Assembly (NCBI GenBank): GCA_005191425.1
Contig: SUPR01000008.1
Coordinates: 25,590-57,589, forward strand
From: Candidatus Helarchaeota ASGARD archaeon Hel_GB_B
GTDB lineage: Archaea > Asgardarchaeota > Lokiarchaeia > Helarchaeales > HEL-GB-B
DNA: 32,000 nucleotides
Direction of reading: 5' to 3'
Part shown: in pieces, positions 1 through 32,000 of the stretch
How positions within the stretch are numbered: the stretch's first letter is position 1
Layout of the letters: the number at the start of each line of letters is the position of its first letter
The notes under the pieces: generated by a model
Told to the model about the DNA's origin: nothing
The model's input: the letters and a program-made list of their open reading frames with translations, nothing else
The model's database searches: none
Program-made: the position numbers and the translations under genes

Positions 1-247
1 CAATTAAGAAGTTTTTTTTCAATAAATTTGCTTTTATTTCATATTTTTTCGTTTAACGTATGTTTTCAAATTATATTTTTAACTATACAAGTGAAAATCT
101 GTTTTTAAAAAGAGGAAAAACTATTAAGTTCATTTTAATATGAAATTTATCAATTAAAAAGATTAATTAATAATAAAAGATGTGATATCTTAACCATCAA
201 AAATTGATCATTTAAAAAGCAAATTTCAACAATATTTTATAATAACG

Positions 248-1537
248 GTGTATATTTTGAAGAAAAATATTAAACCTTATGAGATTTTATATTATGCAAT
301 TTCATTAACCTATGATTTAGTAGATAGAATAGTTATTGAGGATGAGTTGCAAGTTTTAAAATCATATATGAAAAATATGCTACCTGTTCTAGAAGATTCT
401 TTACAAAAAGCTGCAGAAGGGCTACCTATTATTGGATACAATTTTGGGATACCACCAGAAATTTTCTTTTGTTTTGATTGTATACCATTTTGTTTTGAGG
501 CTACTCCATACATTATCTCTGCTCTTTTACCAAGTGGAGTTGAATATTTTTACGATAAAGCTAATGCCTGGGGTCATCCGTACCATACTTGTAGCTCTCA
601 AAAGGGAATAATGGGGATGATACTTGATGGTAAAATTGAATTGGACGCTATTATTACACCTACTTCTCCTTGCGATAATGCAATTGCTTCTTATCAATTT
701 TTTTCAAATTATATAGAAGTTCCAACTATTTATGCAGACATTCCAGCTCTCTATAATAATGAAAGAGCTTTTGAATATTATGCAGAAGAGTTAAAACGTA
801 TGGTCAATAGTGTCTCTAAAATTATAGGCCAAGAGCCAAATTTTGATAATATGATAAAAGCTATTGAATTTAATTCAAAAGCTCATCAATATTTATTAGA
901 AATTCATGAGTTAAAAAAAGCGGTACCTTGTCCTTTTGAAAGTATTATAAATCCAATTATTGCTGCTGCAACAACTTTAATGCCTGGGACCTATGAAAAG
1001 GTAGCTTTTTTTAAGGAAGTCTCTGAAATTGGTAAAAAAAGACTAAAAAGACATGCAGGACGACCAGGTATTGAAAAGTTTAGAAGTATTTGGCCTTATA
1101 TGAGTGTTTTTTATGATTTTAGCTTGTACGAATGGATGGATAGAGAAATGGGGATCTCGCAATTATGGGATATTTTTAATTACTATTTTTATGACCCTAT
1201 TCAGATAAAAAATAAAAAAGATATTGATGATATTTTTTTACAAATTGCAAGCCAAGGGAAGAATTTGCCTATGAACAGACAATCTTTACTTTCTGTAGAT
1301 GTCTTAATTGATGACATGATTTGGCTTGCAAAAGAATATAATTGCGATTTTACGGTTATTATGGAGCATTTAGGATGTAAACAAATGGCGTCAATATCTC
1401 AATTATTAAGAGAAGAATTAATGAACGAATTAGGTATGCCAACACTTATAATTGAGCTGGATGTAGGTGATAAAAGAGTCACTCCAATTGAGTCTATTAG
1501 ATATCAAATGAATGAATTTATAAACACATTACTATAA
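248..1537 (+). CDS. 2-hydroxyacyl-CoA dehydratase / benzoyl-CoA reductase family large subunit (HgdA/BcrB/BzdO-like), intact paralog
   Basis: 429-aa ORF, GTG start (TTG at 257 is an alternative). Family-type motifs GHPYHTCS, TSPCDN, EHLGCKQ and a C-terminal PTLIIELDVGD. Collinear with the interrupted copy at 7785-9053. Confidence 0.85.
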   Translation: MYILKKNIKPYEILYYAISLTYDLVDRIVIEDELQVLKSYMKNMLPVLEDSLQKAAEGLPIIGYNFGIPPEIFFCFDCIPFCFEATPYIISALLPSGVEYFYDKANAWGHPYHTCSSQKGIMGMILDGKIELDAIITPTSPCDNAIASYQFFSNYIEVPTIYADIPALYNNERAFEYYAEELKRMVNSVSKIIGQEPNFDNMIKAIEFNSKAHQYLLEIHELKKAVPCPFESIINPIIAAATTLMPGTYEKVAFFKEVSEIGKKRLKRHAGRPGIEKFRSIWPYMSVFYDFSLYEWMDREMGISQLWDIFNYYFYDPIQIKNKKDIDDIFLQIASQGKNLPMNRQSLLSVDVLIDDMIWLAKEYNCDFTVIMEHLGCKQMASISQLLREELMNELGMPTLIIELDVGDKRVTPIESIRYQMNEFINTLL

Positions 1538-1560
1538 TATTTTAAATTCGTTTTATCATA

Positions 1561-2454
1561 TTATTTTATTTTTTCTATTTGTGCCTGTCTTTTTGCAAGT
1601 AAATATGTACTTATAATCACAAATATTGTTCCAAAAAGCATTAATGGTGTTGATAAAATATTTGGGGGGATTAATAGATAAACGGACAAGTAATAGAATG
1701 GTGGCGATATTAAAATCGGAAACTGTTGGATTACAATCATATTACTTGCTTGACCAAATTTAAAAGCCTGATTAATTTTGGCAAGAGCAAATATATTAGT
1801 GAATATTAATATTATACAAGCAATTACAAAAATTACTAGCTCAATTAATAGTGCATTATTATTTAATACTTGAATAATTACTCCTAATAATGGACTTATC
1901 CAAAAATTAGATAAGGCTAACATGAGACCGGAAATAAGAGCTGCAGAAATACCCGGGTATTTTTCTTTTTTTTGGAGAATTTCGAATATGATTGATAAAA
2001 ATAAAAAGATTGCTGTAAAGATAGAAATTCTTATAATCAATCCTAAATCAAGAAAATTTATTAAATCGACATTTATGTCCATATTACTTAGTCCTATTAG
2101 ACATGTGGCAATTATCATAAGACCAATTCCAAAAATTTCAGTGACACCAAGATGCTCTTTTAAAATATAAACTGAGCCAATTGCTAATACTATTAACCCA
2201 GATGCCATGAGTCCTGGAATTAAAGTAGGGCCAATATAATTCTGAGCTAATAAAAAAAGTATTACTCCTATTACCATCTGAAATATCAACCCTAATAACC
2301 ATAGCGGATTTTTAATTAAAGAACGCATAAATTTCTCTTCATTAGAAACTCTATTTACAACTTTTTTCTGTAAAATAGTACCAATATTATTGCTAATCCC
2401 GGATAATATAGCAAAAAAGACTCCAAGCCAATAATCTGACAAATTCCACCACAA
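1561..2454 (-). CDS. DMT-superfamily membrane transporter, NIPA/EamA-like
   Basis: 297 aa, TTG start, about 9 hydrophobic segments. NNIGTILQK, NPLWLLG and ILKEHLGVTEIFG resemble NIPA/DMT repeats. Confidence 0.7.
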   Translation of the reverse strand: MWWNLSDYWLGVFFAILSGISNNIGTILQKKVVNRVSNEEKFMRSLIKNPLWLLGLIFQMVIGVILFLLAQNYIGPTLIPGLMASGLIVLAIGSVYILKEHLGVTEIFGIGLMIIATCLIGLSNMDINVDLINFLDLGLIIRISIFTAIFLFLSIIFEILQKKEKYPGISAALISGLMLALSNFWISPLLGVIIQVLNNNALLIELVIFVIACIILIFTNIFALAKINQAFKFGQASNMIVIQQFPILISPPFYYLSVYLLIPPNILSTPLMLFGTIFVIISTYLLAKRQAQIEKIK

Positions 2455-2862
2455 AAAATATTTGAATATAATTTGATTTAATTCTAATTTTTAAATTTTA
2501 AATTTTTCTGAATTCTAAATTTTTATTTCGTAAAATTAAAAATAAAAATTAAAACAATAGGCTCCTATAAATTTTTTTTGGGGTTGTTTATCCATATATT
2601 ATGGATTTTATACCAATTTCTACAAGTTTTTTTTGACTTTTTTTAATTATTAAAAATACATTATATTAATTGGTTGAGATTAAAGAAATCTGTTAGAATA
2701 AATTATATAAGAGGAAATGTTTTTTCATTAATACTATGAATTATTTATTTTAATTCAGTTTTAATTAATATTTTAGACCTATTAAAAATCAGAAATATTT
2801 ATTATTATAAAATCATATAAATCTCAAATATATCTAATCATTTTAAAAGAGCGATATTAATC

Positions 2863-3372
2863 ATGACCATATCTAAAATAAAAGAGTTCAATGCATTAAC
2901 TTATGAACAAATTAAATTGAATGTTTTAGCTAATCTATTTAGAATGCTTGTAGATATTTATGGTTATCCAAAAGCCAAGAAAAATCTATCAAAAATTGAG
3001 AGTGAAGAGATTTATGTACATTTTCCATATTTAAAAGGCGGGATAATTTTCAGGCCACATGGTGAAAGAGTAATTGGACAAGTAGTAAAGGAACTTAAGG
3101 ACTCAGAAAAACCAAAGGCAAGGCTTAATTTCAAGGTTAAAGATGAAAAAATTTATGATGTAATTGAGAAAATAATAAAATATAAATCGAATAATTGGAG
3201 CATTCTAAAAGTATTTTTTAAATATATACTTACTGGAAAAGTAGGACTTTCTATTCTTAAAGTAGGGACTATTATTGTTCTTTTTAAGTGTCTGATGATT
3301 GGAGACCATCCAATGTATAAAGAAGTTGACATTAGTGATTTTAGTAAACAAGAACAATTAGGTGGTGTTTAA
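2863..3372 (+). CDS. Hypothetical protein, possibly a divergent SCP2-like lipid-binding domain
   Basis: 169 aa, first gene of a tight operon. The segment KPKARLNFKVK...YILTGKVGL echoes the SCP2 'P-x-x-x-hydrophobic ... GK-hydrophobic' pattern; weak. Confidence 0.45.
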   Translation: MTISKIKEFNALTYEQIKLNVLANLFRMLVDIYGYPKAKKNLSKIESEEIYVHFPYLKGGIIFRPHGERVIGQVVKELKDSEKPKARLNFKVKDEKIYDVIEKIIKYKSNNWSILKVFFKYILTGKVGLSILKVGTIIVLFKCLMIGDHPMYKEVDISDFSKQEQLGGV

Positions 3373-3375
3373 ATT

Positions 3376-3732
3376 ATGGAAATACCTGATGAGCCAGATG
3401 ATATTTTAGGTTTAGGGATTTATCGTAGAATAAAAACAGTAACAGAGATCAGTCCTGATTTTAAAAAGTTTGTCAATAATTTAAATGAAAATATCTTATT
3501 ATCTACTGATTATTATGATTTTATGATTAAATTTAAAGATGAAAATTTTGAAGTAACAAGAGAAATTGAGAATCCTACTATTATAATCAAAATTAAAATT
3601 GAAGAATTCTTTAAAATTATGGAAAAAAGGACTTCTATGGTATTTTCATTTTTAAAAGGAAAAATGAAATTTAAAAAGGGTTTAACTAAACTTTTTAAAG
3701 TGTATAAATTGTTTGGAAATATTTTAAGCTGA
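3376..3732 (+). CDS. SCP2 sterol/lipid-binding domain protein
   Basis: 118 aa. NPTIIIKIKIEEFFKIMEKRTSMVFSFLKGKMKFKKGL fits the C-terminal SCP2 pattern. Starts 3 bp after the previous stop, with GGTG upstream. Confidence 0.7.
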   Translation: MEIPDEPDDILGLGIYRRIKTVTEISPDFKKFVNNLNENILLSTDYYDFMIKFKDENFEVTREIENPTIIIKIKIEEFFKIMEKRTSMVFSFLKGKMKFKKGLTKLFKVYKLFGNILS

Positions 3733-3736
3733 AATT

Positions 3737-5224
3737 ATGAAAAAATTAGTAGGGTGTGATAAATTGTTAGAAAGTAGTGAAAAACATGACATTATCAAGG
3801 AGAGCCTAATAAAAATTGTCGGAGAGCAATGGTATTCAGATTTTCCTGAAGAATTATTGATATATTCCTATGATATGACCGAAAATGACCCCAGTTTACC
3901 TGAATTTGTAGTAATGCCCAGGACTTCTGAAGAAATTCAGAAAATATTAAAATTTGCAAATGAAACTAAAACACCTGTCGTTCCATTTATTAGTGGAAAT
4001 AATGTGGGCGGACTTACAATACCTTTAAAGGGGGGAATTGTTGTAGATTTGAAACGAATGGACTCTATTTTACATTTTAATGAAGATGATATGTATGTCA
4101 TAATAGAACCTGGTGTTACATTTGGTCATTTGCATGCTTTTTTGGAAAAAACTAATTATAGGTATTGTTATCCATTTGCACCGCCATTTACTTCTGTTAT
4201 AGCAAATGCACTTCTTGATGGACTGAATAATTTGAGTTTAAGACACGGAAGTATGAATGAATGGATAAATGGGATTGAAGCAATACTTCCAAATGGTGAT
4301 TTAGTTAAAATAGGAACTTGCTGTGCTTGGGGTGATAATTATGATTTATGGTGGAGTAGGAACCCCATGCCCGATCTTCTTGGTCTTTTTACCAGTTGGC
4401 AAGGTATGACTGGTATTGTCACGAAGATGGCAGTTCAAGTATGGCCTCGAAGACCAATTAGGGATTGGAGGATTGTTTTATCTTTTAATGTTGAAGAGAC
4501 TTACAAATTTGTAAAGACTCTTACTCATTTAGAAATATTAAATGATATTCTTTTTATGTCAATTGAAACTGTAAAAATGATTGCTGGAGTACCATACGGT
4601 AAAGCCAAATATTTAGAAGGGGAGCCTCGTTGGGTTTGTCTATTAGATTTTTCTGCAAATACTAAATTAGAATATGAAGCTAAATTAGATATGATTAATA
4701 CTGCTTTTAAAAAATTAAAAGAGGTCGACCCAAAAGCTAATATGACTAATCTTGATGTAATGGAAAAGTTTTACGGAAAAAAAGTCGGTGATATAAAAAA
4801 TTTACCTGTCACGATTGGCCCAATGCTCGAATATGGCGGTCTAACATGGATGGGTACATATATGACAACAAAAACCGAAGCAGTCGTTAATGGAATAAAG
4901 ACTGCCTTTGATTTAATTGATAAATATAGATTTGAAAAATGCTTGTATTCTAGGTCTATGAAAGGGCATCATTATTTTGCATTTAGGTTTCTTTTACGTT
5001 TTTCTAAATTACAAGAAGGAGAAACTGAACGTATGCAAAAATTACAAGAAGAGTTGTTTAATAGTTTGTTTGAACTTGGTGCATTTCCATATAAGACTCC
5101 TGCTCGGTTTGCAAAACAGATTTTAAAGCGAGCAGACCCAAATTGGGTTAATTTGCTAAAAACTATAAAAAGTACAATTGATCCAAATGGTATAATGAAT
5201 CCAGGAAGATGGGGCTTAGAATGA
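3737..5224 (+). CDS. FAD-linked oxidase/dehydrogenase (GlcD / D-lactate dehydrogenase / VAO fold)
   Basis: 495 aa with PEFVVMP, SGNNVGG, VDLKRMD, EPGVTFG, GMTGIVTK and terminal DPNGIMNPGRW. Confidence 0.9.
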   Translation: MKKLVGCDKLLESSEKHDIIKESLIKIVGEQWYSDFPEELLIYSYDMTENDPSLPEFVVMPRTSEEIQKILKFANETKTPVVPFISGNNVGGLTIPLKGGIVVDLKRMDSILHFNEDDMYVIIEPGVTFGHLHAFLEKTNYRYCYPFAPPFTSVIANALLDGLNNLSLRHGSMNEWINGIEAILPNGDLVKIGTCCAWGDNYDLWWSRNPMPDLLGLFTSWQGMTGIVTKMAVQVWPRRPIRDWRIVLSFNVEETYKFVKTLTHLEILNDILFMSIETVKMIAGVPYGKAKYLEGEPRWVCLLDFSANTKLEYEAKLDMINTAFKKLKEVDPKANMTNLDVMEKFYGKKVGDIKNLPVTIGPMLEYGGLTWMGTYMTTKTEAVVNGIKTAFDLIDKYRFEKCLYSRSMKGHHYFAFRFLLRFSKLQEGETERMQKLQEELFNSLFELGAFPYKTPARFAKQILKRADPNWVNLLKTIKSTIDPNGIMNPGRWGLE

Positions 5225-6390
5225 GTGAAACTGAAGCAATTAATAAATATGTTGAAGAAATATATTGTTGTACAAGATGTGGGACATGTAAATATATATA
5301 TCAAGTTTATGATCCATCATGTCCCGCAGGCGTAAAATTCCGGTTTGAAACTTTTTATCCAAGTGGTAAAATTCATATTGCTAGAGGACTAATTGAAGGT
5401 AAAATTGAATGGAGTGAGCGAATTCGTGATATAATTTTTGCTTGTCCAACTTGTGCAAACTGTACAATTCAATGTCAATCAAGGCATCATGCACAGATTG
5501 TCGAAATAATTGAAGCATTAAGAGCTGATGCTGTTAGTAAAGGATTTGGACCCCTGCCTAATCAAAAGGCATTTGCCGATTCGGTTAAAAAGGAACATAA
5601 CCCTTACAAAGAAAAGCATAGCGATAGAATAAAATGGGCTAAAAATCTTGCCATCCCACAAAAAGACAAGGCTGAAATTTTGTATTTCGTTGGTTGTACT
5701 TCCTCATATAGACAGCAATCCTTGGCTCAAAAAACAGTTGAAATATTAAATAAACTTGGAGTAGATTATATTGTTTCCAGTGATGAATGGTGTTGTGGTT
5801 CTCCTTTAATAAGGACTGGCCAATTAGAACAAGTATCTCAATTAATTAATCATAATTTAGATTTAATCAAAAGTCTAGGGGTAAAAACTGTCATTACTTC
5901 ATGCGCTGGTTGCTATAGGACTTTAAAAATGGACTATCCTAAATATACCGATAAATTAGATGGAATTGAATTCCTCCACATTACAGAATTTCTACAGCAA
6001 TTCATTTCTAAAAAGAAATTAAAATTTAAAAAAGGAAAAGAATTTAAAGTCACTTACCACGACCCTTGTCATTTAGGTCGCCATTCTAATATCTATGAAG
6101 AGCCAAGGGCAGTATTAAACGCAATTCCTGGACTGAAGCTCATTGAAATGCCTCGAAATAGAGAAAATGCTTGGTGTTGTGGAGCTGGCGGCGGTGTAAA
6201 GGCAGGATATAAAGAATGGGCGGTCGAAATCGCATCTGACAGAATCCATGAAGCAGAACAGATTAATGCTGAAATATTGACCAGTGCATGCCCTTTTTGC
6301 AAAACTAATCTCCAAGATGCTATTAATGAAACAAATTCTAACATAAAATTCATGGACATTGTAGAACTTTTAAACGAAGTGATTATATAA
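5221..6390 (+). CDS. (Fe-S)-binding CCG-domain oxidoreductase subunit (GlcF/GlpC/HdrD-like)
   Basis: Two ferredoxin-type motifs (CTRCGTC...CP and CPTCANCTIQC) and CCG motifs (FVGC, WCCGSP, SCAGC, HDPCHLGR, CCGAGGG, SACPFC). Likely start is ATG 5221, an ATGA overlap with the upstream stop; the ORF track starts at 5209. Confidence 0.92.
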   Translation: MSETEAINKYVEEIYCCTRCGTCKYIYQVYDPSCPAGVKFRFETFYPSGKIHIARGLIEGKIEWSERIRDIIFACPTCANCTIQCQSRHHAQIVEIIEALRADAVSKGFGPLPNQKAFADSVKKEHNPYKEKHSDRIKWAKNLAIPQKDKAEILYFVGCTSSYRQQSLAQKTVEILNKLGVDYIVSSDEWCCGSPLIRTGQLEQVSQLINHNLDLIKSLGVKTVITSCAGCYRTLKMDYPKYTDKLDGIEFLHITEFLQQFISKKKLKFKKGKEFKVTYHDPCHLGRHSNIYEEPRAVLNAIPGLKLIEMPRNRENAWCCGAGGGVKAGYKEWAVEIASDRIHEAEQINAEILTSACPFCKTNLQDAINETNSNIKFMDIVELLNEVII

Positions 6391-6646
6391 ATAATTTGAC
6401 TCAATGCTTCTTTTAATTATTTAATTAATCCAATTATCTTTTAATTATTCCTTTTATTATTAAAAAAATCTCATAAGAAATAATAACTATTTAGTAACAA
6501 TACTAAAAAAGTTAATAAACTTTATTTGATGCTTTATTTAATCCTTCTTGTTATAAATGCTTTTATCGAAACCATTTTATTCTTAATTGATATATGATTT
6601 TTACTACATGATTAAATTTTATAAATAACTTAAACAGTGGACTGTC

Positions 6647-7783
6647 ATGGACTTAGATAATTTGGATTTTATTAAGCTCTCTCAAACTATTTATAATGAT
6701 TATATTGATAATTGGAAAAAAAATAATAAAAAAGTTTATGGATATTATTGTTCTTATATCCCTGAAGAAGTATTATATGCAATGGAAATACTACCATTTC
6801 GTATTAGAGGGACTGGTTGTAATGATACTGCCTTAGCTGACTCAATTTTGTCTCATTTCAATTGTAGTTTTGTCCGATGTACTTTAAATTTAGTAATGGA
6901 AGGTAAGTATGATTTTTTAGATGGAATGGTATTTAGCAATTCATGTGATCATGTCAGAAGGCAGTATGATATTTGGAACCATAAAATTATGAAAGGAAAG
7001 GATTTTCCTTTAATTTTTCTGTCAATTCCACATAAAATTACTGAAGCAGGGCTGGCTTGGCTAAAAGAGGAATATTCTTTATTAATAAAAAAGCTTGAAG
7101 ATGACCAAAAAAAAGCGTTTGATGAAGATAATTTAATAGATATTATTAATATTTTTAATAAAAATAAGCAATTACTAAAAAGTGTTCTCAAGTTCAAAAC
7201 AGCAAAAGAACCAAAATTAAAAGGCAGCGAATTTTGTAAAATTATGATCGCAAATTCATCTATTCCAAAAGAAGATAGTAATAATGAATTGGAAAAAGTT
7301 ATAGAAACATTAAAGGAGAGAGAAAATCTTAAAGATTACAAAGCTAGATTTATGCTTGTTGGTAGCTATGTAGATAACCCCGATTTTTACAAAATTTTTG
7401 AAGATGTAGGTGGTTTAATAGTTACTGATTCATTATGTTATGGTCTTAGATATTTCTGGAATGAAATTAAAGTGTCTAAAGAGCCACTTTTAGAAGTAAT
7501 AAATTCATATTATAATAAGATTTCATGTCCTAGAATGATGGATCAACATCAGCAAAGACTGGATTTTATTAAAGGTCAAATTAAAGAGTCAAATATCGAC
7601 GGAGTAATATTAGAGCGTATGGAGTTTTGTGACTTACACGGCGTCGATAATATGCTCTTACAGCATGAATTAGAAGATATCGGCATCCCCGTTTTGAGTC
7701 TAGATAGAGAATATTTGTTAAGTGATATTGCTAGATTTAAAACTAGAGCAGAAGCATTTATTGAGCAAATTTTAGTGAGTTAA
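6647..7783 (+). CDS. 2-hydroxyacyl-CoA dehydratase / benzoyl-CoA reductase family small subunit (HgdB/BcrC/BzdN-like)
   Basis: 378 aa with GYYCSYIPEE, NCSFVR, SNSCDHVRR, DSLCYG, CPRM, FCDLHG and RFKTRAEAFIE. Confidence 0.9.
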   Translation: MDLDNLDFIKLSQTIYNDYIDNWKKNNKKVYGYYCSYIPEEVLYAMEILPFRIRGTGCNDTALADSILSHFNCSFVRCTLNLVMEGKYDFLDGMVFSNSCDHVRRQYDIWNHKIMKGKDFPLIFLSIPHKITEAGLAWLKEEYSLLIKKLEDDQKKAFDEDNLIDIINIFNKNKQLLKSVLKFKTAKEPKLKGSEFCKIMIANSSIPKEDSNNELEKVIETLKERENLKDYKARFMLVGSYVDNPDFYKIFEDVGGLIVTDSLCYGLRYFWNEIKVSKEPLLEVINSYYNKISCPRMMDQHQQRLDFIKGQIKESNIDGVILERMEFCDLHGVDNMLLQHELEDIGIPVLSLDREYLLSDIARFKTRAEAFIEQILVS

Positions 7784-7784
7784 A

Positions 7785-9053
7785 ATATCTAGTAGAATTA
7801 AAGCTGTTGAAATTATTTACCGTGCAAGTGACTTAACTCTTGACCTTGTAAATAGAGTAATGACAGAAAATGAAATGGTAATTTTGAAAAGTTTCCTGAA
7901 AAATTTAATTTCTCATTTTGAAGATATCTTACAAAAAGCTGAAGAAGGTGTGCCAATAATCGGACATCATTTTGGGTTTCCTGGCGAAGTCTTACAATGT
8001 TTTGATAATATAGCAACTGTTTCTTTTGAAGCATTACCATATTTATATTCCGCATTGTTTCCACAAGGTAGCGAATATTTCTATGATGTAATGAATGGTT
8101 GGGGACATCCATATCATGTCTGTACCGCAATAAAAGGCCTTTTGGGTATGTTTAAAGAAAATTTATTAAATTTTGATGTCGTGCTATGTCCTTCAGGGCC
8201 ATGTGATAATGGTATTGGGAGTTATCCTGCTTATGCACAAATTGGAAAAATACCTTTAATAGTTGCTGATATGCCCTATTTACATAATGAACGCGGATAT
8301 TATTATTATGCTCGGGAATTAAAATCGGCATTAGAAAAAATTTAAAAAATTATAGGTCAAGAACCCGATTATTCTAGATTTAAAAAAGCAATTGAATATA
8401 GCAACAAAGCTCATGAATATTTTACTGAAATTAACCAATTAAGGAGGCTAGCTCCATGTCCTCTTGAGAGTATGGCAAATCCAATAATAACAGCAGCACA
8501 TGCTTTTTTGTCAGGTAAGCCACAATATACTAACTTTTTTAAAGATGTTTATGAAATTGCAAAAAAACGAGTAAAAAATAACCAAGGACGCTTTGGAGAA
8601 GAGAAGTTTCGGTCTATATGGCCATATATGTCTATCTTTTTCGATTTTAGCTTCTATGATTGGATGGACCGAGATTTAGGAATGAGCCAAATAATTGATA
8701 TTTTCAATCATTTCTTTTTCGATCAAGTATCTACTAAAAATATCGATGAAATGTTCTTAGGGCTTGCTAAAAAGTGGCATGAATATCCTATGATCAGACA
8801 AAGTCAGAGTTTTATAGATCAGATGATTGATGATTATGTGTGGGCAATAAAAGAATTTAAAATAGACTGTGCAATATTGACTGAACATATCGGTTGTAAA
8901 GCTCTTGCTGCTACAACACAAATCTTAAAAGAAGTTTTAAGAGACGAAGGTGTACCAATGTGTAATATCGAAATTGATGTTGGTGATAAGCGGTTCACAT
9001 CTATAGATTCAGTAAAACATGAAATTACTGAATTTGTAAAAACCATGCTCTAA
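7785..9053 (+). pseudogene. Dehydratase/reductase large subunit (HgdA/BcrB-like) interrupted by an in-frame TAA at 8343-8345
   Basis: ORFs 7860-8345 and 8472-9053 are in the same frame. Reading through gives LEKI*KIIGQEPDYSRFKKAIEYSNKAHEY..., which aligns without gaps to VNSVSKIIGQEPNFDNMIKAIEFNSKAHQY in the 248-1537 paralog. Homology also extends upstream of ATG 7860. A true pseudogene and a consensus error cannot be distinguished here. Confidence 0.8.
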
Positions 9054-9104
9054 TTTTTTATTTTACTTATCCATTTTGGACTAATTGTTTTAAAATTATT
9101 TAAT

Positions 9105-10265
9105 TTAAAAATAAAATGGCCTTATCTGCTTTTGTAAATATTTCTTTTTAATATTTACTTTATACTTTTTTTCAATCTGGCTCATTAGATATTCATCTTC
9201 ATAAAATACAAATGATATTGCAGTACCTTTTTTTCCCATCCTACCAGTCCGACCTATACGGTGGACGTATGTTTCAATACTATCTGGCATATCAAAATTG
9301 ATAACATGCGTAATTCCTTCAATATCAATTCCTCTTGAAACTACATCCGTTGCAATTAGAAAACGTCCTTTATTTTTAAAATTATTCAATGTTCGTTCTC
9401 TTTGTCTTTGGCTTAGATCACTACAAATATACTCTGCTGAATAACCTAAAGATCTTAATTCATCACATAATTTTCTAGTTTCAACTCGCGTTTTAACAAA
9501 AATCAATATCTTTAGATTTTTTACCTTCGAGCCATTATTTGATATTTCGTCTAATATTCTTGTCAAAAGGTTAATTTTATCATTAGAATTTTCTATAATA
9601 TAATATATTTGATTAATTGATGATGGTACCTGCTCTTCATTCTTTCTTCTGACCGAAATTGTAATTGCATGGGGGGCATATTTTTTTGAAAGTCTTATAG
9701 TTTCATCTGGTATTGTTGCCCCAAAAAACATAAATTGTTGCTGTCCTTTTTGCCATTTCATATATCTTAATATTTGGTTTACATCCTCGTAAAACCCCAT
9801 ATCAAACATTTTATCTGCTTCATCAAGTACAATGATTTTTGGCTTAGTCCTTAGTCCATGTCTAAAATGGTCTAATAAACGTCCTGGAGTCGAAACTATA
9901 ATATGAACGCCTCTTTTTAATTGTTCCATTTGGTTATCAAATGAAACACCGCCATAAATTGACAATATTTTAATTCTGGTATATTTAGAAATCATTGTTA
10001 ATTCATCAGAAATTTGTTTAGCCAGTTCTCTCGTGGGAGAAATTATAGCTGCTTGAATCAAATTTTTATTTTCATCAATATTTTCAATAATAGGAATACC
10101 AAAAGCAAGCGTTTTTCCTGACCCAGTTTTTGCTTGTCCTATTAAACATTTACCCTTCATTAAATGAGGGATTGCTTTTTCTTGAATGTCTGTCGCTTCA
10201 ATGAACCCATTAGATGTGAGTCCTTTTAAGACTTTATCAGATAATTTTAATTCTGTAAATTTCAT
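9105..10265 (-). CDS. DEAD-box RNA helicase (minimal core)
   Basis: Q motif (GFIEATDIQ), AKTGSGKT, PTRELA, TPGRL, DEAD, GAT in place of SAT, RGIDI and HRIGRTGR. Confidence 0.97.
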   Translation of the reverse strand: MKFTELKLSDKVLKGLTSNGFIEATDIQEKAIPHLMKGKCLIGQAKTGSGKTLAFGIPIIENIDENKNLIQAAIISPTRELAKQISDELTMISKYTRIKILSIYGGVSFDNQMEQLKRGVHIIVSTPGRLLDHFRHGLRTKPKIIVLDEADKMFDMGFYEDVNQILRYMKWQKGQQQFMFFGATIPDETIRLSKKYAPHAITISVRRKNEEQVPSSINQIYYIIENSNDKINLLTRILDEISNNGSKVKNLKILIFVKTRVETRKLCDELRSLGYSAEYICSDLSQRQRERTLNNFKNKGRFLIATDVVSRGIDIEGITHVINFDMPDSIETYVHRIGRTGRMGKKGTAISFVFYEDEYLMSQIEKKYKVNIKKKYLQKQIRPFYF

Positions 10266-10442
10266 TAGATTTTACCTGTAAATTTTTAAATTTGTAAAAA
10301 ATAGTATCGAATAATTAAAAAATCTTTTACCATTTCTTATTAGAATGTGATTTAATAACCAGATTAATATTTTAATTTTTCCTTAAAATTTGCAAACAAA
10401 TCAAAATAATTTTCTAAATATTGAAAAAATTGGTGATTAAAT

Positions 10443-10943
10443 ATGAATATCGAAGAAAAAATAGCCCGCGAACTTGAAAAAGGAGAGACATTAATAGATT
10501 TAGGTTATTTAGATGAAGCACTCGAGCGACTTGATATTGTATTAGAATTAGATAATGATAATGAAGAAGCTTGGATGTTTAAATGCGCAGCTTTTGAACG
10601 TAAAGGTGATTTCGAAAATGCATTAAGGTGTATTGATAAAGTAATTGAAATTTCTCCAAGAAATAAAATGGCGTGGGATTATAAAGGTTATTTATTATAT
10701 AATTTAAAAGAATTTGAGAATGCTATTAATTGTTTTAAAAAAGCTATTGAAATTAATGATAAATATACTAATGCTTATTATAATTTGGCATGCTGTTATT
10801 CATTATTAGAGAAAAAATCTGATACTTTAAATACATTAAAAACATTGGTCCAATTAAAACCTAAAATTAAGACTGAAATTAAAAATGAAAAAGATTTTAA
10901 GTGGCTTTACGATGAACCCGACTTTATAAATCTTGTGGAATGA
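10443..10943 (+). CDS. Tetratricopeptide repeat protein
   Basis: 166 aa with TPR-spaced AW..K..A / AW.YKG / AYYNLACCY repeats. GGTGA ribosome-binding site upstream. Confidence 0.9.
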   Translation: MNIEEKIARELEKGETLIDLGYLDEALERLDIVLELDNDNEEAWMFKCAAFERKGDFENALRCIDKVIEISPRNKMAWDYKGYLLYNLKEFENAINCFKKAIEINDKYTNAYYNLACCYSLLEKKSDTLNTLKTLVQLKPKIKTEIKNEKDFKWLYDEPDFINLVE

Positions 10944-11295
10944 TTGATAATTATTTTTCTATTTTTATACATTTTTATGAATGGATATCTTTAAATTCTA
11001 ATAAATAATAAAAAATTATTTCAAATTTACATATTCTTTTTTGAATCTCTTTATGGTGAATATTAAATTCTTAAATTAATTAACTATTTGAAATAAAGTC
11101 CAACAAAAAAATAAAAATATATCTTGATTATTAGAAAAATTTTAATTAATTTTTTAAGAATTAATAAGTTAATAAAGCAAAAAAGAATATTTAAAATAAA
11201 TTATTTAAAAAAATCGGAATATTATATTATCATTTCTAATTATTGCATATCTGTACCAATAATTTATGATTTATCTTAAAAAAAAGGCGAGCTAT

Positions 11296-12072
11296 TTGAC
11301 TTTTAATGCAGGTTTAGATATAGGTTCATGTTATTGCAAATGCGTAGTAATTAATGAAAATAAAGAAATCATAGCAACATCAATTTCACCATTAGGTGGA
11401 AACCCCAGAAATGCTTCTAAACTTACTTTTGAAAATGCGTTAAAATCAGCAAATCTTAAAAGTAAAAATATTAAAAATATAGTTTGTGTGGGCAGAAATC
11501 GGAAAAAAGTTTCATTTAAAAGTCATGAGGAGTCAGAGATCAAGTGTATTGCAAAAGGAGCTCGAGAATTAATTCCGTCTTTAAGAACAATTGTAGACCT
11601 TGGTGCGCTAACCAATAAGGCAATTAAACTTAATTCAAATGGAAAAGTGGTCGATTATGTAATTAATGATAAATGCGCATCTGGAAGTGGGATGTTCCTA
11701 GAATTAGTAGCTAAAGCTTTAGAAATGGACATTAGTGATATCGATAAAAAGGCAAAAATGTCTGAAAATCCTCTCCCAATTACAAATCAATGTAGTATTT
11801 TTGCTGAAAGCGAAGTAATATATTTAGTTAATGAAAGTAAAAATGAAATCGACATAATTGCAGGCGTTACAAATTCAATTGCAAACCGAATATATTCACT
11901 CTTAAAAAGGGTAAATATGGAAAAAGATATTATTTTAACGGGTGGAGTCGCAAATACTAATTATATTAAGTTAAAATTAGAAGAAAGGCTTAATATGGAA
12001 ATAAAAGAACCTACTATTTCTCCAATTTATATCGCTGCATTTGGTGCATCCTTATATGCAAGTGAAATTTAA
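11296..12072 (+). CDS. ATP-dependent [4Fe-4S] activator (HgdC/BcrD-like, ASKHA fold), non-canonical copy
   Basis: GLDIGS, DLGAL, NDKCASGSGMFLE, NQCSIFAESE and LTGGVA. Likely start is TTG 11296 with GGCGAG upstream; the track starts at ATG 11266. Confidence 0.9.
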   Translation: MTFNAGLDIGSCYCKCVVINENKEIIATSISPLGGNPRNASKLTFENALKSANLKSKNIKNIVCVGRNRKKVSFKSHEESEIKCIAKGARELIPSLRTIVDLGALTNKAIKLNSNGKVVDYVINDKCASGSGMFLELVAKALEMDISDIDKKAKMSENPLPITNQCSIFAESEVIYLVNESKNEIDIIAGVTNSIANRIYSLLKRVNMEKDIILTGGVANTNYIKLKLEERLNMEIKEPTISPIYIAAFGASLYASEI

Positions 12073-12087
12073 ACCGGTGAATTTAAA

Positions 12088-12885
12088 ATGGCTAATTATT
12101 TAGGGATTGATATTGGGTCATTAACTGGAAAAGCAGTTATTATTGATGATAATAATAATATAAAAGCACAAAAAGTAATTTATGTAAAAAAAACACCTTT
12201 GAAAACTGTTAATGTACTATTAGACTCTATTTTGCCTGAAATTGGTATTGATGACCTCTCAAAAATAACTTATTGCGTTGGAACTGGTTATGGTCGTAGG
12301 AAAATACCTCTTGCTAATGAAACAATTAGTGAGATTACCTGTCATGGAACAGGTGCCCATCATGTTATGCCCTCTTTAAGAACTGTTATTGACATTGGTG
12401 GTCAGGACTGTAAGGTTATTAGGCTAGATGAAAATGGGAATTTAAAGAATTTTATTATGAATGAGAAATGCGCGGCAGGTACTGGGCGATACCTAGAATT
12501 AATGAGTGAAACTCTAAATATCCCTCTTGAAAAACTTGGTCCAATTTCATTAAAAACAAAATCGCCTGTATCTCTTCAAAGTAAATGTTCATTATACGCT
12601 CAATTTGAAGTTATTTCGCTATTAGGGGAAGGTATTAAAAAACCAGATATCGCAGCTGGAATAAATAAAGCAATGGCTGAAAGGGTCATAAATCTCGCTG
12701 AAAAAGTCGGTATTGAAGAGGACATAACTGTAAGCGGTGGAGTTGCTAAAAATATCGGTGTAGTTATCAATATGGAAAAATTACTGGGTATAAAATTTAA
12801 AAAACTACCTGTAGATCCCCAAATAATTGGTGCACTTGGGGCAGCTTTAATTTCAAGAAAATCCTTTTTAAAGAAAAACAGCTGA
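12088..12885 (+). CDS. ATP-dependent [4Fe-4S] activator (HgdC/BcrA-like), canonical copy
   Basis: GIDIGS, GTGYGR, EITCHG, DIGGQD, MNEKCAAGTGRYLE, SKCSLYA, SGGVAKN and GALGAA. GGTGA ribosome-binding site upstream. Confidence 0.93.
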   Translation: MANYLGIDIGSLTGKAVIIDDNNNIKAQKVIYVKKTPLKTVNVLLDSILPEIGIDDLSKITYCVGTGYGRRKIPLANETISEITCHGTGAHHVMPSLRTVIDIGGQDCKVIRLDENGNLKNFIMNEKCAAGTGRYLELMSETLNIPLEKLGPISLKTKSPVSLQSKCSLYAQFEVISLLGEGIKKPDIAAGINKAMAERVINLAEKVGIEEDITVSGGVAKNIGVVINMEKLLGIKFKKLPVDPQIIGALGAALISRKSFLKKNS

Positions 12886-13212
12886 TATTTTTACTTAAAA
12901 TGTCTATATTTTTTACTTCTACATCTTAATATTGATATTCTTTTCAGAGCCAGCAACCTTAATTTTATTATTTTTGAAAATAAATATAGAATATAAAAAC
13001 TTTTGAAATAATCACTTTAATGGAGTAATGAAACCTTTAAATAATTTAATAAATTTACCAAATCTCTTAACAATATCTATATTTAATAATTTAAGACAAA
13101 ATAAGTGTATTAATTTTTACGTTTATAATTATTTGAAAAACATTTTAGAACAATTTAGTCTAATAATTTCTTAATAATTATTTGATTTTTGATTTTTTGG
13201 TGTTGTGAAAAA

Positions 13213-15936
13213 ATGGATAAGAAAGCATTTGGGTCTGGATATTTTGGAGAATGGATTAAAGATGAGTTTGGTTTACCAGCATATAAATATAATTGCGATC
13301 AAATAAATGACCCCAAGGCAATTTCACCGACTAATGAATTTTGGAGGAAAAAAACGAACCATTCTCATCAAATTGGTAATGACCGACTAATTGGAGTAGC
13401 TTCTAATTATGGGTACATACAAGTCCGCCAAGATGAAGGGAGTCCAAAGTTTTTAAATGATTATGACCCGAGTCGTTATCAATATGGTGGTGGACTTGGT
13501 TTTTTAACTGATGGAAATATATTCTTAAGTACATATTACCCTGGAAATGCGGATTCATTTGACCGAATTTTTGGTATGGGTTATTATCGTAAAATTGTGA
13601 AGGGACATGGTCTATCTGTGGACCAAATTATATTTGCTCCTTTTGGAGATGACCCTCTTTTAATTTCTCAAGTAACTATTACAAATAATAGAGATAAACC
13701 AGTGGATTTAAATTGGATTGAATATTGGGGATGTAGAATTTATCAATTTTCTTACAAAGCATTTATGGCAGGGTTAATTTCTAAAAAATCGACAGTCCCT
13801 GATATACGAAGAAATTTTACGGATAAATTCATCAGAAAATTTTCAAAAATTAATGACCACGATGGCATTTTAGTATCTAGAAAATTTTTAGGTTTTAAAT
13901 TAATTGAACATTTATTATGGGGAGTAATGAATTTAGCCTTAGCGACTATAGCAAGGAGTCTATCTGGTGGATCGGTAAAAACACCAGTAAAAGAATCTAC
14001 CTTGGAAGATAAAACTCCACCAGATACATTTCTGGTCTCATTGGACAAACCAACAGATGAATTATCCATAGATGCTAGAAACTTTTTTGGGAGTGGGGGT
14101 GTAGAGAACCCAAGTGGAATTTTTGATGAATTCCAAGAAGATTTTAATTCTACCGAAGAAAATAATGGGCTATTTCTTAAACGGAAAATTAAATTAAATT
14201 CAGGTGAAAAGAAGACCTTATACTTTGCGTTTGGTTATGTTGAAGATAAAAACAATATTAATTCAATTGTTAATCATTATAAGAAAAATTACAAAGATTT
14301 ATTTGAAAAATCATGTGCTAAATGGAACCGAGATCGAATTAAACTATCAATTCATGATGATAAGTGGATTGATCGAGAATTAAAATGGCATTATTATTAT
14401 TTAAGAAGTAATTTAACTTTTGATAGTTTTTTTAAAGAACATATTCTATCACAAGGTCATGTATATCAATATTTAATAGGTTTTCAAGGTGCATCAAGAG
14501 ACCCATGTCAACATGCTCTACCATTCATTTATTCTGACCCTAGATTTGTAAAAGAAATCATCCGATATACATGTAAAACAGTAAAACCAAAGGGCGAGAT
14601 CCCATATGGAATTGTGGGGAATGGAGTAATACAACCTTCACCATTTAAACCAAGTGATTTGGAATTATGGCTTCTATGGCTAACAAGTGAATATGTGCTG
14701 GCATGGCGTGATTTAGATTTTCTTAATGAAAAAATACCAATGTACCCAATATATAAAGCCAAAAACAAGGAAGTCCGCATAATTGATATTTTACAATTAT
14801 GTTATAACCATTTTATAAATATTACTGGAGTAGGAATACACGGGCTTCAGAAATTATCAAATGGCGATTGGAACGACATGGTCATTCTTGGCTATGTACC
14901 TAAAAAGAGGCAAAAATCTATTAAAAACAGTGCAGAAAGTGTCCTTAATTCTGCAATGGCAGTTTATACCTTGGACTTATATTCCAAATTAATGAATTTT
15001 ACAGGAAAAATAGATTTGGCTGAAAAAATTAAATTAAAGGCAGAAGAATTGAAATCTGCAGTTAAGAAACAGTGGGCTAACTATTGGTTTAAACGGGCTT
15101 GGTTATCCCAAGAATATGGATGGGTCGGAGAAGATATATTATGGCTAGAACCCCAGCCCTGGACTATTATTGGTGGAATTGCCGATCAAGATCAAATTAA
15201 AATATTACTTAAATCAATTGACGAAAAACTTAGAAAATCATCAAAAATTGGTGCGACTATATTAAATGAGCCAATTTCGCATGTAACAGAAGAAAAAGGA
15301 ATGGCTACTAATGGTGGTATCTGGTTATCTATTAATGGGACATTAATCTGGGCATTAGCTTTAACCAATCCTGAAATGGCTTTAGATGAATGGAAAAAAA
15401 ATAGTTTGGCTTACCATGCAGAAGCATTTCCTGAAATTTGGTATGGAATTTGGAGTGGGCCAGATACTTATAATTCTCATTTCTCGGAATTTGAGGGTGC
15501 AACTCTATTTTTCGACCCAAATAAAAAGGCTAAAGGACTTAATGTCAATGTAAACTGGACTGACTTTCCAGTAATGAATATGCACTCTCATGCATGGCCT
15601 TTATATTCTGTTATCAAACTTCTCGGGATCGAATTTTCACCTAATGGGCTGGAAATTAAACCCTCAATTCCAAAAGATGAATATGAATTTTATTCCCCCC
15701 TAATTATGTTTAAAAAAACGGAAAATGGATATACTGGGCACTATTCTCCCAATAAAATTGGTAATTGGAAAATTTCCATTATTCTTCCTGAAAATGAAAT
15801 AGAAAACATAGAAAAATTAGAAGTTAATGGAAAATCTATTATGTTTAACAAGGAACAAGATAGAATTGAATTTGAAGGTAAAAGTTCGGCTAAAAATCCA
15901 CTAAAATGGACTATAATTAAAAAATTTACTCAATAA
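13213..15936 (+). CDS. GH94-like (GH36-type) (alpha/alpha)6 glycoside phosphorylase/hydrolase, divergent
   Basis: GFQGASRDPCQ, SDLELWL, GIHGL...GDWND (catalytic Asp region), AESV, WFKRAW, WLEPQPW, NGGIW and LGI....GLEIKP match the order of GH94 motifs. Likely start is ATG 13213 (907 aa); the track starts at 13189. Confidence 0.75.
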   Translation: MDKKAFGSGYFGEWIKDEFGLPAYKYNCDQINDPKAISPTNEFWRKKTNHSHQIGNDRLIGVASNYGYIQVRQDEGSPKFLNDYDPSRYQYGGGLGFLTDGNIFLSTYYPGNADSFDRIFGMGYYRKIVKGHGLSVDQIIFAPFGDDPLLISQVTITNNRDKPVDLNWIEYWGCRIYQFSYKAFMAGLISKKSTVPDIRRNFTDKFIRKFSKINDHDGILVSRKFLGFKLIEHLLWGVMNLALATIARSLSGGSVKTPVKESTLEDKTPPDTFLVSLDKPTDELSIDARNFFGSGGVENPSGIFDEFQEDFNSTEENNGLFLKRKIKLNSGEKKTLYFAFGYVEDKNNINSIVNHYKKNYKDLFEKSCAKWNRDRIKLSIHDDKWIDRELKWHYYYLRSNLTFDSFFKEHILSQGHVYQYLIGFQGASRDPCQHALPFIYSDPRFVKEIIRYTCKTVKPKGEIPYGIVGNGVIQPSPFKPSDLELWLLWLTSEYVLAWRDLDFLNEKIPMYPIYKAKNKEVRIIDILQLCYNHFINITGVGIHGLQKLSNGDWNDMVILGYVPKKRQKSIKNSAESVLNSAMAVYTLDLYSKLMNFTGKIDLAEKIKLKAEELKSAVKKQWANYWFKRAWLSQEYGWVGEDILWLEPQPWTIIGGIADQDQIKILLKSIDEKLRKSSKIGATILNEPISHVTEEKGMATNGGIWLSINGTLIWALALTNPEMALDEWKKNSLAYHAEAFPEIWYGIWSGPDTYNSHFSEFEGATLFFDPNKKAKGLNVNVNWTDFPVMNMHSHAWPLYSVIKLLGIEFSPNGLEIKPSIPKDEYEFYSPLIMFKKTENGYTGHYSPNKIGNWKISIILPENEIENIEKLEVNGKSIMFNKEQDRIEFEGKSSAKNPLKWTIIKKFTQ

Positions 15937-15950
15937 TTCAAGGAATTAAA

Positions 15951-17123
15951 ATGAACTCACGTGAACGCGTATTAACTACATTTGAACACCAAGAACCCGA
16001 TAAAATTCCAATCGATTTTGGAGGTAATCAATCGGGAATACATATTATTGCTTATAAAAATTTACTTAAATATTTGGATATAGATGATAAAAATATTAAA
16101 TATTGTGATTTTATCCAACAATTGGCATATCCTTGTGAAGAATTATTAAAACGATTTGAAGTTGATATCCGTTGGCTTAGACCGCCAAAATCACTTTTAC
16201 CTGAAAATTTTATGCCAATAATTGAAGGGAAATATATTGGGATTTATGACCAATTCGGTGTATTTTGGGGCGATAGTAAGGAAAAAGATGTCAAGGAAAT
16301 ATTATATTATTCACCCCAAATCCATCCTCTGGAAGATTTAAATACTATAAATCAAATTAAAAATTTTGACTGGCCTGATGGGACTGATAAAAAGCCATTT
16401 AAAGGACTCCGAGAACAAGCTAAAAAGCTCCGTAAAAATACTCAATATGCTATAGCTGTTCCTCCATTAGGTTGTAATTTTGAGTATACTACATTTCTAT
16501 TTGGTTTTAAAAAGGCCCTTAGCCATCTCAGAAGAAAACCCGAACTAATTGTCGCTGCAATGGAAGAATTAAAAAAATATTGGACTGATTATGCTACTAC
16601 TTTTTTGAATGAAATTAAATTTAATAACGAATTTTATGTTGATATAGTTGCTGTTAATAGCGACCTTGCTATGCAAACAGGGCCACTTATGGACCCAGAA
16701 AAAATATATGTCCCAATAATTAAACCAATTGAGAGAGACTTTTCTCAAAAACTGCATAGCCTTGCAAATATCAAGATCAATTTTCATTGTTGCGGTTCTA
16801 TAGCTCCATTTATACCACATTTTGCCGATATACAATATGATGCAGTAAATCCCGTTCAAATTGGAGCTTATGATATGGAACCTTGTAGTTTAAAGAAGAG
16901 GTTCGGAGAAATAATAACTTTTTGGGGCGGTCTCTGCGACTCTCAACATACACTACCATATGGACCTTTGAAAAAAATAGAAAATGAAGTCAAATATAAC
17001 TTAGAATGTTTCAAAAAAGGCGGTGGATATATAGCTTCGAGTGTGCATAATATAACTTCAGAAGTACCACCTGAAAACATAACTACAATGTTTGATACAC
17101 TAATAAAATATAGAAAATATTAA
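15951..17123 (+). CDS. UroD/MtaA-family (cobalamin-dependent methyltransferase-like) TIM-barrel protein
   Basis: MNSRERVL....HQEPDKIPID, FHCCG, AVNPVQ, GGGYI and VHNI....PPEN. Starts 14 bp downstream of the GH94-like gene. Confidence 0.88.
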   Translation: MNSRERVLTTFEHQEPDKIPIDFGGNQSGIHIIAYKNLLKYLDIDDKNIKYCDFIQQLAYPCEELLKRFEVDIRWLRPPKSLLPENFMPIIEGKYIGIYDQFGVFWGDSKEKDVKEILYYSPQIHPLEDLNTINQIKNFDWPDGTDKKPFKGLREQAKKLRKNTQYAIAVPPLGCNFEYTTFLFGFKKALSHLRRKPELIVAAMEELKKYWTDYATTFLNEIKFNNEFYVDIVAVNSDLAMQTGPLMDPEKIYVPIIKPIERDFSQKLHSLANIKINFHCCGSIAPFIPHFADIQYDAVNPVQIGAYDMEPCSLKKRFGEIITFWGGLCDSQHTLPYGPLKKIENEVKYNLECFKKGGGYIASSVHNITSEVPPENITTMFDTLIKYRKY

Positions 17124-17153
17124 TTTTCTTAAAAATAAAAGGATTTTATCAGT

Positions 17154-18323
17154 TTATTCATCAATTTTAATTGGATAATTTCCATATTTTTCTCTAATTC
17201 TCATTACAGCTTCCCATCTATCAATAGTGACCGCAGGGTTGATACTATGTCCACTACTAAAAATGTATCCTCCTCCTGGAGCCAAAACTTTAATTAACTT
17301 CTTAGAATATTCCTCAATTTCTGAAATCTTTCCCTGGCTCAACATTACTGGACTAATATTCCCAACAAATGTTAATTTATCACCATATTTTTCATGTAAT
17401 TTGAAAATATTATAATCTGGATTTGCAGTAGTCGGTTCAATCGGATTAAGAGCATCAACCCCTGAACTTACAATATCTTCAAAAATTTGCATTAGATCTC
17501 CATCAGAATGCAGTAATATCTTAGAATCGTTTTTATGCGCAGCTTCACAGATTCTTTTTATCCATGGAAATACATATTGTCTATAATTCTTAGGACTCAT
17601 GAACAGTCCATTTTTAAAGCCATAGTCATCCCATAAAATAATCAGTCTTGCTCCATTTTCTGCCAATATCTTGACCATTTCTAAAGTAAACTCTCCTCTA
17701 TCATCAAATACTTTTTTAATTTGTTTTCTATGGGCTAATAAACGTGAAAAATTCTCTAAGCCAAATCCTTCCCACGTGCATTCCATCAATGCCCCCACTG
17801 CAGGAACATTAAAAACTTCATGTTTCATTTCATTTTCAAGATCTTGTCCCGCAAGAAAATTTATAATTCGTATTTCGTCATTAGGGTCAAGTTGTTCCCA
17901 ACTTTCATAATCATCAAAGTCCTTAAAGAAACCCCCATAATATCCTAAAATTATTGTCCCATCTCCACTGTATTTCTCAAGTTTCATAATTCTCCCATAT
18001 TCATCTATGAATCCGTTCTTTATTATTTTTCGGGGAAATAAGGATGCTACTGATATACCAATATCTAATTTTACCCTCCTGCTAAATTCAAATATCTCTT
18101 TTAATCCTTTTGCTACTAATTTTCTATTTTTTAAAGCACTCCTCATTATACTATGACGAAAAGGTATAAATCTTAGTATTTTTAAACCTGCAAACAGTCC
18201 AGCACTGGGTTTTATCCCATAATGCCGCATAATTGTATTATTTGTAAATGCACTTTCAAATGCTGGAACTCGGTCAGGTTCCTCATGATTAATAGCCATT
18301 AAAACCCTTGTAGGTGCGTCCAT
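17154..18323 (-). CDS. UroD/MtaA-family methyltransferase-like protein, second copy
   Basis: RVLMAINHEEPDRVP, WDDYG...GLFMSP, LHSDG, LNPIEP, GNI and GGGYIFSSGHSI. Starts 2 bp after the corrinoid gene. Confidence 0.88.
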   Translation of the reverse strand: MDAPTRVLMAINHEEPDRVPAFESAFTNNTIMRHYGIKPSAGLFAGLKILRFIPFRHSIMRSALKNRKLVAKGLKEIFEFSRRVKLDIGISVASLFPRKIIKNGFIDEYGRIMKLEKYSGDGTIILGYYGGFFKDFDDYESWEQLDPNDEIRIINFLAGQDLENEMKHEVFNVPAVGALMECTWEGFGLENFSRLLAHRKQIKKVFDDRGEFTLEMVKILAENGARLIILWDDYGFKNGLFMSPKNYRQYVFPWIKRICEAAHKNDSKILLHSDGDLMQIFEDIVSSGVDALNPIEPTTANPDYNIFKLHEKYGDKLTFVGNISPVMLSQGKISEIEEYSKKLIKVLAPGGGYIFSSGHSINPAVTIDRWEAVMRIREKYGNYPIKIDE

Positions 18324-18325
18324 TA

Positions 18326-18967
18326 TTAACCCTCCATTAAAATGTTTATATGTCTAACTCCGTCTATTGCATCATTTGCATAATCATCGGTTCCCATCTT
18401 TTTTGCAATTTCCATATTTAATGGTGCCCCACCTACAATTATTTTCACTTTATCTCGCAATCCCGCACTTTTTAATGCGTCTACAATGTTTTTAATTTCT
18501 TCGATAGTCATAGTAAGCAAACAGCTTAAAGCAATAACCTTTGCTTTTGTTTTTTTAATTGCTTTTATAATCTTATTAGCAGGGCAATTTGTCCCTAAAT
18601 CAATAATTTCGTATCCGGCAGAAATCAACATCGTAATTAATATATTTTTACCAATATCATGATTATCTCCTTTAACTGTTGCACAAATGATTTTTCCTTT
18701 ATTTCCTTGCTCATCTGCTTTTAAATATGGATTTAATACCGTCATTGCGTCCTTCATTGTCTCTCCCGCTAAAATAAGGTCTGTTAAAAAATATTCTTTT
18801 CTTTCATACAACCTTCCTACTTCGTCCATACCCTCTGTTAATACTTGTAATATTTGTTTGGGATCTGTACCTGCATCTAATTCAGCTTGAACAGTTTCTT
18901 TTATTTCATCTACATTTAAGTCGATAATTAATTCTTTTATTTTATTTAATGTCAAATTAAAGACCAT
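18326..18967 (-). CDS. Corrinoid (B12-binding) methyl-carrier protein, MtaC/MtbC-like
   Basis: N-terminal cap domain (GMDEVGRLYERKEYFLTDL), DxHxxG motif (GDNHDIGKN), ALSCLLT and IIVGGAP. Confidence 0.95.
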   Translation of the reverse strand: MVFNLTLNKIKELIIDLNVDEIKETVQAELDAGTDPKQILQVLTEGMDEVGRLYERKEYFLTDLILAGETMKDAMTVLNPYLKADEQGNKGKIICATVKGDNHDIGKNILITMLISAGYEIIDLGTNCPANKIIKAIKKTKAKVIALSCLLTMTIEEIKNIVDALKSAGLRDKVKIIVGGAPLNMEIAKKMGTDDYANDAIDGVRHINILMEG

Positions 18968-19186
18968 TTAATAATTTTATATGATTAATAGAAATAATTA
19001 TTTTAAGATATTTTACATTAACACCTTATATTTTTTAAAATTAGCTTTCATCAATGATTTTTTGTCCTTAAACTAATGTTCCCAGAGGTAATTTTTCTAC
19101 GAATTGTATCATTACACGTTTTAATGTATTTTATATCTTTAATTCGGAAATGTACCGACTAAATTAATAAAATTTATGGCTAATAC

Positions 19187-19220
19187 GTAAGAAATAAAAA
19201 AAAGTAAGAAATAAAAAAAT
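19187..19220. repeat. 17-bp tandem duplication GTAAGAAATAAAAAAAA / GTAAGAAATAAAAAAAT
   Basis: Read directly from the sequence. On the minus strand these are two U-rich tracts just after the orphan gene stop, so they may be a terminator. Confidence 0.7.
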
Positions 19221-19236
19221 AAATAATTTAGTTAAA

Positions 19237-19914
19237 TTAATTAAGTAATCTATGTTTATTATAACTCCAGATTAAGTCATCAAATTCTAGTGGATACAAT
19301 TTATTGTTGTAATAATCTTCGATTAACTCTATGATTTTCTTTTGACATAGTTCATATTTTTCTTTATCTATATTTGTTAAACTAGTCAAATTCATTTTTA
19401 GGGTTTGTAGCATGAATCTATCAATCGGCGAATTAAACCATTTTATTACTTTTTTGGCATATTCTTGGTCTGGTATATTGCTATAATAAAATACAAATTT
19501 TGTTGCAACGTCAATAATTTTAGCGGCTTGCCCCCAACTTATTCTACTTGTCGTTTGAGTTTTGACAGGTTTGATATTTTTAATTGCCCATTTACAAAAT
19601 TCATCGTGTAGTTCTACGTAGTCTTCTCTTCTTTCCATTTCGAACATTTTATTTATAGTATTGAATAATTTTGGTAATATCAATTCTTTTGATCTAGTTG
19701 AGAAATTTCGGAGCATAGTACTTATATTTAGTGATATATTTATTATGTTCTTAACTTTAGCTTCCATTACTTCTCTATAAAAATCTTTTTCTATTACTTC
19801 ATCATCTGAATACATCCTAATCCCCGTATCTCTATTACATTTTGGACATTTATTGTCTTCGGCAGACTTACCTTCCCATGTATAATTACACTCAAAGCAT
19901 ATAAATTTAACCAT
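19237..19914 (-). CDS. Hypothetical protein with N-terminal zinc ribbon (CFEC-x16-CPKC)
   Basis: 225-aa ORF with ATG start and AAGGT upstream. The C-terminal region (WGQAAKIIDVATKF, NSPID, LEFDDLIW) is not assigned with certainty. Confidence 0.75.
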   Translation of the reverse strand: MVKFICFECNYTWEGKSAEDNKCPKCNRDTGIRMYSDDEVIEKDFYREVMEAKVKNIINISLNISTMLRNFSTRSKELILPKLFNTINKMFEMERREDYVELHDEFCKWAIKNIKPVKTQTTSRISWGQAAKIIDVATKFVFYYSNIPDQEYAKKVIKWFNSPIDRFMLQTLKMNLTSLTNIDKEKYELCQKKIIELIEDYYNNKLYPLEFDDLIWSYNKHRLLN

Positions 19915-20051
19915 TTTAAAATAACCTTCTTAAAGATATTTTTATTATATCAATTTTTTTTGCTAAATATATATAGAAAATGAAGGTATTTAAACCTTAC
20001 AGAAAGGTAAGAATTCTATTCTTTATTCACTAATCTTAAAATCATCTATAT

Positions 20052-20217
20052 TCACAAATTTTGTCACAAATTAATTCACAAATTATTAAACTATTTTATT
20101 TTGATTTTTTATTGCCAAACAAATAAAGTTATCTAATTCACAAATTATTAAACTATTTTATTTTGATTTTTTATTGCCAAATAAATGCAGTTATCTAATT
20201 TACAAATTATTAAGCTA
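20052..20217. repeat. TCACAAATT x3 at 12-bp period running into a 62-bp tandem repeat (2 full copies plus a partial)
   Basis: TCACAAATT at 20052, 20064, 20076 and 20138. 62-bp units start at 20073, 20135 and 20197. Confidence 0.9.
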
Positions 20218-20492
20218 GTTAATTTTCAGCTTTCATTCACTAGAAAATATTCTGATCGATCTTCAAATTAATTTAATTTTGTGAATTAAATTGATTAAAA
20301 GAAAAGAAGTGCATTATTTAGGAGATCTTCTTAGACTATGATTAAAATTTGTAATAATTACGAAACAAAAAGGAATTAACACTTCTAATGGAATATTTAA
20401 TTTTAAATTAAAATTGTCGGGCACAGATTAATTTTCAAAAATATCTCTAAAATAAAATTATTTCTAAGATAATAATGATCAAAATTTTCTAT

Positions 20493-21155
20493 TTATTCAC
20501 GTAAATATACAATTCTTAAGAAATCTGCTGTATCTTCAGCAGAGTCGGCTATCGATTCTATGAATTCTATTAAAATATGTATTGTTATTGCAATAAATGG
20601 ATTACTTGGTGGTTCGATTGACAGCAATTTTTTATGTAATTTTAAATGGTCAATATCGACTATATGTTCTTGTTTATTGATTTTATGTATTTCTTCGATT
20701 AGTTCATCTTTTTTTAGTTTTGCAGGGTTAAGAAGCATATTTTTTAGGAGAAAAGCGCATTCTTTTGCATCACTTAGCATTTCTATTAGGTCTTTACATA
20801 TTGGTTTAATCATTTCTGGCTTTAATATAGATAATCTCCTACCTGCTCCATTTGCAGAGTTTGCCAACCGGTCTAAATTCTTAACTAAATGAGCCAAATT
20901 TTCCCTAATATTAGATGGCAATAAACTTTTGGAGAGTTTATACATTAAATCTCTACGAATATTATCAGCTTCATTCTCAATCTTATTAATCTTCTTAATA
21001 ATTTCTTTTGAAACTGCAATATCGCCTTTACAAAACTTTTTTAATGCAGATTCAAGTTCTACTACTGCATCATATACTTTCATTGCATGCGATCTGGTTA
21101 ATCTTAAGATTTCGTTTTCTTTTTTGGCACCAAAAAAGTCAATTAATTTGCTCAT
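20493..21155 (-). CDS. DUF47 / TIGR00153 PhoU-like phosphate transport regulator
   Basis: 220 aa helical protein with duplicated E-x-x-A/V-D motifs (IENEADNIRR, QEHIVD) and IADSAEDTADFL. Confidence 0.88.
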   Translation of the reverse strand: MSKLIDFFGAKKENEILRLTRSHAMKVYDAVVELESALKKFCKGDIAVSKEIIKKINKIENEADNIRRDLMYKLSKSLLPSNIRENLAHLVKNLDRLANSANGAGRRLSILKPEMIKPICKDLIEMLSDAKECAFLLKNMLLNPAKLKKDELIEEIHKINKQEHIVDIDHLKLHKKLLSIEPPSNPFIAITIHILIEFIESIADSAEDTADFLRIVYLRE

Positions 21156-21257
21156 TTATTTTCACTGAAAATTCAATCAATTTTAATGATATATAAATCT
21201 CTATATTTATATATAGTAATTTAAAAAAGATATTTAAAAACTTTTACATAAAATCAA

Positions 21258-22364
21258 TTAAAAAACATCGATTGCTTTTTCCAATCCCTCTTTTGGATAA
21301 GGAAATAGTAATGTACGGTCTGGTGAAAAATAAATTGCAACTTCTTCTCCTTCTTTAAACCAAGCTTTTGTTGCATGCCTTTTTAAAGTAAAAAGTTCTC
21401 CTGAAGTTAATCGCACTTCTTCAATACTATTTCCAGATACAAATTTAGACGTTTCTACGGTACCAAATAACACATTTTGCGTTTCTATTTTTTTGTTTCT
21501 TGAAATTTTTATATTTTCTGCTCTTATTGCAATAACTACTTTAGAACCAATTGGAAAATTTTTGTTAGAAACAAGAATTTTTTTCCCGTTTGAGAGCAAA
21601 ATGTAAGAGCCCTTTTCAACAATATCAATGATATTACCTTCTAAAAAATTACTAGTACTTATGAATCTACAAACAAATAAATTTTTAGGAGTTTCATAAA
21701 TTTCGCGTGGTGTACCAACTTGAATTATTTGTCCTTTGTGAATAATTGCTATTCTATCTGATACCATTAAAGCCTCTTCAGTATTCTGGGTAACATGAAT
21801 ACAAGTTAAGCCAAGTTTTTTTACTAGGTTCATAAGTTCATATCGTAAAGCCAGTCTAATCTTAGCGTCAAGAGCTGAAAGAGGTTCATCCAAGAGAATT
21901 AAATTTGTCGATGAACTTGCCATCATTGCTCTGGCTAAAGCAACCCGTTGTTTCATTCCCCCACTTAATTCATGTGGATATGCTTTTGGCCGGTTCTGTA
22001 ATAGGACTAACTCAAGCATATAATTTATCAACTGTCTTGATTCTTTTAATGTCTTTCCTTCAAGAACTCTTGGGCTATATCCGACATTTTTTTCTACTGT
22101 AAGGTGTGGGAAGAGTGCATAATTTGAGTGCTCAAAGACCATACCAATACCACGTTCTTCAGGTTCTTTGTCCGTCATATCCTCTCCGTCAAAATAAACT
22201 CTACCACTATCTGGCTTTAATAAACCGGCTATTATTTTTAATGTTGAGGTCTTCCCTGCTCCAGTAGGGCCACAAATAGTTAAATATTCTTTTGAATTGA
22301 TTTGTAAATTAATATTATAAAGAGAGTCCTTAATATTAATATTTTCTAATCTAATTTCGGTCAT
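21258..22364 (-). CDS. ABC transporter ATP-binding subunit 1 (PotA/CysA-like with TOBE-type C-terminus)
   Basis: GPTGAGKT, LSGGMKQR and LLDEP. The Q-loop reads VFEH and the H-switch reads VTQN. Likely start is ATG 22364, 7 nt after GAGGT; the track starts at TTG 22370. Confidence 0.95.
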   Translation of the reverse strand: MTEIRLENINIKDSLYNINLQINSKEYLTICGPTGAGKTSTLKIIAGLLKPDSGRVYFDGEDMTDKEPEERGIGMVFEHSNYALFPHLTVEKNVGYSPRVLEGKTLKESRQLINYMLELVLLQNRPKAYPHELSGGMKQRVALARAMMASSSTNLILLDEPLSALDAKIRLALRYELMNLVKKLGLTCIHVTQNTEEALMVSDRIAIIHKGQIIQVGTPREIYETPKNLFVCRFISTSNFLEGNIIDIVEKGSYILLSNGKKILVSNKNFPIGSKVVIAIRAENIKISRNKKIETQNVLFGTVETSKFVSGNSIEEVRLTSGELFTLKRHATKAWFKEGEEVAIYFSPDRTLLFPYPKEGLEKAIDVF

Positions 22365-22379
22365 TACCAATACCTCGAG

Positions 22380-23495
22380 CTATTCAAGTGCAAGTTCATA
22401 ATCCAAATCCTCTGGATATGGAAATAATAATACATTTTCAGGGTGTAATTTTATATAAACTTTAGACCCAACTTCAAATTGAATACTGGGTGGATAAGTG
22501 ACCTTGGCTTCAATGATATCACCATTTTCTAATTCTATATTAACTCGTAGGTGAGAACCTAAAAATGCAATATTATTGATATTACCTTCGATTAAATTAT
22601 TATCTTTTAATTTGTTTTCTTCAATAAATTCTTTAATCTTAACGAATTCTTTTCTTATTGAACCAATAACTCTATCTCTTTTATAAAAATGTTTATTTTT
22701 TGAAAAAATTATTGGTCCACCACCATGTAATTTAATTTGAGTATATTTATCAATAGATTTGACTTCTCCTTCTACGAAATTAGATTCACCAATAAAGTTT
22801 GCTACAAAAATAGCGTTAGGTTTAATATATAAGTCTCCTGGAGTCCCAACTTGTAAAATACTACCTTTCCGCATAACAGCGATTCTATCACTAATCATCA
22901 TTGCTTCATCTTGATCATGAGTGACATGTATTGCTGTTATATTTAATTTTTTGACCAACTTTCTCATTTCTACTCTAAATTCATCTCTATACCGTTGGTC
23001 TAATGCGCCTAATGGCTCATCTAATAGCAAAATCTTCGCACCCGTTGCAAGAGCCCGAGCTATTCCAATTCTTTGAAGTTGCGGCGCAGTTAATTCGAAG
23101 GGAAATTTGTCAACATATTTGTCCAAATTGACCAAATGGATATATTTTGAAACCCGTTCCTCAATTTCATCTTTATTGACTCCACGAACTTTACAAGAAT
23201 AACTAACGTTATCCCATACATCTAAAAATGGAAATATCTCGAAATGCTGAAATACCATTCCAATATTTCTTTCCTCTGGAGGTACATTAAAATCTATTTT
23301 TTTATCTCCAAAATAAATTTCTCCCGAATCAGCTTTTTCTAGCCCTGCAATAATTCTCAATGTAGTAGTTTTACCACATCCACTAGGCCCTAATAAAGTT
23401 AAGTATTCACCATCATAAACTTTTAAACTAACACCTCTAACAGCTTGAACGCTTCCAAAGCTTTTTTTAATATTATCCAAGATAATATCGACCAA
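22380..23495 (-). CDS. ABC transporter ATP-binding subunit 2
   Basis: GPSGCGKT, VFQH, LLLDEP and VTHDQ. The signature motif reads LTAPQ. TTG start. Confidence 0.95.
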   Translation of the reverse strand: MVDIILDNIKKSFGSVQAVRGVSLKVYDGEYLTLLGPSGCGKTTTLRIIAGLEKADSGEIYFGDKKIDFNVPPEERNIGMVFQHFEIFPFLDVWDNVSYSCKVRGVNKDEIEERVSKYIHLVNLDKYVDKFPFELTAPQLQRIGIARALATGAKILLLDEPLGALDQRYRDEFRVEMRKLVKKLNITAIHVTHDQDEAMMISDRIAVMRKGSILQVGTPGDLYIKPNAIFVANFIGESNFVEGEVKSIDKYTQIKLHGGGPIIFSKNKHFYKRDRVIGSIRKEFVKIKEFIEENKLKDNNLIEGNINNIAFLGSHLRVNIELENGDIIEAKVTYPPSIQFEVGSKVYIKLHPENVLLFPYPEDLDYELALE

Positions 23496-23516
23496 TTTTA
23501 TTCTCCGACTTTCATT

Positions 23517-25214
23517 TTATGTTTTAATTTTTAATATTTTTTCTCTTGTTGTTATATGTCTTAATATTAAAATTAAGACAAATGACAGGACAATTAAAAT
23601 AAAACTTGCAAATGCAGCTGAAGGTAGGTCAATAGACTCCACCCAGTCAACAATTGTAACTGGTATGGTTCGTACTAAACCCATGACTACAAATGTAGCC
23701 CCCGTTTCTCCAAGACTCCTAGTAAAGACCATAATAGAACCAGCAAGTAATGCATTTCTTAGAAGTGGGATAGTAACTTTTCTAAATGTAGTAAAACTAT
23801 ATGCACCAAGAGTTCTAGATGCCTCTTCATAACCCGAGACAATTCCTTCTAGACTTGCAATAAGCACCCTCGTCATATAAGGAAATGTAAATACGATATG
23901 GACTATTATTATTAACAAATATCCTGGCGTTAATAGTCCTCCTATAGACCTAAATGGACCTATTGTACCCCAAAATAAAAAAATTGAGAATCCAAGGGCT
24001 GATGACGGAATTGCAAGAGGTAAATCAATCAAAGTATCCAAGATTGCATTAAATTTACCCCACTTCCGACGCACTACAATTATTGCCATAGCCAGCCCTA
24101 AAACAATATTAATTAATGTTGCAACTGCAGCAATTGATAATGAATTCATCAAACTTATCCAAAGAGATGCCCATTTATTGTCCGATTGAAAAAAAACTTG
24201 GTTTATAGCGCCATTTGGGCCACTTAAATTTAAAAATAAATAATCTATACTATATAACGCAGGAATTAATATTAGAAATCCAAAAAAGAAGATAGTAAAT
24301 CCATCTCTTAACCACCTAAATACCTTTTTTGATAAGAATTTTTCAGTTCGGACAAAAACCCTATATACCGGCAGTCCAATTTTCCTGGTAATTGTTTTAA
24401 TAAGAATTAATAAAATAATAGCTATAATGACCAAAATCATAGCCAAAAAAGCAGCAGGTCCAAATAATGCTTGGGATTTTAACGTAACAATTTGTATTGG
24501 TGCAGTTTCTGCCACTCCATATACTATAAGTGTTGCACCAGTTTCTCCCAAACTTCTTGTAAATGCCAAAATTGCACCTGCTATTAGTCCTTCTTTAATC
24601 AATGGAGCTGTAATCGTCCTAAATACCGTAAACTTCCGAGCACCAAGGCTCTGGGCAGCTTTTTCAAGAGTTTCATCTTGGTTCATTAATATTACTTTTA
24701 TATTTCGAGTAATGTAAGGATATGTGAAAACTACATGGGTTAAAATTATCATAATAACTCCGGGCGAAATTAACCCTCTATCAAGCCCAAAGATCCATGC
24801 AATACCCGAACTTGAACCCCAAAATAATAAAATTGAAAATCCTAATGCAGCAGTGGGGACAGCCATTGGTAAATCTACAAGTGTGTCAAGGATCCTTTTT
24901 CCTTTAAAATCATATTTTACAAGAATAATCGCCATAGGAAGTCCAATTAATATATCTATAATAACAGTAATCGCCGATATCATTAACGAACGTAACAAGG
25001 CAGTACCCATATCTACAAATCGAGTTGACCCGGATACTGGATTATTAAAAATCCAAAACGAAACATCATTCCATTCTTGAATTACATAAGTGAAAATATA
25101 TAAAATAGGTATAATTATAATAACGAAAAAGATTAATAAACTAGTAAAATCGCCTATTATTCGAGCTTTTTTACTAGATAATGATTTGTCTATTTTTCTT
25201 ATTAGATCTACCAT
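23517..25214 (-). CDS. Fused two-domain ABC permease (CysT/CysW/ModB/FbpB-like)
   Basis: Two homologous halves (DLPMAVPTAALGF and DLPLAIPSSALGF), two EAA loops (EKAAQSLGA and EEASRTLGA), and RSLGETGAT twice. Likely start is ATG 25214; the track starts at TTG 25226. Confidence 0.93.
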   Translation of the reverse strand: MVDLIRKIDKSLSSKKARIIGDFTSLLIFFVIIIIPILYIFTYVIQEWNDVSFWIFNNPVSGSTRFVDMGTALLRSLMISAITVIIDILIGLPMAIILVKYDFKGKRILDTLVDLPMAVPTAALGFSILLFWGSSSGIAWIFGLDRGLISPGVIMIILTHVVFTYPYITRNIKVILMNQDETLEKAAQSLGARKFTVFRTITAPLIKEGLIAGAILAFTRSLGETGATLIVYGVAETAPIQIVTLKSQALFGPAAFLAMILVIIAIILLILIKTITRKIGLPVYRVFVRTEKFLSKKVFRWLRDGFTIFFFGFLILIPALYSIDYLFLNLSGPNGAINQVFFQSDNKWASLWISLMNSLSIAAVATLINIVLGLAMAIIVVRRKWGKFNAILDTLIDLPLAIPSSALGFSIFLFWGTIGPFRSIGGLLTPGYLLIIIVHIVFTFPYMTRVLIASLEGIVSGYEEASRTLGAYSFTTFRKVTIPLLRNALLAGSIMVFTRSLGETGATFVVMGLVRTIPVTIVDWVESIDLPSAAFASFILIVLSFVLILILRHITTREKILKIKT

Positions 25215-25227
25215 AATTCTCCACAAA

Positions 25228-26367
25228 TTATTTCGCTTTTGTTACTAACCACAAATCCGGAAGATATTTAAAAACATCACTTTGAATTGCTGGATTGTAT
25301 AATGGAATTGTTAAGTCGCGTTTAAGTCCATTACCATAGTTAAAAATTGAATTAAACGTAGAATTATAAGTTGCATTTAATAGAATTTTTGGGTTATAGG
25401 GCCTAAATCCATATTGGAACGCCTCTTTTATAGTAGAATTTAATTGTAAAAATTCTAAAAATTGTTTTGCTGCCTCATATTGTTTTTTCGAAACCCAACT
25501 TCCTTTTAAAATGGTAAATGGGTGGTCCGCTAATAATGTCCCATCTCGTGGATAGATTGCTATCGCTTTTCTGCCTGATACTCCATTGTTTATATTTATT
25601 ACCAAATTCTCATAAATCATAAAGACATCTAATGTTTGATCCATAGCTCGGTGCGCCAGAAAACCAGTACTTTTCCCATAAAATTCACATTCTCCCTCTA
25701 TATCATGCATCCAAACCCTCAAGCTGTTATTCAAGAGGTCATTTAATATAATTTCTGAAGTATTTTTCTTAAAAAAAGAAGCTACTTCCATTACAACAGC
25801 CATATATCCTGAATTTGATAATTGTGGGTCTGTATGGGATAACCTTAAATTAAATGATTGAACAGCCACATTTCTTAAATCATTAAAACTGGTTATTCCG
25901 TATGTATTATTAAAATCTTCCCATGTACCAATTACAAAAGGTGAATATATAATCCTAATATTTTCTTCACTATTAGAAATATTAATTAAATTCGTTTTAA
26001 ATATTCTATTCCATTCATTATTAAGATAATAAATCCAAATACTTGATGCGGGACTCAAAATCACAGGTCGGATCTCTCCCGTTATTGTCGAAATGCACAT
26101 ACTTCTTGAGCCCATTGGTCTAAAATTTACCGCAATCGTTTCACCACCATTTTTAGCAGAATACCAGTTGACAAATTCTGACACAATCGATTCAATCCAA
26201 GCCCGCTTCTCAGAACTATAAATCATTGTAAGTGTTACATCTGCAGTTTCAGAACTCCCCAGCATAATCCCAACTGGAATTCCAATCCCAAGACCAACTA
26301 AAAAAATTATTATAAACGCACCAAATTTTCTTTTATATCTATGCTTTATCCGTATATTTGAACTCAT
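25228..26367 (-). CDS. Membrane-anchored solute-binding protein (SBP_bac_11-like, of the type normally fused to a vWA domain)
   Basis: Basic N-terminus plus one TM helix, then YSSEK, SPASSIW, SPFVI, HTDP..SNSG, STGFL, YENLV and YPRDGTLLADHPF. Seven N-x-S/T sequons. Likely start is ATG 26367; the track extension to 26451 overlaps a separate small ORF. Confidence 0.8.
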   Translation of the reverse strand: MSSNIRIKHRYKRKFGAFIIIFLVGLGIGIPVGIMLGSSETADVTLTMIYSSEKRAWIESIVSEFVNWYSAKNGGETIAVNFRPMGSRSMCISTITGEIRPVILSPASSIWIYYLNNEWNRIFKTNLINISNSEENIRIIYSPFVIGTWEDFNNTYGITSFNDLRNVAVQSFNLRLSHTDPQLSNSGYMAVVMEVASFFKKNTSEIILNDLLNNSLRVWMHDIEGECEFYGKSTGFLAHRAMDQTLDVFMIYENLVININNGVSGRKAIAIYPRDGTLLADHPFTILKGSWVSKKQYEAAKQFLEFLQLNSTIKEAFQYGFRPYNPKILLNATYNSTFNSIFNYGNGLKRDLTIPLYNPAIQSDVFKYLPDLWLVTKAK

Positions 26368-26375
26368 TCTGAAAA

Positions 26376-26495
26376 TTACCCAATTAGTGAATATGCATAT
26401 CCCGTTATATAACCAATTAATATTCCAACTCCAAGTCCAATTAAAAGACATATTGCTAAAATTGTTAACTTAACGGTCAATCTCTTAATTTTCAT
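26376..26495 (-). CDS. Small single-pass membrane protein, 39 aa (MKIKRLTVKLTILAICLLIGLGVGILIGYITGYAYSLIG)
   Basis: Hand-translated ATG-to-TAA ORF, below the track length cutoff. Basic N-terminus followed by a Gly-rich TM helix. Its stop lies 8 bp before the solute-binding protein start. Confidence 0.6.
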   Translation of the reverse strand: MKIKRLTVKLTILAICLLIGLGVGILIGYITGYAYSLIG

Positions 26496-26704
26496 TTACC
26501 AACAATTCCATTAAATTGATCCAGAGAACCTTTATAATCTTCATAACTTTTTGGTTTGTGCTTGTGTAATTATAAACATTCTGAATTATAACATCTATTT
26601 TCTAATTTAGTTTAAAATTCTATTCTATTTATTATTATTCCCTTATTTATTTAAATAAAAATATTTTCGACATAGAATATAAATTTATATTGTAAAAAAA
26701 TATA

Positions 26705-26783
26705 AAAATATATATTTTATATATAATCAATATGAAATTTTTTTAATATATATATTTATAATATAATATATATTTATAATATA
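26705..26783. promoter_or_regulatory. Divergent promoter region: palindrome AAAATATATATTTT and an 18-bp perfect tandem repeat ATATATATTTATAATATA x2 containing TATA-like TTTATAAT
   Basis: Palindrome at 26705-26718; repeat units at 26748-26765 and 26766-26783. The second TATA-like box lies about 35 bp upstream of the phoU ATG. Low complexity limits certainty. Confidence 0.45.
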
Positions 26784-26813
26784 ACTCAAAATAAACAAAT
26801 CTAGTGAATTATA

Positions 26814-27806
26814 ATGGAAACAAGAAAAGTTCAAATTACTGGTGGGTCATCTTATATTATCAGTTTACCAAAAGAGTGGATTAATAAAAATAAAATACAT
26901 CCTAAAGATGCATTAAATTTAATAATACAAGAAGATAAAATTCTACTAATACCACCTAAAAAATTTAAAAAACTTAATTTTAGAGAAAAAGTAATCAATT
27001 TAGAGGATATAGAAGGTGCATCATATCTATTTCGGTTATTAATTGGTGTGTATATGATGGGATATTCTATGATAATTTTACAAGCAAAAAAGAGGATAAC
27101 AATCGAATACCGCGAGGTTATAAAAAAATTTGTAAATGACGCTATTGGACTGGAGATTATGGACGAGAGTCCCTATCAAATTAAAATCAAAGACCTATTA
27201 AATCCTGCAGAGATGCCTTTTGATACAATTACAAATCGTTTATATTTATTAGTAAAAAACATGCTTGATGATTCTCGAATTGCTTTAAATAACAAGGACA
27301 AAGACCTGTCTGAAAATATTGTAAAAAGGGATGATGATATTGACCGTTTGTATTGGTTAATTGCCCGTCAAAGTAATTTAATTCTTAAAAATTTAATAAT
27401 TTCTATTGAAGTAGGCATTGAAACAAAAAATGCAAATTTTTATTATTTTATTTCTAGAATTATTGAACGAATTGGTGATCATGCAGTTAATATTGCAAAA
27501 CATATCCCAATTATTATGGAACGCTTAAAAGAACCACAAATAAATAAAATAAATACAGCAATCCAAGCAGCTTCAGATATTTTTTCAAAAAGTATAAAAA
27601 TCTGGCAGGAAGAAAATATGACTGAAGCTAATCAGATCATCGATTCTGCTGGAAATTTGAATTCTATTTTAAATGAGATTAATAATTTCGCTATTAATAC
27701 AGAAAATGAGGTAGCAATTGCTCTTAACTATATAATAGAAAGTATTAGAAGAATCGCAGATTATTCAACTAATATATGCGAATTAACAATCAATTTTCTT
27801 GTTTAA
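26814..27806 (+). CDS. phoU: Archaeal phosphate uptake regulator PhoU with N-terminal AbrB/SpoVT DNA-binding domain
   Basis: METRKVQITGGSSYIISLPKEW (AbrB-type), then PhoU repeats DDDIDRLY, IERIGDHAVNI and IRRIADYSTNICE. Confidence 0.93.
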   Translation: METRKVQITGGSSYIISLPKEWINKNKIHPKDALNLIIQEDKILLIPPKKFKKLNFREKVINLEDIEGASYLFRLLIGVYMMGYSMIILQAKKRITIEYREVIKKFVNDAIGLEIMDESPYQIKIKDLLNPAEMPFDTITNRLYLLVKNMLDDSRIALNNKDKDLSENIVKRDDDIDRLYWLIARQSNLILKNLIISIEVGIETKNANFYYFISRIIERIGDHAVNIAKHIPIIMERLKEPQINKINTAIQAASDIFSKSIKIWQEENMTEANQIIDSAGNLNSILNEINNFAINTENEVAIALNYIIESIRRIADYSTNICELTINFLV

Positions 27807-28091
27807 TTTTTTATTTCGTTGATATTTTCTTATTAGTAATTTTTTGAAATAATTCGAATAAATATTAAATGACTCAGCTGGATTTTAAAATAAAATTTTA
27901 ATGTTTAAAACCTATTTAATTAAATCCTATTCGACTTTAACTTATTTTTTATCCATAATAGTCCCAATTTTTTGCTTTTTTTAATTGAAAATATATTTAT
28001 TATAATTCAATTTTCTTTCTAATTGAAATATTTTAAATAACAATAGGCTTATTGGAAATATGTTCATATTATTTTCAGCAGGGTTTAAAAA

Positions 28092-29540
28092 ATGAAAAAT
28101 GACAATTTAAAAAAAGTAGATAGTGATGAAATTTATGACTGTATTATTATTGGCGGTGGTGCAGCAGGTTCTGCGTGTGCTGCCTTACTGTCGAAATGGG
28201 GCTTTAAAGTTATCTTGATTGAAAAAAGAGGGCACTTAGGCGGCAGAGCATCAACATTAAAAACTAATCTTGGATATAAGATTGATACCGGTGTTCATGG
28301 TATCCCATATTATGATATTGGGAGTTTAAAAAAGATCGAAAAAGAACTAGAAATCCAATTCGATTTAATAGATTACAGCCCTCTTCTAGCCTTTTATGAT
28401 GTAGAAGAAAAAATTTGTGTTGAAGTTAATGAATTTAATAATTCGTTTTTTAAAGAAATTAATAGAATTTGGTCTCCTAATAATGAATTTTTACACCTCT
28501 TAAATTTTTTACATAATGCAACTGAAGATGATGCGGAAAAATTAGATAATACAACTGTTAAGGACTTTATTCAACAATTTTCTCCAACTCATCAATTCTA
28601 TCAATTAATTAGAGCAATAAATGGCATGATAACTATTGAGCCTCACTTAGGTTCAGCTGGTGAATTTATTAGAAGTTTCTCAAAATTATTTTCCTCAAAA
28701 AGACCAATTACTTATCCAAAAAATGGGGGCATCCAATCCTTATCTGAGATTTTTGGTGAAATTTGTAGAGAAAATGGTGGTGAAATTTTACTTTTAAATA
28801 AAGTTACTGAGATTTTAATTGATAACAATAAAGTTATCGGCGTAAAATGTGAAAATAAAGTAAAAGATGATAGTCAAGAAATATTTGATATTTATTCACA
28901 TTCAGTTATAGTTACTATTCCACTTCAAAATTTATTTTCTATAATTTCAAAAGGTTTTTTTTCGGAAAATTTTGTAAATAAAGTAGATTCTCTAAAAGAC
29001 ATGCAATCTTGTGCCCAAGGTATTGCATTTACTTTTAAGAAAGAATTATTAAATGATTTCCCATGGGACCCTAAGTGTTGGGGCGCTATTATTTTTCAAC
29101 CTGGAAAGAAGCCAAGATATCTATCTGTACCGTCCGCTTTAGTTGATAATATTACACCTCCAGGAATGCATTACATGTTTTATGGGATAGTAGCAACACC
29201 CGAAGAATTGAAAGATAAAAAAGGGAGTCGGGCAAGATTAAAGGAATTGAAAAGAGAAATATATCAAATGTTTCCTAGATTAAAGGAATTGAAGCAATGG
29301 CAATTCGAAGGCTCAAGTGAGATGGTACTAGGGACTGCAAAACGAGTTGGTATGACTGGAAACTATAAACCAGGAAACAAGAATAATGAAATTGATGGAC
29401 TTTTTTTTGCAGGTGATACAGTTGGCGGAAATGGTCCTGGACTAGAATGCACTTTTGATAGTGCGTTAAAATGTTCTAAATTAGTGCTGAATTGGATTAA
29501 TAATAATTATAAGAAACTTAATGATAAATTAAAAAACTAA
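28092..29540 (+). CDS. FAD-dependent oxidoreductase, phytoene desaturase (COG1233)-like family
   Basis: Rossmann motif IIIGGGAAG, EKRGHLGGRA, YPKNGGIQSL and C-terminal GLFFAGD. Confidence 0.85.
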   Translation: MKNDNLKKVDSDEIYDCIIIGGGAAGSACAALLSKWGFKVILIEKRGHLGGRASTLKTNLGYKIDTGVHGIPYYDIGSLKKIEKELEIQFDLIDYSPLLAFYDVEEKICVEVNEFNNSFFKEINRIWSPNNEFLHLLNFLHNATEDDAEKLDNTTVKDFIQQFSPTHQFYQLIRAINGMITIEPHLGSAGEFIRSFSKLFSSKRPITYPKNGGIQSLSEIFGEICRENGGEILLLNKVTEILIDNNKVIGVKCENKVKDDSQEIFDIYSHSVIVTIPLQNLFSIISKGFFSENFVNKVDSLKDMQSCAQGIAFTFKKELLNDFPWDPKCWGAIIFQPGKKPRYLSVPSALVDNITPPGMHYMFYGIVATPEELKDKKGSRARLKELKREIYQMFPRLKELKQWQFEGSSEMVLGTAKRVGMTGNYKPGNKNNEIDGLFFAGDTVGGNGPGLECTFDSALKCSKLVLNWINNNYKKLNDKLKN

Positions 29541-29583
29541 TTATTACACTTAAATGGTATTAATCAAAAAAGAGGAATAAAGT

Positions 29584-30738
29584 TTGTCATTAGATCAAAT
29601 TAAAATTCCAACAATTTATTATGGTAGAGGGTCATTAAAACAATTAAAATATTTTAAACAAAAGAGAATTTTAATAGTAACAGATAATATCATTAATAAG
29701 TTGTATGGCGATAAAATTCAACGAATATTAAAGAATAAAGAATGTCTATTTTTTACTGAAGTCCTCCCGGATCCTCTAGATAAAATTATAATGAAGGGAG
29801 GTAATGTTGCCAAACAATTTTCTCCCGATTTAATTGTTGGAATTGGTGGTGGGTCGGTAATGGACTCTGCTAAAGGTATTTTCTTCTTATATGAGCGTCC
29901 TGATAAGTCCCTTTACGATATAAATCCTATCAATTATTTTAAATTGGGTAGAAAATCAAAATTAATTTTAATTCCTACCACAAGTGGCACTGGTGCTGAA
30001 CACACTGGGGCTATAATCGTCACAAAATCTGAAGGTAACCAGAAAACTGGGTTAATTTGTTTTGAACTCGTTCCATCTGCCGTTATTCTTGACCCCAAAT
30101 TACCTTTAAACATGCCCCCTAAATTAACTGCTTCTACTGGTATTGATGCTTTAGTTCATGCTATTGAAAGTTTTATAAACAAAATGAATAGCGATTTTAC
30201 AGCCCCATTTAATCTAAATTCTATCAAAACTCTTTTTAAATACCTCCCTATTGCGGTAAAAAATGGCAATAACGATATATTTGTTAGAGAAAAAGTCCAT
30301 TACGCTGCTTCAATGGCTGGCATCGCATTAGCAAACTCAGCAGCGGGTCTCGCTCATTCTTGTGGTCATTCATTAGGTAGTGTTTTTCATACGCAGCACG
30401 GAATCGCAGTAGGTTTAATGCTCCCATATATCATCGAATTCAATAAATCTCACTGTAATAACAAATATAAAACAATCCTAGAAACATTAAATGTAAATTA
30501 CGATGATCCCGCATCGAAATTGTCCAATACAATAAAAAGTCTGTTAAAGGAAATTGGTCTACCATTAACTATAAAAGAATTGGATATTTCAAAAAATGAT
30601 TTTGAATCAAATTTTGAAAAATTAACTGAATATGCTTATAATGATTTAGCAACAGGTTTAAATCCGCGATCTACAACAGAAAACGACATTAAAAAAATTT
30701 TTCATCATGCTTATAATGGACAAACAATTGATTTTTAA
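29584..30738 (+). CDS. Iron-containing (family III) alcohol dehydrogenase
   Basis: GGGSVMDSAK, PTTSGTGAE, GIDALVHAIE, HSCGHSLG and HGIAVG. TTG start with GAGG upstream. Confidence 0.95.
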   Translation: MSLDQIKIPTIYYGRGSLKQLKYFKQKRILIVTDNIINKLYGDKIQRILKNKECLFFTEVLPDPLDKIIMKGGNVAKQFSPDLIVGIGGGSVMDSAKGIFFLYERPDKSLYDINPINYFKLGRKSKLILIPTTSGTGAEHTGAIIVTKSEGNQKTGLICFELVPSAVILDPKLPLNMPPKLTASTGIDALVHAIESFINKMNSDFTAPFNLNSIKTLFKYLPIAVKNGNNDIFVREKVHYAASMAGIALANSAAGLAHSCGHSLGSVFHTQHGIAVGLMLPYIIEFNKSHCNNKYKTILETLNVNYDDPASKLSNTIKSLLKEIGLPLTIKELDISKNDFESNFEKLTEYAYNDLATGLNPRSTTENDIKKIFHHAYNGQTIDF

Positions 30739-30762
30739 TAAAGAAGTTTTCTTCTTAATATT

Positions 30763-31596
30763 TTAAATTAACGGATGGGCATAACAATATATACAAGCAT
30801 GTTTGCATATTTGATCACGATAATTTCCTATGTCTCTACTTTTAGTACAATTACAATTTTCTCTTGTTGGTGATTTTGCAATGCTACATTTTTCTTTAAA
30901 TAATCTTGATAATTTATTGCCATCAATACAACTTGACGGATAAACGTTATCAATTTGGGTCAAAAATGGTTTACAGCAACTATACATTTTAATATTATGA
31001 CTCTTACAATATTTAGCTAGCGGTTTTACTGTTTCTATTTTTTCTTTAATACTTGGGTCATAAAATTTAAGTCCATATTTTTTAGCCCTTGCTACACTTT
31101 TTTTATACCAATCTACAAAATTAAATACGCAATTATCAATGCCCAAATCACTGACTTTATCTATTATATAATAAAAGCTATCCAGATTATTAACCAACTC
31201 ATTATCCTCATACCAGAAAACAATAGGATCAAACCTATATTCAATGTATTCCGGCCCAAATTCATCAACAAGGTTTTCTAATTGAATTAATCGTTTATCT
31301 AAATTGATTACATTTGGTTCCCAAATAGACTCTGAATTGATTGTAAATATAAAAAACAAATTATAATCCGAAAATTCGGCAGTTTTTTGTAAAAATTTCC
31401 CGAAATCTTTAGACCAAAAAACAATTGAATGAACATCCGACTTTTTTAGCGATACACGGGTAATTTGACTTGGATAAAATGGGTTCTTTACCATAACATA
31501 TCCTTGGTTCAGTTTATCTATCATCCAATCCAGATAAAAAGCAGGTATGTCGGTTCTACGCGAAGCTGAAATAACTGTTCGCATTCTTTTTACCAT
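30763..31596 (-). CDS. DUF1848 family protein
   Basis: ISASRRTDIPAFY, IVFWSK, YRFDPI and C-terminal C.C..SRDIG.Y...CKHACIYCYA. Confidence 0.88.
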   Translation of the reverse strand: MVKRMRTVISASRRTDIPAFYLDWMIDKLNQGYVMVKNPFYPSQITRVSLKKSDVHSIVFWSKDFGKFLQKTAEFSDYNLFFIFTINSESIWEPNVINLDKRLIQLENLVDEFGPEYIEYRFDPIVFWYEDNELVNNLDSFYYIIDKVSDLGIDNCVFNFVDWYKKSVARAKKYGLKFYDPSIKEKIETVKPLAKYCKSHNIKMYSCCKPFLTQIDNVYPSSCIDGNKLSRLFKEKCSIAKSPTRENCNCTKSRDIGNYRDQICKHACIYCYAHPLI

Positions 31597-31778
31597 AGAC
31601 CTTACTTAAATAACATTTAATTTAATTTATTTTTCTTTTTAAATTGATATGACGCAAATTATTGCTTTTATTTAACTTTATTTCTTTTCAGTATCTAAAC
31701 AATTATATATAATCTGACTTGTCCACATCGAAATTAACATTTGATACGGTGATTTAAAAATATTACCAGATATATTAG

Positions 31779-32000
31779 TTATAATTGGTCTAAAATTTTA
31801 ATTCCTTCAACCCCAAAATCATATGCTTGCTGAATTGCTTCTTGAAGATAAGGAATATATTTATAATACTTTTTTGTTTCTTCTACTGTGCCATATTTTA
31901 AAGAAATCCATTTTTTATCTAACTCTGCCAGTTTCTTACGATATTGTGGACGTGATTCTTCTTGTATTTTATTAATTTCTCTAAAGATATTCTTGATTTC
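31779..32000 (-). CDS. C-terminal 73 aa of a gene entering from the right edge, product unknown
   Basis: Open frame EIKNIFREINKIQEESRPQYRKKLAELDKKW...AYDFGVEGIKILDQL* ending at TAA 31779-31781. Absent from the ORF track. Confidence 0.65.
   Translation of the reverse strand, partial: EIKNIFREINKIQEESRPQYRKKLAELDKKWISLKYGTVEETKKYYKYIPYLQEAIQQAYDFGVEGIKILDQL

Follow-up and report, generated by a model that had tools for sequence, protein, structure and literature searches.

Two small proteins with a predicted SCP2 fold, encoded side by side in the Candidatus Helarchaeota archaeon Hel_GB_B, are each the conserved partner of a different enzyme. One of them, S2, accompanies a flavoprotein and its Fe-S (CCG) partner, while the other, S1, accompanies the HGD-D-family enzyme encoded downstream. 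We consider it about evenly balanced whether these genes encode a single anaerobic pathway that handles a hydrophobic substrate through two enzyme modules, with one SCP2-fold subunit belonging to each. The analysis covered a 32,000-nucleotide stretch of DNA, referred to here as the window, together with related loci in other genomes.

Gene layout and conserved partnerships

The operon core consists of four + strand open reading frames (ORFs) at positions 2863-6390. The genes for the SCP2-fold proteins S1 (2863..3372, 169 amino acids) and S2 (3376..3732, 118 amino acids) are followed by those for an FAD-binding flavoprotein of the VAO/PCMH superfamily (3737..5224, 495 amino acids) and an HdrD/GlcF-like Fe-S protein, the CCG protein (5209..6390, with its start at 5209 or 5221; 393 amino acids). 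S1 and S2 are separated by 3 bp, and S2 and the flavoprotein gene by 4 bp. The TGA stop codon of the flavoprotein gene (5222-5224) overlaps the ATG at 5221 to form ATGA; the longest ORF for the CCG protein begins at 5209, 12 nt before this ATG, and overlaps the flavoprotein gene by 16 nt. These coordinates agree with the compact four-gene layout described in the initial annotation, which had also placed HGD-D-family genes next downstream. Such genes are present, also on the + strand, after a 256-bp AT-rich spacer: HGDb (6647..7783; PF06050, E 5e-85), encoding a BzdN-like subunit, and HGDa (7860..9053), encoding a BzdO/HadB-like subunit and containing one in-frame TAA. In this genome, a helicase gene and a TPR gene stand between HGDa and two genes for activase-type ATPases of the BcrAD_BadFG family, ATPase 1 (11266..12072, +; PF01869, E 3e-44) and ATPase 2 (12088..12885, +; PF01869, E 7e-58). 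An intact second HGDa-type copy lies upstream of the operon (248..1537, +; PF06050, E 3e-43). The operon encodes no membrane subunit, and the window ORFs scanned include no CoA ligase or CoA transferase. URO-D and corrinoid genes occur within the window at 15951-18967.

The arrangement is not a product of chance, given that the same gene order occurs in four genomes of the host's order and that its sub-modules recur in dozens of other Asgard genomes. Among 20 related loci drawn from several Asgard classes, 19 have S2 immediately before the flavoprotein gene, and in 15 of the 20 the CCG gene comes next. Of 400 Asgard genomes, 92 contain the S1 family, each of them a member of class Lokiarchaeia; the 241 genomes outside that class yielded none. 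S1 is directly upstream of HGDb in all 24 loci outside the host's own order, and the two are also adjacent in 17 of 17 wider loci. The linkage is thus conserved, as the initial annotation had anticipated, although its assignment of both small proteins to the flavoprotein/CCG pair as carriers stands only for S2: S2 is the conserved partner of that pair, while conservation ties S1 to the HGD-D enzyme.

The two modules nonetheless have operons in common, in at least four arrangements: S1-S2-FAD-CCG-HGDb-HGDa-act-act (L021-L023, where contig ends remove both ATPase genes in L023 and the second in L022), S2-FAD-CCG-S1-HGDb-HGDa-act-act (L024), S1-HGDb-HGDa-S2-FAD (L035) and S1-HGDb-HGDa-FAD-CCG (L078 and five loci of family f6). 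Divergent pairs of the two modules were found too. These shared operons support the tie between the four-gene set and the downstream genes that had been proposed for the window. In other Asgard classes, S2-FAD-CCG is present without S1 or HGD genes, suggesting that this module is able to act alone. Bacterial and other archaeal members of the flavoprotein clade have a CCG partner, but the S2 profile detected no S2 there, which suggests that the SCP2 carrier is not essential to the chemistry.

Several further genes were observed in the neighborhoods of these loci. Bacterial members of the flavoprotein clade have an aldehyde dehydrogenase or AMP-forming ligase gene directly upstream and URO-D methyltransferase genes nearby, while Asgard operons of this type contain neither ligase nor aldehyde dehydrogenase. 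GntR/FCD regulators adjoin some bacterial relatives, four family-f6 loci have methylmalonyl-CoA mutase genes upstream of S1, and small ferredoxin genes are found near the Thor-type loci.

Predicted folds of S1 and S2

Fold prediction yielded the SCP2 fold expected from the initial annotation for both the 169- and the 118-amino acid protein, with pLDDT values of 84.4 and 88, respectively. For the AlphaFold model of S2, all top Foldseek matches in the PDB are SCP2 proteins or domains. S2 alone matches the Pfam SCP2 family at E 0.02, with 15.7 bits against a cut-off of 21.3, and 16 of its 21 homologues match PF02036 at E 0.01 or better (best E 9e-20). The S2 family profile matches SCP2 structures at 1e-6, including Archaeoglobus AF1534, and outside its own family it reaches SCP2 domains, several of them fused to MFE-2-type acyl-CoA enzymes. 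The window S1 protein has no Pfam match, and only 3 of 26 relatives match Pfam SCP2, at E 0.035 or weaker, which places S1 outside the family at the sequence level. Its AlphaFold2 model, built from a 26-sequence alignment, has the topology H-H-E-E-E-E-H-H-E-H; the first Foldseek match in the PDB is the UbiJ SCP2 domain (E 1e-6), which is the second match for S2, and alkylsulfatase SCP2 domains and SCP2 follow. Alignment of the S1 and S2 families with hhalign gave a probability of 31%. Judged from homologue families and predicted folds, both S1 and S2 have the SCP2 fold, which in itself is no proof of lipid binding.

SCP2 subunits and domains serve enzymes with hydrophobic substrates, including UbiJ/UbiT, MFE-2, SCPx and the alkylsulfatases. 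In UbiJ and UbiT, a small SCP2 protein or domain presumably keeps a hydrophobic substrate available to soluble enzymes; they differ from the system studied here in having unrelated partner enzymes and no sequence similarity other than the shared fold, and we see no sign of a quinone pathway in our case. Peroxisomal MFE-2 and SCPx combine an SCP2 module with enzymes that act in hydrophobic acyl-CoA metabolism. Whereas those proteins are fusions with SDR, hydratase or thiolase domains, the SCP2 proteins here are separate and stand beside a flavoprotein/Fe-S pair and a radical enzyme.

The flavoprotein, the CCG protein and the HGD-D enzyme

The flavoprotein carries FAD_binding_4 (PF01565, 2e-27) and FAD-oxidase_C (PF02913, 2.6e-6) domains and falls under every NCBIfam cut-off. 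The best match of its family profile, and the sole full-length one, is the p-cresol methylhydroxylase PchF (positions 7-477 of 478, E 1.6e-52), and PCMH/EUGO-type genes share 30-32% identity with its N-terminal domain. The alignment with a Bacillus GlcD covers 96% of the protein, with 26% identity. In the phylogenetic tree, the flavoprotein belongs to a clade of its own (SH-aLRT 95), separate from the GlcD and PCMH/EUGO references; the tree does not settle in which order this clade, the GlcD and PCMH/EUGO clades and a fourth one branch.

PCMH (PchF/PchC), VAO and eugenol oxidase (EUGO) share the VAO/PCMH fold with the window flavoprotein, and PCMH, like it, depends on a separate electron-accepting subunit. 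Within the flavoprotein family, Y452-K453 and H412 do not vary; the former pair aligns with the Tyr-Arg of the PCMH/EUGO phenolate site and the latter with PCMH His436, and a Trp-containing insert is also common to both. Unlike these 4-phenol oxidoreductases, the flavoprotein has a deletion at the first phenolate Tyr (in the GYG motif of VAO and PCMH) and lacks the complete Tyr-Tyr-Arg triad that we take to bind phenolate in these enzymes. It also lacks the covalent-FAD residues (PCMH Tyr384, EUGO His390), having Leu364 and Leu369 there. Moreover, its partner is an HdrD-like CCG protein instead of a cytochrome c, it has an additional SCP2 subunit, and the tree does not put it inside the PCMH/EUGO clade.

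The initial annotation had read the flavoprotein/CCG pair as a GlcD/GlcF-type oxidizer of 2-hydroxy acids. GlcD-GlcF, GlcDEF and FAD/CCG D-lactate dehydrogenases do have the same two-gene architecture of FAD_binding_4 and Fer4/two-CCG proteins, often with overlapping genes. However, the alignment shows that the entire flavoprotein clade lacks the GlcD motifs H-x6-H (H-x-GDGN-x-H) and GEHG, which, going by LDHD and D2HGDH structures, presumably form a His/His/Glu metal site. The GlcD-clade rows shown in the alignment carry both motifs, while the corresponding places in the window clade read MKGHHY...FR and P-Y-K with a deletion. With its separate clade and a score of 93.8 bits against the cut-off of 567.9 of the GlcD model TIGR00387, a GlcD-type D-2-hydroxyacid dehydrogenase was rejected; in addition, GlcD systems have no SCP2 subunit. 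Alkyl-DHAP synthase, on whose likeness an ether-lipid route had been suggested, aligns with the flavoprotein profile in the FAD domain only (positions 41-128 or 42-256, E 8e-18 to 7e-16). Given the absent GlcD motifs and the restricted alkyl-DHAP synthase match, neither type of reaction has direct support.

In the 393-amino acid CCG protein, Pfam finds a Fer4_8 domain (PF13183) and two CCG domains (PF02754). Its two ferredoxin-type CxxCxxCxxxC ([4Fe-4S]) motifs and two CCG domains are those of an HdrD/GlcF-type protein; it also matches HdrB structures, and among NCBIfam models TfrB scores best, with 275 bits against a cut-off of 385. Across 40 homologues, none of the eight N-terminal Cys varies and the second CCG motif is preserved in full; in the window protein, the CX(n)CCX(n)CXXC motif is complete in both copies.

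For HGDb, the nearest structure is BzdN (8s02, 1.9e-45), ahead of HadC (2e-31), and the NCBIfam and PDB matches listed are a double-cubane protein, BzdN and HadC. The 25 HGDb homologues compared have six invariant Cys in common. Six Cys ligands hold the [8Fe-9S] cluster of BzdN (PMC11971306), and HGDb probably carries a double-cubane cluster as well. The HGDa family has three invariant Cys, like BzdO, and ATPase 2 differs from ATPase 1, being 32-39% identical to the latter's homologues in cross-matches. A counterpart of ATPase 1 follows HGDa directly in relatives L021 and L024. With a six-Cys BzdN-like subunit, a three-Cys BzdO-like subunit and two different ATPases, the set has the four-subunit make-up of the Bzd type, and by sequence its closest likeness appears to be the class I benzoyl-CoA reductase BzdNOPQ (PDB 8s02) rather than the 2-hydroxyacyl-CoA dehydratase initially suggested. 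The latter is disfavored: instead of the one homodimeric activator gene and the CoA transferase of a dehydratase cluster, there are two different ATPase genes, and no CoA transferase occurs among the scanned ORFs. The likeness to BzdNOPQ has its limits, in that HGDa matches only MbdO, and weakly (E 1e-4), and the enzyme here has an SCP2 partner whereas benzoyl-CoA reductases have no SCP2 subunit. The lower benzoyl-CoA pathway was not found in the genome, which is 94% complete: the best score is 60 bits against a cut-off of 292 for dienoyl-CoA hydratase (Dch) and 49 bits against one of 464 for the ring hydrolase Oah.

HGDa reads as a single frame with one TAA stop, at 8343-8345. The two pieces share 64-72% identity with the intact gene in a same-genus genome, and contigs from two other runs have TCA (Ser) at the stop codon. 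The intact upstream copy is 47-53% identical to the HGDa genes of relatives. Given the in-frame stop and the helicase and TPR genes before the ATPases, the HGD-D module may be impaired in this strain.

Candidate pathway and competing readings

In the two-module pathway that we favor, module 1 would comprise S2, the flavoprotein and the CCG protein. S2 would bind a poorly soluble substrate and offer it to the soluble, PCMH-related flavoprotein, which would remove two electrons (as hydride) from a C-H or C-OH group, while the invariant Tyr452-Lys453 and His412 would hold an anionic group of the substrate. Electrons would leave FAD by way of the two [4Fe-4S] clusters, reach the CCG clusters in the HdrD-like subunit and move on to an acceptor. 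Module 2 would consist of S1, the BzdN-like/BzdO-like heterodimer and the two ATPases, and would carry out a one-electron step (ketyl or Birch-type), driven by ATP and at very low potential, on substrates of the same family, most likely on a thioester with S1 as carrier. The folds, domain content, missing GlcD motifs, Cys patterns and gene partnerships were computed here; we infer that S1 and S2 bind ligands and that the proteins form physical complexes, and likewise the direction in which electrons flow, the acceptor and the substrate. A lipophilic substrate in place of lactate or glycolate, as first proposed, is still the most reasonable reading.

We think it unlikely that the genes serve instead the anaerobic breakdown of phenolic aromatics, with the PCMH-like flavoprotein oxidizing a 4-alkylphenol side chain or benzylic alcohol, possibly lignin-derived, the CCG protein replacing the cytochrome c subunit, the BzdNOPQ-like enzyme reducing the ring once the product has been converted to an aryl-CoA, and the SCP2 proteins handling poorly soluble, membrane-toxic aromatics. 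Such a route would fit the full-length PCMH match and N-terminal identity to PCMH/EUGO-type genes, the Tyr-Lys at the phenolate Tyr-Arg site, BzdN as the nearest structure of HGDb, the two ATPases, the ligase, aldehyde dehydrogenase and URO-D methyltransferase genes around bacterial clade members, and the URO-D and corrinoid genes in the window. It is at odds with the deleted GYG Tyr, the absent covalent-flavin residues, a tree that does not unite the clade with PCMH/EUGO, Asgard operons without ligase or aldehyde dehydrogenase, and the low Oah and dienoyl-CoA hydratase scores. Less probable still is that the flavoprotein/CCG pair is a long-chain or aromatic D-2-hydroxyacid dehydrogenase, the HGD-D enzyme dehydrates (R)-2-hydroxyacyl-CoA to enoyl-CoA and SCP2 holds the acyl chain. 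Against the loss of H-x6-H and GEHG from a whole, separate clade, the GlcD score (94 vs. 568 bits), an HGDb nearer to BzdN than to HadC with six Cys instead of three, two ATPases in place of a homodimeric activator and no CoA transferase among the scanned ORFs, one can set the fact that FAD and CCG pairs such as GlcD-GlcF are 2-hydroxyacid dehydrogenases, the 96% coverage by Bacillus GlcD, the HGD-D family being one of dehydratases, and the nearby GntR/FCD regulators and methylmalonyl-CoA mutase genes.

Remodeling or breakdown of ether or membrane lipids seems to us very improbable. Here, the HGD module would work like PlsAR or Ger (ester to vinyl or alkyl ether), the flavoprotein would oxidize or cleave an ether or isoprenoid alcohol, and the SCP2 proteins would pull lipid from the membrane. 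PlsA and Ger, which have phospholipids as substrates, are members of the same HGD/activase superfamily, and two SCP2 carriers would suit a membrane-lipid substrate. Ger homologues have also been reported in Lokiarchaeota (PMC13159169). However, PlsA and Ger are large fused proteins whereas the HGD subunits here are separate, the alkyl-DHAP synthase match is confined to the FAD domain, and the HGDb matches listed are the double-cubane protein, BzdN and HadC, in a comparison that took in no PlsA or Ger sequence. We give almost no weight to the reading that S2, rather than carrying substrate, takes the place of a membrane anchor by offering the CCG subunit a lipophilic, quinone- or phenazine-like electron acceptor. 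HdrD- and GlpC-type CCG proteins usually hand electrons to membrane carriers, the operon lacks a membrane subunit, and the models of S1 and S2 both match the UbiJ SCP2 domain, a proposed binder of ubiquinone polyprenyl intermediates, but the tie of S1 to the HGD enzyme would be left without explanation, no quinone or phenazine pathway was shown here, and Thor-type loci have small ferredoxin genes nearby instead.

We found no paper on an SCP2-partnered flavoprotein/HGD operon in the literature. The pairings over many Asgard genomes that underlie the two-module pathway point to an undescribed pathway for a greasy substrate, not for lactate or glycolate.

Gene layout and identity of the redox pair

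The window is AT-rich (G+C 25-34%), and the names of its homologues point to a Helarchaeales-type Asgard archaeon as its source. Four genes lie close together on its forward strand: the ORFs for two small proteins, S1 (2863-3372, 169 aa) and S2 (3376-3732, 118 aa), a flavoprotein gene (3737-5224, 495 aa; Pfam FAD_binding_4 and FAD-oxidase_C) and a gene for an Fe-S protein, CCG (5209-6390, 393 aa; Pfam Fer4_8 and two CCG domains). The S1-S2 and S2-flavoprotein spacings are 3 and 4 bp, and an ATGA at 5221-5224 places the flavoprotein stop over a candidate Fe-S start, or the two genes overlap by 16 nt if the alternative ATG at 5209 is used. These coordinates bear out the closely spaced layout of the initial annotation. 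Genes assigned by Pfam to the HGD-D family occur both upstream of the set (248-1537) and downstream of the Fe-S gene (HGDb, 6647-7783, followed by HGDa, 7860-9053), and two BcrAD_BadFG ATPase genes (11266-12885) come after HGDa. In a related strain (run X2), the 256-bp AT-rich CCG-HGDb spacer lacks 12 bp at window position 6520. At its far end (28092-31596) the window encodes a phytoene-desaturase/amine-oxidase-type flavoprotein, an Fe-dependent alcohol dehydrogenase and a DUF1848 protein.

The flavoprotein, likened in the initial annotation to GlcD-type enzymes among others, did not prove to be one of them. It falls far below every NCBIfam cut-off (94 bits against 568 for the GlcD model), and ESM Atlas clusters label it only as a generic 'FAD-binding oxidoreductase'. 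As a single sequence it best matched 4-phenol oxidoreductases, over the FAD domain only. A profile of 28 family sequences aligned over the whole length with p-cresol methylhydroxylase PchF (E 1.6e-52), and with D-lactate dehydrogenase (1e-36) and alkyl-DHAP synthase (8e-18) over the FAD domain only. We built a tree that included plasmid-borne reference genes: Metabacillus glcD-glcF, a Rhodococcus EUGO-like gene and a Novosphingobium PCMH-like gene with cytochrome c genes on both flanks and then an aldehyde dehydrogenase. The window protein, HGD-linked Asgard flavoproteins and bacterial and archaeal FAD-CCG flavoproteins formed one clade (SH-aLRT 95), apart from the GlcD clade and the PCMH/EUGO references, with the branching order among these groups left unsettled by the tree. 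In the alignment, H-x6-H and GEHG occur in every GlcD-clade row shown and in no window-clade row; at these sites the window clade has MKGHHY... and P-Y-K, matching M-H-H and Y-R of PCMH/EUGO. The GlcD motifs are absent, the phenolate triad has lost its GYG Tyr and the covalent-flavin attachment residues are missing; by its sequence, the flavoprotein therefore belongs neither with the GlcD-type 2-hydroxyacid dehydrogenases nor with the canonical 4-phenol oxidoreductases. A separate clade, which also lacks the GlcD motifs, comprises flavoprotein-CCG-flavoprotein triplets at six related loci fetched from other genomes (L100, L116, L117, L119, L124, L125), with hosts among Chloroflexota, Hadesarchaea, Jordarchaeia and Thorarchaeota and in a Desulfobacterium.

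The Fe-S protein has eight Cys for two [4Fe-4S] clusters plus two complete CCG motifs, and resembles TfrB, HdrB and HdrD while passing no equivalog cut-off. Same-clade FAD-CCG pairs were found in bacteria (Desulfobacterales, Syntrophaceae, Dehalococcoidia) and in archaea outside Asgard (Bathyarchaeia, Methanomethylicota, Methanofastidiosum, Hadarchaeota), where the neighbours include AMP-forming ligases, aldehyde dehydrogenases, GntR/FCD regulators and URO-D methyltransferases. The S2 profile detected S2 at none of the non-Asgard FAD-CCG loci sampled; among sampled loci, S2 was confined to those of Asgard type.

SCP2-fold proteins and their partners

Pfam searches with single sequences gave S2 only a sub-threshold SCP2 match (E 0.02) and S1 none. 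Among 21 aligned S2 relatives, by contrast, 16 matched PF02036 (best E 9e-20), and the S2 family profile matched SCP2 structures, Archaeoglobus AF1534 among them. AlphaFold2 models of S2 (pLDDT 88) and S1 (pLDDT 84) upheld the SCP2 fold proposed for both: the top PDB matches of S2 were all SCP2 proteins or domains, and S1, of SCP2 topology, matched UbiJ-SCP2 best (E 1e-6), then alkylsulfatase SCP2 domains and SCP2. Sequence kinship between S1 and S2 is near nil (hhalign probability 31%). Relatives of S2 occur in 114 of the 400 Asgard genomes sampled and those of S1 in 92, every one of the latter in class Lokiarchaeia. A word-index search yielded no longer fused forms of S2; ten long matches from an exhaustive profile search proved on Pfam scanning to be multi-SCP2 or MFE-2-like proteins, with no FAD or CCG fusion among them. 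In public metagenomes, proteins P0222, P0244, P0166 and P0169 carry three or four tandem SCP2 domains or are MFE-2-like fusions (SDR, four SCP2 domains and a MaoC domain).

Neighbourhoods were compared as 16-kb contexts in which homologues of all window genes were located. A flavoprotein homologue (40-80% identity) lay directly 3' of S2 in 19 of 20 loci, followed by CCG in 15, and S2-flavoprotein loci included lineages without any S1. HGDb-HGDa lay directly 3' of S1 in all 24 loci outside the organism's own order and in 17 of 17 wider loci. Within the order, three genomes (L021, of the same genus, L022 and L023) have S1-S2-FAD-CCG-HGDb-HGDa, followed, as far as each contig extends, by both ATPase genes, the first and none, respectively. 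A fourth, L024, has S2-FAD-CCG-S1-HGDb-HGDa-act1-act2, act1 and act2 being the ATPases. Elsewhere we found S1-HGDb-HGDa-S2-FAD (L035), S1-HGDb-HGDa-FAD-CCG (L078 and five loci of family f6) and divergent pairs (L164-L166). One or two CCG-only proteins of ~340 aa replace FAD-CCG in six S1-HGD loci (L152, L154, L155, L157, L160, L163). Linkage is thus conserved, but the idea of two carriers for one oxidase survives only for S2, since S1 travels with HGDb-HGDa. These partner counts suggest that the arrangement is better read as one SCP2 carrier per enzyme, with both enzymes recurrently joined in one operon.

Several further neighbours were seen. At the six loci with CCG-only proteins, a DUF6125 gene follows S1-HGDb-HGDa and, though not everywhere, a GH2 glycosidase gene. 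In family-f6 Lokiarchaeia, a CdhC-like (PF03598) 260-aa protein and a CooC/ParA-type P-loop ATPase repeatedly follow or flank FAD-CCG (L153:13676-15277, L156, L158, L159, L164-L167, L031, L034); homologues of this pair in the present genome lie on other contigs. In Thor-type genomes (L025-L029, L032, L037), a ~1100-aa protein adjoins S2-FAD-CCG in seven loci, co-oriented and directly 5' in four; an N-terminal GNAT is its sole recognisable domain, ESM Atlas returned 'hypothetical protein', and small ferredoxin genes and a gene for a 289-aa 2x[4Fe-4S] protein lie close by. In L021 (5283-6460) the CCG gene is broken into 176- and 114-aa ORFs by a frameshift or assembly error. The window's TPR gene (10443-10943) was rejected as an operon component: among ORFs of the fetched loci it had no BLASTP match at E 1e-3 or better, even to the TPR gene preceding S1 in two relatives.

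The downstream HGD-type enzyme

The closest match of HGDb is BzdN, from class I benzoyl-CoA reductase (2e-45); HadC (2e-31) and a double-cubane protein (6e-26) come next. The sole match of HGDa, a weak one, was MbdO. Invariant Cys number six in HGDb and three in HGDa, equal to the counts of [8Fe-9S] ligands in BzdN and [4Fe-4S] ligands in BzdO (PMC11971306). With the two different ATPases added, the set shows the subunit pattern of class I reductases. Canonical benzoyl-CoA degradation was nevertheless judged unlikely from the gene content, since neither Oah nor dienoyl-CoA hydratase had an above-cut-off match in the genome (94% complete).

HGDa is intact save for one in-frame TAA (8343-8345). 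In metagenome runs this codon is TCA (Ser) in contigs of two and TAA in one, possibly the source sample; this suggests a nonsense variant at strain level, and the paralogue at 248-1537 is intact. Here a DEAD-box helicase gene and the TPR gene lie between HGDa and the ATPase genes, while the same-genus operon is contiguous. Long near-identical contigs in hydrothermal-vent and marine-sediment metagenomes indicate the organism's habitats.

A model of two SCP2-assisted modules

The best-supported model, which we regard as about evenly balanced between right and wrong, is that two SCP2-assisted redox modules act on one hydrophobic substrate family. In module 1 (S2-FAD-CCG), a PCMH-like dehydrogenase would pass electrons to an HdrD-like subunit; module 2 (S1-HGDb-HGDa and the ATPases) would be an ATP-driven, BzdNO-like radical enzyme. 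A phenolic aromatic route is unlikely, though it would suit the PchF and BzdN likenesses; the phenolate-triad Tyr is deleted, and Oah and dienoyl-CoA hydratase had no match above cut-off in the genome. A 2-hydroxy-acid route, to which HGD-D family membership could point, is quite improbable given the flavoprotein's lack of GlcD motifs, and ether-lipid chemistry, with an alkyl-DHAP synthase match confined to the FAD domain, is more doubtful still. That S2 presents an electron acceptor we consider highly improbable.

A more specific version of the two-module model is rather unlikely as worded. It proposes that Lokiarchaeial Asgard archaea use an undescribed anaerobic pathway whose substrate is of membrane type or otherwise very hydrophobic, for example an isoprenoid, an ether lipid or a phenolic lipid with a long chain. 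Dedicated SCP2 carriers would shuttle this substrate between the PCMH-like, HdrD-wired dehydrogenase and a Birch/ketyl-type Fe-S enzyme driven by ATP. No paper on an S1/S2-FAD-CCG-HGD system came up in full-text literature searches; the pairing of S1 with the BzdNO-like enzyme, and the finding that both modules are repeatedly joined, appear to be new here.

Among the key catalysts by which carbon is turned over anaerobically are FAD/CCG dehydrogenases and BCR/HGD-type radical enzymes; to our knowledge a lipid-carrier subunit is known for neither. If true, the SCP2-carrier pathway would include the first radical enzyme with SCP2 assistance and give sediment archaea an oxygen-free route of lipid breakdown or remodelling. 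The modules occur in roughly a quarter of the sampled Asgard genomes. Routine annotation calls them 'glycolate oxidase' and '2-hydroxyglutaryl-CoA dehydratase', names that would distort the metabolism reconstructed for the archaea most closely related to eukaryotes. The outcome is a defined gene set for expression and a short list of candidate substrate classes. Few lipid-transfer folds are common to archaea and eukaryotes; as SCP2 is one of them, a part played by it in Asgard enzymes would bear on the evolution of lipid handling.

Follow-up and report, generated by a model that had tools for sequence, protein, structure and literature searches.

The question raised by this locus is whether it encodes a class I benzoyl-CoA reductase (BCR) or another enzyme of similar construction. 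The initial annotation had described a four-component set resembling such a reductase and had left its substrate open, as we do. From our analyses we conclude, with about as much belief as doubt, that the gene set represents a branch of the BCR/HAD/DCCP radical-enzyme superfamily that occurs mainly in Asgard archaea and is built like class I BCR. It is probably a new member of this superfamily and not a true benzoyl-CoA reductase. Membership of the superfamily is indicated by Pfam HGD-D catalytic subunits and ASKHA ATPases with two cluster-bridging cysteines. The window (the whole stretch of DNA analysed, 32,000 nucleotides from the Candidatus Helarchaeota archaeon Hel_GB_B) contains the following features:

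248..1537, + strand: L429, intact paralogue of the large HGD-D subunit, 429 aa (Pfam HGD-D, E 3e-43)
2863..3372, + strand: u169, SCP2-fold protein (AF2 model and Foldseek)
3376..3732, + strand: u118, SCP2-like protein (Pfam SCP2 matches of orthologues)
3737..5224, + strand: FAD-linked oxidase, VAO/PCMH/GlcD superfamily (Pfam FAD_binding_4 and FAD-oxidase_C)
5209..6390, + strand: CCG-domain Fe-S protein, TfrB/HdrD/GlcF-like (Pfam CCG x2 and Fer4_8)
6647..7783, + strand: S378, small HGD-D subunit, 378 aa, with a six-Cys double-cubane motif, BzdN/DCCP-like (Pfam PF06050, E 5e-85)
7785..9053, + strand: L397, large HGD-D subunit gene, 422 codons, broken here (Pfam HGD-D, both pieces)
8343..8345, + strand: in-frame TAA, nonsense allele within the L397 gene (sequence)
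9105..10265, - strand: DEAD-box helicase gene, insert unrelated to the system (Pfam)
10443..10943, + strand: TPR protein gene, insert unrelated to the system (Pfam)
11266..12072, + strand: A268, divergent ATPase, 268 aa, with DLGALT and KCASGSGMFLE (Pfam BcrAD_BadFG, E 3e-44)
12088..12885, + strand: A265, canonical ATPase, 265 aa, with DIGGQD and KCAAGTGRY (Pfam BcrAD_BadFG, E 7e-58)

All four proposed components are present, but they are not contiguous, as the helicase and TPR genes separate the catalytic genes from both ATPase genes. These inserts are missing from the relatives G001, G003 and G004, in which u169-u118-FADox-CCG-S-L-(L')-A268-A265 forms a contiguous operon. In G029 and Sigynarchaeum, the S-L-A268-A265 part is likewise uninterrupted. 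The single-operon layout is seen in Helarchaeota-like, Lokiarchaeia and Sigynarchaeum relatives. The paired, differing ATPase genes lie side by side in G001, G002, G003, G004, G029 and Sigynarchaeum. The large subunit of about 420 aa that had been proposed corresponds to a frame of 422 codons, but this frame begins with ATA, has no ATG, GTG or TTG before codon 26, and is interrupted by the TAA at 8343-8345; as called, it consists of two ORFs of 161 and 193 aa. The TAA codon is read as Ser in the intact, near-identical proteins P0515, P0516 and P0520 from other assemblies, while P0517 and P0522 on other contigs stop at the same point. The internal stop is absent from the L397 orthologues of 28 other relatives with a match (31 relatives). 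With a nonsense allele of one large-subunit gene and an interrupted operon, the Hel_GB_B genome may hold a decaying version of the system. The window also holds the intact paralogue L429, not mentioned in the initial annotation, which is 49% identical to the product of 7785-9053.

The 378-aa small subunit is an HGD-D protein, as proposed, and its PDB matches are BzdN (159 bits), HadC (113), DCCP (95) and MbdN (91). Aligned to BzdN (8s02_B), its Cys35, Cys73, Cys100, Cys264, Cys294 and Cys328 fall on BzdN cysteines, which gives S378 the six-Cys ligand set of the BzdN [8Fe-9S] double cubane. None of these six cysteines varies among 10 orthologues, and 118 of the 136 nearest cluster representatives retain the full set; in this respect S378 does not look like a HAD-type beta subunit, which has three cluster cysteines only. 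The equivalents of BzdN Arg53 and Arg267 are invariant and that of His330 occurs in 8/10 orthologues. The top NCBIfam match is the double_cubane reductase model (NF040772), at 178 bits against a cutoff of 350, and S378 also stays below the cutoffs for BzdN (170/454), BcrC (121/421) and HadC (153/700). It does not conform to a DCCP, a homodimer with a seven-Cys motif: the seventh DCCP cysteine is retained in 4/10 orthologues, and in 9/11 relatives' loci examined the gene for S is accompanied by one for a three-Cys L.

In BzdO, the large subunit of BCR, His131 adjoins the cluster-bound water and acts as the acid/base of the Birch-type reduction, and Glu65 is the proton donor. The AF2 model of L429 (pLDDT 84.8) is nearest in fold to HadB (TM 0.78/0.83), followed by BzdO (0.77) and MbdO (0.76). 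Three cysteines are invariant across 16 L sequences. Two of them fall on BzdO Cys128 and Cys380 in a profile alignment and align with HadB ligands too, and the first, the counterpart of BzdO Cys95, was assigned by spacing and the HadB alignment. L thus carries the BzdO-type three-Cys set, in which Cys95, Cys128 and Cys380 bind the catalytic [4Fe-4S]-OH2 cluster (PMC11971306). No counterpart of His131 was found in L: the site three residues past the Cys128 equivalent holds Gly in L397, Ala in L429 and Thr or other residues elsewhere in the family, and Ala in HadB. L also has an invariant Glu (E84 in L429) that precedes the first Cys by 31 residues and is aligned with a Glu of HadB. The corresponding spacing for BzdO Glu65 is 30; the N-terminal region of L gave no alignment to BzdO. 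Against BzdO/MbdO the profile of L reaches no more than 35-40 bits, which is no higher than its scores with DCCP or HadB, and L remains below the NCBIfam cutoffs for BzdO (20-29/449) and HadB (23-35/750). As judged from the aligned residues, the cluster-ligand layout of S and L matches the class I BCR type ([8Fe-9S] and [4Fe-4S]-OH2) and not the 2-hydroxyacyl-CoA dehydratase type ([4Fe-5S] and [4Fe-4S]) (PMC11971306).

The two adjacent, differing activators were confirmed as BcrAD_BadFG ATPases of about 32% identity, with the motifs DIGGQD and CAAGTGRY in A265 and DLGAL and CASGSGMFLE in A268. Both cluster cysteines are retained in every ATPase orthologue examined (n=7 per type), and the phosphate-2 motif is degenerate in the A268 type, G[GAS][LIF][TS] replacing GGQD in 14/14 proteins examined. 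For BcrD the initial annotation had given DIGAL and CASGSGQFLE; Mbd/Bzd-type delta subunits carry DIGGQT and KCASGTGMFLEK. In DCCP-R, the phosphates are bound by Q92-D94, and D94/E69 probably take part in hydrolysis (PMC9351452). The six-Cys S, the three-Cys L and two non-identical ATPases, each with two cluster-bridging cysteines, together bear out the proposed class I BCR architecture (PMC11971306). L lacks BzdO His131, and no subunit reaches a cutoff of the NCBIfam BCR equivalog models (TIGR03190/03191/03192, TIGR02259/02261/02263). A265 matches MbdQ (219 bits), HadI (199) and HgdC (195) in the PDB, and scores 218/380 with bzdQ, 182/578 with BcrA and 243 bits with CoA_E_activ. A268 matches MbdQ (176 bits), HadI (175), HgdC (167) and MbdP (135), and scores 111/380 with BzdQ and 101/313 with BcrD, a model that gives 101-114 bits here.

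In an IQ-TREE phylogeny of 66 rows, in which Thauera-type BcrA/BcrD are not included, the A268 clade (100/100) and the A265 type are sister clades (100/98), and the delta clade (100/100) lies elsewhere. A 95/92 split sets both ATPases, on the HadI/HgdC side, apart from the alpha and delta types of BCR, so that orthology to alpha (BzdQ/MbdQ) and delta (BzdP/MbdP) is not supported in this tree. A grouping of A268 with BCR delta was rejected (AU test, p = 0.0018), and A268 is not a BcrD/BzdP orthologue. The initial annotation had named activators grouping with HgdC and subunits grouping with dehydratases as evidence against its reading; the activators do lie with HgdC/HadI, whereas a likeness of the small subunit to a dehydratase beta subunit is not seen. 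The single homodimeric activator gene of HAD is not found either, as two differing ATPase genes are conserved. Gene adjacency and co-conservation suggest that A265 and A268 form a heterodimer. Given the sister clades, the rejected delta grouping and the position on the HadI/HgdC side, this putative heterodimer is, on phylogenetic grounds, an independent and convergent invention relative to the BCR pair.

As had been stated, genes for a CoA ligase or for ring cleavage are absent from the window; Dch, Had, Oah, benzoate-CoA ligase and ferredoxin were likewise not found within it, and the conserved module has no gene for ferredoxin, CoA ligase or CoA transferase. The proposed genome search for Dch, Had and Oah, run on a 94% complete genome (G000), found none (best 60/292, 100/339 and 49/464, respectively), nor a benzoate-CoA ligase above cutoff (best 233/375). 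Upstream, u169 has no Pfam match, but its AF2 model (pLDDT 78.6) finds UbiJ-SCP2 (6h6n, E 3.5e-6) as its best Foldseek match, followed by SCP2 domains, and the protein is encoded upstream of the small-subunit gene in 9/11 relatives' loci examined. Orthologues of u118 in G001 and G003 exceed the Pfam SCP2 (PF02036) cutoff of 21.3 bits (26.0 and 28.3), whereas the copy in the window reaches 15.7. The FAD oxidase also accompanies the set in G001, G003, G004, G027 and Sigynarchaeum; its best PDB matches are 4-phenol oxidases/PCMH (96-105 bits; D-lactate dehydrogenase 78), with the FAD domain alone aligning, and its top NCBIfam match is glcD (94 bits). The CCG Fe-S protein scores 275 bits with TfrB and does not reach the cutoff of 385. 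The probable role of the two SCP2-fold proteins is to present a lipophilic substrate, and that of the FAD oxidase and CCG Fe-S pair is to catalyse a neighbouring redox step.

We do not regard benzoyl-CoA, in its canonical role, as the substrate, and the enzyme is probably an ATP-driven reductase acting on a lipophilic substrate. We infer reductase rather than dehydratase chemistry, and the electron path in the same manner. The A265/A268 heterodimer would hold one [4Fe-4S] cluster with two cysteines per subunit, and its complete ATP site would be in A265 only, A268 having lost both Gln and Asp from GGQD, the phosphate-2 motif. ATP hydrolysis would push an electron of low potential into the [8Fe-9S] double cubane of S378, a subunit that would store electrons and hand them on to the three-Cys [4Fe-4S] cluster of the large subunit. 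Because L397 is broken, the acceptor and large subunit used in the Hel_GB_B genome would have to be the intact L429, with substrate reduction at the open iron site of its cluster. In its fullest form, as a very-low-potential ATP-driven reductase of a lipophilic, perhaps non-CoA substrate, with SCP2-fold carriers and a convergent single-site heterodimeric ATPase, widespread in Asgard archaea, this reading is a tentative possibility. The substrate would then perhaps be a phenolic, isoprenoid or quinone-like lipid. If true, this reading would give the BCR/HAD/DCCP superfamily a catalytic function that is new to it.

A more doubtful reading is that of a 2-hydroxyacyl-CoA dehydratase-type enzyme, in which the ATPase pair would inject one catalytic electron, L would dehydrate a (possibly long-chain) 2-hydroxyacyl thioester via a ketyl radical, and the FAD oxidase/CCG pair would interconvert 2-hydroxy and 2-oxo acids. 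It draws its plausibility from the ATPases, nearer to HadI/HgdC than to BCR subunits (95/92 split), and from L, which has Gly/Ala/Thr at the His131 site, where HadB has Ala (PMC11971306), and finds its best fold match in HadB; the FAD oxidase superfamily also includes D-2-hydroxyacid dehydrogenases, in line with the glcD match. However, S has six double-cubane cysteines and HadC a three-Cys [4Fe-5S] site (PMC11971306), known dehydratases have one homodimeric activator gene where two differing ones are conserved here, the module lacks a CoA transferase, the HadB/HadC models give 35-153 bits where their cutoffs are 700-750, and the FAD oxidase is closer to 4-phenol oxidases than to D-lactate dehydrogenase.

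It is unlikely that the set is a DCCP-like reductase of a small non-CoA molecule, with the S double cubane as active site and L as accessory. The top NCBIfam match of S, its six conserved cysteines and a module without CoA-activating gene agree with this, but S stays below the cutoff, DCCPs and their reductases are homodimeric, most of the relatives' loci examined couple S to a conserved L, which has kept its open three-Cys cluster and folds like a catalytic subunit, only 4/10 orthologues have the seventh cysteine, and the positive charge around the distal subcluster resembles BzdN, where the cluster stores electrons (PMC11971306). It is very unlikely that the set is a true Bzd-type reductase of benzoyl-CoA (or of a substituted aryl-CoA): despite the best PDB matches (BzdN for S, MbdQ for both ATPases), the BCR I cluster layout, the resemblance of the FAD oxidase to two enzymes of aromatic compounds, p-cresol methylhydroxylase and vanillyl-alcohol oxidase, and Bzd-type BCR operons reported for Lokiarchaeota, Thorarchaeota, Heimdallarchaeota and Hermodarchaeota (bioRxiv 10.1101/763623; PMC8163825), all subunits score far below cutoffs, His131 is missing, L is no closer to BzdO/MbdO than to DCCP or HadB, the ATPases are not orthologous to alpha/delta, and the pathway genes are all under cutoff in a 94% complete genome.

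Returning to the lipophilic-substrate reductase, we compare the set with known systems. HadBC-HadI and HgdAB-HgdC belong to the same superfamily and share the small residue at the His131 site, the closest L fold (HadB) and their side of the ATPase tree, but they have three small-subunit cluster cysteines, one ATPase gene, and a CoA transferase or amino-acid fermentation context. DCCP/DCCP-R (YjiM/YjiL) shares the six-Cys motif of S and an ATP-dependent ASKHA reductase partner, but both are homodimers, whereas in the Asgard set a three-Cys L is the partner of S and two genes encode the ATPase. The four-gene HGD-D/BcrAD operons of Lokiarchaeota and related groups, annotated as BCR through KEGG/BLAST, are alike by description only, and the Hermodarchaeota clusters are described with adjoining Dch, Had and ferredoxin genes that the present set lacks (bioRxiv 10.1101/763623; PMC8163825). 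The ATP-powered BCR Bzd/Mbd (BzdNOPQ, PDB 8S02; MbdONPQ, PDB 9GAI) is bacterial and is linked to ferredoxin and Dch/Had/Oah, whereas the archaeal set is linked to SCP2-like proteins and the FAD/CCG pair, falls far under the equivalog cutoffs, lacks His131 and owes its ATPase pair to a separate duplication, with G[GAS][LIF][TS] in place of the GGQT and Glu-to-Asp change of BCR delta. Both have four components, six-Cys [8Fe-9S] ligands with Arg/His surroundings in the small subunit, a three-Cys open [4Fe-4S] site in the large subunit, and two differing ASKHA ATPases that each contribute two cysteines to a shared cluster, one nucleotide site being degenerate.

The window is the final 32 kb of contig C171, from a metagenome-assembled genome of 3.54 Mb that is 94% complete. 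The closest homologues carry the labels Helarchaeota, Lokiarchaeota or Promethearchaeota, and Candidatus Sigynarchaeum springense has a related locus; these affinities place the source among the Asgard archaea. The gene content of positions 6647-12885, derived from the list of open reading frames and from Pfam, is as follows:

6647-7783, S378, an HGD-D protein of 378 aa (small subunit)
7860-8345 and 8472-9053, two HGD-D pieces in the same frame
9105-10265, minus strand, DEAD-box helicase
10443-10943, TPR protein
11266-12072, A268, BcrAD_BadFG ATPase
12088-12885, A265, BcrAD_BadFG ATPase

The initial annotation, which described a four-component set resembling class I benzoyl-CoA reductase (BCR I), was mostly right. 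All motifs that it quoted were found as written, its 378-aa small subunit is S378, and its two adjoining, different activators are A268 and A265. It did not recognise that the large-subunit gene is broken, that other genes intervene and that the operon extends further.

The proposed large subunit of roughly 420 aa corresponds to a 422-codon HGD-D frame (L397, 7785-9053), but this is broken and lacks a canonical start at codon 1. Both HGD-D pieces form a single frame with one TAA at 8343-8345, and similarity to the intact paralogue L429 (248-1537; 49% identity) reaches upstream to 7785, 1 base past the S378 stop. Codon 1 is ATA, with no ATG, GTG or TTG earlier than codon 26; the N-terminus is conserved. 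Intact proteins that are 97.6-99.5% identical to the L397 product, found by exact-sequence look-up, carry Ser at the TAA position, and Met occupies codon 1 in two of them. The look-up also returned P0517 and P0522, encoded on other contigs, which terminate at the same residue as the L397 TAA. Because of these intact and truncated counterparts, we interpret the TAA as a genuine nonsense allele (TCA to TAA) that is segregating within the population. A one-off sequencing error is unlikely given the shared termination in P0517 and P0522. An alternative genetic code or TAA readthrough is rejected, since S378 and L397 themselves end in TAA, the near-identical proteins read Ser, and the orthologues in all 28 other genomes with a match (of 31 related) are free of internal stops. 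The intact L429 could stand in for L397. Another large-subunit gene, in genome G013 (L020:3166-3310), shows a similar pattern: it follows the preceding gene closely, and its conserved N-terminus has no canonical start codon; non-canonical initiation or reinitiation may account for both genes.

Gene order was mapped by tblastn and open reading frames at ten related loci and the Sigynarchaeum locus (n=11). The genes belong to one operon, encoding two SCP2-like proteins (u169 and u118), an FAD oxidase, a CCG Fe-S protein, S, L (the large-subunit family), sometimes a second L, and the A268-type and A265-type ATPases. The conserved unit thus extends beyond the four-component set first described. 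In G001 (same genus) and G004 the full operon runs contiguously on a single strand; that of G003 is also contiguous, but with u169 directly before S. The order S-L-A268-A265 is contiguous also in G029 and Sigynarchaeum, and 9 of the 11 loci, those without nearby ATPase genes among them, have u169 upstream of S. No helicase or TPR gene interrupts the operon in G001, G003 or G004; those in the window (9105-10943) represent a local rearrangement or insertion that parts the catalytic from the ATPase genes. A CoA ligase or transferase conserved beside the operon was looked for in the relatives and not found; there is none in the window either, where the initial annotation had correctly noted the lack of a CoA ligase (Pfam). 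The match to the CCG Fe-S gene of G001 (L014:11983-13160) is divided between two adjoining frames (residues 1-175 in one, 175-392 in the other), which suggests a frameshift or an assembly error there.

Three cluster layouts have been defined in this superfamily by Fuchs et al. 2025 (PMC11971306): double-cubane cluster proteins (DCCP) have [8Fe-9S] in both subunits, BCR I combines [8Fe-9S] in BzdN with a three-Cys [4Fe-4S]-OH2 in BzdO, and 2-hydroxyacyl-CoA dehydratases combine [4Fe-5S] in HadC with [4Fe-4S]-OH2 in HadB. Among solved structures, S378 best matches BzdN (159 bits; HadC 113, DCCP 95). Its six cysteines aligned to BzdN are invariant in 10 orthologues, and all six are retained in 118 of the 136 nearest full-length cluster representatives. 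The equivalents of BzdN Arg53 and Arg267 are invariant in the S orthologues, and that of His330 is present in 8/10. The L family has three invariant cysteines, two of which map to BzdO Cys128 and Cys380 in a profile alignment. Because of the six BzdN-type cysteines in S and the three in L, the predicted cluster layout is that of BCR I. In this ligand pattern, together with two different ATPases, the BCR-like architecture first proposed is upheld. The L profile is about equally far from DCCP (48 bits), HadB (42), BzdO (40) and MbdO (35), and the L429 model (pLDDT 84.8) fits HadB, MbdO and BzdO equally well on superposition. The position of BzdO His131 is Gly, Ala or Thr in L, and HadB is also without His there. 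A dehydratase-type reaction, which would suit this likeness to HadB better than the BzdN match of S378, is less likely than a reductase.

Both cluster-bridging cysteines are present in every A268 and A265 orthologue examined (7 of each type). A tree of 66 rows was computed with IQ-TREE. The delta (BzdP/MbdP) references were Thauera chlorobenzoica MbdP and relatives, found with a 78-residue MbdP fragment, and the alpha (BzdQ/MbdQ) references were the N-terminal halves of three fused alpha-delta proteins. HadI-type proteins, Fusobacterium HgdC, Klebsiella YjiL and operon-verified Asgard orthologues were included; Thauera-type BcrA/BcrD lay outside the sample. The A268 types form a clade (100/100), which joins the A265 types in a common clade (100/98), and the BCR delta clade (100/100) is placed apart. 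A split supported at 95/92 groups the Asgard pair with HadI/HgdC, apart from both BCR types. A tree constrained to unite A268 with the delta clade is worse by 28.9 log-likelihood units (AU p = 0.0018). The sister relationship of A268 and A265, the position of delta elsewhere and this test therefore identify the pair, a putative heterodimer, as an independent duplication. They contradict orthology of the divergent ATPase to BcrD, with delta represented by the MbdP type; both activators do fall on the HadI/HgdC side, but as two distinct clades sister to each other. Three proteins (P0247, P0253 and P0254) are single polypeptides of 533-569 aa, with an alpha-like N-terminal half fused to a delta-like C-terminal half.

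Motifs of the ATPase types (phosphate-2 motif; cluster loop; residue at the position of E69 in the DCCP reductase, DCCP-R)
Canonical: D-I-G-G-Q-D; KCAAGTGRF; Glu
BCR delta: GGQT; KCASGTGMF; Asp
A268 type: G[GAS][LIF][TS]; KCA[SAG]G[SA]G[MIYF]; Glu

In DCCP-R, a Gln-Asp stretch binds phosphates, and Asp94/Glu69 are implicated in hydrolysis (PMC9351452). Based on these residues and the motifs, A265 would hold the single competent ATP site, and that of A268 would be degenerate. Judged by sequence, one subunit has decayed in parallel in the A268 type and BCR delta, yet differently.

Elsewhere the genome encodes three more small-subunit-like HGD-D proteins (24-37% identical to S378) and two more activases, and therefore several systems of the superfamily:

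C171:11-931 (minus strand)
C65:16855-17856
C182:28530-29597
C106:25253-26041
C119:16949-17716

In several genomes of family f4, a further HGD-D gene has two ATPase genes in tandem behind it, so paired ATPase genes seem to recur in Asgard HGD-D systems:

G019:C45:11391-13953
G021:C101:46400-48960
G012:C5:67451-69997
G013:C101:44-2624

On a plasmid of Azoarcus sp. KH32C (NC_020548.1, 626673-630864; L026), an activase gene, a 686-aa protein and a further dehydratase-family protein adjoin an AraC regulator and a YfhL ferredoxin. The start of the 686-aa protein, annotated as a 2-hydroxyacyl-CoA dehydratase, matches the activase model.

None of the subunits reached the NCBIfam equivalog cutoffs. The BCR pathway genes (Dch, Had, Oah and benzoate-CoA ligase), a genome search for which had been proposed, yielded nothing above cutoff. 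The plasmid search turned up YjiL, HgdC and other activases but no canonical BCR, and no canonical BCR operon was found in 14 control genomes. Bzd-type BCR operons in Asgard archaea have been reported in metagenomic papers. Among the accessory proteins, u169 has no Pfam match, and its AF2 model (pLDDT 78.6) resembles UbiJ-SCP2 and other SCP2 domains; u118 orthologues exceed the Pfam SCP2 cutoff. The CCG protein is TfrB/HdrD-like. The FAD oxidase (3737-5224) matches 4-phenol oxidases (eugenol oxidase, vanillyl-alcohol oxidase and p-cresol methylhydroxylase) at 96-105 bits, and D-lactate or glycolate dehydrogenases at lower scores (57-78 bits; D-lactate dehydrogenase 78). With the FAD domain alone aligned, these matches hint at a phenolic substrate. 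Like the initial annotation, we assign no specific substrate, and see an even chance that the operon encodes a new superfamily branch, an ATP-driven reductase acting on a lipophilic substrate.

The association with SCP2 carriers may be a sign of lipid-related redox chemistry in the archaea most closely related to eukaryotes. Metagenomic papers credit Lokiarchaeota and relatives with benzoyl-CoA reduction; should this attribution rest on the S/L/A268/A265 family, the case for aromatic degradation would have to be reassessed. The two-subunit ATPase, of independent origin and with one site predicted to be degenerate, would provide a natural experiment on the importance of asymmetry in electron-activating ATPases. 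To date, BzdNO is the only double-cubane enzyme whose physiological role is defined (PMC11971306); another, distinct family with the [8Fe-9S] and [4Fe-4S] layout would, if confirmed, extend what is known of the chemistry of ATP-driven low-potential reduction.

Follow-up and report, generated by a model that had tools for sequence, protein, structure and literature searches.

Locus organization and gene calls

The window considered here is the whole stretch of 32,000 nucleotides from the Hel_GB_B genome. Between positions 13,213 and 18,967 it holds four CDSs arranged as two convergent operons:

13213–15936, plus strand: GH94-like protein (GH), 907 aa from ATG; Pfam PF17167 and PF06165
15951–17123, plus strand: URO-D/MtaA-superfamily protein B, 390 aa; Pfam PF01208 at 1e-13
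17124–17153, no strand: AT-rich spacer of 30 bp separating the 3' ends of the convergent operons, read from the sequence
17154–18323, minus strand: URO-D/MtaA-superfamily protein A, 389 aa; Pfam PF01208 at 4e-26
18326–18967, minus strand: corrinoid protein (CP), 213 aa; Pfam PF02310 and PF02607

GH and B are separated by 14 bp, the 3' ends of B and A lie 30 bp apart, and the gap from CP to A is 2 bp; given this last gap, CP and A are probably co-translated. The re-derived ORFs agree with the layout and spacing described in the initial annotation. A GGTG sequence lies 11 nt 5' of the GH ATG, and an alternative start, the TTG at 13189, would give a protein of 915 aa. The earlier statement that the window carries no MttB, MtmB or MtaB gene is borne out by a profile search of all window ORFs of at least 100 aa, which returned no match to these families. 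Directly upstream, in the same window, is a set of benzoyl-CoA-reductase-like/2-hydroxyacyl-CoA-dehydratase-like genes.

The GH94-like enzyme

GH is the sole PF17167 gene of the genome (E = 6e-21), and a profile comparison with the PDB picks out GH94 phosphorylases (5e-26 to 1e-22). When its AlphaFold model (pLDDT 79.5, pTM 0.86) was compared with known structures using Foldseek, the top ~30 matches were all GH94 structures (target TM 0.62–0.73, identity 15–18%). Together with PF06165 and PF17167, these matches identify the GH94 fold, an N-terminal beta-sandwich and an (alpha/alpha)6 catalytic barrel. The clade is strongly conserved, with ~50% identity between Asgard and Acidobacteriota members.

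The active site is retained in part. G551-D552-W553-N554-D555 is invariant across 22 family members and aligns with the ADWND of 3qde, where D555 corresponds to D483, the catalytic general-acid Asp. Where 3qde has its phosphate-binding His, H653, the GH clade has an invariant S706 ("GIFCHNN" vs "GIWPSIN"), and GH has no Arg at the place of R344 ("MSRSAS" vs "ILSQGH"), as read from a sequence alignment that is weak at the Arg site. In C. gilvus numbering, the phosphate-binding residues are H666 and R351. Since the His is a Ser and the Arg is missing, GH may not be a phosphorylase; its residues make use of the canonical phosphate site improbable, and it may act as a hydrolase.

GH lacks a signal peptide and is adjoined elsewhere by an MFS_2 importer gene, so its substrate is probably an imported glycoside and not an extracellular polymer. 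The initial annotation had GH free a methylated sugar from a glycan, a reading to be revised towards an imported glycoside.

The corrinoid protein and its probable URO-D partners

CP joins a B12-binding_2 cap to a B12-binding Rossmann domain and carries the invariant motifs D101-x-H103-x-x-G106, S148-x-L150, and G179-G180. It matches TIGR02370 at 4e-52, under the family cutoff, and scores 133–177 bits against named equivalogs with cutoffs of 215–450, and so is a member of none of them. Its best PDB matches are 4jgi (8.5e-45), the corrinoid component of an O-demethylase from Desulfitobacterium, and 1y80.

For A and B, PF01208 and structure models support the URO-D TIM-barrel fold. The model of A (pLDDT 87) is closest to MtaA (4ay7/4ay8, target TM 0.74) and also matches URO-D structures, and the Atlas model of B has the URO-D fold with a pTM of 0.92. 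A shows weak NCBIfam MtaA/CmuA matches and a PDB match to CdmB at 5.7e-4, and B matches MtaA in the PDB with E = 0.083; their NCBIfam scores (44–61 bits for A, 26–30 for B) fall below the cutoffs of 235–600 for MtaA, MtbA, and mtaA_cmuA. A further paralog, C, belongs to the common Asgard layout described below and in Hel_GB_B sits on another contig, C125, inside a GH2/GH78 cluster. It is the most MtaA-like partner of the set, with a full H-x-C...C whose residues match those of MtaA 4ay7 in the alignment. By sequence, all three are related only remotely to characterised enzymes.

The H-x-C/D motif is retained in B, A, and the remaining GH-linked paralogs. In B, invariant residues and motif alignment predict a metal triad of H279, C281, and H366; the motif of A is H272-S-D274...H359, and the Hodarchaeales ortholog carries H-x-C. 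Both motifs are plausible variant metal sites. The initial annotation also had one methyltransferase methylate the corrinoid and the other pass the methyl group on; this division needs revision. A and B, both ~390 aa with divergent N-terminal halves, are not assignable as MT I followed by MT II.

A docking model of B with CP scored 0.83, whereas none of three controls scored above 0.00; three runs share at least 90% of contacts, with a partner pLDDT of at least 84. Among solved complexes, 58 of 80 attained the docking mark, and among mismatched pairs, 2 of 110; these counts are a rough guide here, as our own alignments were used. In the model, the CP contacts take in the DxHxxG, SxL, and GG regions. 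Any related methyltransferase/CP pair would probably pass too, and the model is therefore no proof of specific pairing.

Conservation of the gene set

In 33 of 44 archaeal species-representative loci, URO-D genes are found no further than 5 kb from GH. With a chance expectation of ~4%, derived from 12 URO-D genes in 3.54 Mb, the association is far above chance. The adjacency of GH and methyltransferase genes is recurrent and not confined to Hel_GB_B, and the refuting condition of a GH-MT adjacency unique to one genome, set in the initial annotation, clearly does not hold. At the same distance, CP is present in 13/44 archaeal loci and 1/36 bacterial loci, and MFS_2 in 17/44 archaeal loci. The common Asgard layout is MFS_2, A, and CP in one group and GH, C, and B in the other, with the A–CP pair conserved. 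This set is found in loci labelled Thorarchaeota, Helarchaeota, Hermodarchaeota, Atabeyarchaeia, and Promethearchaeota, and Hodarchaeales have a rearranged version.

Partners of the GH clade are URO-D or MetE-like proteins. GH neighbours in Acidobacteriota include a ROK kinase, SIS, SDR, and a MetE-like protein; many of these loci lack a URO-D neighbour, which indicates that GH does not always depend on URO-D partners.

The paralogs themselves keep company with carbohydrate genes. In Hel_GB_B, C lies between a GH2 and a GH78 gene, and a GH66-like gene adjoins the MFS_2 ortholog. Relatives of B occur in a GH106/RhaM/sulfatase/GH29/GH95 locus and, at locus L094, in an operon with a sugar ABC importer, GH43, three URO-D genes, a CP, and an FGGY kinase; further relatives adjoin sugar ABC importers.

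Co-occurrence was counted across a single sample of 151 Asgard genomes. Of these, 21 carry GH orthologs and 21 carry B orthologs, with 20 common to both, and the two occupy the same 10 of 53 genera. C orthologs occur in 19 genomes, all within the GH set, and A orthologs in 21, 18 of them within it. Presence and absence of GH and its partners covary inside genera g5, g18, g25, and g42, and in co-occurring genomes GH, B, and partner genes are frequently on separate contigs. CPs of the same type are present in many GH-negative genomes as well. As the profiled genomes are related, these counts overstate independence.

Gene fusions were found in addition. Two proteins of Chloroflexia (P0073 and P0083) join GH, URO-D, and SCP2 domains, and a third protein, P0256, joins a B-type URO-D domain, 34% identical to B over its full length, to B12-binding_2 and B12-binding domains. 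Synteny, co-occurrence, fusions, and the docking model support the view that GH belongs with the corrinoid methyl-transfer genes to one conserved functional unit.

Proposed pathway

The initial annotation placed the reductive activator and the pterin-side methyltransferase outside the window, which is where they were found: a RACo-type activator is encoded on contig C141, and two MtrH-like genes and a Pterin_bind gene lie elsewhere in the genome. CdhC (CODH/ACS) is also encoded outside the window, in keeping with the expected Wood-Ljungdahl connection. Candidate components of an O-demethylase system are CP and two URO-D proteins in the window, and RACo, two MtrH-like proteins, Pterin_bind, and the MtaA-like C in the genome.

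We see about an even chance that these four genes form the heart of a conserved module that breaks down a methylated glycoside and passes its methyl group to the corrinoid. In such a module, an MFS_2 symporter of the glycoside-pentoside-hexuronide type, as in the common Asgard layout, would bring in the substrate, and the cytoplasmic GH94-like enzyme would split the glycosidic bond via the conserved Asp of GDWND. The URO-D proteins, with a predicted metal site of H-x-C/D...H/C, would offer the methyl ether to the Co(I) corrinoid protein. Methyl-Co(III) would then be handed to an MtaA-like partner, which in Hel_GB_B would be paralog C on contig C125, or to an MtrH/pterin-type methyltransferase, and the methyl group would join the H4MPT/Wood-Ljungdahl pathway. 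The RACo-type activator would re-reduce oxidised cobalt. What we infer is which way the methyl group flows, how A and B divide their roles and, above all, that a sugar O-methyl ether is the donor. Of the O-methyl-sugar demethylation system first put forward, the conserved unit of GH and corrinoid methyl-transfer genes is supported, the sugar donor is favoured by the contexts of relatives, and the MT I/MT II split and the glycan substrate need revision.

Alternative explanations

The methyl group could instead be carried by the aglycone, for example, of a lignin-derived phenolic glycoside or a methoxyflavonoid rhamnoglucoside, with GH removing the sugar and URO-D/CP acting as an aryl O-demethylase like Mto, Odm, or Vdm. 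We regard this as unlikely, though it has several points in its favour. Characterised UroD-superfamily MT I enzymes, bar the haloalkane-specific CdmB, use methoxy-aromatics, and Mto homologues are reported from Loki- and Helarchaeota (PMC8359953, PMC13222342). The best PDB match of CP is 4jgi, and the SCP2 domain fused to GH-linked URO-D in Chloroflexia hints at a hydrophobic ligand. GH78 and GH106 rhamnosidases, which are also active on flavonoid rhamnosides, are encoded close to the paralogs, and the benzoyl-CoA-reductase-like set lies directly upstream. Those upstream genes, however, are not conserved there, as BcrAD/HGD-D genes neighbour GH in only 1 of 80 loci. The resemblance of A to CdmB is remote, the invariant residues of B are strongly polar, and the contexts of B relatives are those of sulfatases, fucosidases, GH43, sugar ABC importers, and sugar kinases, not of aromatic catabolism. 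Since bacterial B relatives lie in sugar-importer/CAZyme operons, a sugar-borne methyl ether is favoured over methoxy-aromatics.

It is decidedly improbable that B and C are metal-dependent sugar-modifying enzymes without methyl transfer (decarboxylases or other TIM-barrel chemistry), along with which A–CP travels as a separate methyltransferase system. The URO-D family was founded on decarboxylases, URO-D without a nearby CP is seen at many GH loci, and the neighbour of related fold in Acidobacteriota is MetE-like, again with no CP nearby. Against this stand the B-type domain fused to B12-binding domains in P0256, the B-family gene sharing an operon with a CP at L094, the docking model of B with CP, which beats its controls, and the single phyletic pattern common to A, B, C, and GH. 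In addition, the H-x-C metal motif is typical of the methyltransferase branch and is absent from HemE.

A biosynthetic module, in which GH would run backwards, as a glycoside synthase or transglycosylase, and a methylated glycoside would be built with methyl groups from the corrinoid system, seems very remote. GH94 phosphorylases are reversible, cyclic beta-1,2-glucan synthase contains a GH94 domain, and MtaA-type enzymes do move methyl groups from methyl-corrinoid to an acceptor. The neighbours, however, are catabolic (importer-type MFS_2 and, in relatives, hydrolases, sulfatases, and sugar kinases), GH lacks the canonical phosphate site for sugar-1-phosphate chemistry, and we know of no corrinoid-dependent O-methylation of sugars. 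That the two operons are adjacent by chance and share no function is scarcely credible: they converge and are not one transcript, and in sister family f2 the genes are frequently on separate contigs, but recurrent synteny in several Asgard lineages, the 20 of 21 genomes shared by GH and B, and the gene fusions contradict it.

Comparison with known systems

To our knowledge, no O-demethylase system is tied to a GH94-like glycosidase, and no publication was found describing a glycosidase-linked corrinoid methyl-transfer gene set. The closest relatives of the proposed demethylation module are the three-component corrinoid O-demethylases, namely MtoABCD of Methermicoccus and Archaeoglobus and Odm, Vdm, and Mtv of acetogens and Desulfitobacterium, with the related CdmBCA for chloromethane (PMC8359953, PMC13222342). 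As in these systems, a UroD-superfamily (putative) methyltransferase adjoins a small DxHxxG corrinoid protein in Hel_GB_B, and the genome has a RACo-type activator, an MFS transporter gene, and a putative route of methyl entry to H4MPT/Wood-Ljungdahl. Unlike them, A is only remotely similar to a characterised MT I (CdmB), the locus has no activator gene or assignable MT II gene and up to three URO-D paralogs are involved, and the module is tied to a GH94-like glycosidase by synteny, fusion, and co-occurrence, with relatives in sugar operons.

With the methylcobamide:CoM methyltransferases MtaA and MtbA (4ay7), the URO-D proteins share the TIM barrel and a predicted metal motif at the same positions, complete as H-x-C...C in C. 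They differ in that B has H, C, H and A has H, D, H, and all are far under the equivalog cutoffs. Because the module is also present in lineages labelled Thorarchaeota, Atabeyarchaeia, and Hodarchaeales, which are not known to use CoM, CoM is unlikely as the general acceptor.

GH resembles the GH94 phosphorylases (cellobiose, chitobiose, cellobionic acid, and cellodextrin; 3qde, 2cqs, 4zle, 1v7v) in its whole architecture, the GDWND Asp, and its cytoplasmic location, and departs from them in its low identity, the invariant Ser706 in place of His, the missing Arg at R344, and its URO-D/MetE-like partners.

In marine bacteria, a cytochrome P450 oxidatively demethylates 6-O-methyl-D-galactose during algal glycan breakdown. 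By analogy, the proposed module would likewise strip a methyl ether from a sugar; unlike the P450 route, which depends on O2 and releases formaldehyde, it would be O2-free and conserve the methyl group. If this is true, the gene set points to an undescribed O2-free demethylation of imported methylated glycosides.

Gene content and layout

The initial annotation described two convergent gene pairs, their gaps, and the absence of MttB, MtmB and MtaB. ORFs were found exactly at those places, and no match to MttB, MtmB or MtaB was seen among the window ORFs of at least 100 aa. The four-gene arrangement is confirmed, with each family identified by Pfam:

13213-15936, + strand: GH94-like enzyme (GH)
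15951-17123, + strand: URO-D superfamily protein B
17154-18323, - strand: URO-D superfamily protein A
18326-18967, - strand: corrinoid protein (CP)

The gaps measure 14 bp (GH/B), 30 bp (B/A) and 2 bp (A/CP), in a window of about 30% G+C. GH opens with the ATG at 13213, which has GGTG 11 nt upstream, and the database copy is also 907 aa long. When the N-termini were read by eye, no signal peptide was apparent in any of the four proteins. The best named relatives of the window genes belong to Asgard archaea, GH being closest to Helarchaeota (62% identity).

A 225-aa ORF at 19237-19914 (- strand), 270 bp upstream of the CP gene, was left out of the module since it has neither a Pfam or NCBIfam family nor a homolog near GH in 80 other loci. 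The upstream benzoyl-CoA-reductase-like genes were likewise rejected, because they recur near GH in just 1 of these 80 loci. Two adjacent + strand ORFs (7860-8345 and 8472-9053) match positions 4-108 (N-terminal) and 160-339 (C-terminal) of the HGD-D profile; the pair reflects a dehydratase/reductase subunit that is split or frameshifted, or else an error of sequencing.

Conservation of the module

Relatives of GH are present in 409 species-representative genomes, and the clade is tightly conserved: members from Asgard lineages, Acidobacteriota, Chloroflexota and other phyla are 50-60% identical. To examine neighbourhoods, ORFs were called in the 80 fetched loci and sorted by phmmer and by HMMs built from the module proteins. 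In a common Asgard layout, MFS_2, A and CP lie on the strand opposite to GH, C and B, where C is a further, MtaA-like URO-D paralog. It was seen in loci labelled Thorarchaeota, Helarchaeota, Hermodarchaeota, Atabeyarchaeia and Promethearchaeota, and the module occurs in rearranged order in Hodarchaeales. A, B and C form three distinct URO-D orthogroups with a mutual identity of about 23%.

Counting how often GH co-occurs with UroD-like and corrinoid genes, as the initial annotation had proposed, gave a URO-D gene within 5 kb of GH in three-quarters of the archaeal loci (see table). One would expect this by chance in about 4% of loci, given the 12 URO-D genes in this 3.54-Mb genome.

Table. Genes found within 5 kb of GH (archaeal loci; bacterial loci)
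URO-D: 33/44; 8/36 (one fused to GH)
Corrinoid protein: 13/44; 1/36
MFS_2: 17/44; 1/36
Sulfatase: 17/44; 3/36
MetE-like (related fold): 0/44; 5/36
ROK kinase, SIS, SDR: 0/44; 11-13/36

The phyletic profile was drawn from the same 151 Asgard genomes in all searches. GH orthologs (at least 48% identity) occur in 21 of these and B orthologs (at least 58%) also in 21, with 20 genomes in common; C orthologs occur in 19, every one inside the GH set, and A orthologs in 21, 18 of them inside it, though such counts overstate independence because the sampled genomes are related. GH and B share the same 10 of 53 genera, and within genera g5, g18, g25 and g42 the module genes are jointly present or jointly absent. 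In family f2 they often lie on separate contigs, so that the shared phyletic pattern is more than synteny. CPs of the window type (at least 56% identity) are more widespread. We consider it very likely that GH and the methyltransfer genes are functionally coupled.

An Asgard sub-clade of GH genes, encoding about 890 aa (L013, L022, L024, L028, L044, L052-L055, L057 and L059) has a fixed neighbourhood of another kind, comprising a sulfatase, MFS_2, a convergent and very divergent URO-D gene (H-C-C-G motif), a digeranylgeranylglycerophospholipid-reductase-like flavoprotein and a GNAT protein. Locus L033, from a record titled Nanopelagicaceae bacterium, shows the gene order of the Asgard "short GH" sub-clade, and this contig may be misbinned. 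In Terriglobia, as seen at L034 (12763-17366) and in 10-12 further Acidobacteriota loci, the genes after GH encode an MBL-fold hydrolase, a MetE-like protein (Meth_synt_2), an SDR, a SIS-domain protein and a ROK kinase; some of these loci lack the MBL-fold and MetE-like genes. No URO-D or corrinoid gene was found near GH in these loci. A reading of the SIS protein as a MurQ-like etherase was rejected, since it matches the etherase family only at 4.6e-6, a weak hit well short of the cutoff.

The methyltransfer proteins

CP carries the motifs D101-x-H103-x-x-G106, S148-x-L150 and G179-G180, and its nearest PDB matches are 4jgi and 1y80. An H-x-C type metal motif marks the methyltransferase branch of the URO-D superfamily and is not known from true URO-D decarboxylases. 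The paralogs read as follows:

C: H-x-C ... C, aligned with MtaA 4ay7
B: H279, C281 ... H366
A: H272, D274 ... H359 (C in place of D in the Hodarchaeales ortholog)
D and other GH-linked paralogs: H-x-C kept

Paralog C (347 aa) is MtaA-like along its whole length; A and B, each of some 390 aa, have N-terminal halves outside Pfam coverage. An assignment of A and B as substrate-side (MT I) or second (MT II) methyltransferase from structure was set aside: by Foldseek, the predicted structure of A (pLDDT 87) lies nearest to MtaA and URO-D about equally. CdmB (9rui), the only solved MT I, was not among the Foldseek matches of this model, having probably been released after the library's cut-off. Taken as candidates, A and B are likely to be corrinoid-dependent methyltransferases. 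The family is very large, the B profile matching 13,549 cluster representatives at E ≤0.001. A paralog of A (34-35% identity) is encoded elsewhere in the genome (L088, C92:9000-20000; 4540-5712, - strand), adjoining a CobN-type chelatase and a VWA/AAA chelatase subunit.

Natural fusions and a docking model bear on how these proteins associate. In one protein, P0256, B12-binding_2 and B12-binding domains are joined to a B-type domain, which aligns with the whole of B at 34% identity and retains the H-x-C and H of the metal motif. P0256 surfaced only in an exhaustive profile search with B, a word-indexed search of B homologs giving only orthologs of about 390 aa. B modelled with the window CP scored 0.83 and the highest-scoring of three controls 0.00, with B-CP contacts agreeing at least 90% among three runs and a partner pLDDT of at least 84. 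Of 80 solved complexes, 58 attained this mark, as did 2 of 110 mismatched pairs; both counts are approximate, since the present analysis used its own alignments. The cobalamin face of CP (DxHxxG, SxL and GG regions) lies above the opening of the B barrel. In the model, B looks like a CP-binding methyltransferase, but this does not establish a specific B-CP pairing, as related pairs would probably pass too.

The Chloroflexia-type proteins P0073 and P0083 are single chains of GH, a URO-D domain and an SCP2 domain. Their URO-D domain falls in a fourth orthogroup (D); what the fusion ties to GH is therefore the URO-D family and not B itself. Chloroflexia proteins of about 1450 aa with GH94-like and URO-D parts and a C-terminal SCP2 were recorded at L001/L018 (10001-14356), and in an Anaerolineales genome (L003, 12458-14071) the URO-D and SCP2 part is a separate gene near GH.

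The GH94-like enzyme

The GH model (pLDDT 79.5, pTM 0.86) matches GH94 phosphorylases along their full length, and the catalytic GDWND motif is invariant in the clade. When aligned with 3qde, GH has an invariant Ser706 at the position of the phosphate-binding His and lacks Arg at the position of R344. Judged from these residues, the conserved GH94-like clade is probably not a phosphorylase.

Remaining pathway genes in the genome

The initial annotation had suggested searching the genome for RamA/RACE and the Wood-Ljungdahl pathway. One full-length reductive activator (RACo) with Fer2, linker, middle and ASKHA domains lies at C141:6085-7992, and two MtrH-like genes, one Pterin_bind gene, CdhC and about eight small corrinoid proteins are also encoded in the genome.

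The ortholog of C (60% identity; MtaA-like, H-x-C...C) lies at C125:1232-2278 on the - strand (L086, C125:1-9000), among a mannosidase-type GH2 fragment, another GH2, a GH78 alpha-L-rhamnosidase and a third GH2. That of MFS_2 (47% identity) is on C140, adjoining a GH66-like gene; the module is therefore split over at least three contigs in this genome.

Outside the window, a 609-aa ORF (C103:29848-31227; MCR_alpha_N 246 bits, MCR_alpha 36 bits) is a divergent methyl- or alkyl-coenzyme M reductase alpha subunit, of a kind reported for Helarchaeota. Its presence means that coenzyme M may be available in Hel_GB_B as a methyl acceptor.

The methyl donor

The gene contexts of B-family relatives favour a carbohydrate donor. 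One locus holds GH106, two RhaM, four sulfatases, GH29, GH95 and three URO-D genes, and one operon (L094) a sugar ABC importer, URO-D, GH43, a further two URO-D genes, a corrinoid protein and an FGGY kinase. Two further loci adjoin sugar ABC importers, one with transketolase, DUF4432 and LacI genes. P0244 and P0256 were excluded, their gene contexts being too short to inform.

SCP2 domains bind hydrophobic ligands, and their fusion to GH-linked URO-D domains makes it possible that the methyl group is carried on a hydrophobic aglycone; against this, the window's benzoyl-CoA-reductase-like genes are not conserved with GH (1 of 80 other loci). A sugar-borne methyl ether is the donor we propose, with a confidence that falls a little short of even.

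Significance

Methylated sugars such as 4-O-methyl-glucuronate, 2-O-methyl-fucose, 2-O-methyl-xylose, 6-O-methyl-galactose and 3-O-methyl-rhamnose are common in plant and algal glycans, and to our knowledge the sole known route of sugar demethylation requires oxygen. More tentatively still, we suggest that Asgard archaea and several anaerobic bacterial phyla might possess an oxygen-free, corrinoid-dependent methyl-sugar O-demethylase which, with a non-phosphorolytic GH94-like glycosidase, would feed sugar methyls into the Wood-Ljungdahl pathway. If true, this would add a new substrate class for corrinoid methyltransferases, link glycan breakdown to C1 metabolism in a new way, and provide Asgard archaea with an extra source of carbon and energy. 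Such an anaerobic B12-dependent route would account for methylated-sugar use in sediments and guts, and would give a function to the very large unnamed "uroporphyrinogen decarboxylase family" (the 13,549 representatives of the B profile). A strongly conserved GH94-like clade is thereby recognised in 409 species-representative genomes. With only a few, clearly delimited genes involved, the idea is directly testable in vitro.

Comparison with known systems

Our full-text literature search found no description of corrinoid-dependent sugar demethylation or of URO-D genes in glycan loci. Among known systems, the three-component O-demethylases and CdmBCA come closest; both use UroD-superfamily MT I enzymes, and homologs are on record from Asgard archaea (PMC8359953, PMC13222342). 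Compared with these systems, the new elements of the window module are its GH94-like partner, its three URO-D paralogs and its sugar context.

Follow-up and report, generated by a model that had tools for sequence, protein, structure and literature searches.

Which solute is imported by an ABC transporter that is encoded between two genes for PhoU-fold proteins and is not Pst-like? The question is raised by positions 20493 to 27806 of the window (the whole 32,000-nucleotide stretch of Helarchaeota DNA that was analysed). The operon lies on the minus strand in the order micro-protein, substrate-binding protein (SBP), fused permease, ATPase1, ATPase2, DUF47; an AbrB-PhoU gene is divergent, on the plus strand. 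Every gene of the initial annotation was recovered by profile and ORF checks. The operon is read here as a conserved, previously undescribed uptake pump made of sulfate-transporter-like parts, whose cargo is probably phosphate and which is nearly always found with a PhoU-like partner gene. The analysis shows how the module is built, that it is conserved, which genes it is linked to and how it is distributed among lineages; both the substrate and control by PhoU-type proteins are what we infer from gene context.

The first gene encodes a 39-aa micro-protein with a single transmembrane (TM) segment (26376..26495, minus strand; ORF). A small TM ORF (32-71 aa) is found immediately upstream of the SBP gene in 58 of 74 loci, and its sequence is kept within clades. 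The SBP gene is present in the ORF first proposed for it (25228-26451, minus strand), with a misplaced start: the true one is most likely the internal Met at 26367, because a 100%-identical 379-aa database protein (P0002) exists and because the longer version would run into the small ORF, which is read in a different frame. The gene thus placed (25228..26367) encodes a membrane-anchored SBP of 379 aa that belongs to a distinct Sbp-like family.

The SBP matches SBP_bac_11 (42.1 bits); at E <= 0.01 only PF13531 and PF13416 are matched in Pfam. It had been described as not PstS-like, and this holds: PBP_like_2 (PF12849), the PstS models and all other NCBIfam models are unmatched, and the top fold matches, as listed, include no PstS chain. 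A plain sequence search against the PDB gave nothing useful. The profile of the SBP family reaches the sulfate-binding protein Sbp (1sbp, E = 0.0017), which is also the best fold match (Z 27.5) of the AF2 model (pLDDT 93.8; N-terminal helix at residues 13-37); PhnS (STM0429) and the sugar-phosphate binders AfuA/VcA0625 are close behind (Z about 25). Across 45 homologues, 45 positions are invariant. Sbp contacts sulfate through seven residues: D11, S45, S130, G131, G132, A173 and W192 (PMC7177696). In an hhalign alignment of only 33% probability, these correspond to S52, S87, S184, N185, S186, C227 and Y252 of the SBP: Ser45 and Ser130 align with invariant Ser (two of seven identical), at four contacts a different residue is invariant (S for D11, N for G131, S for G132, Y for W192) and one is uncertain. 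Contact loops of this Sbp-like kind point to a small anion of tetrahedral shape.

The fused permease (23517..25226, minus strand) consists of two BPD_transp_1 halves. The proposal of a CysT/ModB/FbpB-like and not PstC/PstA-like protein is borne out by the NCBIfam scores, which are CysT/CysW/ModB-like and far below the Pst cut-offs: sulfate permease subfamily (TIGR00969), 231.8 bits summed over the two halves (cut-off 240); ModB, 221.8 (cut-off 182.6, passed only when the halves are summed); CysT, 208.4 (cut-off 246.1); WtpB, 198.3; PstC (TIGR02138), 84.7 (cut-off 196.45); PstA (TIGR00974), 71.1 (cut-off 193.45). The Mo_ABC_porter model is also above its cut-off on the summed score of both halves. 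PhnU2 (116 bits) and ThiP (69 bits) are much weaker.

ATPase1 (22380..23495) and ATPase2 (21258..22370), both on the minus strand, each carry ABC_tran and TOBE_2 domains and are 38.8% identical to each other. ATPase1 is below the cut-off of PstB, an ATPase that has no TOBE domain (TIGR00972, 145 bits against 343.2), and both are below those of WtpC (262.7 and 248.3 against 440) and ModC (157 and 165 against 285). Motifs were aligned in 68 orthologues. ATPase1 keeps Walker A (GPSGCGKT), the Q-loop Q, Walker B (DE) and the H-loop H in 98-100% of them; the consensus of its signature is not LSGGQ (degenerate here, LTAPQ). ATPase2 has an intact signature (LSGGM); its Q-loop Q is replaced by E in 91%, and its H-loop H by Q or N (N in 79%).

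The operon ends with a gene, 102 nt beyond ATPase2, for a PitR-type DUF47/PhoU_div protein (20493..21155, minus strand). The protein covers positions 5-213 of the 214 of PF01865 (93.3 bits; gathering score 24.4) and is below the TIGR00153 equivalog (87.2 against 104.3). It follows an ABC ATPase and not a PiT-family carrier; the single Pit of the genome has its own DUF47, on contig C115. In Lokiarchaeia, the ABC-linked DUF47 copies form a clade apart from the Pit-linked ones. The divergent gene (26814..27806, plus strand) encodes an AbrB(SpoVT/MazE-type)-PhoU fusion that is a putative transcription factor responding to phosphate. Its N-terminal AbrB/MazE domain (MazE_antitoxin, 44.4 bits) is followed by two PhoU stretches (Pfam PhoU, 83.3 bits) that are below the canonical phoU_full cut-off (TIGR02135, 81.6 against 130.25). 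It is 43% identical to the AbrB-PhoU of locus L053, a Lokiarchaeial type that is divergent from pstS in genome G207. The 3.54-Mb genome has only three PhoU-domain and three DUF47 genes, and one of each flanks the operon; because both types are so few, the bracketing is not due to chance. Bracketing by two PhoU-fold genes, as initially noted, is real at this locus, but it is not the conserved state elsewhere: AbrB-PhoU flanks only 9 of the 68 named loci. The AT-rich divergent intergenic region (26496..26813, 318 bp, from the sequence read) presumably holds the promoters and an operator. Within this spacer (25% G+C, in an AT-rich genome), repeats were no better than in shuffled controls and no operator was established; words common to it, the promoter of the genome's Pit-DUF47, the second AbrB-PhoU promoter and the promoter of the closest relative were not above shuffles.

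The module is conserved across Asgard archaea, both cultured species included, and in MAGs labelled Bathyarchaeia. Conservation of the PhoU/DUF47 linkage, on which the first proposal depended, was found to be near-universal for DUF47: at least 59 of the 67 loci that could be tested have its gene no more than 600 bp from the operon, and they span Hel-, Loki-, Thor-, Odin-, Heimdall-, Hod-, Borr- and Sifarchaeota and the Bathyarchaeia-labelled MAGs. Loci of families f10 and f28 are without DUF47. Pit, PhoU, AbrB-PhoU or PstC is found within about 9 kb in 34 of 68 loci. In two genomes (G207, G276), AbrB-PhoU, pstSCAB-phoU and this operon form one block, to which G207 adds DUF47-Pit. When 521 other ORFs of the neighbourhoods were tallied without bias, only housekeeping synteny emerged, and no gene for sulfur assimilation. 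PitR/DUF47 goes with the phosphate carrier PitA in 97.8% of bacterial genomes, and PhoU goes with Pst in 99.4%; none of the three accessory-transporter pairs described for bacteria combines DUF47 and an ABC importer (PMC13170248).

Distant bacterial relatives of the SBP retain the same candidate pocket residues, and of 80 loci that encode such relatives, 7 have PstC/A/B, PhoU or PstS directly adjoining. For four of these pst-linked loci, ten genes were checked, and all are above NCBIfam cut-offs; the gene of one relative begins 13 bp after pstB.

PstC and PstS above cut-off were found neither elsewhere in this genome (93.7% complete), where a search for pst and pit genes had been advised, nor, for PstC, in the complete MK-D1 chromosome. 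A strict replacement of Pst was considered and rejected: PstC is also carried by 29 of the 80 SBP-positive genomes, and the system is therefore not a simple substitute. Twelve Asgard families of the sample are without Pit, and ten of these have Pst. In the two others (f10, f28), which lack both, the SBP system is present in 6 of 6 genomes; NptA was not found in five of the genomes checked. The SBP genes are intact in the three f10 genomes checked (G006, G017, G056); an in-frame TGA in two f10 matches falls outside the domain. Since f10 and f28 are without a known Pi importer and MK-D1 is without Pst, and all carry the system, Pi itself is the favoured cargo.

On balance, the locus rather more probably than otherwise encodes an importer, evolved separately, of phosphate or a closely related phosphorus oxyanion, together with a PhoU-family accessory protein of its own. 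The stricter reading is held tentatively, at slightly under even chances: a second archaeal phosphate ABC importer, independent of Pst and derived from sulfate/molybdate stock, whose phosphate-binding protein would represent a new class and whose own accessory subunit would be of PitR type. The initial annotation had proposed an undescribed, PhoU-controlled uptake system for phosphate or an oxyanion; gene context in Asgard archaea and in the bacterial relatives favours phosphate within that range. In both sequence and structure, the nearest characterised relatives bind sulfate or transport sulfate and molybdate (sulfate-binding proteins, CysT/CysW/ModB permeases), which speaks against phosphate, as do the lack of DUF47 at the f10 and f28 loci and the presence in this genome of ATP sulfurylase and APS kinase.

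An archaeal counterpart of CysPTWA would import sulfate or thiosulfate for ATP sulfurylase (Sat) and APS kinase, for PAPS synthesis, with DUF47 acting in general anion homeostasis. Sbp is the best fold and profile match, the top permease score is that of the sulfate subfamily, two contact Ser are shared in the low-probability alignment, and this genome encodes Sat and APS kinase, with no SulP-type sulfate transporter found in it. Sat also co-occurs mildly with the SBP (odds ratio 2.0). This reading has a low probability but is a serious competitor. Sat is absent from 35 of 80 SBP-positive genomes, some of them 100% complete. In 80 loci, sulfur-assimilation genes do not recur near the operon, whose recurrent neighbours are Pit, PhoU, Pst and DUF47; that same alignment shows an exchange at four Sbp contacts out of seven, and the bacterial relatives lie in pst operons.

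Equally improbable is scavenging, of Pho-regulon type and beside Pst and Pit, of another phosphorus compound (phosphite, phosphonate, phosphoester or pyrophosphate). Bacterial Pho regulons pair Pst with Ugp, Phn or Ptx systems. The module shares an island with Pst and Pit in Lokiarchaeia, PhnS and AfuA/VcA0625 nearly equal Sbp in the fold search, and a gene of the NPP/phosphodiesterase family (cytoplasmic, without signal peptide) is directly upstream of the SBP gene in 21 of 68 loci. However, this gene is limited to Lokiarchaeia and has no close or informative match to characterised enzymes, f10, f28 and MK-D1 have the system without Pst, and the contact loops suggest a small tetrahedral anion.

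An anion linked to neither phosphorus nor sulfur (molybdate, tungstate, vanadate, arsenate or bicarbonate) is very improbable: the summed ModB and Mo_ABC_porter scores, the assignment of SulT homologues to tungstate/vanadate in an earlier Asgard transporter survey (PMC7997004) and the fusion of a distant family member (P0171) to carbonic anhydrase speak for it, but the gene context of the operon is phosphate-specific and no molybdopterin, tungstoenzyme or carbon-concentrating gene recurs nearby. A tungstate/molybdate role was set aside as unlikely, bona fide WtpABC being encoded separately on contig C92, above equivalog cut-offs.

As a phosphate importer, this conserved archaeal six-gene ABC module would descend from the sulfate/molybdate/tungstate transporter lineage and be wired into phosphate homeostasis. 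The membrane-anchored SBP would have an Sbp-like cleft, with invariant Ser/Asn/Tyr at the putative contact positions, in which a small oxyanion of tetrahedral shape (inorganic phosphate being the likeliest) is bound before it is handed to the fused 2x6-TM permease. The two TOBE ATPases would drive the permease as a heterodimer in which one ATP site follows the consensus and the other is degenerate. PhoU acts on PstB, and PitR on Pit, by throttling uptake. The co-transcribed DUF47 may likewise attach to the transporter and slow import once the cell has enough phosphate, and the divergent AbrB-PhoU may set transcription of the operon.

The module has in common with PstSCAB-PhoU (PhoT) that it is an ABC importer dependent on a binding protein and has a PhoU-fold accessory gene alongside; it shares genomic islands with Pit and AbrB-PhoU and is found where Pst is missing (this genome, MK-D1, f10, f28). 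Unlike Pst, the module has no component above Pst cut-offs, an SBP_bac_11/Sbp-like and not PBP_like_2 binding protein, one fused permease in place of PstC and PstA, two different TOBE ATPases (one degenerate site) in place of a PstB homodimer, DUF47 in place of canonical PhoU, and a micro-protein gene at its head. CysPTWA/Sbp (SulT) is closest by SBP fold and profile and by permease HMM score, has TOBE ATPases (CysA) and shares the helix-N-terminus anion-binding loops; it differs in that the module is under the family cut-offs, has other residues at four of seven contact positions (at 33% alignment probability), a fused permease instead of CysT and CysW, a heterodimeric NBD pair and no linked sulfur-assimilation genes. 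We know of no DUF47 or PhoU partner of Cys systems. The accessory family (PF01865) is that of PitA-PitR, and in Lokiarchaeia each of its two paralogue clades lies beside a transporter of its own, the two frequently separated by a few kb; the module is a primary ABC importer and not a PiT secondary carrier. WtpABC/ModABC have the permease superfamily and TOBE ATPases in common with it, but the SBP matches no WtpA or ModA model and the genome has its own WtpABC. FbpABC/AfuABC/ThiBPQ share a cluster-D SBP, a single fused two-domain permease and a TOBE ATPase; they differ in much weaker HMM scores, one ATPase gene instead of two, and gene context.

Prokaryotic phosphate uptake is thought to use three importer families (Pst, Pit, NptA), each with a PhoU-type accessory. 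Should the module carry phosphate, a fourth such pair would be added, one assembled by convergence from sulfate-transporter parts, and it would offer a possible route of scarce-phosphate uptake for Pst-less Asgard archaea, including the cultured Promethearchaeum syntrophicum MK-D1. It would also be a natural case study of an Sbp-like pocket re-tuned between sulfate and phosphate, and of ABC import in which one of two ATP sites is degenerate. The SBP domain would be a widespread, unrecognised bacterial phosphate receptor (SBP-vWA lipoproteins, kinase and carbonic anhydrase fusions), and the present labels of these genes (iron, sulfate, molybdate, 'chloride channel' proteins) would need correcting.

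No description of an Asgard phosphate ABC system, an archaeal AbrB-PhoU or a vWA-SBP in Pho regulons was found in the literature. The SBP domain also occurs in SBP-vWA lipoproteins beside pst operons and fused to a kinase.

The module lies within 20493-27806, where every gene of the divergent arrangement described in the initial annotation, an ABC operon and an AbrB-PhoU gene transcribed away from it, was found. The operon is on the minus strand. In order of transcription, it comprises a small ORF for a single-TM peptide of 39 aa (26376-26495), a substrate-binding protein (SBP; ORF 25228-26451), a permease in which two BPD_transp_1 halves are fused (23517-25226), two ATPases with ABC_tran and TOBE_2 domains (ATPase1, 22380-23495; ATPase2, 21258-22370) and a DUF47 (PhoU_div) protein (20493-21155), domains being assigned with Pfam. 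The successive intergenic gaps are 8, 1, 21, 9 and 102 nt. The SBP start is placed at 26367, since the identical database protein has 379 aa and a start further upstream would make the gene run into the small ORF in a different frame. The AbrB(MazE)-PhoU gene (26814-27806, plus strand; Pfam) is separated from the operon by an AT-rich spacer of 318 bp. The host genome (3.54 Mb, 93.7% complete) has a low G+C content (about 30%), and a database search gave Helarchaeota and other Asgard archaea as the closest relatives of the window proteins. Downstream of the DUF47 gene, a 225-aa ORF (19237-19914, minus strand) is regarded as outside the module, because only a weak rubredoxin-like zinc-ribbon match was obtained and no relatives were found across 80 related loci. 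MtaA/CmuA-like methyltransferase genes and a gene for a B12-binding corrinoid protein are located just downstream of the module (15951-18967).

The module is a real, conserved ABC importer with a dedicated PhoU-family partner, and is apparently undescribed. The SBP is present in 80 of the 301 sampled genomes of the phylum and in 30 of the 70 genera. GTDB species representatives provided 143 stretches with an SBP relative, the best 80 of which were taken with names; among them are Hel-, Loki-/Prometh-, Thor-, Odin-, Heimdall-, Hod-, Borr- and Sifarchaeota, the two Asgard species in culture, Promethearchaeum syntrophicum MK-D1 and Ca. Lokiarchaeum ossiferum, as well as about nine Bathyarchaeia-labelled MAGs. 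Profile HMMs built for this analysis identified the full core, made up of the SBP, the permease and both ATPases, at 68 loci, and 59 or more of the 67 testable loci have a DUF47 gene at most 600 bp away (52 downstream on the same strand, three downstream on the opposite strand, four upstream and divergent). Those Heimdall-type loci that seemed DUF47-negative by tblastn proved positive by profile. The small single-TM ORF precedes the SBP gene in 58 of 74 loci, its sequence being conserved per clade. No description of an ABC-DUF47 module was found in the literature search, and the pair is not described in PMC13170248; a survey of Asgard transporters groups SulT homologues as tungstate/vanadate systems (PMC7997004).

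Within about 9 kb of the 68 full-core loci, genes encoding Pit (24), PhoU (15), AbrB-PhoU (9), PstC (4) or an NPP-family protein (21) were found; at least one of the first four is present in 34. The linkage to DUF47 is conserved, whereas bracketing by two PhoU-fold regulators is not the rule, AbrB-PhoU being found in the flanks of just these nine loci. A complete Lokiarchaeial genome (G207) carries, in this order, an AbrB-PhoU gene, a divergent pstS-pstC-pstA-pstB-phoU cluster, a DUF47-Pit pair and DUF47-ATPase2-ATPase1-permease-SBP-NPP; similar blocks occur in G165, G237 and G276. In a quick, midpoint-rooted tree, Lokiarchaeial Pit-adjacent and ABC-adjacent DUF47 copies form separate clades (24 rows, support 100; 45 rows, support 95). 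Two conserved genes of the Lokiarchaeial phosphate islands, orf220 (24-25 named loci; G207, L036:3706-4368) and orf206 (13 named loci; L036:1193-1813), have no Pfam or NCBIfam matches; orf220 is always just upstream of Pit and orf206 adjoins phoU or DUF47. When the other 521 ORFs of the neighbourhoods were clustered in an unbiased way, the groups obtained were DNA polymerase B, Ras-type GTPase, M42 peptidase and purine-synthesis enzymes, which is lineage synteny.

Phosphate or a close phosphorus oxyanion is, on balance, the probable cargo, given the gene context, the phyletic complementarity and the bacterial relatives. The DUF47 protein would contact the transporter and the AbrB-PhoU protein would regulate the operon. 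A search of the host genome for pst and pit genes, as suggested by the initial annotation, found no PstC or PstS above cut-off and a single Pit gene, on contig C115, with its own DUF47 gene upstream. A TnpB/IS605 OrfB gene (Cas12f1-like_TNB and OrfB_IS605; L004:3167-3826) lies immediately upstream of this sole Pit-DUF47 pair, leaving only about 70 bp of promoter space. The two other DUF47 genes are the window copy and one beside a LysE gene (C36). Three PhoU-domain genes are present: the window AbrB-PhoU, a second AbrB-PhoU (C114) and one encoding TrkA_C and two PhoU repeats in a single 420-aa protein (C107, L078:4841-6103).

Among the 301 genomes, the SBP occurs together with PstC in 29 and without it in 51; PstC occurs without the SBP in 127, and 94 genomes lack both (odds ratio 0.42, uncorrected for phylogeny). 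The system is thus not a strict replacement of Pst, as the 29 genomes hold both. Twelve families lack Pit, and Pst is found in ten of them. The other two (f10 and f28) have no PstC above cut-off and carry the system in 6/6 sampled genomes; NptA was not found in the five of these that were checked. In four of these five genomes (83-96% complete), a search for PstC-like genes gave only the system's own permease and other weak sub-threshold matches. The fifth, the 8-contig Asgard genome G006, has a PstC-like sequence in pieces of 136, 141 and 113 aa, each in a different reading frame (C3:260533-261464), corresponding either to a decayed pstC or to assembly frameshift errors. In f10, the permease is encoded by two separate genes and the SBP genes are intact; no ATPase or DUF47 gene is adjacent. 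Pst is missing from the complete MK-D1 chromosome, which carries two Pit genes; L. ossiferum combines Pst with three Pit genes.

As first noticed, neither the permease nor the SBP is Pst-like. In NCBIfam, the permease scores 231.8 bits with the sulfate-permease subfamily, 221.8 with ModB and 198.3 with WtpB, versus 84.7 with PstC and 71.1 with PstA. The top scores of the ATPases are with PhnT2 and PotA-type TOBE ATPases, ATPase1 reaching only 145 bits with PstB. The SBP has no NCBIfam match and SBP_bac_11 as its sole Pfam match. Its AlphaFold model (45 homologues; pLDDT 93.8) is confident and places an anchor helix at the N terminus, ahead of a class II binding-protein fold, for which Foldseek and VIA-align place sulfate-binding proteins first (5um2, 1sbp; Z 27.5 for 1sbp); the next matches are further cluster-D proteins, namely thiamin, SubI, PhnS/STM0429, polyamine, sugar-phosphate and ferric binders. 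The best PDB sequence for the SBP family profile is also 1sbp (E = 0.0017). The ancestry of the module, as read from these comparisons, is that of sulfate/molybdate transporters. Throughout the family, ATPase1 has a degenerate signature, although its Walker A/B motifs, Q-loop Q and H-loop H are preserved; ATPase2 retains LSGGM, its Q-loop carrying E (91%) and its H-loop N or Q. This asymmetry predicts one consensus and one degenerate ATP site.

Sulfate itself is an unlikely cargo. The host genome has ATP sulfurylase (Sat) and APS kinase, no SulP was found in it, and Sat mildly co-occurs with the SBP (both 45, SBP only 35, Sat only 86, neither 135; odds ratio 2.0). However, some of the 35 SBP-positive genomes without Sat are 100% complete, no sulfur gene is linked to the operon, and sulfur-assimilation genes are absent from the clustering of the 521 neighbouring ORFs. 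On contig C118 of the host (L160:6794-11490), the genes for ATP sulfurylase and APS kinase are separated by one for an unrelated PF01663 phosphodiesterase-family protein, and a sulfatase gene is found close by on the other strand; this cluster suggests a PAPS-making or sulfation module. Transport of a phosphorus compound of another kind is likewise improbable. Other anions are very doubtful, the tungstate/molybdate need being met by a separate WtpABC (WtpA and WtpC above equivalog cut-offs).

Seven residues of Sbp contact sulfate: D11, S45, S130, G131, G132, A173 and W192 (PMC7177696). A profile alignment that pairs the SBP with its E. coli counterpart Sbp, at a probability of only 33% (E = 4.5e-4), relates them to S52, S87, S184, N185, S186, one uncertain position and Y252. 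All are invariant across the SBP family except the uncertain one (the A173 counterpart), and four are replaced by different fixed residues; at this alignment probability, an anion-binding scaffold may have been retained. The candidate pocket, [S/T]52-E53-K54, G86-S87, H178-T179, S184-N185-S186-G187, S233-[S/T]234, Y252-E253, H282 and R322, is kept throughout the wider family, which suggests, from residue conservation, one common ligand.

This wider family comprises 2433 representative clusters in an exhaustive profile search (311 at E <= 1e-30), including SBP-vWA fusions in Methanosarcinales and others and stand-alone proteins in Chloroflexaceae. At 80 metagenome loci with the distant, stand-alone form (L161-L240, bacteria-type contigs), the stand-alone gene is almost always followed by one for an SBP-vWA lipoprotein with a length of about 560 aa, and the two form an uncharacterised, extracytoplasmic pair (for example L186:3756-7175 and L203:5181-8161); no dedicated permease, ATPase or DUF47 gene was found there. 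The pair directly adjoins pst genes in 7/80 loci, at some of which it is embedded in a pst operon, and the ten genes that were checked, from four of these loci, all exceed NCBIfam cut-offs as PstC, PstA, PstB, PhoU or PstS. The stand-alone gene starts 13 bp past pstB in L186, and the pair comes after phoU in L177. This adjacency is a phosphate link independent of the archaeal operons. The SBP domain is also fused to a eukaryotic-type carbonic anhydrase (P0171), to a Ser/Thr protein kinase in the Chloroflexota bacterium Tengunoibacter (P0170) and to OpuAC plus vWA (P0155); the first two fusions keep the pocket residues, and P0155 deviates at two positions (E53D, N185S).

Follow-up and report, generated by a model that had tools for sequence, protein, structure and literature searches.

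A type I ABC importer of Asgard archaea with two ATPases and probably only one fully competent ATP-splitting site

The window analysed here, a 32,000-nucleotide stretch of a Helarchaeota contig, contains a six-gene locus in which five co-directional minus-strand genes form an apparent operon encoding a binding protein, a fused permease, two ATPases that we refer to as NBDup and NBDdn, and a DUF47 protein. The sixth gene is a divergently oriented regulator. The G+C content is ∼30%, and the nearest database proteins carry the labels Helarchaeota, Lokiarchaeota, and other Asgard archaea. The genes are as follows.

20493 to 21155, minus strand: DUF47 (PhoU_div) protein, the last gene of the operon (Pfam PF01865, E value 1.7e-26)
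21258 to 22370, minus strand: NBDdn, an ATPase with a C-terminal TOBE domain (Pfam ABC_tran and TOBE_2)
22380 to 23495, minus strand: NBDup, an ATPase with a C-terminal TOBE domain (Pfam ABC_tran and TOBE_2)
23517 to 25226, minus strand: fused double permease of 569 residues with two type I importer membrane domains (Pfam BPD_transp_1, two stretches)
25228 to 26451, minus strand: membrane-anchored binding protein (Pfam SBP_bac_11, E value 1.1e-10)
26814 to 27806, plus strand: divergent regulator with an AbrB/MazE-type DNA-binding domain and two PhoU domains (Pfam PhoU, E value 1.6e-23; MazE_antitoxin, E value 1.6e-11)

NBDdn starts 9 bases past the stop codon of NBDup. The assignment to the type I ABC importers follows from two PF00528 (BPD_transp_1) stretches with coupling loops, found together with SBP_bac_11 and ABC_tran domains, and the FTRSLGETGAT loop is the same in the two halves of the permease.

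The two ATPase domains are non-identical, sharing 39% of their residues. Motif coordinates were recomputed from the open reading frames, and the key residues of NBDdn were placed by a HMMER alignment to the solved Escherichia coli PotA (8zx1), in which Glu80 aligns with the Q-loop Gln and Gln195 with the H-switch His. In NBDup the Walker A (GPSGCGKTT), Q-loop (VFQH), Walker B (LLLDEP), and H-switch (VTHD) motifs are all consensus. The signature of NBDup and the motifs of NBDdn lie at the following positions.

23079 to 23093, minus strand: degenerate signature LTAPQ of NBDup, replacing LSGGQ/M (recomputed motif position)
22245 to 22271, minus strand: Walker A of NBDdn, GPTGAGKTS (recomputed motif position)
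22131 to 22133, minus strand: codon of Glu80 in the NBDdn Q-loop VFEH, a Gln-to-Glu change (alignment to PotA 8zx1)
21954 to 21968, minus strand: intact signature LSGGM of NBDdn (recomputed motif position)
21882 to 21899, minus strand: Walker B of NBDdn, ILLDEP (recomputed motif position)
21786 to 21788, minus strand: codon of Gln195 in the NBDdn H-switch VTQN, a His-to-Gln change (alignment to PotA 8zx1)

NBDdn retains both the Walker A Lys and the Walker B Glu (ILLDEP); replacement of that Glu, a common hallmark of the degenerate site in exporters, does not occur in NBDdn at this locus and is seen in 8 of the 30 related pairs. A feature that the original prediction did not mention concerns the A-loop aromatic, the residue that stacks on adenine. 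It is kept in all up subunits and most other dn subunits, and is gone from NBDdn through a 4-residue deletion in this genus.

Each ABC site is assembled from the Walker, Q-loop, and H-switch elements of one subunit and the signature of the other (PMC7756269), and hence all of the changes in NBDup and NBDdn sit in one composite site. This altered site combines the Walker side of NBDdn with the LTAPQ of NBDup, while the reciprocal site, formed by the Walker side of NBDup and the LSGGM of NBDdn, is fully consensus. The original prediction had listed an intact LSGGM with VFEH and VTQN in one subunit, and an intact Walker A, Walker B, Q-loop, and H-switch with LTAPQ in the other; all of these motifs were confirmed, with the altered H-switch codon and LTAPQ at exactly the coordinates given. 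It had also assigned every substitution to the same composite site and proposed that they be examined for co-conservation in orthologs, and both the assignment and the co-conservation hold in the local pair and in all 30 related pairs described below.

Among the other ABC domains of this genome, none lacks both signature glycines, and all except one of those aligned over the H-switch retain the His. Glu in the Q-loop also occurs in other ABC families of the same genome that are presumably active, and we therefore give the Q-loop Glu no weight by itself.

We compared 30 up/dn pairs, comprising 27 Asgard genome loci together with one Bathyarchaeota record and two unlabelled metagenome contigs that were contributed by database matches. 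The tandem pair was found with the same pattern in 17 of the 40 related genomes searched as well as in the present genome. The gene order of binding protein, fused permease, up subunit, and dn subunit is common to all 17 loci with wider flanks, and 16 of the 17 have a DUF47 gene within the operon or next to it. When 200 genomes of the phylum were searched, 20 further loci were retrieved, showing that the tandem pair is spread over many Asgard families. In a contig search with the dn alignment, the chosen patterns (signature and Walker B/D-loop) matched generic bacterial ATPases, and one useful locus (L042, Thermoplasmata) was recovered among the matches listed.

In each of the 30 pairs, all deviations from consensus are confined to the site that the dn Walker side forms with the up signature, which is more than chance would explain. 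The pairs are kin that probably trace back to a single old split, and are not equivalent to 30 independent trials. There are two to four deviations per pair and none in the other site. All 30 up subunits carry the Walker A Lys, the Q-loop Gln, the Walker B Asp-Glu, and the H-switch His, and all 30 have lost the Gly-Gly pair of the signature, which is replaced by AP (15 subunits), NP (6 subunits), or, in the remainder, DP, NG, TP, VP, EP, or AA, with variants that include LSAPE, FGNPG, LTAPQ, WGNGD, LNTPE, and LSAAN. The dn subunits have a Ser-Gly-Gly signature throughout (30/30), and none retains the Q-loop Gln, with Glu present in 28 and Ala in 2. Their H-switch position is occupied by Asn in 14 subunits, by His in 9, and by Gln in 7, the last being those of the order to which the present genome belongs, where Gln195 is constant throughout. 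The Walker B Glu is changed in 8 of the 30 dn subunits (Asp-Asp in 6 and Asp-Gln in 2), and the Walker A Lys is lost in one. Most of these changes are found among the 9 dn subunits that keep the His: 6 have replaced the Walker B Glu with Asp, and one has lost the Walker A Lys in addition to a Glu-to-Gln change. In one more pair, an H-switch Asn accompanies a Walker B Glu-to-Gln change.

Different lineages have thus struck different catalytic residues of the same site, as would be expected of a site that can do without catalysis next to one that is held under strict constraint. The residues that are themselves conserved at the degenerate site, namely, Glu80 in 28 of 30 dn subunits and Gln195 across the order, suggest that it represents a selected state as opposed to random decay.

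To approach the origin of the pair, we built a likelihood phylogeny from 81 ATPases. All 30 up-type subunits group together (support 98), as do, with weaker support (80), all of the dn type. A third clade (support 96) unites the second ATPases of a milder two-ATPase variant, and the single-ATPase forms lie at the base in no firmly supported order. Groups of the same genomes reappear inside the up clade and the dn clade, and the separation of two clades with matching internal groups fits a single old duplication of a symmetric ATPase followed by parallel descent of the two copies. Single-ATPase relatives, mostly labelled Bathyarchaeota, have an LSGGM signature and consensus forms of all motifs, and NBDup and NBDdn are 49% and 42% identical, respectively, to one such form. 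The three single-ATPase operons that we examined encode a fused permease and a single ATPase, and two of them continue with a DUF47 gene; at these three loci we found no second ATPase and no adjoining binding-protein gene. In the milder two-ATPase variant the dn-like gene precedes the other, no catalytic residue has been lost, and the sole change is a slight one in one signature (LSGGA, LSSGA, or LSRGA).

From these patterns we consider it likely that the up and dn subunits form an obligate heterodimer in which the consensus site hydrolyzes ATP and the degenerate site does so poorly or not at all, so that the importer would probably have only one fully competent ATP-splitting site. NBDup and NBDdn would be the two halves of the motor of a binding-protein-dependent type I ABC importer. 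Hydrolysis would be carried out at the site formed by the Walker side of NBDup and the LSGGM signature of NBDdn, while the Walker side of NBDdn, with its Q-loop Glu, its H-switch Gln, and no A-loop aromatic, would form the degenerate site together with the LTAPQ of NBDup. Pairing two up subunits would leave both sites without a signature, and pairing two dn subunits would deprive both of the Q-loop Gln and H-switch His. Only the up/dn heterodimer offers a consensus site, and the dn signature and the up catalytic residues are strictly conserved, which argues that the subunits pair together. The obligate heterodimer of the original prediction is therefore well in keeping with the sequence logic and with the adjacency of the two genes. 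By analogy with the degenerate sites of exporters (PMC3971661, PMC7756565, PMC7756269), the second site would most likely hold nucleotide or stabilize the dimer interface, and one ATP would be split per cycle. The history of the motor would be that of a single symmetric ATPase that was duplicated once, long ago, and whose copies then underwent complementary loss of function.

Loss of the Walker B Glu is given as the usual hallmark of degenerate sites in exporters (PMC7544095), and site 2 of MRP1 retains wild-type-like transport when its H-loop His is mutated to Gln or Asn (reviewed in PMC7756269). Given this tolerance, and with the Walker A Lys and the Walker B Glu still present in NBDdn, the degenerate site may still turn over ATP slowly. 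The missing A-loop aromatic may in this genus mean weak ATP binding at the site, not stable occlusion. The proposed division into one catalytic and one regulatory site accordingly stands as far as one consensus and one degenerate site are concerned, but the split in roles is an extrapolation from the motifs, and the retained Walker A Lys and Walker B Glu count against taking it as complete.

The same retained residues, the tolerance of MRP1 transport to an H-loop Gln or Asn (PMC7756269), and the Q-loop Glu in other ABC subfamilies of this genome would also be compatible with a motor in which both sites are catalytic, where the Gln-to-Glu, His-to-Gln, and LSGG-to-LTAP changes are simply tolerated and two ATP are used per cycle as in MalK2. 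We regard this as unlikely, as it does not account for the loss of both signature glycines from every up subunit, nor for the replacement, in sister lineages, of the catalytic Glu of the very same site in 8 pairs and of its Walker A Lys in 1 pair; the A-loop aromatic is also deleted in this genus, and the other site is free of such drift. A different possibility is that the two ATPases are alternative homodimeric motors, or that one of them, as a spare or regulatory paralog, does not share the permease with the other. Each of the two is a full-length ATPase with a TOBE domain, and family members that have a single ATPase manage with one gene, but neither homodimer would contain a consensus site, the genes are always adjacent (9 bases apart here) with matching groupings in their two clades, and the complementary conservation pattern would be left without explanation, such that this reading has very little chance of being correct.

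In Pst systems, PhoU is generally considered to act on PstB, and the degenerate site had been proposed as a possible docking point for PhoU or DUF47; more broadly, the site could have evolved for docking or sensing of a DUF47 or PhoU-type protein. A DUF47 gene is present in nearly all related loci examined, usually as the final gene of the operon, and the AbrB-PhoU regulator lies near the operon in some relatives only. However, DUF47 also accompanies the mildly altered pairs, two of the three single-ATPase relatives examined have it directly after their one ATPase, which is fully consensus, and a second DUF47 gene of this genome adjoins a Pit-type phosphate permease, which has no ATPase. The occurrence of DUF47 with a symmetric single ATPase and beside a Pit-type permease points to an association that is independent of the degenerate site, and the link between DUF47 and these transporters appears to be both older and broader than that site. 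A joint structure prediction of NBDup, NBDdn, and DUF47, scored for DUF47 as the partner, gave a value of 0.00, which speaks neither for nor against contact. An origin of the degenerate site in docking thus seems distinctly improbable, and we favor the heterodimer with one consensus and one degenerate site.

Substrate prediction for this importer draws on family models, fold comparison, and gene neighborhood. The best NCBIfam models for the permease are those of sulfate CysT/W, molybdate ModB, and tungstate WtpB; the fused protein passes the ModB model (221.8 against a cut-off of 182.6) only by summing its two halves and falls below the cut-offs of CysT/W and WtpB. For the ATPases the best models are PhnT2, PotA, WtpC, and CysA, all of them far from being reached (248 to 263 for WtpC against a cut-off of 440, and 200 to 240 for CysA against 502). 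No PstB above the family cut-off was found in this genome, which is 94% complete. The binding protein matched none of the NCBIfam models and gave no meaningful match in a phmmer search of PDB sequences. Its orthologs start ∼30 residues downstream of the open reading frame start, and its real start is probably Met29, at 26367. A fold search with its AlphaFold model (pLDDT 91.6) ranked sulfate-binding proteins best (5um2, 1sbp, and 6ddn), followed by sugar-phosphate (AfuA) and polyamine binders, all at 11 to 16% identity, and thus leaves several ligand classes among the matches. Taken with the CysT/ModB/WtpB-like permease, the absence of a PstB above cut-off, and the flanking PhoU-fold genes, the sulfate-binding fold makes an oxyanion, possibly phosphate, a reasonable guess for the substrate, and the importer probably takes up an oxyanion of some kind.

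To our knowledge, degenerate ATP sites have been studied almost exclusively in exporters. We put forward, as a possibility that we hold only tentatively, that the system described here belongs to an undescribed and widespread family of archaeal DUF47-regulated importers of oxyanions (possibly phosphate) that exist in symmetric one-ATPase and asymmetric two-ATPase forms, the degenerate site of the latter being a selected nucleotide-holding or sensing site that sets a consumption of one ATP per cycle. If this were true, the family would offer a matched natural pair for asking what drives the evolution of degenerate ATP sites and what costs or savings they bring. In any case, the machine occurs in three natural grades, namely, with a lone ATPase and two normal sites, with a pair of ATPases and a mildly altered site, and with a pair of ATPases and a strongly altered site, the last with different catalytic residues knocked out according to lineage. 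The ATP stoichiometry and the role of the second site can thus be approached by comparing homologs rather than artificial mutants. The family may also constitute the main high-affinity route of phosphate or oxyanion uptake in Asgard archaea that have no recognizable Pst system.

Degenerate sites are frequent among exporters (PMC3971661), and the parallel with TAP and TM287/288 that had been drawn in the original prediction is an apt one. In the heterodimeric exporters with a degenerate site (TM287/288, TmrAB, TAP1/2, MRP1, CFTR, and Pdr5; PMC7756269, PMC3971661), as in the present system, there are two different ATPase domains, the signature changes of one coincide in a single composite site with the H-loop, Q-loop, or Walker changes of the other, and the second site is strictly consensus. 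The Walker B Glu-to-Asp change that is classic in these exporters is also found in related lineages of this importer family. The exporters differ in having the exporter fold, whereas the membrane part of the system described here is that of a type I importer, with its PF00528 domains joined on a single chain and a binding protein alongside; its ATPases are separate soluble subunits with TOBE domains, and the local NBDdn retains the catalytic Glu. A literature search for a switch-region Gln in TAP1 returned nothing.

Importers with one degenerate ATP site have been described before, in the form of RbsA and NupO, whose ATPase domains are fused (Bacillus subtilis survey, PMC11466899). These resemble the present system in that respect, but they carry both ATPase domains in one polypeptide, belong to the type II importers, and are missing the Walker A Lys (PMC11466899), whereas here the ATPases are encoded by two separate genes, the permease is of type I, and Walker A is kept. 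Our literature search, which was not exhaustive, brought up neither a type I importer with two separate ATPases for which a degenerate site is described nor a DUF47-linked ABC importer family. Within the literature searched, the asymmetric design of the ATP sites, well known in exporters, came up only there and in the fused RbsA and NupO. The asymmetry had been called unusual for a type I importer, which is true of that literature, but the pair is itself widespread in Asgard genomes and occurs in Bathyarchaeota as well.

CysPTWA, ModABC, WtpABC, and PotA-type systems (PDB 3d31, 2onk, and 8zx1) are driven by a homodimer of one ATPase with two consensus sites. These are the systems that supply the best sequence models for the permease and ATPases described here; the TOBE-type C-terminal ATPase domain is shared with them, and a sulfate-binding protein is the closest fold of the binding protein. 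In contrast to CysPTWA, ModABC, and WtpABC, the present system has fused permease halves, a second ATPase, and an attached DUF47 gene, and the equivalog models of these systems are missed except for the summed-halves pass of the permease against ModB. With PstSCAB-PhoU the locus shares an operon logic in which binding protein, permease, and ATPase are followed by a PhoU-fold protein, but the proteins stay below the PstB, PstC, and PstA cut-offs (at most 145 bits for the ATPases against 343 for PstB, 84.7 against 196 for PstC, and 71 against 193 for PstA), the permease is nearer to CysT/ModB, and the final gene encodes DUF47 and not PhoU proper.

The A-loop region of NBDdn, the ATPase that contributes the altered Walker side to the degenerate site, carries a short deletion:

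22290-22330, minus strand, N-terminus of NBDdn, A-loop region, 4-residue deletion

The deletion removes the A-loop aromatic residue and occurs only in the genus of the window (the window and the related locus L021). This loss is an additional mark of the degenerate site, and weak adenine binding by NBDdn may be its consequence. Which ATPase docks on which permease half cannot be read from the sequence of the loop cores, because these are identical:

23517-25226, minus strand, fused permease, coupling-loop core FTRSLGETGAT in both halves

One related genome, G005, holds two complete paralogous copies of the operon (L022 and L024, on contigs C3 and C6), both of which show the complementary degenerate pattern, with signatures LSDPE and LSVPD. 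The milder two-ATPase variant (loci L041, L139, L141, L042, L131, L132, L124 and L125) places the dn-like ATPase gene first and keeps all catalytic residues intact, its sole change being a slight signature alteration in the second ATPase (LSGGA, LSSGA, LSRGA or LSSGE), and several of these loci have no adjoining binding-protein gene.

No PstB reaching the family cut-off was found anywhere in the organism's own 94%-complete genome, and the ABC system of the window could therefore be its ATP-driven importer of phosphate or another oxyanion. Elsewhere in the same genome, on contig C115 (28148-29731) and thus not in the window, a phosphate permease of the Pit/PHO4 type is encoded next to a DUF47 gene of its own. 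The related genome G038 has a Pst-like cluster (L035:341-4823) at a distance of ∼1.6 kb from its asymmetric importer operon, on the side where that operon ends with DUF47; the cluster consists of a long ORF resembling a permease, a short PstB-like ATPase and a gene similar to PhoU.

Downstream of the operon is a protein whose family matches consist solely of a weak, sub-cut-off rubredoxin-like Pfam match:

19237-19914, minus strand, 225-residue protein with an N-terminal CxxC...CxxC zinc-ribbon

The listed ORF of the binding protein probably begins too far upstream:

26368-26451, minus strand, N-terminal part of the listed ORF, upstream of the likely start

Since all 17 of 17 orthologs begin ∼30 residues downstream of the listed start, sequence comparison points to Met29 (26367) as the probable true start, and this residue immediately precedes a basic stretch and the membrane anchor.
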